Source: Pyrodictium occultum
GTDB lineage: Archaea; Thermoproteota; Thermoprotei_A; Sulfolobales; Pyrodictiaceae
Length of the DNA stretch: 32,000 bases
Direction: 5' to 3'
Assembly: GCF_001462395.1 (NCBI RefSeq)
Contig: NZ_LNTB01000002.1
Location: 78,836-110,835 of the forward strand
This document shows, in pieces, positions 1 to 32,000 of this stretch. The notes beneath the pieces were generated by a model. The model did no database searches, was not told where the DNA came from, and worked only from the letters and a program-made list of their open reading frames with translations. The translations under genes were made by a program, and so were the position numbers. The number at the start of each line of letters is the position of its first letter. Positions within the stretch are counted from its first letter, which is position 1.

Positions 1-438
1 CTCCCTGGCCGCGTCCCTTAGCTCGTCGTAGGTCACCCTGGCCCCCGTGAGGCTCGTCCTCGCCTTGTCGAGCAGCTTGGCGGCCGTACCGGGGTCCGAC
101 ACTGCTATGCTCCTCCTGGCCTCCGCCAGTAGGCTCCTCGTCTCGTTGACCTGAGCGGCGAGCCTGTCTAGCAGGCTGTTAAGCCTCTCAAGGGTGTAGC
201 GGAGGCCCGCCGGGGCGTAGACCTGCTCCGCGAGGGACAGCCCCGCCCTGGCGGCCGAGAGGTTCATTGACCCGATTGCCTCCGCGACCCTGGCGTAGAG
301 GGCCAGGAGGGCTAGGGGGCTGGGCCCCTCCCCCCTCGCGGTGGAGGGGTCCACGTGCCTAGGGGGCCTGGCGGCCCAGGCTGCCGCCAGGGCGAGCAGG
401 GCCAGGAGGGCTAGGGCTGGGAGTACGCGCCTCCTCAC
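1..438 (-). CDS. Hypothetical secreted or membrane-anchored protein; 3-prime end lies outside the window (absent from the supplied ORF track)
   Basis: Own translation of the minus strand from GTG at 438..436 gives VRRRVLPALALLALLALAAAWAARPPRHVDPSTARGEG... It stays open for 146 codons to position 1. The N-terminus is hydrophobic and signal-peptide-like, followed by Ala/Leu/Arg-rich helical sequence. The GTG overlaps the TGA stop (437..435) of the upstream gene as GTGA, suggesting operon coupling. Confidence 0.45.
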   Translation of the reverse strand, partial: MRRRVLPALALLALLALAAAWAARPPRHVDPSTARGEGPSPLALLALYARVAEAIGSMNLSAARAGLSLAEQVYAPAGLRYTLERLNSLLDRLAAQVNETRSLLAEARRSIAVSDPGTAAKLLDKARTSLTGARVTYDELRDAARE

Positions 439-680
439 CGCCCGAGCACCTCGGCCACCCTGAACCCCACGGCTATGGTGAAGGCTGCGAGGAGCGCGGC
501 GTGGAGCCAGTCCCTACCCCTCCTCGCAGGCCTGAGCACAGCCTTGACCACGGTGTACTCCAGCGTGTACATCGCTATGTATGCGTCCAGCCTCTCCTCC
601 CCCAGGGCCCAGAGCGTGGACACGGTTAGGGCCACCATGATGGCGAGCAGTGTGTTGGCTAGGCGGCTCCTATCCACCAT
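435..680 (-). CDS. Small hydrophobic membrane protein (81 aa), unknown function
   Basis: ORF track. There are two or three hydrophobic stretches (LLAIMVALTVSTLWAL, LHAALLAAFTIAVGF). It is tightly packed between the two neighbouring minus-strand genes. Confidence 0.45.
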   Translation of the reverse strand: MVDRSRLANTLLAIMVALTVSTLWALGEERLDAYIAMYTLEYTVVKAVLRPARRGRDWLHAALLAAFTIAVGFRVAEVLGR

Positions 681-686
681 GAGGCT

Positions 687-1397
687 CTACCCCTCGGGCC
701 TCCCGACGACTATCCTCCTGGCCCGGGGCCCGGCCCTCCGGTCGGCCTCCAGCAGGGCGCTCCCCCATAGCAGGGCTGCGGCGGAGGCGGCCACCACCCC
801 GTATATGCTCCCCACGGTGTCCTCGAGGCTCGCCGGAGCCGCCACGCGCTCCCCGTGGACCTCGACCACCAGCCTGTCCCCCTGGTCGACGCAGTCCAGC
901 CAGTCGGCTAGGCCTAGGAGGTCTGTGAGCAGGTACCCCACCGCCGCGCACGGCTCCGTGAAGCCCTCCACCATGCTCCCCGAGACGGGCGAGCGGAGGA
1001 CCAGGACCGGCCTCCCCCCGCAAACCGTTATCGGCGTGGCCGGGGGCCCGCCGGGGCCGGGGCAGCCGGCCGCCCCGACGTAGATGTAGACCGTGCCGCC
1101 GCTGCTCCGGTACAGGCTCGGCCCCCGGGCCCCGAGGGCCTCCAGGAGCCCGGCTATGTTCGAGAACGCGTTCTCGAGGAGCAGGAGGGCCTCCCTCACC
1201 CCGGTGCAGGCCTCGGGGGTGAGGTACATGGATGCGCCCACCACCGCCAGGCCCAGCCAGAGGGCCGTGAGGGGCCCGGGGCCTATGAGCAGGTAGGTGG
1301 CCGCCGCGAGCACCGCCGCCGAGACTGCTACGGCTAGCCCAGCTGCCTGGTAGGCGGCCATCGCCGGGCCTCCCTGCCCCACCGGGGCCCGCGGCAC
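687..1397 (-). CDS. Membrane-anchored hypothetical protein (236 aa; start may be the internal ATG at 1360)
   Basis: ORF track. The N-terminal Ala/Leu-rich hydrophobic helices (AAGLAVAVSAAVLAAATYLLIG, LTALWLGLAVVGA) are followed by a soluble domain with several Cys. It is the first gene of a three-gene minus-strand unit. The competing 346-aa ORF (670..1710) in another frame is Arg/Gly/Pro-rich junk. Confidence 0.5.
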   Translation of the reverse strand: MPRAPVGQGGPAMAAYQAAGLAVAVSAAVLAAATYLLIGPGPLTALWLGLAVVGASMYLTPEACTGVREALLLLENAFSNIAGLLEALGARGPSLYRSSGGTVYIYVGAAGCPGPGGPPATPITVCGGRPVLVLRSPVSGSMVEGFTEPCAAVGYLLTDLLGLADWLDCVDQGDRLVVEVHGERVAAPASLEDTVGSIYGVVAASAAALLWGSALLEADRRAGPRARRIVVGRPEG

Positions 1398-1403
1398 CTA
1401 GCA

Positions 1404-1410
1404 TCTTAAA
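1404..1410. promoter_or_regulatory. Candidate TATA-like box in a divergent intergenic region
   Basis: tcttaaa is the only A/T patch in the GC-rich spacer between the minus gene (start 1397 or 1360) and the plus GT2 gene (start 1427 or 1505). The spacing does not cleanly fit either annotated start. Confidence 0.25.
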
Positions 1411-1504
1411 CCCTCGCATACCGTAGGTGCTAGCCGCGCGGCCTGGAGGCTCCAGGCTCCCTCTCCCGGGGCCGCGGGGGCTTGCAGGGGTCTTGAGGGC
1501 CGGC

Positions 1505-2638
1505 ATGAGGGGCCTGACGGTACTGATACCCGTCCTCGACGAGGCCGAGGCTATAGGCAGGGTTATAGACGAGGTCGTCTCGGCGGGCGTCCCCAGGGAG
1601 AACATCCTGGTCGTGGACGGGGGCAGCAGGGACGGGACGGTCGAGATAGCCAGGGCCCGCGGGGTGAGGGTGGTGAGGCAGGAGGGCCGCGGGAAGGCTA
1701 TGGCTGTCAAGACGGGGCTGCGCCACGTCTCAACCCCCTACGTCCTCGTCATGGACGGGGACTACACGTACCCCGCGGAGTATATACCCGTCCTCTACCG
1801 GGTCCTGGTCGAGGGCGGCTACGACCTAGTGATAGGCGCCCGCGTGCCCGAGCGGGGCGCGCAGAGCCTCGTCTACCGGGTGGGGAACGCGCTGCTCACA
1901 AGGCTCTTCAACCTCCTCTTCGGCACCAGGCTTAGCGACGTGCTGAGCGGCATGTACGCGGCCCGGACCAGGAGGCTCCGGGAGCTGGGCTTCGAGATGC
2001 AGGGGTTCAGCATAGAGTCCGAGATAGCCGCCCACGTGGCCTCCACCACGGGGAGGATAGCGGAGGTCCCCATCAGGTACAGGAGGAGGCTTGGGAGGAA
2101 GAAGCTCCGGGTCCTCCACGGCCTGTCCATAGCCAGGGACATGGTCCGGCTCGCGTGGAGGTACAACCCCGCCTTCCTCATATTCCTGCTAGGCGGCCTC
2201 CTCCTCGCCCCGGGGCTCGGGCTGGGGGGCTGGGTCGCCTACATGTACCTGGCCCACGGGGTCAAGCACTACGTGAAGGGGCTGGCAGCGGTGGTGCTCT
2301 CCTCCACGGGCCTCGCCAGCCTCCTCCTCGCAGTGATGGCCCTCTACCTTAAGAGGGCCGAGATGAGGCTCCAGAGGAGGCTGGAGGAGCTCGCCGAGAG
2401 GCTCAACCGCCTACTGGAAGAGCGCGTCGATGAGGGGGGAGAGGGGCCTGGCGAGCCTCCCAGCCCTCTCCCCGAGCAGCCCCCGGGCCAGGTCGCGGAG
2501 GTCGCGGCGCTCCAGGACCCCCAGCCGGCCGTAGGCGGGGTAGCTGAGCGCGAGGAGGGCGGCGCCCGCGAGCCAGTGGAGCCCCAGGATCCTGGCCAGG
2601 GCAGCCAGCGCCGCGGGCACGGCGGCAGCCCCGCCTAG
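1505..2638 (+). CDS. GT2 glycosyltransferase, polyprenyl/dolichyl-phosphate hexose synthase-like (GtrB/DPM1-like architecture)
   Basis: Starts MRGLTVLIPVLDEAEAIGRVIDEV. Carries VVDGGSRDGT and MDGDYTYP (DxD), then two C-terminal TM helices (FLIFLLGGLLLAPGLGLGGWVAY, AAVVLSSTGLASLLLAVMALYL). ATG 1505 is preferred over the ORF-track GTG 1427 because it sits just before the GT2 fold. The last ~75 codons are antisense to the flippase gene. Confidence 0.75.
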   Translation: MRGLTVLIPVLDEAEAIGRVIDEVVSAGVPRENILVVDGGSRDGTVEIARARGVRVVRQEGRGKAMAVKTGLRHVSTPYVLVMDGDYTYPAEYIPVLYRVLVEGGYDLVIGARVPERGAQSLVYRVGNALLTRLFNLLFGTRLSDVLSGMYAARTRRLRELGFEMQGFSIESEIAAHVASTTGRIAEVPIRYRRRLGRKKLRVLHGLSIARDMVRLAWRYNPAFLIFLLGGLLLAPGLGLGGWVAYMYLAHGVKHYVKGLAAVVLSSTGLASLLLAVMALYLKRAEMRLQRRLEELAERLNRLLEERVDEGGEGPGEPPSPLPEQPPGQVAEVAALQDPQPAVGGVAEREEGGAREPVEPQDPGQGSQRRGHGGSPA

Positions 2639-3910
2639 CAGCCTCCAGTCGAGCCGCAGGCCCAGGCCCCCGGCCACGGCCGCGCTGTAGGCCAGCCCGG
2701 CGTAGGAGCCCAGGGCGTACGCCACGGCCGCCCCGAGGCCGTGGAGCCTGGGGACGAGGACGAGGTAGAGGAGCAGCCTGGGCAGGCTGGCGGCGAGGCC
2801 CTGGGCGAGCACCAGGCGGTACCTCCCATGGGCGTAGGCCAGGCTCGACACGGTCGCGTTGACCGCGTCCGGCAGGAAGCCCGTGAGGAGGACGGCCAGC
2901 TCAGCCGAGGCGGAGGCGTAGCCCCTGCCCAGGAGGCCCAGGACCAGCCCGGGGTAGGCGGCGGCGTAGAACGCCACGGGGGCGGTGACGGCCAGGCTCA
3001 CCCTCAGGGCCCTCCAGGCGGCCCCACCCCTCCCCCCGGCCATGCCGCTGAGCACCGGGAGGAGGAGGCTCAGCACGCTCATACCGAGCCCCGTAGCGAG
3101 GCCCGCGGCGGCGAAGGCCACGTAGTAGTAGCCCGTCTCCACGGCCCCGCTGCTCCCGTAGACGAGTAGCACGCCCAGCCACTGGCCGGCGAGGACCACG
3201 ACGCCCGGGGCCCAGGAGGCCAGGCCGGCGGCCAGGACCCCCGCCACCGCGGCCGCGTCCAGGCCGATCCAGGCCCCGTAGCGCCTAGCCAGGTAGGGGA
3301 GCCCCACCAGGAGCACCGCGGCGGGGAGGAGGGCGTAGCCCGCCACGACCCCGGGGAGCCCGGCCCCGAGGGCCACGAGCCCCGCGCCCAGGGCCAGCTT
3401 GGAGAGGTTGCCCAGCAGCCTGGAGGCGAGGACCAGGTCGCTGCGGAGGAGGGCGAGCAGGGCAGCCTCCACCACCCCGGCCACGCCCAGCGCCGCCAGG
3501 GCGCCGGAGAGGAGGAGCATCCGGGGCCCGAGGCCCCCCAGCCCCCGGCCCGCGAGCCCCAGGAGGGCCAGGGCGGAGCCGGCGGCCAGGTAGACCAGGG
3601 CCATAGCGTAGAGCGTCGACCAGAAGACCCTCCGGAGGCAGGCCTCGTCCCCAGCCCCCAGGCACCTGCCCAGCCGGTGCTGGAGCCCGGCGCCCGCACC
3701 GAGCCCCGCAGCCCCCGAGACGAGGCCGGCGAGCCCAACCACGGCCGAGGCCCTGCCCAGGAGCCCGGGGCCGGCGAGCCTCGAGACCACGAGCCAGTAG
3801 AGGAAGCCGCCGAGAGCGTTAACCAGCCTAGAGGCGTAGAGCCAAAGCCCCCCGCGCACAAGCCTGGAGAGGCTCAAGCCCGCCCAGAACCCCGCAGGAG
3901 AGAAGGGCAC
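2411..3910 (-). CDS. Polysaccharide/oligosaccharide flippase, MOP superfamily (Wzx-like)
   Basis: 499-aa polytopic Ala/Leu/Gly-rich protein with about 12 or more hydrophobic segments and a charged cytoplasmic C-terminal tail (RRDLRDLARGLLGERAGRLARPL). Size and architecture are typical of Wzx/RfbX proteins. GTG start at 3910. Confidence 0.65.
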   Translation of the reverse strand: MPFSPAGFWAGLSLSRLVRGGLWLYASRLVNALGGFLYWLVVSRLAGPGLLGRASAVVGLAGLVSGAAGLGAGAGLQHRLGRCLGAGDEACLRRVFWSTLYAMALVYLAAGSALALLGLAGRGLGGLGPRMLLLSGALAALGVAGVVEAALLALLRSDLVLASRLLGNLSKLALGAGLVALGAGLPGVVAGYALLPAAVLLVGLPYLARRYGAWIGLDAAAVAGVLAAGLASWAPGVVVLAGQWLGVLLVYGSSGAVETGYYYVAFAAAGLATGLGMSVLSLLLPVLSGMAGGRGGAAWRALRVSLAVTAPVAFYAAAYPGLVLGLLGRGYASASAELAVLLTGFLPDAVNATVSSLAYAHGRYRLVLAQGLAASLPRLLLYLVLVPRLHGLGAAVAYALGSYAGLAYSAAVAGGLGLRLDWRLLGGAAAVPAALAALARILGLHWLAGAALLALSYPAYGRLGVLERRDLRDLARGLLGERAGRLARPLSPLIDALFQ

Positions 3911-3928
3911 CAGGCCCCGGGAGGGAGG

Positions 3929-3937
3929 CTTTTAACC
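3929..3937. promoter_or_regulatory. Candidate bidirectional TATA-like box
   Basis: cttttaacc is the only A/T patch between the divergent flippase (GTG 3910) and the 143-aa gene (GTG 3982). On the minus strand TTAAAA lies about 25 nt upstream of 3910, consistent with a leaderless archaeal transcript. Confidence 0.3.
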
Positions 3938-3981
3938 CCCGCCGCCCCACGCCGCCCGCACAGGCCGGAGGGGCCCCGGGA

Positions 3982-4413
3982 GTGCCGCTACTCGCGGAGC
4001 TGGCGAGCCGCCTAGACCAGGGCCCCGGTAGCCGGGCCCTCGAGAAGGCGAGGGAAGCGGTAGCCAGGATACTCCTCCCAGAGAGGATCACGGGGCCCCT
4101 CATCCAGAAGTACATCCGGAAAGCAATACTCAACCACACCTGGCACGCCCTACCCCCCGAGACCAGGGCGCTCATGCTCCTCGCCCGCCGCCTCCCGAGA
4201 ATAAAATCCCCCACCCTAGCATCCATCCTGAAGCAGGCCTTCCTGAGAATAGAGCTCGCAACCACCCGGGGCCAAGCCCTCCTCTACGGAGCACTCATAG
4301 CCATGAAGAAGGCGGCCCAGGACCTCCACAGGCTACTCCACAACGCCAGCAAGCTACTCATACTAGGACTATCCTACCTCAACAACCCGCCGATATACAG
4401 GATATACGGCTAG
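3982..4413 (+). CDS. Hypothetical protein (143 aa), predicted helical, unknown function
   Basis: ORF track. No motif recognised. It shares the unusual A+C-rich coding-strand composition of the following GT2 gene and is probably co-transcribed with it. Confidence 0.45.
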   Translation: MPLLAELASRLDQGPGSRALEKAREAVARILLPERITGPLIQKYIRKAILNHTWHALPPETRALMLLARRLPRIKSPTLASILKQAFLRIELATTRGQALLYGALIAMKKAAQDLHRLLHNASKLLILGLSYLNNPPIYRIYG

Positions 4414-4469
4414 AGCCCCCCGGGAGCCGTGAAGGCCCACAGCCCAGAGACGGCAGGCACCGGGGCAGC

Positions 4470-4596
4470 GGACACAGCCCTGCTAGAAGCCGCCGAGCCC
4501 CACACAGACGAGCATAACACGGCAGCACGGACTACGACATGCAGGAAACAGTGCCAGACACGCCAGCAGTGGACACAGCCCTGCTAGAAGCCGCCG
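4470..4596. repeat. Perfect 26-bp direct repeat (ggacacagccctgctagaagccgccg) at 4470..4495 and 4571..4596
   Basis: Read directly from the sequence; copies are offset by 101 bp. The second copy encodes residues DTALLEAA at the N-terminus of the GT2 gene (ATG 4539). The first copy encodes the same peptide in a short GTG-initiated upstream ORF (4429..4587). Confidence 0.85.
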
Positions 4597-5693
4597 GGGC
4601 AGCCCTCGCAGCCATACACTTCGGGGTGCCCCTAGCCTACTACTTGTACCTCAGGAGGGCCTGGCTCCGCAGGCCCTGGGGGCTGAGGAGGGACCCCGGG
4701 TACACGCCCAGGGTGGTAGTGGTAGTGCCGACCTACAACGAGGCAGACCTCATAGAGCGTAAGCTCGACGACATCTACAGGCAGGACTACCCCCGCGAAA
4801 AGCTCGAAGTAGTGGTAGTGGACTCAGCCAGCACCGACGGCACCCCGGAGAAGGCTAGAAGGTGGGCCTCCAAGCACCCAGACCTAAAGGTCAGGCTCGT
4901 AGAGGAGCCCGCCAGGAGAGGCAAGGCGCACGCGCTAAACACAGCGCTAAAACACATCCCGCCAGACGCCGAGGTCGTAATCCTAACCGACGCAGACTCG
5001 TTCTGGCCCCAGAGAGACACGGTAAGGAGGGCCGTAGCCTACCTGGCAGACCCCACCGTGGGCGCCGTCTCCTGCCTCAAGAAGCCGGCGGGCCAGGGCC
5101 CCGGGGGCGTCGAGGAGGCCTACAGGAGCCTCTACAACCAGGTAAGGCTCGCAGAGAGCAAAGCCCACTCAACACCAATATTCCACGGGGAGCTAGCAGC
5201 CTACAGGAAGAGCCTCCTAGAAGAGATAGGAGGATTCCCGGAAGACCTCGGCGCAGACGACAGCCACACAGCAACCCTAATAGCGCTCAAAGGCCGCAGG
5301 GCGATAACACCCGAAGACGTATGGTGCACAGAGCTAGTGCCGAGAAAAGGCTACACCAGGTGGAGGATCCGCAGAGCGCAACACCTAACCCAACACTTCC
5401 AGAAAATCCTGAAAACAAGCCACAAAACACCAAGCCAGCTCAAGAGGATACTAGCAGTAGAGGCATACCTACACCTAGCCAACCCATGGCTACTACCAGC
5501 CGCCGCCGCACTACTAGCACTAGCCGCCGCCCACAAAAGCCCCTCAGCCATCATACTACTAGCCCTAGCCGCCGCGCTACTAGCGTACAAGCCGTACAGG
5601 ACGTGGATAACAACACAACTATACCTCACAGCAGCAATGATAAGAAACCTACACACAAAGGAGATAACATGGGAAAAGCAGACCAAACAGTAA
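4539..5693 (+). CDS. Integral-membrane GT2 glycosyltransferase (synthase-like, NodC/IcaA/cellulose-synthase-type architecture)
   Basis: An N-terminal TM helix is followed by VVVVPTYNEADLIERKLDDIYRQDYP, VVVVDSASTDGT, ILTDADS (DxD), GADDSHTA and RWRIRRAQH (a Q/RxxRW-like motif). C-terminal TM helices follow. Confidence 0.75.
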   Translation: MQETVPDTPAVDTALLEAAGAALAAIHFGVPLAYYLYLRRAWLRRPWGLRRDPGYTPRVVVVVPTYNEADLIERKLDDIYRQDYPREKLEVVVVDSASTDGTPEKARRWASKHPDLKVRLVEEPARRGKAHALNTALKHIPPDAEVVILTDADSFWPQRDTVRRAVAYLADPTVGAVSCLKKPAGQGPGGVEEAYRSLYNQVRLAESKAHSTPIFHGELAAYRKSLLEEIGGFPEDLGADDSHTATLIALKGRRAITPEDVWCTELVPRKGYTRWRIRRAQHLTQHFQKILKTSHKTPSQLKRILAVEAYLHLANPWLLPAAAALLALAAAHKSPSAIILLALAAALLAYKPYRTWITTQLYLTAAMIRNLHTKEITWEKQTKQ

Positions 5694-5713
5694 AAGGGCG
5701 GGTTCCAGAACCC

Positions 5714-6784
5714 ATGAAGATACTCTACATAACTCCTAGATACTATCCGCATATAGGTGGTGTGGAGTATGTAGTGAAGTCTGTCGCTGAGAGGCTGGTT
5801 AGATGGGGGCATAAAGTTGCTGTGTTCTCTGGAGAACCCAATATAGAGATTCCTAAGGAAGATAATGTCAATAATGTACATGTAATTAGGTGGCCTGTAT
5901 GGAGCCCCTCTAATGCTTATCATGTACCGAGAAAAAAGACCTTGTTTGAAAGAATGTTGGAAAATCTGCTGGATGATATAGATGTACTTCATATTCACAA
6001 CATACATAGTGTTTTAACATATTATGCATGGAAAATTTGGAGACGAAGAAAAAACTGCAAGTTGATTTTAACGCCTTATTATCATGGAACAGGTCATACA
6101 GTAATTAGGAGAATGTTGTGGATCGGATGGAGAAGAATAATTAGAAGGATAATAAGAGATGCATATAGGGTTCATACAGTATCGCAATTAGAAGCTTCAT
6201 TGATATCAAGAGATTTCCAGGTGCCGGCTGTACCGATCGAAAACGGGGTTGAAGAGAAAGTTAAAAGGCTCAATTGGAAACCTAGCAATTATGTTCTTTA
6301 TGCAGGTAGGATTGAGAAATATAAAAATATTCATAGGCTAGCTAAAATAATATTGATGCTTAATAAGAAATATGGATATGATCTTAGCTTTATGGTTATT
6401 GGTGAAGGCCCATATAGAGAAAAGCTTAAAAAATATTTAGATAATATAGGAATCAATTATGTGATCTCACACTTTAAACCATATGAGGAATACCTCAAAA
6501 TACTTTCGCAAGCATACTTCTTTGGATTGCTATCTGAAAAGGAATCTTATCCTCAGAGTGTGAATGAGGCCAATGCCATTGGAGTACCGGTGGTTATAGC
6601 AAAACCTTGGGGAGCAAATTTTAATAAAAGAAGGAGAACATTAATAATTGATCCAGAAAGCAATAGTGAGGTTTTAGCCATGAAAATAAGCGAATTCTTA
6701 AAACAAGTAGCTAATGAGCCTAGATCTAATGTCCCTACATGGGATGAGATCGCTAAAATATACATTCAAAAACTGTATAGCTAG
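5714..6784 (+). CDS. GT4-family (GT-B) glycosyltransferase
   Basis: Starts MKILYITPRYYPHIGGVEYVV and has a C-terminal E-x7-E (ESYPQSVNE) followed by AIGVPVV. The ORF-track entry 4862..6784 is this gene plus a spurious 284-codon upstream extension in an alternate frame of the GT2 gene. Confidence 0.75.
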   Translation: MKILYITPRYYPHIGGVEYVVKSVAERLVRWGHKVAVFSGEPNIEIPKEDNVNNVHVIRWPVWSPSNAYHVPRKKTLFERMLENLLDDIDVLHIHNIHSVLTYYAWKIWRRRKNCKLILTPYYHGTGHTVIRRMLWIGWRRIIRRIIRDAYRVHTVSQLEASLISRDFQVPAVPIENGVEEKVKRLNWKPSNYVLYAGRIEKYKNIHRLAKIILMLNKKYGYDLSFMVIGEGPYREKLKKYLDNIGINYVISHFKPYEEYLKILSQAYFFGLLSEKESYPQSVNEANAIGVPVVIAKPWGANFNKRRRTLIIDPESNSEVLAMKISEFLKQVANEPRSNVPTWDEIAKIYIQKLYS

Positions 6785-6795
6785 GTGACAATTTT

Positions 6796-7743
6796 ATGAG
6801 GGGAAAAGCATTAATCACTGGTGGTGCGGGCTTCATCGGTAGCCACTTAGTTGATAGACTCCTCAAAGAGGGGTGGGCTGTAAGAGTAGTCGATAATTTT
6901 AGCTCGGGCAGGTATAGTAATCTAGCTCATCATAGAGACAATCCTATGTTGGAAATAATTAGAGGAGACCTCAAGGATGCTGAGACAAGTATGAGGGTCG
7001 TAGAGGGGGTTGACGTCGTTTTCCACTATGCTGCCAATCCTGAAGTTCGCGTGAGCACTACAAACCCCGATATACATTTCAATGAGAATGTAGTGGCCAC
7101 TTTTAACCTCCTAGAAGCTATGAGGAAGAAAGATATTAGGAAGCTCGTCTTTGCATCCTCTAGCAGCGTCTATGGTGAGCCTGAGAAAATACCGGTTAGT
7201 GAAAACGCACCGATAAAACCAGTATCCGTTTATGGGGCTAGTAAAGCTGCATGCGAGTCGCTAATACATGCATATAGTAAGCTATATGGGATAAAATCCG
7301 TTGTTCTTAGATACGCAAATGTCGTAGGACCTAGGCTTAGACACGGCATCATATACGATATAATTCAGAAACTAAGGAAAAATCCGAGAAGGCTAGAAGT
7401 CTTAGGCGATGGAACACAGGTTAGGAGCTACATCTATATCACAGATGCCATCGAGGCCACAATGCTTACCTTCAAAAACATGAATGATTATTTTGAAGTA
7501 TACAATATAGGAAACGAGGACTGGATCACGGTAGACGAGGTAGTAAATGTAATTATAAAAGTTATGGGGCTAAGTAATGTAGAGATAATCCATAAGCCTA
7601 TAGCCCATGGAGTAGGATGGCCAGGTGATGTGAAAAGAATAGCGCTTAGTATTGAGAAGCTGAAAAGCTTAGGATTTAAACCAAGAATGAATAGTATAGA
7701 ATCTGTGAAGGAGGCGGCCAAGCATGTCGCAAATGAACCCTAA
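6796..7743 (+). CDS. NAD-dependent nucleotide-sugar epimerase/dehydratase (extended SDR, GalE-like)
   Basis: Carries TGGAGFIGSHLVDRLL, ASSSSVYGEP and YGASKAACE (YxxxK). AGGTGA lies 8 nt upstream of the ATG and is Shine-Dalgarno-like. Confidence 0.8.
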   Translation: MRGKALITGGAGFIGSHLVDRLLKEGWAVRVVDNFSSGRYSNLAHHRDNPMLEIIRGDLKDAETSMRVVEGVDVVFHYAANPEVRVSTTNPDIHFNENVVATFNLLEAMRKKDIRKLVFASSSSVYGEPEKIPVSENAPIKPVSVYGASKAACESLIHAYSKLYGIKSVVLRYANVVGPRLRHGIIYDIIQKLRKNPRRLEVLGDGTQVRSYIYITDAIEATMLTFKNMNDYFEVYNIGNEDWITVDEVVNVIIKVMGLSNVEIIHKPIAHGVGWPGDVKRIALSIEKLKSLGFKPRMNSIESVKEAAKHVANEP

Positions 7744-8419
7744 AGTATCAGCCATAAACTCTATTCTTAGCCGGTTAAGACTGGCTCGTGACTCAAAGCT
7801 TTTAGACATAGGTTGTGGCGACGGTAGTTTAACTATCCTTATTGCTAATAAGCTTAAAGTAAGTGAAATATATTGTATCGATGTAGACGAAAACGCATTA
7901 AGTATAGCTAATAAAAAGGGTATAATTACTTTCAAGCTTGACATAAGCAGAGATGATCTTCCTTTTCCAGAAAATACTTTTGATCTATGCCTTATGCTTG
8001 ACGTGATAGAACATCTTGAAAACCCAGATCATGCACTTAGAGAAGCTTATAGAGTCCTAAAAAGAGGGGGATACTTACTGATCACAACTCCGAACATGGC
8101 TTCATGGTATAATCGTTTACTACTACTTCTCGGAAAACCTATCCTAGGCATTGACTTATCTAAAGAGTTTAGGTACAGGTACCCTCTTGGTGTAACACAG
8201 GTTATATCTGGACACCTAAGGCTTTACACCCTAGATGCACTTAGGAAGATGCTCTTTTATCACGGATTTAGAGTAAAGTATGAAGCCGGATATCCACAGG
8301 TCTTCTCAAAAACTCAGGTAAAGGGCTTCATACGCCTGGTTAGGCTTCTAGATGCATCTATCGCGCGCATCAGCAAGACCTGGGCGGCTAACCTATTAGT
8401 GTTAGCTGTTAAGAGCTGA
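7724..8419 (+). CDS. Class I SAM-dependent methyltransferase
   Basis: Carries LLDIGCGDGSL (motif I), LMLDVIEHLENP and LKRGGYLLITTPN. It overlaps the upstream gene by 20 nt; the alternative ATG at 7733 overlaps the upstream stop. Confidence 0.75.
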   Translation: MSQMNPKVSAINSILSRLRLARDSKLLDIGCGDGSLTILIANKLKVSEIYCIDVDENALSIANKKGIITFKLDISRDDLPFPENTFDLCLMLDVIEHLENPDHALREAYRVLKRGGYLLITTPNMASWYNRLLLLLGKPILGIDLSKEFRYRYPLGVTQVISGHLRLYTLDALRKMLFYHGFRVKYEAGYPQVFSKTQVKGFIRLVRLLDASIARISKTWAANLLVLAVKS

Positions 8420-8420
8420 C

Positions 8421-10178
8421 ATGTCGGTATTATCACTACTCCAAACACCACTAGTTCTATACACAGTTATCCTGACCATTACTTGGTTCTCCCTATTGGT
8501 GATTTCAGAGATCGCCCCCATAAAACCTAGTCTCAGCCCGAAAACTAGTAACAGACTAATGCATTCAATTTTTATAATTTACATTTTTATAACAATATTT
8601 TTCATCAAATTAAATTTAGTCTTGTATCCATATTTACATGCGATTATGATCGCACTCATTCTCTTACTCATACTAGGATCAATGCAGCATAATCCAAAGT
8701 CTTTGCTCTTGGTAGCCCTCTCTACAGCTATAACGCCCATAATAGTCATGACATCTACAAAGCACCCGCTTCCACTAGGTGATGACGCACGCTTCATTGG
8801 GTTCGCCCAAGCCATCTATAGAGATGGGAGATGGATACCGTTCAAATACCAGGAAAACACGTACTATCAGCCATTCCATCTAATACCTTTCCTCGAATAT
8901 ATTCTAGCAGTATTGCTAGGCCTCAACTTAAAAAACATTGAAGCATACTATCTCCTCCTAAAATTTAGCCTCTGGCTCACTTATATGATCTCCACTTACC
9001 TAGTTATAAAGAACTTAAGTAATGATTACTCTAAGTCATTAGTAGGTATACTGCTTCTATCTATAACTCCCCCAATCGCTCTAACCCAGGTAGTTCACCA
9101 AGCTTATGCGATAGTGCTTTTCCTGATAACAGCCTCAGTATTAGTGAAGGAAATAAGGGTTAGGCAGAGCTTAAACACACTGTTCCTAGTTATAATAGTA
9201 TTATGGATTGCTGGAATAATTGCTCATGCAACCTATACTGTGATGTTTCTAGCATTCATTTTACCCCTCTTCTTAATAGAAAGGGAGGGGGTTTCTAAGA
9301 AAAACATTGCATTGCTCTCAGCAACACTAGTATCAATTAGCATCATTTATTGGACATACCTATACATGCTTGACGAGATTGTACGATCAACAATAAGTGC
9401 TACGACAAGACTCATAGATTTACTAATAGGGAGAACACCGTTCTCCCCCTTCCATGGAACAGCAAAACCCTGGTACACGTCATCTACATCAACATTTTTC
9501 ATAGCCTGGGCCTTTGTTCCCTCCATAGTAGCCTCATACATACTCCTTCTCCTTTCAAAAATAATATTTAAACATTGGAAATACTCTTGGAGTTTCATGG
9601 AACTGTTAGGTTTTCTAGGATTAAGCGGAACAGCCGTAAACTATATCTTACGCGCTCTCTCCACTTTTGGCGGCAGGTACTTCTACTGGCTATACATACT
9701 AATGATCCCGCTGGCAACTATGGTAGTAAAGAAAGTATCAAGAAGCCCACTCAGTCTATTACCCTCCATAATCCTGATCTCCACGGCTGCGTTTTACGGC
9801 ATACAGGATCCAACAATGGCTGCTAACACTTATGGAAACTATATTGGCTGGGCAGACAGAACCAGCTGGCATATAGCCCTAGAGCTACAGCCATACCTTG
9901 GCCACAGAGCATCCAAATGGATCGATCCAAGACTGTCAGCACCACTAAGCTCCACAGCTCCGCTACCAGCAGGTAATGGGAGAATCAACTATCAGCAAAA
10001 GGTAGCAATAATAGGTGTTGATAAGGTAGGATTGAAAGGCGCCTCAAAGGACCCACGTAATGTAGACTGGTTTATAAGAAATTTCAACGTAGAACCACAT
10101 AACATCATGAATAAGCTAGACGAATTTAGTGTAATTCTAAACATCGACAAATATATCGGGATATGGGGAAACCCTTGA
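8421..10178 (+). CDS. Polytopic membrane protein, probable GT-C-type (ArnT/PMT-like) lipid-phosphate-sugar-dependent glycosyltransferase
   Basis: 585 aa with about 12 or more TM segments plus a ~120-aa C-terminal soluble domain. The first loop, GDDARFIGFAQAIYRDGRWIPFKYQENTYYQPF, resembles the D-[DE]-x-R-[YF]...G-x-W...Y-x-[KQ]-P signature of GT-C enzymes. This is recalled from memory and needs an HMM check; a Wzy-type polymerase is the alternative. Confidence 0.5.
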   Translation: MSVLSLLQTPLVLYTVILTITWFSLLVISEIAPIKPSLSPKTSNRLMHSIFIIYIFITIFFIKLNLVLYPYLHAIMIALILLLILGSMQHNPKSLLLVALSTAITPIIVMTSTKHPLPLGDDARFIGFAQAIYRDGRWIPFKYQENTYYQPFHLIPFLEYILAVLLGLNLKNIEAYYLLLKFSLWLTYMISTYLVIKNLSNDYSKSLVGILLLSITPPIALTQVVHQAYAIVLFLITASVLVKEIRVRQSLNTLFLVIIVLWIAGIIAHATYTVMFLAFILPLFLIEREGVSKKNIALLSATLVSISIIYWTYLYMLDEIVRSTISATTRLIDLLIGRTPFSPFHGTAKPWYTSSTSTFFIAWAFVPSIVASYILLLLSKIIFKHWKYSWSFMELLGFLGLSGTAVNYILRALSTFGGRYFYWLYILMIPLATMVVKKVSRSPLSLLPSIILISTAAFYGIQDPTMAANTYGNYIGWADRTSWHIALELQPYLGHRASKWIDPRLSAPLSSTAPLPAGNGRINYQQKVAIIGVDKVGLKGASKDPRNVDWFIRNFNVEPHNIMNKLDEFSVILNIDKYIGIWGNP

Positions 10179-11287
10179 AGATTCTTTTCCAAACAATAGG
10201 TGTTTTAATACAATATAATTGGGCTTTACCATACTATTTGAGTAGAGAGGACGTTAAAATTACTCTCATAACGAATATGTTTTCCTACTTTATGGGCGGG
10301 TATTATTACCACTTTAAAGCACTTAATAAGCTAACACCGCTTTTCACGGGCTTCGGGTTACCTTATACCCAGCAATACGACAAAAATATTACCAGTAACA
10401 TTCCAGTAGGTAGGCTTAGTAGAGGATCTGATGTAATCCATCTTAATGATTCAAAAAATCCTCTTACGAAAAGACTGTTAAATGTAGATAAACCTAAGCT
10501 TTTCTTCCTTCATGGATCGCTAGATATAATAAATCTAGCTAATCCGCCTAAAGAATTAGAGGAAATAAGATCTAAAGTTGATGCGTTCGTGGTTGCAAGC
10601 AATCATGCCGCCTATACTGTTAGGAGAGTGCTCGGGTTCACGCCGATAGTTATACATCACGGCATAGATACTATGATATTCAACCCCTTCAATATCACTA
10701 AGCAGAGAGCGAGAGAAAAACTGTCAATACCATTGAATAAAAGGGTTATATTATAGGTCGCCCGGATAAGCCCTGAGAAAAACCTCCAGATGGCCATCAA
10801 AGCCCTCCCACATGTGGTTAGTGAGGATAAAGATGTTCTACTGGTAGTTAAAGGGAGAACAGTAGATAGAAAGTATTTGGGTTTCATTCTCAAGCTGATT
10901 AAGAAGCTAAATGTGAGTAAATATGTAAGATTTGATTTCAAATGGAGCCCCAACGTGACTATGGTCTATTATTATTATCGGGCTGCAGATGTTTATGTAC
11001 ATACATCCTTGTCCGAAGCTTTTGGCTCCCTAACACTCTTAGAAGCTATGGCTTCAGGGACGCCAGTAGTAGCAAATAACGCTTCAAGCATCCCTGAAGC
11101 CGTTGGTAATGCTGGCCTACTAGTAAACTCAGAGGAAGAACTAGCTGAAAAGATTCTAGAAATACTGCATGATGATAGCCTAAGACGCAAACTATCTAGA
11201 GAAGGCTTTAGAAGAGTTATCGAAAATTTTTCGTTAAAAATAACTGCTAAGAAATATCTACAACTATATAGAAAATTGATGGGTTAA
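10163..11287 (+). pseudogene. GT4 glycosyltransferase split by a single in-frame TAG (10754..10756)
   Basis: ORFs 10163..10756 and 10790..11287 are in the same frame. The 11 codons after the TAG read VARISPEKNLQ with no stop, so the junction ...NKRVIL*VARISPEKNL... restores the canonical GT4 'vGR.s.eKn' motif. The C-terminal half has SLSEAFGSLTLLEAMASGTPVV. An alternative start at TTG 10175 overlaps the upstream TGA. Confidence 0.7.
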
Positions 11288-11305
11288 AAAGGTGTAAGCA
11301 AGGAC

Positions 11306-11818
11306 GTGGTGCTAGTTAGCATAGTAATATTAAACTACAATTGTAGTTTAATATTACATTGTGAAGAGTACTTGAACAGATTGCTTGGAAGTTGCTCTAT
11401 ATTAACTACTAGAGGACATGCTTTTGCTGTTCTTATACGGAGGGAGACAGTTATAGATTGGAAACCACGACATGATCTTTCAGCACTTGAGACCTTCAGC
11501 CTTGCACAACATATATTATCTAAGGGATACCTATGGATAGAGCTTTTTAAACCCTGTTGTATTCATCTAAAGGAGCTAAAATATGGAGCAGGTATAAGCC
11601 GTTATTTTAGACAAGGTCTTTGGGAAGGTGCAGGGGCTAGACTTGTAGGAATCAAGAAAAGACATATGCTTGAGGAAGTTGTTGCTAGATTATTAGGAGG
11701 GGTCTTAACCGCTTTAATTACTCATGATGTAAAACATTTAGCTAATAATACAGCTTTAAGACTAGGGCTACTTCTAGGTTATCTTGTACCTTATAAATTC
11801 AGAGTCTGGCGTAGATGA
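11306..11818 (+). pseudogene. GT2 glycosyltransferase remnant (apparent internal deletion of the catalytic core)
   Basis: 170 aa. The N-terminus VSIVILNYN is the usual GT2 opening strand, but within ~30 residues the sequence is already at a late-GT2-like segment (RGHAFAVLIRRETV) and a helical tail. No DxD region is present. GTG start. Confidence 0.4.
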
Positions 11819-11900
11819 AATGTTTTGTGTCACAGCGTTGTTCGGAAATAAAAATTCCAGTTTATTAAACTAAGACAGCGTATTTAGTGAAAAGTCCAAG

Positions 11901-13106
11901 TTGAAAATACTTATTATCTCAGAGCCCTTTTGGCCTAAGGGTAGCGGAGGTCCTCTAGCCACTTATCTTATAACTAGGATTCTAGCAAGGAATAGAGACT
12001 TTAATATAACTGTTGTTATTGGCACTGAGAAATCGGCTAAGATAAGAAACGTTGAATTCATTGTGGATCCTATGCTTAGAGCTTCAAATAAGGTAAAGTT
12101 GTTACTAAGACTTACTAATCCTGTGGTAAGGCATAAATATGAGAAGCTTATAAAAAAATTCGATATATTGTATATTCCATCATACTCCCCCTGTGGTTAT
12201 CCTCTAATACCTATTGCTAAGAGGCTTGGGAAGAAGGTGGTTGTTCACCTCCACGACTACCAGCCCTTCTCCTACAACTCCGTCATACCGGCAGGCCGCC
12301 ACGGTAGTGTTTTGAATGGTGTCAGCTACGAGGCCCGGTACGAGGTTTACGAGCATGGCAGCGTTGGGAGGGCTGTCCTGGGATCCCTGGCGACCCCTCT
12401 CATAGGTCTTTACAGGCTGTGGGTTAGACAGGCGGATGCAGTCGTATGCGTCTCAAGGAGGCAGGCGGAAATAGTGGCTGAGATAGCGCCAGAGCTTAGG
12501 GGCAGGATCAGGGTCGTATACAACCCCCTCCCAGACGTCCCCCCAACGGAGAAGAGGCTTGGAGACCCCGCCTTCCTATATCTAGGCGGTGACAGCTACA
12601 TTAAGGGGTTCCATGTTCTCCTGGGCGCTTCCCGGAAAATCCTGGAGCATTATCCCAATGTAGAATTCCTGCTAGCCGGGAGATTCAGGGATTCAAGCAG
12701 GCTCCTCGTCGAGAAGCTGAACAGAAGGTTTAATGAAGCATATAGGGTGCTAGGCTACCTGAAGCATGAAGATATTGTAAGGCTTCACGGAGAGAGCTAC
12801 GCCCTCCTCTTCCCATCAGTAGTCGAGGAGCCCTCGCCATACGCTGTCCTCGAATCCATGCTGGCCGGGACGATACCAATAGCTTCGAGGGTGGGCGGGG
12901 TCCCCGAGATAGTTGAGGGTACACCCGCCGAGAGAATGCTCTTCACGCCAGGCGATGCAGGCGAGCTAGTGGACCGTATCGAACACGTTTTATCCTTCTC
13001 CAAGGAGCAGCTAGTCGATATGGGGTTTAAGCTGAGGGAGTCTGTCACGAGGAAGTTTAATAACGAAAGAATTAAGCGAGAGCTGATGAAAGTGTTTACT
13101 ATATAA
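11901..13106 (+). CDS. GT4-family glycosyltransferase (compositionally chimeric)
   Basis: Starts MKILIISEPFWPKGSGGPLATY. Carries GGDSYIKGFHVLL and E-x7-E (EPSPYAVLE) plus AGTIPIASRVGGVPEIV. TTG start. GC changes from about 33% to 53-60% near 12235 inside the intact ORF. Confidence 0.75.
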   Translation: MKILIISEPFWPKGSGGPLATYLITRILARNRDFNITVVIGTEKSAKIRNVEFIVDPMLRASNKVKLLLRLTNPVVRHKYEKLIKKFDILYIPSYSPCGYPLIPIAKRLGKKVVVHLHDYQPFSYNSVIPAGRHGSVLNGVSYEARYEVYEHGSVGRAVLGSLATPLIGLYRLWVRQADAVVCVSRRQAEIVAEIAPELRGRIRVVYNPLPDVPPTEKRLGDPAFLYLGGDSYIKGFHVLLGASRKILEHYPNVEFLLAGRFRDSSRLLVEKLNRRFNEAYRVLGYLKHEDIVRLHGESYALLFPSVVEEPSPYAVLESMLAGTIPIASRVGGVPEIVEGTPAERMLFTPGDAGELVDRIEHVLSFSKEQLVDMGFKLRESVTRKFNNERIKRELMKVFTI

Positions 13107-13300
13107 ATGTGTGGGATAATGAGGCCGGCAGACCAGACTAATACCTATAATACTGACGGCAACTATACCTACGTTTTTCACAGCCCAGGGATCGAGCCGT
13201 GGGTTCCAGGCCTTCTGAAGGCGAGGCACTCTCTAGGCAGATAAACTTAGAGAAAGGTAAAACGCTAACAATGTACAATATTACGTTAATGAAAATACTC

Positions 13301-13315
13301 TTTAATATTTATAAG
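13301..13315 (+). promoter_or_regulatory. Candidate TATA box/promoter for the 13371 gene
   Basis: tttaatatttataag lies about 55-70 nt upstream of ATG 13371. GGTGA (13362..13366) lies 5 nt upstream of the ATG as a Shine-Dalgarno-like element. Confidence 0.35.
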
Positions 13316-13370
13316 AAGAGGGCGGGAAGCAAGCTTTACTTGATATCGTTTAAGGTTAAAGGGTGATAGT

Positions 13371-14321
13371 ATGAAAGTTGTGACGCTACCCGTTTTAAGC
13401 GTCGCAGTTTCTGGGGGCCGTGTATATGCTCTATTAAAGGAGTCAGATGGTAGGCTCTCCCTGGCTTCTTTCAACCGTGAACTGGAGGTTGAGGACAAGC
13501 TTGCAGCTCTAAAGGGTTCTAGAGGCTTTGTACTGGATGCATGGAGAGATTCCCTCCTGTTCTCAGTAGATAATAAGCTCTACGCCTTAAGGGGTGGTGA
13601 GGTTAAAAGTGTCCTTAGGGCTCACCTGCCGGTTAACATCTTCTGGCATGCAACTAGAGCGAATGGACACGTCTATGTCCAGGAGTATGGAGAGAGCCCT
13701 ACGGGAATATTTGAGCTGGATAGGGATTACGAGAGCTCTCGGCTATTGATCACTAATAGGGATCTCGATAAAGGCTCTAAGCACTTTCACAGCGTAGTGT
13801 ATGATCCGTTTAGAGGCTGGCTAGTAGCCACGCTCGGGGATGGGAATTTATTGAGAGTTGCTGTCTCAGCTAATGGCGGGGAGAACTGGCGCCCTCTCTA
13901 CAGGGGTCCCTGGCAGTTCGTCCCCATCGTTCCTTTGAAGGATACAATCGTGTTCGGTATGGATAGCGGGATTGCGAGGGGTGGTGTAGGGATATATTAT
14001 CCTAGCAAGAAGAGGTGGAGGTTCATATTTCTTAAATGGATTAATGAGAGAGTTAAGCTTGCCCAGATGAGTGATTTGAAGCTGCTAAGCAATGGTTTAT
14101 GGGTAGCTGCTCTAGGCACTCCTCAGGCGATAGTTGTCTCTAAAGATTTGAAAACATGGTATCCCCTATATGTTGAGGGGTTTGATGAGCATTTTAACCA
14201 CTATATGCAGGTGAGTGTGGGAGAGGACTTCATAGCGTGTTCAACAGGTAGAAGCCTTCTGGTGTTTAGGAAAGACGAGGTATATAATGCTTTGAATAAG
14301 AGCGAACCTGCAATGGCTTAA
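13371..14321 (+). CDS. Hypothetical protein, possible beta-propeller with degenerate Asp-box (BNR-like) motifs
   Basis: 316 aa, beta-rich by eye. SANGGENW and SKDLKTW resemble the S-x-D-x-G-x-T-W Asp-box. No clear signal peptide. Confidence 0.5.
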   Translation: MKVVTLPVLSVAVSGGRVYALLKESDGRLSLASFNRELEVEDKLAALKGSRGFVLDAWRDSLLFSVDNKLYALRGGEVKSVLRAHLPVNIFWHATRANGHVYVQEYGESPTGIFELDRDYESSRLLITNRDLDKGSKHFHSVVYDPFRGWLVATLGDGNLLRVAVSANGGENWRPLYRGPWQFVPIVPLKDTIVFGMDSGIARGGVGIYYPSKKRWRFIFLKWINERVKLAQMSDLKLLSNGLWVAALGTPQAIVVSKDLKTWYPLYVEGFDEHFNHYMQVSVGEDFIACSTGRSLLVFRKDEVYNALNKSEPAMA

Positions 14322-14343
14322 AGGCATAGTAAGGTTTAAGATG

Positions 14344-14376
14344 AGAGTTCGTCATAGCCATTATATGACGAACTTT
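14344..14376 (+). terminator. Stem-loop followed by a T-rich tract downstream of the 13371..14321 gene
   Basis: Perfect 11-bp arms agttcgtcata (14346..14356) and tatgacgaact (14364..14374) with a 7-nt loop; extendable by G-T and A-T pairs. It is followed by tttgtgttg and begins 23 nt after the stop codon. Confidence 0.35.
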
Positions 14377-14461
14377 GTGTTGAGCCATGGAATATAAGAA
14401 AATGCTATTAATAGCTGCTACGGCTACAGTTATTGGACTTAAGGAGCTTGATTCTAGGAGT

Positions 14462-14518
14462 ATTTTCTAAGCTGTCTGATCTTCTAACAAAGAATCGTCT
14501 CAAACGAGCTTAGAAAAT
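14462..14518. repeat. 12-bp inverted repeat (attttctaagct / agcttagaaaat) with a 33-nt spacer
   Basis: Read directly: 14462..14473 pairs with 14507..14518. It lies in the 413-nt spacer upstream of the P-loop gene. Confidence 0.6.
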
Positions 14519-14734
14519 TATACTTTAATGAAGCCCTAAGGAGGGGAAATGCCGAACTCAGAAAAAGATTCTAGAAAAACATATAATCTATCTACAAGAT
14601 TAGTGGATGCGTCGGAAGAAAAACACGGACCCATATTGATACGTTGTATTTGTTCTAAAAGGGCAAAAGATAGAGGAATCTTAGTGAGAGGGCTGATGTA
14701 GGCATATACCTCGCTAAAAAGGGGAAAGCTAGCC

Positions 14735-15376
14735 TTGCCGAGGAGGCATATAATTGTGTTTGTTGGCCATGTTGGGGCTGGCAAAACTACACAGGCAAAA
14801 TATTTAGAAGCATATTTAAAGAAAAGAGGTCAAAGATCAAAGTTTACTTATTTGAAAACATATTTTGTTTTTACAAATAACTTACTGCGAATATTTAGAA
14901 GAATGAATATTAGTAGAATAGGTCTCTATTTTATTCATCGGTTGCTGGTTGTACTGGACCTAGTAATTAATGTCTTTATTCTTCCTCTTTTAGCCTTATT
15001 TAGAGTTAGAATACCTTCTAAGTTTTACAAATACATTCTTATTGAGGAGTATTTGCCTGGAATTCTTGTGGATTATGTTCATGCGAAATTAATACTTAGA
15101 TTAAATAAGAAATTCTTAATGAGGGCTATGCATGTTTTACTCAGACTTCTCTACATCGACTCAACAACGATCATATTAGTGTGCAATGCTCAATCCCTGC
15201 CGTACCGCTGGAAGGCTAGAAATACTCCTCCAGAAGCACCCTCTTACCTCAAGGTGCAAGAGAAAGTATTTACCCTATGGAGTAAACACGTGGAAAACAC
15301 TTTTTACGTATCTACTGAAGGAAGAAGTGTCAAGGAAACGAATCGAGAAATAAGAAAGCTGTTAAATATTCCTTAG
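14735..15376 (+). CDS. P-loop NTPase, nucleotide/nucleoside-kinase-like (Tmk-like N-terminus) with a hydrophobic insertion
   Basis: IIVFVGHVGAGKTTQAKYLEAYLKKRG contains Walker A and resembles the thymidylate-kinase-type opening. A ~35-residue hydrophobic stretch follows (IGLYFIHRLLVVLDLVINVFILPLLALF). TTG start. Confidence 0.55.
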   Translation: MPRRHIIVFVGHVGAGKTTQAKYLEAYLKKRGQRSKFTYLKTYFVFTNNLLRIFRRMNISRIGLYFIHRLLVVLDLVINVFILPLLALFRVRIPSKFYKYILIEEYLPGILVDYVHAKLILRLNKKFLMRAMHVLLRLLYIDSTTIILVCNAQSLPYRWKARNTPPEAPSYLKVQEKVFTLWSKHVENTFYVSTEGRSVKETNREIRKLLNIP

Positions 15377-15401
15377 TTTAAAAATTGAGGTACTTAGGGA
15401 A

Positions 15402-16607
15402 ATGAAGCCTCTTATAATAGCACCAAATGATCTAAGGATACGTGAAGGCACGACTATAAGGATTACAGGGCTTATAAAGAGTATTGCCCCCAATATGGAG
15501 AAAATATATCTTGCCTCAGCGTTCATAAACAAAGAGTTATCCCAACTACATAATTTAGAGTGGGTTAAGATTAGATTCCTAAGAGCATTAACATTACTAT
15601 CCATAAATTATTCAAGCATTATGTCGAGGCATTTCTTTGATATTGGTTTAACACGTATCATGATAAATAAGGAAATACGTGACGCTGACGTAATTCATGC
15701 TCATTGGATTCTCACCTTACCCTTAGCGGTAGGTATTCATAAATATAATGGAGCCCCCATAATTGTAGACCTTCACGGGCTTTTCGAGCTCCAATCCCAA
15801 AGCCCATCCATTTCTCTTGCAGGCTGGCTCTTAGTTAACCTGTCTAGGATAATTGAGGTAATGCGCGTGAGAGATAAATACATAGAAGCCTTCACTGTTC
15901 CCTCGGAGCCCCTTAAGCAATATCTTATACGCAGGTATGGACTGCCAGGTGACAAGATATTTGTGGTTCCAGATGGTATAGACATTAATGATATCCCTAG
16001 TTATGATGAGGATCTCGCTAATCAAATGAGGAACATGCTTGGCATAAAAGATGAGCATGTGGTTGCCTATGTGGGAACAGTATCGTATTTCCATGGGTTT
16101 CACGATTTACTGAAGGCTTTCAAAATAGCTAAGCACCGCATAGAAAACATAAAACTGCTACTCATAGTTCCAAACAGAGTACAAGCACTTAATATAGCGG
16201 GCAGAACCGGCATAAGTGATCAAGACCTCATAGTTCTCGAAAATATTCCCCGGAGAAAAATATACTATTACCTCTACCTATCCGACGTTCTCGTAATACC
16301 CCACAGAGCCGGTACTCAGTTCGAGTTCCTACCCTCCAACAAGCTTCTCGACTATATTGCTTCAGGCAAGCCTATAGTAGGCTATGATCTGCCAAGCATC
16401 AGACATCTTCTATACAAGTATGAGCCGAAAATACTAGTTAAACCTAATGATCCAGAAGCCCTAGCCTCTGGAATAATAAATGCTCTTCAAATAAACAGAC
16501 GGGCACCATATAAGGTTATTAAAGCAGTCTTAAGTAAATATTCATGGAATAACGTAGGAAAGCAATTACTAAGTGTTTACAGGAGGGTTAAGGGAGGTAT
16601 TAGATAA
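15402..16607 (+). CDS. GT4-like (GT-B) glycosyltransferase
   Basis: 401 aa. Has the HAHWILTLPLAV / VDLHG N-domain pattern, VAYVGTVSYFHGFHDLLKAF and FLPSNKLLDYIASGKPIVG in the C-domain. TGAGGT lies upstream of the ATG. Confidence 0.65.
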   Translation: MKPLIIAPNDLRIREGTTIRITGLIKSIAPNMEKIYLASAFINKELSQLHNLEWVKIRFLRALTLLSINYSSIMSRHFFDIGLTRIMINKEIRDADVIHAHWILTLPLAVGIHKYNGAPIIVDLHGLFELQSQSPSISLAGWLLVNLSRIIEVMRVRDKYIEAFTVPSEPLKQYLIRRYGLPGDKIFVVPDGIDINDIPSYDEDLANQMRNMLGIKDEHVVAYVGTVSYFHGFHDLLKAFKIAKHRIENIKLLLIVPNRVQALNIAGRTGISDQDLIVLENIPRRKIYYYLYLSDVLVIPHRAGTQFEFLPSNKLLDYIASGKPIVGYDLPSIRHLLYKYEPKILVKPNDPEALASGIINALQINRRAPYKVIKAVLSKYSWNNVGKQLLSVYRRVKGGIR

Positions 16608-18100
16608 ATGATCTCGGTGATCGTAGTTTACAATGATGTAAGGATACTAAACGAGTGGTTATTAGAGAGTTTGAAGAATCAAAGTGCAGATTATGAGCTT
16701 ATAGCACTAGATAACAGGAAAGGCGATTTTCCTTCAGCTGCTAATGCCTACAACTATGGAGGCTTAAGGGCACGTGGCGACTATCTAATGTTTGTTCATC
16801 AAGACGTAAGATTATTGGGGAATACTTGGATTGAGGAGGCGGAGAGAATTCTACGGAACTTGCCTAAGCTAGGTGCTGCAGGTGTGGCTGGAAAAAGATG
16901 TGATATTCGTGGAGTTATAACTAATGCTATTCATGGTGTTCCACCGCGACCGGCTGGTCAGATAAGAATATCAAAACCTGTGAAGGTTCAAACGCTAGAT
17001 CCCCTGCTTATAATTGTGCCGAGAAAAGTTTTCCAGAGATTAAAGTATGATGAACATACATGCAACGGATGGCATCTTTATTCCATTCCGAGGATTACTG
17101 CCTCACCTTACAAAGGGAGGGGTTCAACTGTTATGTGCTACCACTTCCCGTTTATCATCGGTCAACAGGTGTAAAGCCGAAGAAAAGAAAACTCATTGAC
17201 TACGGCCCTTATCCTGATGAATACTATGCGATACTTAAAAAAGTGTTAAGGAAGCATAGGCTCCATTACCGTAAGATATGCACGACTTGTGGGGACTACT
17301 ATACATTTATACCTCTTTTTATCCAATTGACTCTGCCGAGAGTAATGAAGACTATCTTCTTGAGACTGTTTGGATCAAGCTTACGGTTATTGATTAGGAG
17401 CTGGCTGCTCAGGAATTTCGTTACAGCCTACTTTACGGCCAAGTATAGGAGGCTGTTGAGGGAGGGTGTAAGCTTAGATGACCTAATAGACTTTGCCTTT
17501 GAATTTGTTGGCCTACCACTAGTAAAGTCTCACCAATTGTCGGATATCGACCTTATCAACGCGTTAACCATAAGGCCTGCCCAAGTAAAGGAGGAAATCC
17601 GAGAATTCCTGAGCATACTGCAGAAAATAAGACCTAAAATCATTCTGGAGATAGGCACTGAGCGAGGGGGGACACTATTCCTGCTCAGCCAGGTAGCGGA
17701 TGAAGATGCCACACTCATATCCATAGACTTACCATGGGATAACCGAGCATCCAAAGGCCATAGCTTCGGCTTCAGCTATCCACCATGGAGAGAGAAACTT
17801 TACAGGTCATTTGCTAGGGGCAATCAGAAAATATATCTCCTAAGAGGGGATTCACACTCGCAAGCGACCCTAATGGAGGTCAAAAGAATCCTCAGAGGGA
17901 GAAAACTGGACGTCTTATTCATAGATGGGGATCATACTTATGAGGGTGTTAAGAAGGATTTTGAAATGTATTCTCCACTAGTTAAAAAAGGAGGTATAAT
18001 AGCTTTCCACGACATTGTCCCACACCTGCCTGAAACCGGTTGTGAGGTAAACAAATTCTGGAACGAGATTAAGAATAACTATAAATATCTCTTGAGATAG
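16608..18100 (+). pseudogene. GT2-like glycosyltransferase fused to a CmcI/TylF-like class I methyltransferase, frameshifted by a 5-bp tandem duplication
   Basis: ORF 16608..17174 (ISVIVVYND..., FVHQDV...) and ORF 17060..18100 (EDYCLTLQREGFNCYVLPLPVYHRSTG..., ILEIGTERGGTLFLL, FIDGDHTYEGVKKDF, GGIIAFHD) overlap in different frames. attccattcc at 17080..17089 is (ATTCC)x2. Deleting one copy gives a continuous ...GWHLYSEDYCLTLQ... ORF. Confidence 0.65.
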
Positions 18101-18139
18101 TTTGAGGATTGGAACCAGAAGTGGGCGGAGATAGGTGTC

Positions 18140-18826
18140 TTGTGTCATGTATCTGTACTAGAGTTCTTTATTGAATACGCGAGAGCAGAGGAGTTTAAGG
18201 GTAAAAAGGTATTAGAGGTTGGAAGTAGATATGTTAATGGAAGTGTGCGTCCGTTGATTGAGAAATATTTCCAACCTAAAGAATACATTGGAGTGGATAT
18301 AGAGCCCGGTAAGTTTGTAGACCTGGTGTTGCCTGCTGAAAGGCTCCTAGAATACTTTGGCCCGGAATCTTTTGACGTGGTGATTAGTACGGAGTTGCTT
18401 GAGCACGTCGTTGATTGGAGGCTTGTAGTAAATAACATGAAGGGTGTGCTGAAACGTGGGGGATACATTTATATCACGACTAGATCTAGAAGTTTCCCTT
18501 ATCATGCCTATCCTTACGATTTCTGGAGATATGAAATTGAGGACATGAAAAGGATCTTCGCTGATTTCAACATTATAAAATTAGAAAAGGATCATCAGGC
18601 TCCTGGGGTCTTTCTTAAGGCCAAGAAGCCAGAGAACTATGTACCAGCTGACTTGTCGAACATAGCGCTTTACTCTATAATATTAGGGAGGAGAACAAGA
18701 GACATTCCAGATATTGGCGATGCTCCACTTATTAGGAGGCTTATCCTTAGACTATTAAGTTCTAAGGCCAAGTGGCTACTGCCAGGAGGCTTATTACGTC
18801 TCATAGAAAAGAAAATCGTGGTTTAA
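18140..18826 (+). CDS. Class I SAM-dependent methyltransferase (Methyltransf_11-like)
   Basis: Carries KKVLEVGSRYVNGS, FDVVISTELLEHVVDW and LKRGGYIYITT. TTG start assigned by the ORF finder. The frame is continuous with the upstream ORF except for TAG 18098..18100. Confidence 0.7.
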   Translation: MCHVSVLEFFIEYARAEEFKGKKVLEVGSRYVNGSVRPLIEKYFQPKEYIGVDIEPGKFVDLVLPAERLLEYFGPESFDVVISTELLEHVVDWRLVVNNMKGVLKRGGYIYITTRSRSFPYHAYPYDFWRYEIEDMKRIFADFNIIKLEKDHQAPGVFLKAKKPENYVPADLSNIALYSIILGRRTRDIPDIGDAPLIRRLILRLLSSKAKWLLPGGLLRLIEKKIVV

Positions 18827-18988
18827 GTACTTAGTTCTTTATCAAAGAATCGTTGTTATATTAGGCTTATCCACAATATAAAATTTAATTTATTCAAGCT
18901 TCACAATTTATTTTATCTACCAGCAAGCTATCAAAACGCTAAAATAGGAGAGTAGAATATTATCTAAGAACGTAAGTTAAAGATTAGT

Positions 18989-19653
18989 TTGGGTGCGAAG
19001 GAATTGAAGACAATAATTGTTCTGGGGATGGGTAGGTCTGGAACCTCGATGGTAGCTGGGATTCTGCACATACTCGGGGTTAACATGGGCGAGAGGCTCC
19101 TCGGGGCCCACTGGTCCAACCCTCTAGGCCACTTCGAGGACCTTGACTTCGTCGAGTTGAACGAGGAGATCCTGAGGGCGGCCGGTGGGAGCTGGGACAA
19201 CCCCCCGGCCCGGGAGGCGATCCTGGCGGTCGCCCCACGCTTCTACGATAGGATAAGGCCGCTCGCGGAGGAGGAGAGGAGGAGGCACGAGGTGTGGGGC
19301 TGGAAGGATCCCAGGACCTCCCTCACCGTGGAGCTGTACCTCCCCCACCTCGAGAACCCCTACTTCATAGTGTGCCACCGCGACTGGGAGGCTATAGCGC
19401 GCTCCCTCAAGAGGAGGGATGGGATGAGCATAGAGAGGGGGTCTGGCTGGCCAGGGTGTGCTATGAGAGGGTTGAGGAGTTCTTCAGGGAGCACCCGGGC
19501 CTCAGAAGACTGGACGTTCGCTACGAGGACTTCATAGCCGGCCCGGAGGCTCACGTCAGGAGGATAGCCTCGTCCATAGGCCTGGAGCCCGGTGAGGAGA
19601 GGATCAGGAGGGCCACTGCCTTCGTGCTCTCCCCGGGGAGAGGGAGAGGCTAG
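18989..19653 (+). pseudogene. Sulfotransferase-family protein, frameshifted at a G5 run (19437..19441)
   Basis: Frame 2 gives IIVLGMGRSGTSM (5-prime-PSB-like P-loop), WGWKDPRTS (3-prime-PB-like) and CHRDWEAIARSLKRRDGMSIERG. Frame 1 continues VWLARVCYERVEEFFREHPGLRRLDVRYEDFIAGPEAHVRRIASSIGL. One extra G in the run joins them. TTG start. Confidence 0.65.
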
Positions 19654-19777
19654 TCAGGAGGATGAGGAGGGAGGAGATGGCCCGAAGGATCGTCAGGGGC
19701 TTGACGAACCCGAGGAAGGCGCTCAGGTACATTATGGGGAGGCTCCTGGGGAGAAGGTAGCCGGCTCACGGCCCCCG

Positions 19778-19783
19778 TTTATA
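19778..19783 (+). promoter_or_regulatory. Candidate TATA box for the rml block
   Basis: tttata in otherwise GC-rich DNA, about 40 nt upstream of TTG 19821. Confidence 0.3.
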
Positions 19784-19820
19784 CCCTGCCCGCCGCCCTG
19801 CCTCCCCCGGGGGCTCAGCG

Positions 19821-20897
19821 TTGGGCGGCGGCGTTAGGGGCCTGGTTCTTGCGGGCGGCGAGGGCACGCGGCTTAGGCCGCTGACCCTCGCCATGCCTAA
19901 GCATTTGGTGCCCCTGCTGGGTAGGGCTATGATTGAGTACCCCATCGGGCACCTGGTGGAGGCTGGGGTTAGGGATGTTGGTGTTGTGGTCGGCTACCTG
20001 GGCCACTTGATCACGGGCTACCTGGGTGATGGGTCTAGGTATGGGGCCAGGTTCACGTACATAAGGCAGGGGGAGAGGCTTGGGATAGCGCACGCTATAC
20101 ACCTGGCCGTCGAGGAGGGCTTCGTGGATGGGCCCTTCGTTGTCTACCTTGGTGACAACATACTCGCCGGGGGGGTACGGGGGTTCCTGGAGAGGTTCCT
20201 GGAGGAGGAGCCGGACGTGCTCATACTCCTCTCCAGGGTCAGGGATCCCGGGAGGTTCGGCGTCGCGGTCGTCAGGGACGGCAGGGTCGTGCGGCTGGTG
20301 GAGAAGCCGAGGGAGCCCCCCTCAAACCTCGCCCTGATAGGGGTCTACTTCTTCAGGGACCCCGACCTGGTGGAGAGGGCCTTCACGGCCCTCAAGCCTT
20401 CGTGGAGGGGTGAGTACGAGGTCACGGACCTGATACAGTGGTTCATAGACAACGGGTACAGGGTCGACTACGACGTAGTAAACGGCTGGTGGAAGGACGT
20501 CGGGACCCCCGAGGGGCTCCTCGAGGCGATATACCTCCTCCTGGACGAGTCCAAGCCCAGGATTGACGGGGAGGTCGCGGGGGAGGTCGTGGGGAGGGTT
20601 ATAGTGGAGGAGGGCGCCGTAGTCGAGGGGAGGGTCTACGGGCCGGCCTACATAGGCCGGGGGGCCCGCATAGGCGGGGAGGCTGCGGTCGAGCACTACG
20701 TGTCCATAGAGAGCGGGTCCAGGGTGCTCTCGGGCTCCATATCGAGGTCGCTCATAATGAGCGACAGCGTCATAGACGTCAAAAGGCTTAGGCTCGTTGA
20801 CAGCGTTGTGGGCCAGGGCTCCATCGTGAGGGCCTCCAGGGAGATACACGGGGAGATCAGGCTGGCGATATCGAATTACAGCCGGGTCGAGATATAG
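19821..20897 (+). CDS. rmlA: Sugar-1-phosphate nucleotidylyltransferase, long archaeal form with C-terminal left-handed beta-helix (glucose-1-phosphate thymidylyltransferase-like)
   Basis: Carries LAGGEGTRLRPLTLAMPKHLVPL (GGxGTRLxPLT) and a C-terminal hexapeptide-repeat-like region (VEEGAVVEGRVYGPAYIGRGARIGGEAAV). It is adjacent to rmlD and rmlC. TTG start. Confidence 0.65.
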   Translation: MGGGVRGLVLAGGEGTRLRPLTLAMPKHLVPLLGRAMIEYPIGHLVEAGVRDVGVVVGYLGHLITGYLGDGSRYGARFTYIRQGERLGIAHAIHLAVEEGFVDGPFVVYLGDNILAGGVRGFLERFLEEEPDVLILLSRVRDPGRFGVAVVRDGRVVRLVEKPREPPSNLALIGVYFFRDPDLVERAFTALKPSWRGEYEVTDLIQWFIDNGYRVDYDVVNGWWKDVGTPEGLLEAIYLLLDESKPRIDGEVAGEVVGRVIVEEGAVVEGRVYGPAYIGRGARIGGEAAVEHYVSIESGSRVLSGSISRSLIMSDSVIDVKRLRLVDSVVGQGSIVRASREIHGEIRLAISNYSRVEI

Positions 20898-20912
20898 CGC
20901 CGATACTGGAGT

Positions 20913-21950
20913 ATGCGCGGTGACGTCGGCTGGAGGGGTGGCTTGGTGAGGGTCCTAATCACGGGTTGCGCGGGCTACATAGGCACAACGCTCACCCCAT
21001 ACCTCCTCAGGAGGGGCTACGAGGTCAGATGCGTCGACAAGCTAATCTTTGGGAGGGATGTCGTAGAGCACGTGCTAGGTGAGAGGGGGTTCGAGCTTGT
21101 AGAGGCCGACGTGAGGAGCGTAGACCCCCAGGTTCTCAGCGGGGTCGACTGCGTGGTGGACATGGCCGCCATACCTAACGACCCCGCGGGGGACCTCAAC
21201 CCCGAGCTCACGCTCTCCATAAACTACAGGGGCAGGGCTAGGATGGCATCCATGGCGAGGGAGAGGGGGGTCCCCTGCTATGTCCTATTCTCCAGCTGCA
21301 GCGTCTACGGGAGGCAGGAGGGGCCCGTCGACGAGGCCGCGGAGCCCAGGCCGCTGACAGTCTACGCCAGGGCCAACCTCCTAGCGGAGAGGGCCGTTCT
21401 CCCCCTCGCCAGCGAAGGGTTCACCCCCGTGGCCCTCAGGCTAGCTACAGTCTACGGGCCATCGAGGAGGATGAGGTTCGACCTCGTAGTCAACGCTATG
21501 ACCCTCTCAGCCTACCGGGAGGGGAGGATATACGTCGAGGGCGACGGGATGCAGGAGAGACCCCTAGTACACGTCCTAGACGTGGCTAGGGCCGTGGAGA
21601 GGGTGCTGGAGGCCGTGGAGAGGGACCCAGACCCCCTCAAGGGCCAGGTAATCAACATCGGCTCGGACGAGCAGAACTACAGGATAATCGAGATAGCTAG
21701 GATAGTGCGCGGGATAGTCGGGGGCGAGATAGTCTTCCGGGGCGAGGTTGACAGGAGGAGTTACAGGGTCAAGTTCGGGAGGGCTAGGAGGCTACTCGGC
21801 TTCCAGCCACTCTACACAGTGGAGGATGGAGTCAAGCAGGTATACCACGAGCTCCTCACGGGGAAGCTGAAGCCCGAGCCCCGCTGGATAACGGTTCAGT
21901 GGTATAGGGAGCTACTCTCCAGGAACCCGGAGGTGCTGCTAAAGTGGTAG
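20913..21950 (+). CDS. Extended SDR NAD-dependent epimerase/dehydratase with a non-canonical catalytic motif (YxxxN)
   Basis: Carries VLITGCAGYIGTTL, FSSCSVYG and TVYARANLLAE. The likely true start is TTG 20943 or GTG 20946 (MRVLITG). It occupies the slot where rmlB would be expected but lacks the TDEVYG / YSASK motifs. Confidence 0.65.
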   Translation: MRGDVGWRGGLVRVLITGCAGYIGTTLTPYLLRRGYEVRCVDKLIFGRDVVEHVLGERGFELVEADVRSVDPQVLSGVDCVVDMAAIPNDPAGDLNPELTLSINYRGRARMASMARERGVPCYVLFSSCSVYGRQEGPVDEAAEPRPLTVYARANLLAERAVLPLASEGFTPVALRLATVYGPSRRMRFDLVVNAMTLSAYREGRIYVEGDGMQERPLVHVLDVARAVERVLEAVERDPDPLKGQVINIGSDEQNYRIIEIARIVRGIVGGEIVFRGEVDRRSYRVKFGRARRLLGFQPLYTVEDGVKQVYHELLTGKLKPEPRWITVQWYRELLSRNPEVLLKW

Positions 21951-22837
21951 CCCTGGTCACGGGGGTCAGCTCCTCCCCGGGCTACAAGGCCGCCCTCTCC
22001 CTCGCCCGCAGGGGGGTCGAGGTGGTCGGAGTCTATAACCAGCATCCCGTCAGAGTTAAGGGTGTGGAGACCATTAGGAGGGACCTCACCCGGGACGCCC
22101 GCGGGCTCGTGAGGGAGTACAAGCCCGACGCCGTGGTGCACACCGCCGCTATGGGAAACGTCGACCTCTGCGAGGAGGATAGAAGCGCCTGCTACAGGGT
22201 GAACGTTGAGGCGACTAGGGAGCTCCTCAGGGAGGCCTACAGGCTCGGAGCCAGGATAGTCTACCTCTCGACGGACTACGTCTTCGACGGGGCGAGGGGG
22301 CTCTACAGGGAGGAAGACACGCCCTCCCCCGTCAACTTCTACGGGCTCACCAAGCTCCTAGGAGAGGAGGCGGCGCTAGCCCTCGGGGGCGTAGTGGCCA
22401 GGACCTCAGCGGTCTACGGCGTGGGCCCGGGGAGGCCCAACTTCGGCAAGGTTGTGGTCGAGAAGCTCATGCGAGGAGAGCGGGTGAGAGCCTTCACAGA
22501 CCAGTGGCTCTCCCCCACGCTCAACACCCTCCTAGGCGAGGCCCTCGCAATGCTGGCGGTCGAAGCCGACTACGAGGGGATACTACACGTGGCCGGCCCC
22601 CGGATGAGCAGGTACGACTTCGCCGTCGCAGTAGCCAGAGCCTTCGGCCTAGACGAGGGGCTCATAGAGCCCGCCTCGATGGATAGCGTGGACTTCAAGG
22701 CTCCAAGGCCCAGGGATAGCAGCCTTGACTCCTCCAAGGCCTCAAGAATGCTGGGGCTAAGGCTCAACGACCTAGGCCACGCGCTCAGCCTATTCAAGAG
22801 AGAGCTTCGCGGCGAGACGGGCCAGCCCCCAACTTAA
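21944..22837 (+). CDS. rmlD: dTDP-4-dehydrorhamnose reductase
   Basis: Carries KPDAVVHTAAMGNVDLCEED, YLSTDYVFDG and FYGLTKLLGEEA (YxxxK). The GTG start overlaps the upstream stop. Confidence 0.7.
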   Translation: MVALVTGVSSSPGYKAALSLARRGVEVVGVYNQHPVRVKGVETIRRDLTRDARGLVREYKPDAVVHTAAMGNVDLCEEDRSACYRVNVEATRELLREAYRLGARIVYLSTDYVFDGARGLYREEDTPSPVNFYGLTKLLGEEAALALGGVVARTSAVYGVGPGRPNFGKVVVEKLMRGERVRAFTDQWLSPTLNTLLGEALAMLAVEADYEGILHVAGPRMSRYDFAVAVARAFGLDEGLIEPASMDSVDFKAPRPRDSSLDSSKASRMLGLRLNDLGHALSLFKRELRGETGQPPT

Positions 22838-22864
22838 ATCCTCCGGGAACCCCGAGCCGTTCTG

Positions 22865-23446
22865 GTGGTGTATGCCTTGCCGTTCAAGTCCTTCAAGCGG
22901 CTCGGGATCCCCGACGTGGTACTGGTCGAGCCCGTGGTCTTCCCCGATGAGAGGGGCTTCTTCGCGGAGCTCTACAAGAGGACCCCATTCCTCTCCGAGG
23001 GGATCCCCTACGACTTCGTCCAGGTGAACCTGAGCAAGTCGAGGAGGGGCGTCGTCAGGGGGCTGCACTACCAGCTCAGGCCGATGGAGCAGGGTAAGCT
23101 GGTCACGGTCCTCCGGGGCAGGATCCTGGACGTTGCAGTGGATATCAGGAGGGGGAGCCCGTGGTATGGGAGGTACGTGGCTGTCGAGCTGGCCGCCAAC
23201 GAGCCCAGGCTGCTCTGGGTGCCCCCAGGCTTCGCCCACGGGTTCCAGGCGCTCGAGGACGACACCCTGGTACTATACCTGGTGACCAAGGAGTACAGCC
23301 CCGAGCACGAGCGCTGCATCAAGTGGGACGATCCGGACATAGGCGTGGACTGGCCCATAAAGGAGGGCGTCCTGCTCAGCGAGAAGGACCAGAGGTGCCC
23401 GCCGCTGCGCGGGGCGGAGACGAACTTCGAGTACCCCGGGGGCTAG
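22865..23446 (+). CDS. rmlC: dTDP-4-dehydrorhamnose 3,5-epimerase
   Basis: Carries FPDERGFFAELY, RGLHYQ, KLVTVLRGRILDVAVDIRRGSPWYG, VPPGFAHGF and KEYSPEHERCIKWDDPDIGVDWP. Confidence 0.85.
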   Translation: MVYALPFKSFKRLGIPDVVLVEPVVFPDERGFFAELYKRTPFLSEGIPYDFVQVNLSKSRRGVVRGLHYQLRPMEQGKLVTVLRGRILDVAVDIRRGSPWYGRYVAVELAANEPRLLWVPPGFAHGFQALEDDTLVLYLVTKEYSPEHERCIKWDDPDIGVDWPIKEGVLLSEKDQRCPPLRGAETNFEYPGG

Positions 23447-23577
23447 TGCCCCCGGACAGCGGTCTTGCCGCGGCTGTTGCTGCCGGCGTTGCTGTGCGGC
23501 TTCCCTTGCTGCTACCGCTGCTGCCCTGCGGGGGCTGTCCGGCGGGGGTGGTGGCGTTCTCGTGGCCCCGGGGCGTC

Positions 23578-23597
23578 TTTAATGATATTTAATTAAT
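23578..23597 (+). promoter_or_regulatory. AT-rich promoter candidate for the RHH-sat-NPP operon
   Basis: tttaatgatatttaattaat is a 20-nt A/T block in very GC-rich DNA. It contains TTAATG twice and the palindrome TTAATTAA, and lies about 35-55 nt upstream of TTG 23633. Confidence 0.4.
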
Positions 23598-23632
23598 GCC
23601 TCGTCCTCCCCGGGGCTGCGGGGTTTGGGGTC

Positions 23633-23878
23633 TTGGCCTCCGGCGGCTCTGGCGGCAGGAGGGGGAGGTACACTACTGTCTCTATACCGGTCTCCCTCTA
23701 CGAGCGGATCCAGAGGCTTATCGAGGGGACGGGGTTCACCAGTGTGTCCCAGTTTGTGACGTATGTGCTGCGGGAGGTTGTGGCGGAGATGGAGGAGGAG
23801 AGGCTGAGGAGCGGGGAGGTTGGTGAGGAGGAGAAGAAGGCTATTCTCGAGAGGCTTCGGAGGCTTGGCTACCTGTAG
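23633..23878 (+). CDS. Small ribbon-helix-helix (CopG-like) protein with an acidic linker and a conserved C-terminal LGYL tail
   Basis: RYTTVSIPVSLYERIQRLIEGTGFTSVSQFVTYVLREVV shows a beta-strand/helix/helix pattern. Then EMEEERLRSGEVGEEEKKAILERLRRLGYL. TTG is the only in-frame start. Paralog of 26464..26672. Confidence 0.6.
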   Translation: MASGGSGGRRGRYTTVSIPVSLYERIQRLIEGTGFTSVSQFVTYVLREVVAEMEEERLRSGEVGEEEKKAILERLRRLGYL

Positions 23879-23886
23879 CCCTCCTA

Positions 23887-25065
23887 TTGGCGGGGTGGTG
23901 TGGTGTGGTCTCGCGTCCTCATGGGGGTAGGCTTGTGGACAGGGTTGCCCGGGGTGGGTCGAGGGAGAGGCTGCTGCGGGAGGCTCTGGAGATGCCCAGG
24001 CTGGAGGTTGGCGGGGGCTTGGCTGCGGATGCCGCTAATATCGCGCATGGGGTTTATAGCCCGTTGGATGGCTTCATGGTGCAGGAGGATTACCTCTCGG
24101 TGCTGCATGATATGAGGCTTAGCAGTGATGTGCCGTGGACTATCCCGATTGTGCTTGATGCTTCTCCGGGCGAGCTGGCGGGGGTTAGGGAGGGTGATGA
24201 GGTTGCCCTCTTCTACCGTGGTGAGCCGCTGGCGGTGCTCCGGGTTGAGGAGATCTATGGCTGGGACCGGAGGGAGCATGCCCTCAACGTGTTTAAGACC
24301 ACTGACCCGGGGCACCCGGGCGTTGCCAGGCTTATGAGGAGGAAGGAGCTGTTCGTGGGCGGGCCTATCCTCCTCCTCCGGGACCCGCCGGAGCCTTTTG
24401 AGAGGGTGAGGCTCTGGCCCCGGGAGACGCGTGTGCTCTTCGAGGCCAAGGGCTGGAGGACTATAGCGGCTTTCCAGACGCGCAACGTGCCCCATCTAGG
24501 CCACGAGCATGTGCAGAAGGCCGCGCTCACCTTCGCCGACGGGCTGTTTGTGAGCCCTCTGGTGGGCTGGAAGAAGCCCGGCGACTACAGGGACGAGGTG
24601 ATAGTTGAGGCCTACAGGGTGTTGCTGGAGAACTACTTCCCCAGGGAGAGTGTTGTATTCAGCGTGCTCAGGATGGAGATGAGGTACGCGGGGCCGCGGG
24701 AGGCGGTGCACCACGCGATAGTGAGGAAGAACTTCGGCGCAACCCACTTCATAGTGGGGAGGGACCACGCGGGGGTCGGGAGCTACTACGGCCCCTACGA
24801 GGCATGGGAGCTGTTCAGGGAGTTCCCGGACCTAGGGATAACCCCCCTCTTCGTCAGGGAGGCGTTCTACTGCAGAAAGTGCGGCCAGGTGGTCAACGAG
24901 AAGATATGCCCCCACGGCGAGGAGTACAGGGTGAGGATCAGCGGCACCAGGCTGCGGGAGATGCTCCGGAGGGGCGAGAGGCCGCCGGAGTACATGATGA
25001 GGCCGGAGGTGGCGGAGGTGGTCCTAAGGCACCCGGACCCCTTCGTGCCCGGGGACGAGAGGTGA
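23887..25065 (+). CDS. sat: Sulfate adenylyltransferase (ATP sulfurylase)
   Basis: Carries RPHGGRLVDR, FQTRNVPHLGHEHV, VGRDHAGVG and a C-terminal Cys/His cluster CRKCGQVVNEKICPHG. The start is TTG 23887 or GTG 23905. Confidence 0.9.
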   Translation: MAGWCGVVSRPHGGRLVDRVARGGSRERLLREALEMPRLEVGGGLAADAANIAHGVYSPLDGFMVQEDYLSVLHDMRLSSDVPWTIPIVLDASPGELAGVREGDEVALFYRGEPLAVLRVEEIYGWDRREHALNVFKTTDPGHPGVARLMRRKELFVGGPILLLRDPPEPFERVRLWPRETRVLFEAKGWRTIAAFQTRNVPHLGHEHVQKAALTFADGLFVSPLVGWKKPGDYRDEVIVEAYRVLLENYFPRESVVFSVLRMEMRYAGPREAVHHAIVRKNFGATHFIVGRDHAGVGSYYGPYEAWELFREFPDLGITPLFVREAFYCRKCGQVVNEKICPHGEEYRVRISGTRLREMLRRGERPPEYMMRPEVAEVVLRHPDPFVPGDER

Positions 25066-26441
25066 GGGATGCGGGAGGGGTGCCGCGCCGCCTATTCCTC
25101 CTGGGGCTCGACTCGATGCCCCCGAGGGTCCTCTACGAGGGGATGGACGGGGGCGGGTTCAGCTACCTCCGCCAGCTGCTGGGGGATGCGAGGCGCTACC
25201 GGCTGAGGAGCTGCCACCCGCCGATAACGGTGCCGGCCTGGATGGCCATGTTCACGGGGAGGACGCCGGGCGAGCTGGGGGTCTACGGGTTCAGGCACCG
25301 GAGGCCGGGCGAGTACGGCTACTACATAGTCGACGGCACGAGGATACGACACCCGGCCCTATGGGACCTGGCGGGCCGCAGGGGGCTCCGGGCGGGCGTG
25401 TACGGCGTGCCCCCCACCTACCCGCCCCGCCCGGTCCACGGGTTCCTGGTCACCGACTTCACCACCCCGGGGCCGGAGAAGCCCTACACCTTCCCGCCCT
25501 GGCTCCGCCGCGAGCTGGAGCAGGCCGCCGGGGGGCCTCCAGTGTTCGACATAGTGTACCGGAGCGGCGAGAAGGACAGGGTGGCCAGGGACCTCTACGC
25601 GATGCTGGAGAGCCACCAGCGGCAGGTGGAGTACCTGGCGCTGAGGAAGCGCTGGGACCTATTCATATATGTGGAGATAGCCGTCGACAGGGCGCACCAC
25701 GCCTTCTGGAGGTACTTCGACCCCGAGCACCCCCGGCACGAGGAGCACCCGGTGTACAGCAGGGTGATCCCCGAGCTCTACAGGAGGATAGACAGGTGGT
25801 TCGAGAGGCTCCACCGGAGGCTCCCGCGGGACACGGTGGTGGTTGTGGCGAGCGACCACGGCATCAAGGCTATGAGGGGCGCGTTCGCGGTCAACCAGTG
25901 GCTGGCCGAGCAGGGCTACCTCCGGCTGCGCGCCAGCCCCGGGGAGCTGAAGCCCGGCACGGAGCTCTCCGAGGACCTGGTGGACTGGGAGCACACGGTC
26001 GCCTGGGCCTGGGGAGGCTACTACAGCCGCGTGTTCATCAACCTACGGGGCAGGGAGAAGAGGGGCGCGGTGGAGCCCAAGTACTACGAGGAGACGGTCG
26101 AGCAGCTCCGGAGGGACCTCGAGAGGATAAGGGGGCCGGGCGGCGAGCACTGGAGGAACACTGCCCTGCGCCCCGAGGAGGTCTACCCGGAGGTCAACGG
26201 GGACCCGCCGGACCTCATGCTCTACCTGGACGACCTCAACTGGAGGCCGGCGGGCACCCTGGGCTGGCCCAGCCCCTACCTGGAGGAGAACGACCGCGGC
26301 CCCGACGACGCCGTCCACGACTGGATCGGGGTGTTCGCTGTCTACGACCCCGAGGGCACTGTGAGCCCCGGCGAGGCGGGGGTGATTGATATACACGGGG
26401 TGCGCGGCCTGCTGGAAGAGATAATATTCTCCAGGCGGTGA
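25062..26441 (+). CDS. Alkaline-phosphatase-superfamily enzyme, type I phosphodiesterase/nucleotide pyrophosphatase (NPP)-like
   Basis: Carries LLGLDSMPP (metal Asp), HPPITVPAWMAMFTGRTPGELGVYG (Thr nucleophile motif), VVVASDHG and a late His motif. GTG 25062 overlaps the sat TGA (GTGA); GTG 25080 is the alternative start. The ORF-track start at 24804 is a spurious extension into sat. Confidence 0.7.
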   Translation: MRDAGGVPRRLFLLGLDSMPPRVLYEGMDGGGFSYLRQLLGDARRYRLRSCHPPITVPAWMAMFTGRTPGELGVYGFRHRRPGEYGYYIVDGTRIRHPALWDLAGRRGLRAGVYGVPPTYPPRPVHGFLVTDFTTPGPEKPYTFPPWLRRELEQAAGGPPVFDIVYRSGEKDRVARDLYAMLESHQRQVEYLALRKRWDLFIYVEIAVDRAHHAFWRYFDPEHPRHEEHPVYSRVIPELYRRIDRWFERLHRRLPRDTVVVVASDHGIKAMRGAFAVNQWLAEQGYLRLRASPGELKPGTELSEDLVDWEHTVAWAWGGYYSRVFINLRGREKRGAVEPKYYEETVEQLRRDLERIRGPGGEHWRNTALRPEEVYPEVNGDPPDLMLYLDDLNWRPAGTLGWPSPYLEENDRGPDDAVHDWIGVFAVYDPEGTVSPGEAGVIDIHGVRGLLEEIIFSRR

Positions 26442-26463
26442 GGCCCCCGGAGGGGTGGAGAGC

Positions 26464-26672
26464 ATGGGGGACAAGGTCTCCATAGAGATAAGCAGGGAGC
26501 TGTACGAGAAGGCCCGGAGGTTCATAGAGGAGCAGGGGGCTTCAGCAGCGTGGAGGAGCTGGTGGAGTTCCTGCTCCGCGAGGCCCTCGAGACCGGCGGG
26601 GAGGAGGAGGGGATGAGCAGGGAGGACGAGGAGCGGGTCAGGGAGAGGCTCCGCTCCCTGGGCTACCTCTAG
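26464..26672 (+). pseudogene. Second RHH (CopG-like) paralog, frameshifted at a G5 run (26535..26539); not in the ORF track
   Basis: ATG 26464 gives MGDKVSIEISRELYEKARRFIEEQG, then an out-of-frame stop at 26614..26616. One extra G gives ...EEQGGFSSVEELVEFLLREALETGGEEEGMSREDEERVRERLRSLGYL* ending at TAG 26670..26672, colinear with the 23633 paralog. GGAGGGGTGGAG lies upstream of the ATG. Confidence 0.55.
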
Positions 26673-27291
26673 CCCCCTCTCCCAGGGCCTCCAGTATCCT
26701 CGCGGCCAGCCTCTCCGCGTTCTCCTCCACAGTATTCCTCACCGTGTCGAGCACCAGGTCGGGGTTCTCGGGGGGCTCGTAGGGGTCGCTCACGCCGGTG
26801 AAGTGGCTTATCTCCCCGCGGAGGGCGCGGCGGTAGAGCCCCTTAGGGTCCCTCCTGATGCACTCCTCGAGGGGAGCGTGGACGTAGACCTCGAGGAAGG
26901 GGGCCTCCTCCTCGACTATCCTGCGGACCTCCCTCCTCACGTCGCGGTAGGGGGAGACGAAGCTGCAGACCACTATCACCCCATTCCGGGCCAGGAGCCG
27001 GGCTATCCAGGCGACGCGGAGGAGGTGGCGCCGCCTCTCCTCCCGCGTGTAGCCCGCGTCCGGGTTGATGGTCTTCCTCACCCAGTCCCCGTCCAGGACC
27101 TCGACACGGTAGCCCAGGGAGCGTAGCCTCTTAGCGGTAGCCAGGGCTATCGTGGTCTTGCCGCTCGCGGGGAGCCCGGTGAGCCACGCGACAACCCCGC
27201 GCTCCAGGCAGCGCATCCCCAGCCACCCTCCCAGCCCCGCGGGCCCCACGAGCTGGATAAGCCTCGCGCCCACAGCAAGGAGCCAGGCCAC
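26638..27291 (-). CDS. cysC: Adenylylsulfate (APS) kinase
   Basis: Carries VVAWLTGLPASGKTTIA (P-loop), LDGDWVRKTI and CSFVSPY. The likely true start is the internal ATG at 27216 (MRCLERGVVAWLTG). Confidence 0.9.
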   Translation of the reverse strand: MAWLLAVGARLIQLVGPAGLGGWLGMRCLERGVVAWLTGLPASGKTTIALATAKRLRSLGYRVEVLDGDWVRKTINPDAGYTREERRRHLLRVAWIARLLARNGVIVVCSFVSPYRDVRREVRRIVEEEAPFLEVYVHAPLEECIRRDPKGLYRRALRGEISHFTGVSDPYEPPENPDLVLDTVRNTVEENAERLAARILEALGEGARGSPGSGASP

Positions 27292-27447
27292 AATAAGCCG
27301 GAGAGGTGATGGGGGGCAGCAGGGAGAGCTGGCATCCAGCCTCCGGCTCCGCCCCTCGGCGCAGGCCTTGGCGCCGCTCGCCCACCGGGCGCTCGGGTGG
27401 GGGCTTCTCCGCTCTTGCTGGCCGAGATGGGCTCCAAGCCATTATAG

Positions 27448-28464
27448 ATGGCGTGGGTGATGTATAGCCCTGCATCCCCGGGGGGCTGTGGGTGTGGCCT
27501 GGGCTTGGCCGTGCTAGTCACGGGCGGCGCTGGGTTCGTCGGGAGGCATGTAGTGGGGCTGCTGCTCGAGAGGGGCTACGAGGCTGTTGTGGTGGACAAC
27601 CTCTACTCCCCGGGCTCGGCTGGGGCCGCCATGCGCCTCCGCTGGCTGGGTGCGCGGGTTGTCTGGGGTGACGTCTCCCGCTGGGAGACCCTGCTCCACG
27701 CCGTGGGGGAGGCTGGGCTGGGGCGGGGCGACGTCGAGGCCGTGGTCCACCTGGCCGCGGTGGTGGGCGTCGAGGAGGCATGGGGGAGGCCGCGGCTGGC
27801 GCTGGAGGTGAACGTAGAGGGTACGCTGAACGTGCTGGAGCTGGCCCGGCTCCTCGACGCGGAGAGGATTGTCTACGCCAGCAGCGCGGCGGTCTACGGG
27901 GAGCCCAGGTACCTCCCCATCGACGAGAACCATCCCCTGGAGCCGGTCAGCCTCTACGGCTGGTCGAAGCTCGCCGGGGAGACCCTGCTCTGGCAGTACC
28001 AGCGGGCCTACGGGCTCAGGCCGGCCGCGCTCCGCCTGTTCAACGTCTACGGGCCCGGGATGAGGCCGGGCCCCTACGCGGGCGTGGTGTACAGGTTCAT
28101 AGAGGCGCTTCTCCGCGGGGAGCCGCCGGTGGTCTACGGCGACGGCGAGCAGACCCGGGACCTCGTCTACGTGGGGGACGTGGCTGAGGCCATGCTCCGG
28201 GCGGTAGAGGCGGGCTACACGGGCCCAGCCAACATAGGCACCGGGAGGGAGACCAGCATAAACCAGCTCTACAGGATGCTCTGCAGCCTCCTGGGCGGGG
28301 GCTGCCCGGAGCCGCTCCACAAGCCCCCGAGGCCGGGGGATGTTAGGAGGAGCGTAGCCTCAATCAGGCTGGCGGAGGAGAAGCTCGGCTGGAAGCCCAG
28401 GACAGGCCTGGAGCAAGGCCTAAGGGAGACGATCAAGTACTATAGGGGGCGCGTAGAGCCGTAG
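27448..28464 (+). CDS. NAD-dependent nucleotide-sugar epimerase/dehydratase (extended SDR, GalE-like)
   Basis: Carries VLVTGGAGFVGRHVV, ASSAAVYGEP and LYGWSKLAGE (YxxxK). The likely start is TTG 27505 or GTG 27511, just before the Rossmann motif. Confidence 0.8.
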   Translation: MAWVMYSPASPGGCGCGLGLAVLVTGGAGFVGRHVVGLLLERGYEAVVVDNLYSPGSAGAAMRLRWLGARVVWGDVSRWETLLHAVGEAGLGRGDVEAVVHLAAVVGVEEAWGRPRLALEVNVEGTLNVLELARLLDAERIVYASSAAVYGEPRYLPIDENHPLEPVSLYGWSKLAGETLLWQYQRAYGLRPAALRLFNVYGPGMRPGPYAGVVYRFIEALLRGEPPVVYGDGEQTRDLVYVGDVAEAMLRAVEAGYTGPANIGTGRETSINQLYRMLCSLLGGGCPEPLHKPPRPGDVRRSVASIRLAEEKLGWKPRTGLEQGLRETIKYYRGRVEP

Positions 28465-28609
28465 ACAGGGCAGACGCCGGGTCGAACGAGAGTAGCCCAG
28501 CGCCGCCGGCCACCTCGAAGGACACGTGAACGTGGAGCACCCTGGCCGCCACGGTGCCTGCACCCCTGCCCGCGGGGGCCAGCCCTCACGGCTCCCCGCA
28601 GGGCCCCTC

Positions 28610-30098
28610 CTATGGCTTCAGGAGCTGTAGCCTCCGTAGCCTCCTGAATAGGCTTGTGTAGTTGGCCTTTCCGGCCGCGTTGAGCCCTGTGGCGAAGGCG
28701 TCTGCCAGAGGCCTGCCATCCGTGTCGTGGGGTAGTGGGAGCCCGAGGTACGCTAGTATGGTGGGTGTGATGTCGTAGATGGAGGCTCTCCTCTCCTCGC
28801 CGGCGGGCGGGGCGGATACCTCATCCCCCGCCAGGGCTACTAGCGCGTGCTGCTCGTGGACGCCCATATACCCCTTGTGGAGCGGCTCTGCATGTATGTT
28901 CGCGTCGAAGAACACGTCGGGCCCCGGTATGAGGAGTAGGCTGGGCGCCCTCTCCACGTAGGGCCCCCAGAAGACCTCGTCCCGCGAGGCTATGCCCCGT
29001 ATCTGGCTGATGCCCTGCAGTGCCTGGCGCACGGCGCCGCAGTAGCCCCTCCTCACGTACACCCCCAGGTTGCCCGTCTCGAGCATGAAGGCCCTGCTTG
29101 TGGAGTAGTTCACCTCCACCTGTAGAGGGATCAGTGGCCTTATCCTCTTCAGGAGGCTTCTCGGTATAAGCCTCCTCGCCAGCCGGAGGAGGGGGCGTAT
29201 TCTGGAGCCCCGGGCGCTGCTGGGGGAGCTGCCGCTGCCCGGCTCCGTGGCGCTGTGCTCTGCCCCCCCGGGCCACGTGGTACCGGTAGTCTATCAGGCC
29301 CCTGTCTGCGAGGATGCTGTTTACACCCACGAGCACGCGTGCGACGCGGAAGCCGTGATCGCTCGCGAGTATAAGCAGGCTGCACTCGCCGCTAGCTTTA
29401 CGGACAAACCTGTCTATCATCGATGCGATCCTGTAGACTCTATGCATTTGCCTGCCCTCGACTATGTCCGGGATCCTGTGCATGAGCCAGTCGAGCTCGC
29501 TGAACACTATGACGAAGAGGCTGTAGTCCTCCTTCTCGAGCAGGTCATAGTAGATGTTTAGCCTCTTCTCGAGAAACTCCTCAACCATCTTCACATAGGA
29601 GTCTGTGTCGGCGGCCCTGCTCCACTGGTGGGGAGGCTCGACCAGGTACTCGGAGTACCTGGCCTCATAGCCTCTAGGGTGGATGAACTGCCGGGGGGAG
29701 GACCAGTCGCTGACGAGTACAAGGTTCCGGGCCGCGAGGAGCTGGGATACGGGGTAGGTTAGGGGCACGTTTATGACGACGCTCCTAAGCCCCTTCATGG
29801 CGGCTATCTCGAACACGCGCGGGTACATGACGTCGCGGGACGATGCCACGCGGATACTGAAGCCCTCTTCGCCCTGCTCGACCACGTAGAAGCCGAATAT
29901 GCCGTGCTTCCCGGGGTTCACCCCGGTGAATATGCTCGTCCAGGCGGGGGGCGTGTAGGGAGGGATCGAGGGAGCGGGGGAGGCGAAGCCCTTGCCGGCT
30001 ATGCTGGATAGCGCGTTGAGCGGGATACTCTCCAGCATGGTCTTAAGGTTGCCTGGCCCGACGCCGTCGAGGCCTATTAGGCATACACGTTTAGCCAA
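28610..30098 (-). pseudogene. Second NPP-like alkaline-phosphatase-superfamily paralog, frameshifted at a G7 run on the coding strand (C7 at 29263..29269)
   Basis: The N-part (TTG 30098) has LIGLDGVGP, IPPYTPPAWTSIFTGVNPGKHGIFG and LLILASDHG up to ...IDYRYHVARGG. The C-part frame is open from just upstream of the run: AEHSATEPGSGSSPSSARGSRIRPLLRLARRLIPRSLLKRIRPLIPLQVEVNYSTSRAFMLE...GVHEQHA...DITPTILAYLGLPLPHDTDGRPL. Removing one G joins them. Past the run, the ORF-track 425-aa product is Arg/Gly/Pro-rich junk. Confidence 0.65.
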
Positions 30099-30250
30099 CT
30101 ACACCACCTTACTGCTGGTACCGCAGCCCTCTCCGGCATTGGCTTCCAGAGGGGCGGCGGGATCGCCCAGTCCTTAAATCTGCTTCATCAAGCCCCGCCG
30201 CCGGGGGATAGCGGCTGAGGGCTCCATAGCCCCGGGGGGATGCGGCTGGG

Positions 30251-31249
30251 ATGAAGCGGCTGGTGTTCGTCGCCTGGGCGCGGCTTAGCCGGAGGACGCG
30301 CGACCTCGCCCGGGCCCTTGGGGCCGGGCTGCTGTTCCTCCGGGATAGGCCCCCCTACATCCGCGCCTGGAGGGAGACCGCCAGGGCGCTGGAGGAGGCC
30401 AGGCCGGACGCCGTGGTCGTGCAGCTGCCGCAGGGGCCGCTGCTCCTCCGCGTGGCCACGCTGGCCGGGCGCCTCGGCTTCCGGGTCGTGGCCGACGTGC
30501 ACACCGGGTTCCTCGTCTACAGCTCGCCGGCGGGGCTCCTGCTCAACCGGCCCTTCCGCGGGCTCCTCCGCCGCGCCGACCTGGTGCTGGCCCACAACGA
30601 GCCCGAGGCGAGGCTGCTGGGGAGGGCCGGGCTGCCGGGGGAGAGGGTGCTGGTGGTCTACGACCCCCTGCCCCGGCCCCCGGCTAGGCTGGAGAGGCCA
30701 GCCCTAGACCTCGGCGACGGGGGGTACATCCTCGTCCCGGCCTCCTGGGCGCCCGACGAGCCCCTGGAGCTCGTGGCCAGGGGCTTCCTCGCATCAGGGG
30801 CCCCCGGGGGCTACAGGCTCGTGGTGACCGGGGATCCGGGGAGGAGGCCGGGGCTCCACCGGAGGCTGAGGAGGCTGGCCCGGGAGAGCCGGGGCTCCAT
30901 AGTGCTCACCGGCTTCCTCCCCGAGCCCCAGTACGCCTGGCTCCTCAGCCACGCCGCCGCCGTGGTGGCGGCTACGACGAGGGAGTACACGATGCTCTCG
31001 GCGGCCTGGGAGGCGGTGGCCTACCGGAAGCCCCTCCTAGCATCCGCGACGGGGACGCTGAGGGAGGTGCTGGGGCCGGGCTACCCCTGCCTCTTCCCCC
31101 CGACCGTGGAGGGGGTGGCGGAGGCCATCGACAGGTGCCTCTCCGGGGGCCCCGGGGTCGCGGAGGCAGTCGAGGAGACCCTGGAGAGGCTGAGAAGGAT
31201 GTCGACGGGGAGCCTGGAGAGGCTGGCCAGGATCCTCGAGAGGCTCTAG
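30251..31249 (+). CDS. Divergent GT-B-fold glycosyltransferase (GT4-like)
   Basis: 332 aa. Shows a two-Rossmann-like layout: ADLVLAHNEPEARLL, YILVPASWAPDEP, LVVTGDPG, VLTGFLPEPQYAWLL and EYTMLSAAWEAVAYRKPLLAS. Weak motif support. Confidence 0.5.
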   Translation: MKRLVFVAWARLSRRTRDLARALGAGLLFLRDRPPYIRAWRETARALEEARPDAVVVQLPQGPLLLRVATLAGRLGFRVVADVHTGFLVYSSPAGLLLNRPFRGLLRRADLVLAHNEPEARLLGRAGLPGERVLVVYDPLPRPPARLERPALDLGDGGYILVPASWAPDEPLELVARGFLASGAPGGYRLVVTGDPGRRPGLHRRLRRLARESRGSIVLTGFLPEPQYAWLLSHAAAVVAATTREYTMLSAAWEAVAYRKPLLASATGTLREVLGPGYPCLFPPTVEGVAEAIDRCLSGGPGVAEAVEETLERLRRMSTGSLERLARILERL

Positions 31250-32000
31250 GCGTGGCGCTGCCGGCCGCCCTCCTCTAGCAGCCTTGCGGCTAGCTCCAGG
31301 TAGCTCCTCGCCACCGTTCTACGGTTGAGCCTGCTGCGCCAGAAGGAGGCTATCTCGCCTGGGTCGTACTCCCCGGCCTCCCAGCGCTGGACATCTGTCA
31401 GCAGGGCGGCGAGGAGGGCCTTCTCGCTGAAGTCGGGGGCTAGGGTCCCGGAGAAGCCTCCCCCGGTTAGGTACATGAGGCTCTCGATGGGGGTCCCCAC
31501 TATGCTGCAGCCCATCGACACCGCCTCCGCGGCGGCTATGCCGAAGCTCTCCCAGTTGGAGGGCATGAAGAGTATCCTGGCCTCGCCCAGGTGCCTGACC
31601 AGCTCGCCGTGTGGGACCCGGCCGAGAACACTGATGGAGGGGGCGGGGTCCCCTCTGCAGGCCTCCGCCATGTACCTCCTGACCGTCTCCTCCCCGGGCC
31701 CTATCACCGCGGCCTCGTAGTCCGGCATGGCCCTGGCGAAGCTGCAGAGCACCCGGGCCAGGGTGCCGGTGTTCTTCGCCACGTCATGCCATCTGCCGAC
31801 AGCCACTATCTTCCTCTTCTTCCTCGCCGGTATAGGGGCCCTCGCTATATCATCTGCCACGGGGTTGGGTATGAAGTGGATCTTCCCGGTTAGGTCCGGC
31901 CTGCCCCAGTACACTAGGATGTACGCCAGGTTGGCCTTGGCCTGCGGGGACTCGAGGACCAGGGCGTCGGCGGCCTCCAGGTGCGGTATTATTCTTCTGG
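31246..32000 (-). CDS. GT4-family glycosyltransferase; 5-prime end lies outside the window
   Basis: Own translation shows the frame stays open above the ORF-track start (31914) to position 32000: ...RRIIPHLEAADALVLESPQAKANLAYILVYWGRPDLTGKIHFIPNPV. The C-domain has KIVAVGRW, ILFMPSNWESFGIAAAEAVSMGCSIVG (E-x7-E). Confidence 0.65.
   Translation of the reverse strand, partial: RRIIPHLEAADALVLESPQAKANLAYILVYWGRPDLTGKIHFIPNPVADDIARAPIPARKKRKIVAVGRWHDVAKNTGTLARVLCSFARAMPDYEAAVIGPGEETVRRYMAEACRGDPAPSISVLGRVPHGELVRHLGEARILFMPSNWESFGIAAAEAVSMGCSIVGTPIESLMYLTGGGFSGTLAPDFSEKALLAALLTDVQRWEAGEYDPGEIASFWRSRLNRRTVARSYLELAARLLEEGGRQRHA

Follow-up and report, generated by a model that had tools for sequence, protein, structure and literature searches.

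The 32,000-nt window analysed here, taken from the isolate Pyrodictium occultum PL19T, very probably represents a cell-surface glycan supercluster, the centre of which is an imported, strain-variable cassette exchanged by recombination in its flanks. It belongs to a known kind of island, i.e. a replacement flexible genomic island with O-antigen-like cassette switching, and its GC contrast is unusually large.

The island (5694-19024, 13,331 nt) has a GC content of 0.409, against 0.670 in the remainder of the window, in agreement with the preliminary description of a low-GC island in a GC-rich locus; the four 60-nt lines counted by hand in that description (48, 34, 18 and 19 G+C) gave exactly the same values on recounting. 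The 25 consecutive 500-nt windows of the island range from 0.33 to 0.55 and the 36 flank windows from 0.61 to 0.77, without overlap. The GC and codon-usage profiling proposed earlier, performed within the window, likewise sets the island apart: GC3 ranges from 0.23 to 0.55 in island genes and from 0.69 to 0.95 in those of the flanks, the shift extends to GC1, GC2 and amino-acid usage, and FYMINK residues make up 0.23-0.37 of the island proteins as against 0.08-0.22 of the flank proteins. Since the P. occultum genome averages 63.4 % GC and the flanks of this island 67 %, further low-GC blocks may not be exceptional there.

The centre of the supercluster, from about 5607/5694 to 19024, is a strain-variable cassette. 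In blastn comparisons with an independently assembled relative (Logan DRR667394), the left side of the window matched at 99.4 % (457-4715) and 88.8 % (4539-5895) and the right side at 95.8 % (19019-20898) and 99.5 % (22878-30945), while no match was found across the island centre. Between the same anchors, i.e. a GT2 glycosyltransferase and a sulfotransferase, the relative harbours a different 16-kb glycan gene set of mostly 0.32-0.48 GC; the synteny comparison suggested in the preliminary description therefore revealed a sister strain with the same flanks and different glycan genes in the interval. Most 200-nt windows of the outer flanks are 100 % identical (99.4-99.5 % overall), and identity decays toward each variable segment, with strain differences of 0-0.5 % in the outer flanks vs 4-24 % beside the breakpoints. 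The left side of the window comprises:

1427-2638, + strand: GT2 glycosyltransferase of the left flank, host-like GC of 0.70 (Pfam PF00535, E 3.7e-25)
2411-3910, - strand: polytopic membrane protein of 499 aa, left flank, same gene in the relative
3982-4413, + strand: 143-aa ORF, hypothetical protein CF15_08265 in the NCBI annotation
4539-5693, + strand: left anchor, membrane-bound GT2 glycosyltransferase, GC 0.59 (Pfam PF00535, E 1.6e-28)
5578-5713: left boundary zone with the GC change point (5607), the GT2 stop codon (5691-5693) and a 20-nt spacer

The outermost GT2 gene is 100 % identical in the relative, and in the metagenome locus L012 a 47 % homologue precedes a cluster of this type. 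Pfam and NCBIfam searches gave no match for the membrane protein, and calling it a flippase is only a guess. The + strand is A-rich at 2411-3910 because this protein is encoded on the - strand. A 1.7-kb stretch adjoining the cassette is depleted of T on one strand: third codon positions of the 143-aa ORF, for which family searches found no match, are nearly T-free (A3 0.21, T3 0.01), and the left anchor uses only 2 NNT codons in 385.

The left anchor shares 92 % amino-acid identity with the relative's gene P0133. Identity between the strains is 96-100 % up to 5388, falls to 74-88 % in a patch at 5389-5588 and collapses past the stop codon; the relative's assembly stays co-linear through the GC switch and over about 200 nt of the low-GC DNA behind it. 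By maximum likelihood, GC changes at 5607 (support 5578-5636), some 90 nt upstream of the GT2 stop. The preliminary description had thus placed the stop and the ATG of the first GT4 gene (5714) correctly, but the switch itself does not fall exactly in the spacer between them. The right side is organized as follows:

18827-18988: AT-rich spacer, GC 0.26-0.31, part of the imported DNA
18989-19653, + strand: right anchor, sulfotransferase (Pfam PF13469 on two frames)
19821-20897, + strand: glucose-1-phosphate thymidylyltransferase (RmlA-like), host-GC right flank, 96 % to the relative
20898-22878, + strand: second strain-variable module with two SDR genes (epimerase/dehydratase and RmlD-like reductase)
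22865-27291: conserved supply genes, i.e. RmlC, ATP sulfurylase, a phosphodiesterase-family protein and APS kinase (- strand), assigned by Pfam

The right switch, previously described as spread over about 18830-19090, is sharper than that: the maximum-likelihood change point is 19024 (support from 17 to 89 nt past 19000), 35 nt into the sulfotransferase ORF, and coincides with the breakpoint of strain homology at 19019-19028, about 10 codons into the same gene. Both fall within roughly the first 12 codons. Approximately the first 10 codons of the sulfotransferase come from the cassette, the remainder being 92-100 % identical to the relative; 2 additional nt (19432-19433) shift the reading frame of the gene. 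Further to the right, strain identity drops to 76-85 % in the last 290 nt of the RmlA gene, which adjoin the second replaced module. The latter is high in GC in both strains, yet non-orthologous (29-50 % amino-acid identity), and the supply genes beyond it are 99.5 % identical to the relative.

The island itself carries the following genes, all of them on the + strand as noted before:

5714-6784, + strand: GT4 glycosyltransferase 'a', first island gene, GC 0.36 (Pfam PF13439, PF00534)
6796-7743, + strand: NAD-dependent sugar epimerase/dehydratase (Pfam PF01370, E 2.8e-60; NCBI name UDP-glucose 4-epimerase)
7724-8419, + strand: class I SAM-dependent methyltransferase (Pfam PF08241, E 3e-23)
8421-10178, + strand: predicted 585-aa membrane glycosyltransferase of GT-C fold (predicted structure and Foldseek)
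10163-11287, + strand: GT4 glycosyltransferase 'b', pseudogene with an in-frame TAG at 10754-10756
11306-11818, + strand: GT2 remnant, read from homologues, with about 110 aa of the catalytic core gone
11901-13106, + strand: GT4 glycosyltransferase 'c' (Pfam), GC 0.49, above the rest of the island
13371-14321, + strand: conserved protein of 316 aa, predicted all-beta, with 44-46 % homologues beside GT4 'c' in loci L015 and L019
14735-15376, + strand: 213-aa P-loop protein with weak, sub-threshold AAA_22 and dTMP-kinase P-loop matches
15402-16607, + strand: GT4 glycosyltransferase 'd' (Pfam), 94 % DNA identity to Logan contig L009
16608-18100, + strand: GT2_5 fused to a Methyltransf_24/rhamnosyl-O-methyltransferase-like domain (Pfam PF13712, PF13578, two overlapping frames)
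18140-18826, + strand: class I SAM-dependent methyltransferase, last island gene (Pfam PF13489, PF08241)

The glycan-building content claimed for these ORFs holds for most of them, either by Pfam (GT4, GT2, epimerase, methyltransferases) or by structure prediction (GT-C), while 11306-11818, 13371-14321 and 14735-15376 lack a firm assignment. The Pfam search gave no match for the first of these, and Pfam, NCBIfam and PDB searches none for the second, whose single-sequence structure model is poor (pLDDT 42). The protein encoded at 8421-10178, without match in Pfam and NCBIfam, is by its AlphaFold2 model (pLDDT 87, pTM 0.90) a GT-C-fold enzyme of a rare uncharacterised family, with 58 representatives among 1.84 billion; the best Foldseek matches of the model were STT3/AglB, ArnT, DPY19 and AftD/Emb, at a probability of 1.0.

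Several of these genes are decayed. The N and C halves of GT4 'b' match the N- and C-terminal GT4 domains in one frame, and intact 376-aa homologues have Trp (TGG) where PL19T has TAG. Full-length homologues of the GT2 remnant, about 280 aa with a DxD core, occur in L014 and L017, and a perfect 34-nt palindrome (repeat I11) lies within the remnant at 11324-11357. Frame inspection placed a frameshift near 17090 in the GT2_5-methyltransferase fusion. With the sulfotransferase, four genes are broken, and the PL19T glycan pathway may therefore be partly non-functional.

Composition and homology together suggest low-GC hyperthermophilic archaea as the donors of the PL19T cassette. Full homologue searches covered three proteins, i.e. 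the island epimerase and GT4 'd' as well as the flank RmlA. The epimerase is 86 % identical to proteins of Staphylothermus hellenicus (genome GC 36.8 %) and of Logan contig L003, all other matches being at most 73 %. L003 (40 % GC) has the epimerase and GT-C genes in the order of the island, at 79 % and 69 % DNA identity. Staphylothermus-like organisms are the probable source at least for the epimerase and GT-C module. Around the GT-C gene, the island gene order recurs in 11 environmental contigs of 33-41 % GC. In L012, GT2, GT4, epimerase and GT-C genes are adjacent and homologues of both flank GT2 genes are present with their order kept. GT4 'a' shares only 42 % amino-acid identity with its positional counterpart in the relative, likewise a GT4, compared with 54-63 % for same-position homologues in L014 and L015, and a 53 % homologue of the methyltransferase at 7724-8419 adjoins a GT-C gene in L016. 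The closest relatives of island genes thus lie in low-GC archaea.

Two or three modules probably make up the cassette as a mosaic, the first being a conserved GT4-epimerase-methyltransferase-GT-C-GT4-GT2 block, the second a P-loop and GT4 block, and the third a GT2/methyltransferase tail. The second block is 94.3 % identical in DNA to L009 (40 % GC) over 1.9 kb, a match that includes 14735-15376, and the neighbours there differ; GT4 'd' is otherwise without close relative, its best non-self protein matches being 53-54 %, in a Bathyarchaeia MAG. GT4 'c' has 39-41 % homologues in L015 and L019, where its module is likewise GC-richer than its neighbours, and short 73-77 % DNA matches in the relative. 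The earlier reading, in which low-GC donor DNA displaced the middle of a glycosylation locus, is therefore supported by the strain comparison and by homology as regards import from low GC, but at least two to three modules take the place of a single donor.

Could the low GC be home-grown, i.e. could native Pyrodictium genes have become AT-rich through local mutation bias or through selection, for example on expression control or recombination? The cassettes of both strains are low in GC, and in the homologous cluster of the unrelated contig pair L012/L011, GC is 0.33-0.39 in the centre and 0.45-0.52 to either side, so that low GC accompanies this cluster type whatever the host. However, GC1, GC2 and amino-acid usage are of the low-GC type, which needs long residence in an AT-rich genome. 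The 86 % identity of the epimerase to a Staphylothermus protein, the 1.9 kb shared with a foreign low-GC contig among different neighbours, the lack of any common DNA in the centre of strains with 99.4-99.5 % identical flanks and the patchy cross-family distribution of the island genes also speak against a native origin, which we consider quite improbable. It is extremely unlikely that SPAdes or the Geneious superassembly step misjoined low-GC DNA of a contaminant into the P. occultum contig, i.e. that the island is an assembly artefact. In favour of a misjoin, 14 contigs were superassembled by hand into 2 to complete the published PL19T genome, Illumina coverage is often interrupted where GC changes sharply, and the contig index contained neither the exact window proteins nor a second junction-spanning assembly of the PL19T cassette. 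Against it, the culture that yielded the DNA was pure and grown at 105 °C, and P. occultum sequence lies on both sides in the same orientation as part of one functional locus. Moreover, the sister strain's independent assembly runs through the left switch and has its own low-GC block at this site, the right junction is in frame and gives the sulfotransferase its start codon and N-terminal strand before the P-loop, and the gene adjacency of the island recurs in the unrelated contig L012. The chimeric metagenomic assembly raised in the preliminary description does not apply, given the isolate source, the co-linear relative and the in-frame junction.

It is unlikely, too, that a classical mobile element (integrative element, provirus or IS composite) inserted here site-specifically or by transposition. 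Our searches agree with the earlier remark that integrase, transposase, tRNA and long terminal repeats are absent: there were no integrase or transposase domains in the scanned ORFs of at least 140 aa, no tRNA or Rfam family in the window, no terminal direct or inverted repeats bracketing the island, and no plasmid or viral contig matches. In addition, both strains hold functionally equivalent cassettes at the site, rather than an occupied and an empty one, and divergence fades away from the breakpoints as in recombination tracts. On the other hand, the palindrome marks a rearrangement within the island, and the relative carries, apart from its cassette, a 5.7-kb insertion with a duplicated 177-nt segment of the GT2 5' end on its flanks. 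The cassette of the relative also contains an HTH_23/HTH_Tnp_1-like, transposase-like fragment, and mobile elements may therefore contribute. First entry by long-tract homologous recombination is implausible, donor (about 40 % GC) and host (67 % GC) being too unlike in composition. Flank exchange of an imported cassette, the reading preferred here, would concern the later steps: once in the species, the cassette would move from strain to strain through homologous recombination within the conserved genes on either side. Such recombination, suggested by the identity pattern, would account for the drop in strain identity from 100 % to 76-95 % beside the replaced segments, and for both breakpoints lying in or beside homologous genes and not at attachment sites.

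In bacterial O-antigen and capsule loci, such as the rfb locus of E. coli and Salmonella (galF-gnd) and the cps locus of Streptococcus pneumoniae (dexB-aliA), low-GC central glycosyltransferase and processing genes lie between conserved nucleotide-sugar genes, rhamnose pathway genes are found at the edge of the variable region and serotypes switch by recombination in the flanks. The PL19T locus shares the low-GC centre, the probable flank recombination and the rhamnose genes at the edge, but its host is archaeal, its chemistry is GT-C-based, and Pfam did not recognise any Wzy, Wzz or Wzx family in the scanned ORFs. Comparable, too, are the surface-glycan replacement islands of aquatic prokaryotes, including Haloquadratum walsbyi GI1, which serve O-chain, S-layer and flagellar glycosylation (Lopez-Perez et al. 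2014, PMC4033161; PMC4535781). As there, strains of a species have different genes of equivalent function at one and the same chromosomal site, without integrases, and substitutions rise sharply in the adjoining DNA, in H. walsbyi from 0.0097 genome-wide to about 0.10 beside the island (PMC4033161; PMC4535781). However, in tetranucleotide usage the versions of the H. walsbyi island group with their host genome (PMC4033161; PMC4535781), whereas the PL19T cassette is plainly foreign in composition, with a cross-family best match, and differs from the cited islands in its host, a 105 °C Thermoproteota archaeon, and in a GC contrast of about 26 points.

A similar junction is known from Halobacterium salinarum 91-R6 vs R1, where divSEG18 carries N-glycosylation (agl) genes and codons 1-18 of aglB are 44 % identical and the remainder 98 % (PMC7002104). 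Both cases place distantly homologous glycosylation genes on a strain-specific replacement segment with a breakpoint in the first codons of a gene; in contrast to the halophile with its AglB junction gene, the PL19T anchors are a GT2 and a sulfotransferase, and the window contains neither AglB nor a target glycoprotein. The integrative element of Haloferax volcanii (53 kb, 50.1 % vs 66.7 % GC, XerC/D, VirB4/D4; PMC2841640) is likewise a large low-GC block in a high-GC archaeal chromosome, but it is an additive mobile element with recombinases and transfer genes, which the PL19T cassette lacks, its firmly assigned genes all encoding glycan enzymes.

Judging from the enzyme families, the cytoplasmic GT4 and GT2 enzymes would assemble a lipid-linked oligosaccharide from nucleotide sugars, with RmlA, RmlC and RmlD of the flank probably providing dTDP-rhamnose, and the ATP sulfurylase and APS kinase PAPS. 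The methyltransferases and the sulfotransferase would decorate the glycan, and the GT-C enzyme may transfer a sugar from a lipid-phosphate donor at the outer face of the membrane. A cassette swap would alter the glycan on the S-layer, the cannulae or other surface glycoproteins.

A 54 kb contig assembled by Logan from run DRR667394, which was reached via a 96 % match to the RmlA-like protein of the right flank (gene at 19821-20897), provides a second version of this locus. Two overlapping stretches of the contig (hereafter the relative, numbered as in rel.fa/L002) were merged to 39 kb for comparison with the window; its membership in the species is judged from flank identity only. The comparison divided the window as follows.

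Segments of the window compared with the relative (window coordinates; nucleotide identity unless stated)
457-4715: 99.4 % identity
4539-5895: 88.8 % identity
5895-19019, against relative 11310-27391: DNA similarity absent except for two patches of about 110 nt
19019-20898: 95.8 % identity
20898-22878: two high-GC SDR genes, non-orthologous to those of the relative (29-50 % amino acid identity)
22878-30945: 99.5 % identity

The outer flanks are 99.4-99.5 % identical, with 100 % identity over most 200-nt windows, while the interval between the GT2 gene at the left (4539-5693) and the sulfotransferase gene at the right (18989-19653) is occupied in the relative by 16 kb of different glycan genes, mostly of 0.32-0.48 GC, among them GT4/GT1, GT2, Methyltransf_21, polysaccharide deacetylase and sulfatase genes. 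Gene content thus differs at one position between the same conserved genes, both alternative cassettes encode glycan functions, and the divergence of the flanks is raised near the island and fades with distance. The preliminary description had read the low-GC island as a replacement of the variable centre of a glycan locus, and the presence of a different glycan gene set between the same anchors in the relative bears this out.

Beside the variable segments, identity to the relative is 95 % at 4452-4715 and 74-88 % at 5389-5588 on the left, and 92.5 % at 19019-19212, 76-85 % at 20612-20898 and 97.5 % at 22878-23277 on the right. At the left edge, identity stays at 94-96 % until the GT2 stop codon, then drops to 54-70 % and fades within the first GT4 gene, the product of which shares only 42 % protein identity with the GT4 at the equivalent position of the relative. 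At the right edge, identity rises from background to 92-100 % at 19019-19028, only a few bases from the GC change point. Therefore, the start codon and the first ~10 codons of the sulfotransferase gene, together with the AT-rich spacer upstream, belong to the cassette, and the remainder of the gene is part of the conserved flank. As judged from the two aligned sequences, this decay pattern appears to be the signature of cassette exchange through recombination in the flanking genes.

The two strains also differ outside the cassette. A second strain-variable module at 20898-22878, encoding an epimerase/dehydratase and an RmlD-like reductase, is high in GC in both strains, and identity falls in the 3' end of the RmlA gene adjoining it; the minus strand of the relative's cassette contains RmlD-like fragments that are 51-60 % identical to the gene in the window. 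Furthermore, the relative harbours a 5.7-kb, partly low-GC insertion (rel.fa/L002 4268-9971, corresponding to window ~4539-4715) that is absent from the window; on either side of it, the initial ~177 nt of the GT2 gene are present as a direct duplication. Its cargo comprises an AAA_15/AAA_21 ATPase and a DUF4276 protein, a candidate defence pair, as well as a PIN-like ORF, an epimerase fragment and a low-GC TPR protein. In the window, positions 4454-4495 and 4555-4596 form an imperfect direct repeat of 42 nt. Within the relative's cassette, a small GC-rich patch (0.61; rel.fa/L002 16649-17327) contains an HTH_23/HTH_Tnp_1-like ORF, possibly an insertion-sequence remnant.

With respect to composition, positions 5694-19024 have a GC content of 0.409 vs 0.670 in the remaining window. 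In the 500-nt profile, all windows from 6001 to 18500 range from 0.33 to 0.55 and the flanks from 0.61 to 0.77, the two ranges being disjoint, and the four 60-nt hand counts of the preliminary description (48, 34, 18 and 19) were all exact on recount. Both boundaries shifted when change points were located by a two-segment likelihood scan: the left one, previously placed exactly in the 20-nt spacer behind the GT2 gene, lies at 5607 (support 5578-5636), some 90 nt upstream of the GT2 stop codon (5691-5693), and the right one, previously described as spread over ~18830-19090, is sharper and lies at 19024 (support 19017-19089), i.e. 35 nt into the sulfotransferase ORF, which starts at 18989. The GC3 values are 0.23-0.55 in the island vs 0.69-0.95 in the flanks, and the shift extends beyond third codon positions, as GC1, GC2 and amino acid usage differ too (FYMINK 0.23-0.37 in the island vs 0.08-0.22 in the flanks; GARP 0.20-0.29 vs 0.30-0.46). 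The island contains two non-coding gaps, i.e. 13107-13370 (264 nt) and 14322-14734 (413 nt), the latter with an imperfect inverted repeat (14446-14473/14507-14534). A strong A>T skew at 2500-4000 was considered as part of the anomaly and is accounted for by a minus-strand membrane protein.

A third compositional class is formed by the 1.7 kb at 3982-5693, comprising the ORF 3982-4413 and the GT2 gene 4539-5693. Its GC content is 0.59-0.62 and its third codon positions are nearly free of T (T3 0.01; two NNT codons out of 385), with A3 of 0.21-0.31 and C3 of 0.41-0.48; T is lowest at position 2 too. Compared with the homologue on the environmental contig L012, T>C changes at codon positions 1 and 2 outnumber C>T changes by 43 to 8 (p 7e-7), and A>G vs G>A stands at 43 to 28 (p 0.10; Fisher p 0.005), with substitutions being symmetric in a control GT2. 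The depletion looks like a one-strand T-to-C process. Purine loading does not explain it, the coding strand being enriched in C, not G. Selection against U-ending codons and strand-specific adenine deamination each fail for some intermediate-GC genes: in the relative, such genes show the same or the opposite asymmetry, a GT2 gene (rel 23035-24081) being oppositely asymmetric. This one-sided T depletion is the most puzzling leftover of the analysis.

Could the contrast in composition have arisen by assembly? The preliminary description had named a metagenomic chimera as the trivial alternative. Exact-sequence look-ups assign proteins of both flank and island to a single P. occultum contig of 120,479 bp bearing CF15_ locus tags. 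The genome of PL19T was obtained from a pure culture grown at 105 °C; MiSeq reads gave 14 contigs in SPAdes, and manual superassembly reduced these to 2 (PMC4767911). A metagenomic chimera is therefore not at issue, and a manual mis-join of contigs is a formal possibility. Since a low-GC block occupies the same site in the independently assembled relative, it is a feature of the lineage and not the accident of one assembly. Another question is whether low-GC DNA is simply native to the organism. Considering that the overall G+C content of 63.4 % (PMC4767911) is lower than the 67 % of the flanks, and that the relative's 5.7-kb insertion is partly low in GC, such blocks may be fairly common in the genome, the difference in means predicting them to make up roughly 10-15 % of it; this would point to frequent imports and not to nativeness of the island.

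Four genes of the cassette and its right edge are broken, i.e. GT4b, a GT2 remnant, a GT2_5-methyltransferase fusion and the sulfotransferase. The second GT4 gene, GT4b (10163-11287), carries an in-frame TAG at 10754-10756, resulting from TGG>TAG at a conserved Trp that is retained in intact homologues. In the GT2 remnant (11306-11818), about 110 residues of the catalytic core are gone, the deletion lying at a perfect 34-nt palindrome (11324-11357), and the GT2_5-methyltransferase fusion (16608-18100) is frameshifted near 17090. The sulfotransferase gene (18989-19653) is frameshifted in both strains at differing positions: the window's copy carries 2 extra nt at 19432-19433, and the relative's copy lacks 1 nt at the position corresponding to 19101. 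Two more indels separate the aligned strains, one of 6 nt that keeps the frame (19206) and one of 1 nt (19630). With 22.5 million reads of 276 nt for a 1.6-Mb genome (PMC4767911), the implied read coverage is very deep and sequencing errors are thus an unlikely cause of these breaks.

As described before, all island ORFs are on the plus strand. That they encode glycan-building enzymes holds by Pfam for most of them, i.e. four GT4 and two GT2-type glycosyltransferases, an NAD-dependent sugar epimerase and three SAM methyltransferases, and fold comparison adds a GT-C enzyme; the ORFs 11306-11818, 13371-14321 and 14735-15376 are without firm assignment. The 316-aa protein encoded at 13371-14321 found no match in Pfam, NCBIfam or PDB sequence searches, and its single-sequence structure model reached a pLDDT of 42. 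The reported lack of mobility features was likewise upheld: no integrase or transposase domain was detected by Pfam in the scanned ORFs of at least 140 aa over window 1-32000, ARAGORN predicted 0 tRNA genes in the window, and the repeat search found no pair flanking the island at 5.6 kb and 19.0 kb. An Rfam search of the window returned 0 families, and neither the plasmid searches nor the viral-contig search gave a match that would identify a vector. The window hence shows neither the integrase or recombinase at one end nor the tRNA/tmRNA site with flanking direct repeats of a classical integrative genomic island.

The pattern instead matches replacement flexible genomic islands, such as those carrying O-chain, flagellar and S-layer glycan clusters, and the absence of an integrase, a transposase, a tRNA target and att-like terminal repeats is in line with this class. 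In Haloquadratum walsbyi, the substitution density increases about ten-fold beside the island, again without mobility genes (PMC4033161; PMC4535781). Comparison of Halobacterium salinarum strains 91-R6 and R1 places N-glycosylation genes on a strain-specific replacement segment that ends within the first 18 codons of aglB (PMC7002104), the closest archaeal parallel that we found. The GC gap amounts to 26 points here vs 16.6 for a 53-kb low-GC element of Haloferax volcanii (PMC2841640), a comparison of single cases and not a systematic survey. Our literature search found no paper describing the island in Pyrodictium, and the genome announcement is silent on it (PMC4767911). Taken together, the low-GC island is confirmed and its interpretation as a replaced centre is supported.

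Regarding the origin of the cassette DNA, the preliminary description had proposed a low-GC donor. Relatives of the epimerase and of the P-loop/GT4d pair do occur in low-GC DNA, but they do not point to one single donor. The epimerase (6796-7743) is 86 % identical to a protein of Staphylothermus hellenicus and to one on the Logan contig L003, with all other matches at 73 % or below. S. hellenicus belongs to the Desulfurococcaceae, i.e. to a family other than the Pyrodictiaceae, and Vulcano, where P. occultum comes from, is also the isolation site of strain F1 of the sister species S. marinus. On L003 (40 % GC), genes for the epimerase and the 585-aa membrane protein, with a remnant of the methyltransferase between them, follow the order of the window, to which their DNA is 79 % and 69 % identical. 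Another Logan contig of 40 % GC, L009, is 94.3 % identical on the DNA level to window 14682-16581 (the P-loop gene and GT4d, the fourth GT4 gene) and has different neighbours beyond the match; GT4d is otherwise without a close relative, its best matches being Bathyarchaeia MAGs at 53-54 %. For the RmlA gene of the flank, the best named non-self match is Infirmifilum (78 %). A scan of genome contigs with the epimerase yielded five distant loci, with neither P. occultum nor S. hellenicus among them. Judged by these matches, the island would be a mosaic of at least two to three modules and not one block from a single donor.

Scanning metagenomes with the 585-aa protein yielded eleven contigs, all of 33-41 % GC, in which the gene order of the island is kept at 40-71 % amino acid identity: GT4a, epimerase, (methyltransferase), GT-C, GT4b and GT2, then the 316-aa protein and GT4c, then the P-loop protein. 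On L012, homologues of both GT2 genes of the window's left flank (47 % and 56 %) lie just upstream in preserved order, and the flank GT2 genes and the island therefore form one widespread cluster type, the P. occultum version of which has edges of host composition and a centre of foreign composition. The homologous cluster of an unrelated environmental archaeon (L012 1-17366/L011; Ga0209410_1000565, Ga0116200_10001117) has a GC step near the epimerase/GT-C boundary, where values of 0.45-0.52 give way to 0.33-0.39, and its GC climbs back at the far end. On L019, a further environmental contig, the genes matching the 316-aa protein and GT4c exceed their neighbours in GC (0.47-0.51), which is also the case in the window. 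It hence seems that the cassette type brings along both its low GC and its internal mosaicism; it occurs in backgrounds of ~67 % (P. occultum), ~48 % (L012/L011) and ~33-40 % GC. It is tempting to speculate, albeit as a rather improbable scenario, that low-GC glycan cassettes organised around the uncharacterised GT-C gene form a pool circulating among hyperthermophilic archaea irrespective of host GC, that low GC would be a property of this pool and not of one donor, and that after entry the edge DNA may be shifted to host composition by a strand-asymmetric T-to-C process, which would account for the T-poor stretch at 3982-5693.

The 585-aa protein (8421-10178) had no matches in Pfam or NCBIfam and belongs to a rare family with 58 representatives among 1.84 billion. 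An AlphaFold2 model based on an alignment of 33 family members (pLDDT 87, pTM 0.90) matched STT3, AglB, ArnT, DPY19 and AftD/Emb in Foldseek with a probability of 1.0 and a TM of ~0.45, and the protein is therefore assigned to the GT-C-fold glycosyltransferases. The donors for enzymes of the GT-C class are sugars linked to lipid phosphate, which are used on the outer side of the membrane. Consistent with this class, the protein has a polytopic membrane architecture and an acidic, putatively catalytic motif (GDDARF at ~119-124), such as GT-C enzymes have in the first external loop, although the invariant columns of the family alignment start only just past it, at W138. W138 and H269 are near-invariant in the family, and in low-GC archaeal contigs its genes are always adjacent to a GT4 gene and usually to an epimerase gene. 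No STT3 Pfam match was found in the window, and direct reading of the 585-aa sequence revealed no WWDxG motif; because both are missing, the protein is not called AglB. An AglB/STT3 gene in or beside the cluster, as expected of archaeal N-glycosylation (agl) clusters, is accordingly absent from the window. The GT2 at 4539-5693 gave weak, sub-threshold NCBIfam matches to AglJ and dolichyl-phosphate hexose transferase, and the flanks encode dTDP-rhamnose enzymes (RmlA, RmlC and an RmlD-like reductase) as well as sulfate activation (ATP sulfurylase and APS kinase) and the sulfotransferase. Most likely, the pathway produces a lipid-linked glycan that is methylated, possibly contains rhamnose and sulfate, and is finally placed on surface glycoproteins.

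The locus is of interest because its GC contrast is so large, its host is a hyperthermophile, its source lies in another family and its GT-C family is uncharacterised. With only two strains, it cleanly illustrates the switching of surface-glycan cassettes, a process long known in bacterial O-antigens and in haloarchaea, here in an organism living at 105 °C and drawing DNA from a different archaeal family. Owing to the 26-point gap, it is unusually easy to follow how DNA is imported and ameliorated and how AT-rich genes are expressed in a GC-rich hyperthermophile, and the core of the cassette conserves a rare family of GT-C glycosyltransferases.

What the first reader, a model, noticed from the sequence alone, without database searches (positions are those of the whole stretch)
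18989..30098. PAPS-generating and PAPS-using genes embedded in an archaeal glycosylation locus: candidate glycan sulfation system
sat (QTRNVPHLGHEH and GRDHAG motifs) and cysC (GLPASGKTT, LDGDWVR, SFVSPY) together make PAPS. No APS/PAPS reductase or sulfite reductase is present in the window. Instead a sulfotransferase-family gene (GMGRSGTS and WKDPRTS motifs), rml genes, SDR epimerases, more than ten glycosyltransferases and a flippase surround them. That context argues the activated sulfate is a sulfuryl donor for a surface glycan rather than for sulfur assimilation. Sulfated archaeal glycans are known chemically: halobacterial S-layer glycans, and sulfoquinovose in the Sulfolobus N-glycan made by a different, sulfite-dependent route. 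To my knowledge a PAPS-dependent glycan sulfotransferase pathway has not been genetically defined in archaea. The module also carries two uncharacterised NPP-like enzymes and two RHH proteins that could be new pathway components.
Basis: partly seen in the sequence, partly recalled or inferred. Interest (0 to 1): 0.78.

Follow-up and report, generated by a model that had tools for sequence, protein, structure and literature searches.

The report
Archaeal PAPS module in glycan locus
This stretch of Pyrodictium occultum DNA carries an already described archaeal gene set for making activated sulfate (PAPS); it sits inside a surface-sugar locus, which supports a sulfation role, but the ordinary sulfotransferase gene beside it is broken.

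Summary
They are sat, cysC, a Sulfotransfer_3 gene, rmlA/C/D, SDR enzymes, two NPP-like genes, two RHH genes, about ten glycosyltransferases and a flippase. No cysH or sir lies in the window or in 9 kb beyond it in a sister strain.

The core (RHH, sat, NPP-like, RHH, cysC) is not new. It is the Pyrodictium occultum copy of the archaeal "copG-sat-pApase-NPP-cysC" cluster described in 2021 (PMC8268124). In 32 well-flanked loci holding the NPP-like gene, sat was nearby in 27 and cysC in 24. A canonical sulfotransferase was nearby in only 2 of 83 loci.

The window's sulfotransferase has two frameshifts. A sister strain carries a different frameshift in the same gene, and amino-acid-changing substitutions are in excess there. 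sat, NPP1 and cysC are intact in every assembly. So the PAPS maker is kept, while the proposed PAPS user looks decayed or switchable.

Sulfation, probably of a surface glycan, is the best reading but is unproven. Archaeal glycan sulfotransferases were defined genetically in 2025 (Agl30 and Agl31). Both belong to the alkaline-phosphatase superfamily, which makes the conserved NPP-like enzyme the most interesting unknown here.

The parts
18989..19760 (+). Canonical sulfotransferase gene (Sulfotransfer_3 family, about 257 aa once repaired). In this assembly it is broken by two single-base frame changes, near 19436-19440 (G run) and 19628-19631 (C run).
   Evidence: Pfam PF13469 on both pieces. 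The repaired protein aligns end to end with 250-aa homologues and keeps all 49 invariant residues. The sister strain L091 lacks both lesions but has its own at window position 19101. Substitutions are 6 nonsynonymous to 3 synonymous.
19821..20897 (+). rmlA, long form (glucose-1-phosphate thymidylyltransferase).
   Evidence: TIGR01208, 422 bits against a cut-off of 320; PF00483.
20913..21950 (+). SDR-type NDP-sugar epimerase or dehydratase.
   Evidence: PF01370, E 3e-40. This stretch has diverged from the sister strain.
21944..22837 (+). rmlD (dTDP-4-dehydrorhamnose reductase).
   Evidence: PF04321, E 2e-56.
22865..23446 (+). rmlC (dTDP-4-dehydrorhamnose 3,5-epimerase).
   Evidence: PF00908, E 5e-68.
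23633..23878 (+). RHH1: copG-like ribbon-helix-helix protein, the first gene of the PAPS module.
   Evidence: PF01402, 22.9 bits against a cut-off of 20.5. Found next to sat in 23 of 32 well-flanked loci. Called a putative copG regulator in PMC8268124.
23905..25065 (+). sat (ATP sulfurylase): sulfate + ATP gives APS + PPi.
   Evidence: PF14306 plus PF01747, E 3e-93. NF003166, 525 bits. Intact in all assemblies.
25080..26441 (+). NPP1: a cytosolic 453-aa enzyme of the alkaline-phosphatase superfamily (PF01663). It is a core member of the PAPS module; its activity is unknown.
   Evidence: PF01663, E 4e-44. Homologues are 55-81% identical across Thermoproteota. Linked to sat in 27 of 32 loci and to cysC in 24 of 32. 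AF2 model pLDDT 89; best structural matches are ENPP1/3 and Xac NPP. Metal ligands and the Thr nucleophile are invariant. No predicted TM segment.
26464..26672 (+). RHH2: a second small RHH-like protein, paralogous to RHH1. It is frameshifted in this assembly at the G run at 26535.
   Evidence: Reciprocal phmmer hits with RHH1. Intact as 68 aa in L001, where the run is G6 rather than G5.
26638..27216 (-). cysC (APS kinase): APS + ATP gives PAPS + ADP.
   Evidence: PF01583, E 2e-57. TIGR00455, 205 bits against a cut-off of 139.
27505..28464 (+). SDR-type NDP-sugar epimerase or 4,6-dehydratase (possible rmlB or galE).
   Evidence: PF01370, E 3e-59. The GalE and dTDP-glucose dehydratase models both score below their cut-offs.
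28610..30098 (-). NPP2: a second PF01663 paralogue, 22% identical to NPP1. It is frameshifted at the C7 run at 29263.
   Evidence: PF01663. Removing one C gives a 495-aa ORF matching the intact P. delaneyi NPP2 over its full length, in segments of 47-54% identity. It is broken at other sites in L001, L002 and L003.
30251..31249 (+). GT4-family glycosyltransferase.
   Evidence: PF13439 and PF13692. Identical protein in three Logan assemblies.
31246..32000 (-). GT4-family glycosyltransferase; it runs off the end of the window.
   Evidence: PF13692 and PF00534. It is 404 aa in L001.
2411..3910 (-).
   Evidence: Hydropathy analysis. 42% identical (E 4e-107) to the Polysacc_synt flippase that lies next to the PAPS module and a sulfotransferase in the Pyrodictium MAG L019.
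5700..19020 (.). Low-GC island (36-43% GC against 63-72% in the flanks) carrying glycosyltransferases, methyltransferases, an SDR enzyme and a 12-TM protein. Its right border lies inside the 5' end of the sulfotransferase gene.
   Evidence: Composition. Pfam. Homology with the sister strain begins at 19019, and that strain carries a different island. No tRNA gene and no flanking repeats.

Best explanation
The region is the Pyrodictium occultum copy of a conserved, co-inherited archaeal PAPS module: RHH regulator, ATP sulfurylase, NPP-like alkaline-phosphatase-superfamily enzyme, second RHH, APS kinase. Here it sits inside a hypervariable, recombining surface-glycan locus. That locus holds rmlA/C/D, SDR enzymes, about ten glycosyltransferases, methyltransferases, a Wzx-like flippase and a 13-kb low-GC island.

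Shown by family assignment: sat makes APS and cysC makes PAPS.

Inferred: the PAPS is a sulfuryl donor, not an intermediate of sulfur assimilation. In Pyrodictiaceae the acceptor is most likely a lipid-linked or surface glycan.

The canonical Sulfotransfer_3 gene next to the module is of a polysaccharide-cluster type. It is disrupted by different indels in the two strains available and evolves under relaxed constraint. So it is either a recent pseudogene or an on/off gene, and it cannot be the reason the PAPS core is conserved.

The conserved NPP-like enzyme handles a small phospho- or sulfo-nucleotide-type substrate of the pathway. It either pulls or tunes PAPS synthesis by hydrolysing PPi, APS or PAPS, or it is itself the PAPS-consuming enzyme. 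Which of these is true is not settled.

PAP recycling (DHH pApase) and anion transport (TauE) belong to the module in relatives but are not in this window.
For: - Family assignments above curated cut-offs for sat, cysC, rmlA, rmlC and rmlD.
- Module conservation: of 32 NPP1 loci with at least 4 kb on both sides, sat is nearby in 27, cysC in 24, DHH in 14, RHH1 in 23, RHH2 in 20 and TauE in 8.
- NPP1 identity tracks that of sat (r = 0.92) and cysC (r = 0.85) over 36 loci.
- The same five-gene cluster is published for Thermococcales, Ferroglobus, Aciduliprofundum, Aeropyrum and Ignicoccus, with the DHH protein shown to be a pApase (PMC8268124).
- No reductase lies in the window, in 9 kb downstream, or by motif in 83 loci.
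- The host makes sulfide from sulfur.
- Glycan link within Pyrodictiaceae: GT4 genes lie next to the module in P. delaneyi and Hyperthermus. In L019 and L021 a Sulfotransfer_3 gene and a flippase lie next to it. An orthologous flippase is in the window. NPP1 is translationally coupled to an AglH/WecA-type transferase in L037 and L039.
- The nearest intact relative of the window's sulfotransferase lies in a polysaccharide cluster with a glucuronyl C5-epimerase.
- Sulfotransferase decay: independent frameshifts in the two strains; the seven frameshifting indels cluster in ST, NPP2 and RHH2 (P about 0.006-0.03); 6 nonsynonymous to 3 synonymous changes in ST against 1 to 8 in sat, NPP1, RHH1 and the 5' part of rmlA.
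Against: - No chemical evidence for sulfate on any Pyrodictium glycan turned up in the literature search.
- Outside Pyrodictiaceae the module's neighbours are heterogeneous. Only 4 GT4 and 3 SDR proteins were found among 140 neighbouring ORFs, so the glycan context may be incidental.
- The only canonical sulfotransferase in the window is broken, as are NPP2 and RHH2.
- The window lacks the pApase and the transporter.
- cysH is reported by KEGG annotation in another Pyrodictiaceae genome (PMC13140500). I could not search the rest of the P. occultum genome.
- Some frameshifts may be assembly errors. The published assembly reports 3,360 CDS in 1.6 Mb.
Confidence: 0.55

Rival explanations
1. NPP1 is the missing sulfotransferase. 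It would be a non-canonical alkaline-phosphatase-superfamily enzyme that takes the sulfuryl group from PAPS (or APS) and puts it on a conserved acceptor such as a lipid-linked glycan, as Agl30 and Agl31 do in Halobacterium. The canonical sulfotransferase would then be an accessory.
For: - NPP1 is the only uncharacterised enzyme in a module that otherwise has every step of a PAPS cycle: sat, cysC and the pApase.
- Canonical sulfotransferases are near the module in only 2 of 83 loci.
- P. yayanosii is reported to have the module, including a working pApase, but no recognisable sulfotransferase or reductase.
- The only genetically proven archaeal glycan sulfotransferases belong to the alkaline-phosphatase superfamily.
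- In NPP1 the Asn typical of NPP enzymes is replaced by an invariant F-R-H-R, which fits an extra anionic group.
- NPP1 is translationally coupled to an AglH-like transferase in two loci.
- NPP1 stays intact while ST and NPP2 decay.
Against: - NPP1 has an NPP-type Thr nucleophile and a two-metal site, not the sulfatase-type site. Agl30 and Agl31 are sulfatase-like, a different family of the superfamily.
- From general knowledge, Thr/Ser alkaline-phosphatase and NPP enzymes are very poor at sulfuryl transfer.
- Its 45-80% identity across distant lineages fits a small common substrate better than a variable glycan.
- No biochemical data exist.
Confidence: 0.18
2. NPP1 is a helper hydrolase. It removes PPi, or trims APS, PAPS or PAP, so that the unfavourable ATP sulfurylase reaction runs forward. 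The module only supplies PAPS, and variable sulfotransferases encoded elsewhere use it.
For: - Jin et al. proposed PPi hydrolysis for the orthologue PYCH_17550.
- The fold and the full set of metal ligands are those of nucleotide pyrophosphatases.
- The high, sat-like conservation suggests a universal small substrate.
- Different sulfotransferase types lie near the module in different genomes: the window type, and the 345-aa type in L019.
- From general knowledge, fusions of PAPS synthase with pyrophosphatase exist in some eukaryotes.
Against: - From general knowledge, cells already have a housekeeping pyrophosphatase.
- NPP1 also occurs without sat in 5 of 32 well-flanked loci.
- Most genomes show no sulfotransferase near the module, and P. 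yayanosii is reported to have none at all.
Confidence: 0.3
3. The module serves sulfur assimilation. PAPS would be reduced by a cysH-type or atypical reductase encoded elsewhere, and the position in a glycan locus would be incidental.
For: - The cluster is labelled 'assimilatory sulfate reduction' in PMC8268124.
- KEGG annotation finds sat, cysC and cysH in a Pyrodictiaceae MAG.
- An atypical archaeal PAPS pathway with a DHH pApase exists in Methanothermococcus thermolithotrophicus (PMC10322725).
Against: - No reductase was found in the window, in the 9 kb beyond it, or by motif in 83 loci.
- No PAPS_reduct or sulfite-reductase family appeared among the top families of 140 neighbouring ORFs.
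- P. occultum produces sulfide as its main metabolic product.
- Jin et al. could not find the reductive enzymes in P. yayanosii.
Confidence: 0.12
4. The system is a decaying remnant in this species. ST, NPP2, RHH2, a GT4 gene and a GT2-methyltransferase gene are pseudogenes, and no sulfated product is made in the sequenced culture strains.
For: - Multiple lesions: two in ST, and one each in RHH2, NPP2 and the GT2-MT gene, plus an in-frame stop in a GT4 gene.
- Different lesions hit the same genes in other strains.
- Amino-acid-changing substitutions are in excess in ST.
Against: - sat, NPP1, cysC, RHH1 and the rml genes are intact in all assemblies, with mostly synonymous changes.
- ST keeps every invariant residue.
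- All the indels lie at G/C runs, which are also prone to assembly error or to reversible slippage.
Confidence: 0.15

Closest known systems
Archaeal copG-sat-pApase(DHH)-NPP-cysC cluster (Pyrococcus yayanosii PYCH_17520-17560; Jin et al. 2021, PMC8268124)
   Same: The gene families match and the order is largely the same: an RHH/copG gene ahead of sat, then a PF01663 NPP-like gene, then APS kinase. No reductase is present and the use of the PAPS is unknown. In some archaea a sulfotransferase or a TauE gene lies next to the cluster.
   Different: The window lacks the DHH pApase and TauE. It has a second RHH gene. It is embedded in a glycan locus with rml genes, glycosyltransferases, a flippase, a second NPP paralogue and a (broken) Sulfotransfer_3 gene.
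Halobacterium salinarum N-glycan sulfotransferases Agl30 and Agl31 (Zaretsky et al. 2025, PMC11980604)
   Same: Both are archaeal and lie in a glycosylation gene cluster that carries several alkaline-phosphatase-superfamily proteins. They sulfate sugars of a lipid-linked glycan.
   Different: Agl30 and Agl31 are sulfatase-like, whereas NPP1 and NPP2 are PF01663 NPP-like enzymes with a Thr nucleophile. That paper never mentions PAPS, a sulfurylase or an APS kinase. Nothing shows that NPP1 or NPP2 transfer sulfate.
Bacterial PAPS-plus-sulfotransferase glycan systems (rhizobial NodPQ/NodH, Xanthomonas RaxPQ/RaxST, mycobacterial CysDNC/Stf0); recalled from general knowledge, not tested here
   Same: The logic is the same: dedicated sulfate-activation genes placed beside a canonical PAPS-dependent sulfotransferase that decorates a surface or secreted glycoconjugate.
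   Different: Here sat is the homo-oligomeric type, not CysDN. The module carries NPP-like and RHH genes. The sulfotransferase is disrupted. The host is an archaeon.
Assimilatory sulfate reduction in Methanothermococcus thermolithotrophicus (Jespersen et al. 2023, PMC10322725)
   Same: ATP sulfurylase, APS kinase and, in relatives of the window, a DHH-type PAP phosphatase.
   Different: That pathway has a PAPS reductase and an F420-dependent sulfite reductase. Neither is present here, and it has no NPP-like enzyme. I know it only from its title and abstract and from general knowledge.

Membership tests
Archaeal copG-sat-pApase-NPP-cysC PAPS cluster (PMC8268124) | ATP sulfurylase and APS kinase genes together | tested here: met
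   PF01747 E 3e-93 and PF01583 E 2e-57; both NCBIfam models above their cut-offs.
Archaeal copG-sat-pApase-NPP-cysC PAPS cluster (PMC8268124) | A type I phosphodiesterase/NPP (PF01663) gene directly after sat | tested here: met
   NPP1 starts 14 nt after sat. It is 45-80% identical to the NPP1 genes of 36 loci that also hold sat and cysC.
Archaeal copG-sat-pApase-NPP-cysC PAPS cluster (PMC8268124) | A copG/RHH gene upstream of sat | tested here: met
   RHH_1, 22.9 bits against a cut-off of 20.5, at 23633-23878.
Archaeal copG-sat-pApase-NPP-cysC PAPS cluster (PMC8268124) | A DHH-family pApase gene inside the cluster | tested here: not met
   No DHH homologue anywhere in the window. It is present in 14 of 32 well-flanked loci, for example L019. 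It is also absent from the clusters of P. delaneyi, Hyperthermus and Pyrolobus.
Canonical PAPS-dependent sulfotransferase (Pfam Sulfotransfer_3/Sulfotransfer_1 fold) | Profile match, a 5'-phosphosulfate-binding loop and 3'-phosphate-binding residues | tested here: met
   PF13469 on both pieces: 22.3 bits (below the cut-off of 27) and 28.1 bits (above it). Full-length homologues carry PF13469 and PF00685. G13-M-x-R16-S17-G18-T19, R131 and S139 are invariant in the alignment.
Canonical PAPS-dependent sulfotransferase (Pfam Sulfotransfer_3/Sulfotransfer_1 fold) | An uninterrupted reading frame | tested here: not met
   Two frame changes in the window and a different one in the sister strain L091.
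Assimilatory sulfate reduction operon (sat-cysC-cysH-sir) | A PAPS/APS reductase and a sulfite reductase adjacent to the activation genes | tested here: not met
   None among the Pfam-annotated genes of the window or of the 9 kb downstream. No SGGKDS or ECGLH motif in the window or in 83 loci, apart from one TtcA-like protein.
Assimilatory sulfate reduction operon (sat-cysC-cysH-sir) | Reductases elsewhere in the genome | not testable with these tools
KEGG annotation reports cysH in another Pyrodictiaceae MAG.
Alkaline-phosphatase-superfamily archaeal glycan sulfotransferases (Agl30/Agl31) | An alkaline-phosphatase-like core domain | tested here: met
   PF01663 for NPP1 and NPP2. The NPP1 model matches NPP structures. 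That PF01663 and the sulfatase family share one superfamily is general knowledge.
[not shown]
   The best Foldseek matches are ENPP1/3, Xac NPP and PhnA, not sulfatases. The nucleophile is Thr50 in a PPITVPAW motif. A PF00884 gene exists only in the sister strain's island.
Alkaline-phosphatase-superfamily archaeal glycan sulfotransferases (Agl30/Agl31) | Demonstrated sulfation of a glycan | not testable with these tools
   This needs genetics or biochemistry.
Nucleotide pyrophosphatase/phosphodiesterase (NPP) family | Two-metal site with a Thr nucleophile (Asp, Thr, Asp/His, Asp-His, His) | tested here: met
   D11, T50, D203, H207, D259, H260 and H413 are invariant in 20 sequences. The mapping onto Xac NPP residues is inferred.
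Nucleotide pyrophosphatase/phosphodiesterase (NPP) family | The HG-x-x-N motif, whose Asn contacts the transferred phosphoryl group | tested here: not met
   In the alignment to PhnA, the motif HGICGN corresponds to LGIYGF followed by an invariant R-H-R.
dTDP-L-rhamnose pathway | rmlA, rmlB, rmlC and rmlD all present | tested here: inconclusive
   rmlA, rmlC and rmlD are clear. No SDR enzyme reaches the dTDP-glucose 4,6-dehydratase cut-off; the best is 149 bits against 365.

The most novel reading that the evidence does not exclude
The conserved NPP-like protein (NPP1 family, COG3379-type) would be a new class of sulfuryl-transfer enzyme. It would be an alkaline-phosphatase-superfamily, Thr-nucleophile, PAPS- or APS-dependent sulfotransferase. 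That would make it the long-missing PAPS consumer of the archaeal sat-cysC-pApase clusters, acting on a conserved acceptor such as a dolichol-linked glycan. The canonical sulfotransferase and NPP2, both carrying G/C-run indels, would be strain-variable or phase-variable accessory decorators.
Probability: 0.15. Interest if true: 0.8.

Novelty: new member of a known kind. Interest (0 to 1): 0.42.

Why it matters
Many hyperthermophilic archaea that live in sulfide carry genes to make PAPS but have no known way to use it. The authors who described the cluster called its significance unclear.

The Pyrodictium locus, and its relatives with a flippase and a sulfotransferase beside the module, point to surface-glycan sulfation as a testable use. 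The analysis also singles out one conserved, uncharacterised enzyme, NPP1, as the key unknown.

If NPP1 proved to be the PAPS consumer, it would add a second non-canonical sulfotransferase type to the alkaline-phosphatase superfamily, after the Halobacterium enzymes Agl30 and Agl31. As it stands, the finding is a reasonable annotation-level hypothesis about a known module, weakened by the broken sulfotransferase.

Tried and rejected
- Looking up window proteins (the GT4 at 15402-16607, P0001, rmlA) in the contig index found nothing. I reached the sister strain's upstream region only through an rmlA homologue.
- HMMs of both sulfotransferase types, searched against all ORFs of 83 NPP1 loci, hit only L019 and L021. 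I therefore dropped the idea that a canonical sulfotransferase is part of the conserved module.
- The CysH motif scan was negative.
- A Pfam census of 140 neighbouring ORFs gave no consistent partner beyond the module genes. I therefore dropped 'always embedded in glycosylation loci'.
- The neighbours of NPP1 loci that lack sat are heterogeneous, apart from the AglH-like coupling in two loci.
- The NPP1 profile searched against PDB sequences gave only a marginal PhnA hit.
- I first took all the frameshifts for assembly errors, because they sit at homopolymers and the paper reports 3,360 CDS in 1.6 Mb. I then weakened that view: the indels cluster in ST and NPP2, and ST shows an excess of nonsynonymous changes.
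- No tRNA gene or direct repeats mark the island.
- Two P-loop proteins (14735-15376, and the 243-aa protein in L091) did not match the sulfotransferase HMMs.

Full report
**Source and observation.** The window comes from Pyrodictium occultum. The N-terminal sulfotransferase fragment is 99% identical to CF15_08305.
- sat: PUA_2 plus ATP-sulfurylase, E 3e-93; NF003166, 525 bits against a cut-off of 387.
- cysC: APS_kinase, E 2e-57.
- A Sulfotransfer_3 gene split into overlapping ORFs.
- rmlA (long form), rmlD and rmlC.
- Three SDR sugar-nucleotide enzymes.
- Two PF01663 'Phosphodiest' genes.
- Two small RHH-type genes.
- About nine or ten glycosyltransferases, plus methyltransferases.
- An 11-TM Wzx-like flippase at 2411-3910 on the minus strand.

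Positions 5.7-19.0 kb form a 36-43% GC island inside DNA of 63-72% GC.

**The core is a known module.** NPP1 (25080-26441) starts 14 nt after sat. It belongs to a tightly conserved family of about 450 aa, 55-81% identical across Pyrodictiaceae, other Desulfurococcales, Acidilobaceae, Thermofilaceae, Methanomethylicia, Korarchaeia and others.

I fetched 80 loci from reference genomes, plus the loci of P. delaneyi, Hyperthermus and Pyrolobus. Among the 32 with at least 4 kb on both sides of NPP1, the counts within 7 kb were:

| Gene | Loci (of 32) |
|---|---|
| sat | 27 |
| cysC | 24 |
| RHH1 | 23 |
| RHH2 | 20 |
| DHH phosphoesterase | 14 |
| TauE permease | 8 |

NPP1's identity to the window copy tracks that of sat (r = 0.92) and cysC (r = 0.85) over 36 loci, so the genes travel together.

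This is the five-gene cluster that Jin et al. (2021) described in Pyrococcus yayanosii, Thermococcus onnurineus, Ferroglobus, Aciduliprofundum, Aeropyrum and Ignicoccus: copG, sat, DHH pApase, NPP, APS kinase. They showed that the DHH protein is a PAP phosphatase and guessed that the NPP removes PPi. They noted that TauE, and sometimes a sulfotransferase, lies next to the cluster. They stated that no sulfotransferase or reductase is recognisable in P. yayanosii and that the cluster's significance is unclear. So the 'two NPP-like and two RHH proteins' are not new components. The window's copy lacks the pApase and TauE.

**Sulfation or assimilation.**
- No cysH or sir is in the window, or in the 9 kb downstream in a 99.5%-identical sister contig.
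- A scan for the PP-loop and ECGLH motifs across 83 loci found only one TtcA-like protein.
- A Pfam census of 140 neighbouring ORFs showed no reductase family among its 25 commonest families.
- P. occultum lives by reducing sulfur to sulfide.

These points favour a sulfuryl-donor role. However, KEGG annotation finds cysH in another Pyrodictiaceae MAG, and I could not search the rest of this genome. Assimilation is therefore unlikely but not excluded.

**Link to glycans.** Within Pyrodictiaceae the link recurs.
- GT4 genes flank the module in P. delaneyi and Hyperthermus.
- In two Pyrodictium-type MAGs (L019 and L021) the order is cysC, TauE, RHH, sat, DHH, NPP1, RHH, then a 345-aa Sulfotransfer_3 protein, then a Polysacc_synt flippase. 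The window's flippase is 42% identical to that one.
- In two Acidilobaceae/Caldisphaera loci, NPP1 overlaps the start of an AglH/WecA-type transferase gene.
- The nearest intact relative of the window's sulfotransferase (55% identical) lies in a bacterial polysaccharide cluster with glycosyltransferases and a glucuronyl C5-epimerase.

Outside this family the neighbours are heterogeneous: 165 Pfam families among 140 ORFs, with GT4 in four and SDR in three. Canonical sulfotransferases occur near the module in only 2 of 83 loci. The glycan context is real but lineage-specific.

**The sulfotransferase is damaged.**
- The window copy needs two frame corrections. With them it aligns end to end with 250-aa homologues and keeps all 49 invariant residues.
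- An independent Logan assembly of a sister strain (L091, 95.8% identical here) has the gene at the same place. It lacks both window lesions but carries a different frameshift at window position 19101, plus a 6-nt in-frame insertion.
- NPP2 behaves the same way. It is broken at the C7 run at 29263 in the window. In three Logan assemblies it is broken by a 2-nt deletion at 29698-9. L001 also carries a further 1-nt deletion.
- RHH2 is frameshifted only in the window.
- In total, seven frameshifting differences fall in ST (3), NPP2 (3) and RHH2 (1). None falls in 7.7 kb of rmlA, rmlC, RHH1, sat, NPP1, cysC, SDR and GT4 sequence.
- In a simulation weighted by gene length or by G/C-run count, the chance of hitting three or fewer of the twelve genes is about 0.025-0.03. 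The chance of two genes taking at least three events each is about 0.006.
- Substitutions between the strains are 6 nonsynonymous to 3 synonymous in ST. In sat, NPP1, RHH1 and the 5' part of rmlA together they are 1 to 8.

Assembly error cannot be excluded for single sites. All the indels are at G/C runs, and the genome paper lists an implausible 3,360 CDS for 1.6 Mb. Even so, the pattern points to relaxed constraint, or to switching, on ST and NPP2, with purifying selection on the PAPS core. So the canonical sulfotransferase cannot be what keeps the core conserved.

**NPP1.**
- The AlphaFold model is confident (pLDDT 89.4, pTM 0.90). Its best matches are ENPP1/3, Xanthomonas NPP and phosphonoacetate hydrolase, at TM about 0.55 and 14-16% identity.
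- By sequence, only PhnA is marginally detectable in the PDB (E 1e-3). NCBIfam has no model for the family.
- The residues expected for the two-metal site and the Thr nucleophile (D11, T50, D203, H207, D259, H260, H413) are invariant.
- The HG-x-x-N motif of NPP and PhnA is replaced by LGxYGF followed by an invariant R-H-R. That suggests an extra anionic group on the substrate.
- The protein has no predicted TM segment.

Two readings stand. The first is a helper hydrolase acting on PPi, APS or PAPS, as Jin et al. guessed. The second is that NPP1 is the PAPS-consuming enzyme itself.

The second reading gains weight from two points. Agl30 and Agl31 of Halobacterium salinarum, the only genetically proven archaeal glycan sulfotransferases, are alkaline-phosphatase-superfamily proteins. 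And the module otherwise holds a complete PAPS cycle with no consumer.

It loses weight from two others. Agl30 and Agl31 are sulfatase-like rather than NPP-like. And NPP1 is conserved nearly as well as sat.

**A hypervariable locus.**
- Homology between the window and the sister strain starts at 19019, about 10 codons into the sulfotransferase gene.
- Upstream, the sister strain carries a different low-GC island, with a PF00884 sulfatase-family gene, a Methyltransf_21 gene, a polysaccharide deacetylase and glycosyltransferases.
- The stretch from the 3' end of rmlA through rmlD (about 20686-22878) has also diverged between the strains.
- No tRNA gene or flanking repeat marks the island. Exchange by homologous recombination in conserved flanks is therefore the likely mechanism. 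This is an inference.

**Verdict.** The module is a member of a published cluster. Archaeal glycan sulfotransferases are no longer genetically undefined, although a PAPS-dependent canonical one still is (PMC11625862). Glycan sulfation is a sensible but unproven use of the PAPS. The proposed sulfotransferase is disrupted in both strains. The most interesting open point is what the conserved NPP-like enzyme does.

**What led nowhere.**
- Three contig look-ups with window proteins failed.
- Two fold libraries were unavailable.
- A genome-wide search for cysH and sir in P. occultum could not be run.

Noticed in passing
window 5700-19020; L091 1-8000: A 13-kb island of 36-43% GC, full of glycosyltransferases and methyltransferases, sits in a genome of about 65% GC. 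A sister strain has a different low-GC island at the same place, and the right-hand junction falls about 10 codons inside the sulfotransferase gene. It resembles an O-antigen-style replaceable glycan cassette in a hyperthermophilic archaeon.
   Followed up: partly
L091 1-1029 (sister strain, DRR667394_1): The sister strain's island carries a PF00884 sulfatase-family gene, cut by the end of the locus. This is the protein type that acts as N-glycan sulfotransferase (Agl31) in Halobacterium. It lies about 8 kb upstream of the sulfotransferase and the PAPS module.
   Followed up: partly
window 19101, 19432-19440, 19628-19631, 26535, 28871, 29263, 29698-29699: All seven frameshifting differences between assemblies sit at or next to G/C runs, and only in ST, NPP2 and RHH2. 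They could be slippage-based on/off switching of glycan-decorating genes, pseudogenisation in culture, or assembly error. Reads were not available to decide.
   Followed up: partly
window 10163-11287 and 16608-18100: A GT4 gene is interrupted by an in-frame stop after codon 197 (RVIL*VARISPEKN). A GT2 domain continues in another frame into a CmcI/rhamnosyl-O-methyltransferase-like ORF, which looks like a frameshifted GT2-methyltransferase fusion.
   Followed up: partly
L037 532-2933 and L039 384-2812: In an Acidilobaceae MAG and a Caldisphaera MAG, the NPP1 orthologue has no sat nearby. Instead it abuts a Glycos_transf_4 (AglH/WecA-type) gene (1-nt overlap in L037, about 50-nt gap in L039); this family catalyses the first step of lipid-linked glycan assembly.
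   Followed up: partly
window 23633-23878 and 26464-26672: The two RHH proteins are paralogues. Both end in a conserved basic tail, ...RL(R/K)xLGY(L/I), after an acidic linker. This tail is kept across distant archaea, and its role (ligand sensing or partner binding) is unknown.
   Followed up: no
window 14735-15376; L091 1118-1849: Each of the two different islands carries a 210-245-aa protein with an N-terminal Walker A P-loop; the window's copy also has predicted hydrophobic segments. The two proteins are not detectably similar to each other or to the sulfotransferase HMMs.
   Followed up: partly
window 20686-22878 against L001/L091: Identity to the sister strain drops from more than 99% to about 92% within the 3' end of rmlA, and to undetectable across the SDR gene and rmlD. 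It returns to 99.5% from rmlC onward. This is a recombination tract inside the rhamnose genes.
   Followed up: no
window 8421-10178 and 13371-14321: A 585-aa protein with 12 predicted TM segments (possibly a Wzy-like polymerase or an oligosaccharyltransferase-like protein) and a 316-aa soluble protein have no Pfam match at all.
   Followed up: no
whole assembly (literature, PMC4767911): The genome announcement reports 3,360 protein-coding genes for a 1.6-Mb genome, about twice the usual density. This suggests widespread gene fragmentation in the deposited assembly.
   Followed up: no

Follow-up and report, generated by a model that had tools for sequence, protein, structure and literature searches.

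The gene at 25062..26441 on the forward strand of the window (the whole 32,000-nucleotide stretch of Pyrodictium occultum DNA analyzed here) encodes the single-copy, slowly evolving core enzyme of a cassette with the gene order RHH-sat-(DHH)-NPP-cysC. Our best explanation of its role, held tentatively and with a little less than even confidence, is that it performs the donor-side sulfuryl-transfer step of a glycan sulfation carried out by enzymes of the alkaline phosphatase (AlkP) fold; the published assignment of its orthologue as an inorganic pyrophosphatase (PPase) is a close rival. Taken by itself, the gene is ordinary, a further copy from a published cassette whose orthologous enzyme is characterized, and what our analysis adds is a set of co-occurrence counts, the exchange of AlkP-fold genes with a canonical sulfotransferase in one genomic slot, and the case of the closed genome G183. 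The donor chemistry is of importance since archaeal AlkP-fold sulfotransferases have no defined donor route, and most genomes with the cassette make PAPS yet show no canonical sulfotransferase. If the PPase activity of the orthologue is a side reaction, the family offers a direct test of surface-glycan sulfation in archaea and many bacteria, and Thermococcus is a host in which it could be approached genetically.

The core gene and its active site

The first-pass annotation had described an NPP-like open frame at these coordinates, and both the frame and the motifs GLDS, PPITVPAW, and SDHG are present. It had also proposed translational coupling to sat through a GTG at 25062 that overlaps the sat TGA. 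The overlap exists, but this GTG is one possible start among others, and the coupling is possible rather than shown, since the database places the start at GTG 25080, the 10 close homologues inspected start at the same residue, and relatives vary in the spacing to sat, some with a gap of 20 nt and others with an entire DHH gene in between. An ATG at 25069 lies 3 bases after a strong archaeal Shine-Dalgarno-like GAGGTGA. It sits one base out of frame, immediately ahead of a G run, and translation could in fact begin there if this run has been miscalled.

The gene is one of two PF01663 genes in the P. occultum genome (1.62 Mb, 99.8% complete), and its nearest named relative, from Pyrodictium delaneyi, shows 80% identity. 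The AlphaFold model of the enzyme (pLDDT 95) has an AlkP fold of the NPP/PhnA type, which matches Xac NPP (7mw8), ENPP4-7, and PhnA (1ei6) with Z scores of 26-28 and an rmsd of 3.3-3.7 over 330-358 residues at only 12-18% identity. Counted from GTG 25080, residues D11, T50, D259, H260, D203, H207, and H413 show a conservation of at least 99% across 239 homologues and make up the two-metal pattern of the superfamily (Asp, Thr, Asp-His; Asp-x3-His, His), with Thr as the nucleophile; the metal ligands D203/H207 and H413 are invariant and lie beyond the motifs named in the first-pass annotation. The fold and the two-metal, Thr-nucleophile site are shared with the NPP/PhnA branch, while the Asn found after HGI in NPP and PhnA is replaced. 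This phosphoryl-oxygen-binding Asn, found about 21 residues past the nucleophile in classical NPP phosphodiesterases, is absent from the core enzyme, and a profile alignment places Phe71, present in all core homologues, at the Asn of Xac NPP and PhnA. The exchange shows an alteration of active-site chemistry throughout the family, and it does not decide among the functional readings. No signal peptide and no membrane or hydrophobic span was found in the protein. We conclude that the gene is real and that its product, which belongs to the NPP branch (PF01663), is a cytoplasmic enzyme with two metals and a Thr nucleophile.

The formylglycine sulfatase (S1) motif C/S-x-P-x-R is absent from the enzyme, whose nucleophile motif is TVPAW, and the P. 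occultum genome has zero matches to PF00884. The model, being an AlkP fold, lacks the P-loop fold with a 5'-PSB motif of PAPS-dependent sulfotransferases. Neither of the PAP phosphatase folds (CysQ FIG or DHH) was found in the protein, which matches PF01663 only; the PF00459 and PF01368 matches in the genome lie elsewhere. A PDB search with the single core sequence found nothing, and a search with the core profile returned only NPP, PhnA, and sulfatases.

The cassette and its published orthologue

The core gene encodes the local copy of an enzyme from a published archaeal cassette, RHH-sat-(DHH)-NPP-cysC-(TauE), which ranges from Thermoprotei to Thermococci, Asgard archaea, and several bacterial phyla. 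In the window, it lies beside RHH, sat, and cysC. On one side are an RHH/CopG protein with an acidic linker and a C-terminal LxxLGY tail (23633..23878, +) and the ATP sulfurylase gene sat (23887..25065, +; PRK04149, 525 bits, above the cut-off); on the other are a second RHH protein with the same tail (26464..26672, +), frameshifted at a G run (26535-26539) in this assembly, and the convergent APS kinase gene cysC (26638..27216, -), the sole copy in the genome. Over about 430 residues, the core enzyme is 44% identical to TON_1705 (ACJ17195.1) of Thermococcus onnurineus NA1 and 46% identical to PYCH_17550, with identical catalytic residues, and a quick tree of 30 rows places it in one clade with TON_1705 (SH-aLRT 100) and the paralogues apart.

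TON_1705 was identified by gene order as the sole gene between DHH and cysC. In the part of PMC4463584 that deals with this cluster, TON_1704-1707 are given as APS kinase, pyrophosphatase, PAP phosphatase, and ATP sulfurylase, and the pyrophosphatase is credited to Lee et al. (2009, J Bacteriol 191:3415), as cited there and in PMC9653972. The same five-gene cluster occurs in Pyrococcus yayanosii and others, with PYCH_17550 as the counterpart of the core gene (PMC8268124). Since TON_1705 is an orthologue from the same clade and the same cassette, the pairing of sat with an NPP-type gene has a characterized member, and the earlier statement that no such example was known is wrong, going by the cluster descriptions in PMC4463584 and PMC8268124. 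Databases name TON_1705 "protein involved in mitomycin biosynthesis" (P0368 from T. onnurineus, P0395 from P. abyssi), which hides its link to the 2009 paper from name searches. Literature searches for COG3379 or the LGY motif found nothing relevant, and the ESM Atlas queried with TON_1705 gave only uninformative PF01663 clusters.

In contrast to the cassettes of TON_1705 and PYCH_17550, that of P. occultum has neither the DHH pApase nor TauE, its cysC is convergent, and it has two tailed RHH genes. PAP hydrolysis has been shown for the DHH enzyme of the cassette (TON_1706, PYCH_17540; PMC8268124), which is often found beside the core gene, and the suggestion in the first-pass annotation that the core enzyme removes PAP is therefore poorly supported. 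A genome search that it had proposed revealed a family I PPase, three other DHH proteins, and one IMPase/FBPase, but no recognizable DHH pApase of the cassette type, so another enzyme must clear PAP in P. occultum. This would suit a core enzyme acting as the PAP 3'-phosphatase of the cassette, a role that we nevertheless consider highly improbable given the coexistence of the two genes in many cassettes and the other DHH and IMPase/FBPase proteins at hand. Assimilatory reduction was rejected as a PAPS sink in this organism: its four PF01507 (PAPS-reductase-family) proteins (G000:C1 4648-5166, 6424-6945, 89108-89638, and 1327775-1328293) score far below the CysH cut-offs on the matched domain and have "hypothetical protein" models as their top scores.

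Pyrophosphate removal and donor-side transfer as possible roles

Gene neighborhoods and genome co-occurrence strongly support the link of the core family to sulfate activation that had been proposed; the family follows cysC but not sat alone. Among 202 good Thermoprotei genomes, 68 have both the core gene and cysC, 7 have only cysC, 2 have only the core gene, and 125 have neither, so that the core gene is present in 68 of the 75 with cysC. The Thermococcaceae with an intact cysC have it in 55 of 55 cases, and it was found in none of the 23 genomes (three families) with Sat but no CysC. These genomes are kin and not independent, and Fisher tests, which overstate the significance, were not relied on. 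The core gene is also retained with DHH and cysC in cassettes without sat (L134, L063, and L068); in the first of these, from A. sulfaticallidus, an insertion element occupies the usual sat position. Of 38 loci with enough flank, 22 have sat, the usual neighbor, adjoining the core gene, and 12, from three phyla, have neither sat nor cysC nearby; a tail-bearing AlkP-fold gene lies at most 10 kb away in 8 of these 12. Automatic "sulf" labels in this locus survey were noisy and were used only where the nucleophile motif or the tail was visible. The co-occurrence with cysC could come from the cassette being inherited as one block, since the DHH gene for a by-product enzyme was also kept in 32 of the 32 Thermococcaceae tested; among Thermoprotei with the core gene, however, DHH was found in only 46 of 70, P. 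occultum not being one of them.

As published for TON_1705, the core enzyme would be a dedicated pyrophosphatase that pulls the unfavorable ATP sulfurylase reaction, and the cassette would then encode two scavengers, the core enzyme for PPi and DHH for PAP. We hold this joint claim to be a genuine possibility, well short of even. It draws on the orthology, on the kinetics of TON_1705 in Table 1 of PMC9653972 (Km 18.8 uM, kcat 2.1/s), on the repetition of the assignment in the cluster description of PMC4463584 and, as speculation, in PMC8268124, on the report that PPi removal limits ATP sulfurylase in vitro (PMC10322725), and on the usual position of the core gene next to sat. The guess at PPi removal in the first-pass annotation matches this published activity, hence it is not new and has already been put to an assay, but the genome comparisons make it doubtful as the main role. 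The same table lists a kcat/Km of 1.1e5 for TON_1705, compared to a kcat of 3e4/s and a kcat/Km of 2.7e7 for the family I enzyme Ton1914 of the same strain, which puts TON_1705 about 240-fold below the housekeeping PPase of its own cell. The core gene is kept in cassettes without sat and was not found in the Sat-only genomes, within Thermoprotei it surpasses the DHH scavenger in both retention and conservation, and it has many invariant aromatic residues that would be needless for PPi alone. The PPase of Escherichia coli is heat-stable and alkaline-optimal, and trace carry-over could thus mimic the TON_1705 rate.

The dependence on cysC would also suit a sulfohydrolase of PAPS or APS, which would limit or edit the pool of activated sulfate while the tailed RHH proteins serve as a feedback regulator. 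The nearest structures have the NPP fold, and eukaryotic NPPs cleave PAPS. It is hard to justify a futile enzyme that is co-transcribed with sat and retained in nearly every cassette, and such a function gives no account of why the core gene stays with AlkP-fold partners where sat and cysC are away, so we regard it as distinctly unlikely.

PF13469 sulfotransferases were scarce (12 of 351 and 14 of 80 genomes), as judged with an insensitive profile that barely detects the copy in the window, a P-loop (PAPS-type) sulfotransferase-like gene at 18989..19653 (+) with a weak match and a frameshift near a G run (19437-19441). Of the 57 Thermococcaceae that have the core gene, 47 also have paralogue-type or sulfatase-like AlkP genes, compared to 0 of the 23 without it. 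The AlkP genes inspected encode a Thr nucleophile, no formylglycine motif, and mostly a basic C-terminal helix. Behind the TauE-flippase, T. onnurineus has a P-loop sulfotransferase, and in P. yayanosii, Methanotorris, and two more Thermococcus genomes, an AlkP-fold gene takes this slot. G183 encodes Sat and CysC, and a P-loop sulfotransferase gene adjoins its RHH and sat; PF01663 genes are missing from this genome, and the tail is decayed, its second Leu being lost. In the congener G181, by contrast, the core gene is present along with a pair of intact tails and a sulfatase-like neighbor. In Halobacterium salinarum, the AlkP-fold proteins Agl30/Agl31, encoded in an N-glycosylation cluster, are genetically needed for sugar sulfation (PMC11980604), as is Agl7 in Haloferax volcanii (PMC3892788). 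Likened by their published description only, Agl30/31 parallel the paralogue and the sulfatase-like neighbors more than the core enzyme, and they differ in their structural likeness to sulfatases and in having no defined donor.

We favor the donor-side step because the core gene follows cysC and stays with AlkP-fold enzymes when sat is absent, because these enzymes take the slot of a canonical sulfotransferase, and because the tail is carried by RHH proteins, some CysC, and some AlkP enzymes. The scarcity of canonical sulfotransferases, the constant Tyr of the RHH tails together with the lack of a tail on the close core homologues, the decayed tail in the genome without PF01663, the existence of AlkP-fold sulfotransferases (PMC11980604), the low efficiency of TON_1705 relative to Ton1914 in the tabulated values, and the family I PPase of P. 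occultum itself point the same way. Against the donor-side step stand the only assay result given for the family in the citing papers, which is PPi hydrolysis, and the closest solved folds, which are phospho-hydrolases, together with the possible block inheritance, the frequency of sat as a neighbor, the likeness of the tail to a CysC helix, the tails in two MAGs where the core gene was not found (G056 and G034), and the insensitivity of PF13469.

Sat and CysC, whose genes are present, make PAPS by standard chemistry. The two-metal-activated Thr50 would attack the terminal group of this phospho-anhydride to give PAP and a Thr-O-sulfate; PPi is the simplest anhydride analogue, and cleavage of this smaller substrate would follow the same chemistry. 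The sulfuryl group would pass to a carrier or partner, for which the invariant Tyr of the LxxLGY tail is the simplest choice. By analogy with Agl30/Agl31, the group would then reach the variable AlkP-fold enzymes with a Thr nucleophile, the paralogue among them, that would sulfate a lipid-linked surface glycan. A full tyrosine relay, in which the core enzyme loads PAPS sulfate onto the LxxLGY Tyr and AlkP-fold transferases move it to surface glycans, with the tail acting in trans on RHH proteins or in cis on CysC and AlkP-fold transferases, is speculative and on balance unlikely; if true, it would be a widespread route of glycan sulfation without a P-loop sulfotransferase. Carrier-based group relays are known in the sulfate shuttle Cpz8/Cpz4 and the tyrosine carrier DltX, which resemble the proposed relay in their two-step transfer via an aryl or tyrosine intermediate and differ from it in their folds and donors.

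The LxxLGY tail, the paralogue, and the surrounding genes

Both RHH genes flanking sat and the core gene end in an acidic linker and LxxLGY, and the tail profile scored no other P. occultum protein. When homologues were gathered with only the RHH part as query, all 63 ended in the tail, always with Tyr, whereas the tail was on 0 of the 120 closest homologues of the core enzyme. In bacteria, the tail is also appended to CysC and AlkP-fold enzymes, and the AlkP enzymes in the loci sampled are tailed where no RHH was found and untailed where RHH is present. The native last helix of CysC is similar to the tail, and in Thermococcus this helix is picked up by the RHH-tail profile. The tail may have arisen by duplication of this helix. 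A role in docking or regulation, and not as a carrier, is equally open in view of this resemblance and of the incomplete MAGs G056 and G034, where the tails are intact and the core gene was not found. A predicted complex of the core enzyme, the RHH tail, and two Zn gave a score of 0.00, which is evidence neither way, and the ESM Atlas had no usable match to the tail. Some bacterial CysC carry the motif twice in tandem; this tandem and the scoring helix of Thermococcus CysC were noted at the loci L198:14074-14628 and L089:10813-12000. Tailed RHH units also occur in tandem repeats or behind a second RHH and an unknown middle domain (P0397, P0398, P0399, P0416, P0436, P0514, and P0460), and one record of this set has the RHH fused behind CysC, possibly by read-through.

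The paralogue that had been noted at 28610..30098 (-) is indeed the second PF01663 gene, but it is not one open frame and shifts at a run of seven C (29263-29269). It is about 27% identical to the core enzyme, falls outside the TON_1705 clade in the quick tree, and belongs to a sister clade that evolves fast; it has a basic insert and a basic C-terminal helix. We infer that this candidate non-canonical enzyme is an acceptor-side glycan sulfotransferase. The first-pass annotation had offered a sulfatase or a transferase acting on the glycan as an alternative; a glycan-sulfation transferase fits the genomic data best, most clearly for the paralogue. Three frameshifts, in the sulfotransferase, the second RHH gene, and the paralogue, fall within 10 kb, and they are probably homopolymer sequencing errors since all are at G or C runs and another assembly (P0141) reads through the break in the paralogue. 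A pseudogene reading of the paralogue was judged unlikely because of the same read-through, and apparent pseudogenes in this P. occultum assembly need caution.

A GalE-like NDP-sugar epimerase/dehydratase gene (27448..28464, +) lies between cysC and the paralogue. Positions 6000-19000 form a low-GC island (mostly 36-47%, compared to 62-72% outside) that stops just before the sulfotransferase gene and has glycosyltransferase-, methyltransferase-, and membrane-protein-like genes; it is probably a horizontally acquired glycan module. Inside it are a 316-aa protein with no Pfam match (13371-14321) and a 213-aa P-loop protein with weak matches only (14735-15376). A short (~310 aa) AlkP-like family with a DACR motif, which barely scores with Pfam, occurs in glycan clusters near the cassette (L137:10249-11193, L141:11800-12747, and L198:6006-6935) and is a candidate for a further sulfotransferase type.
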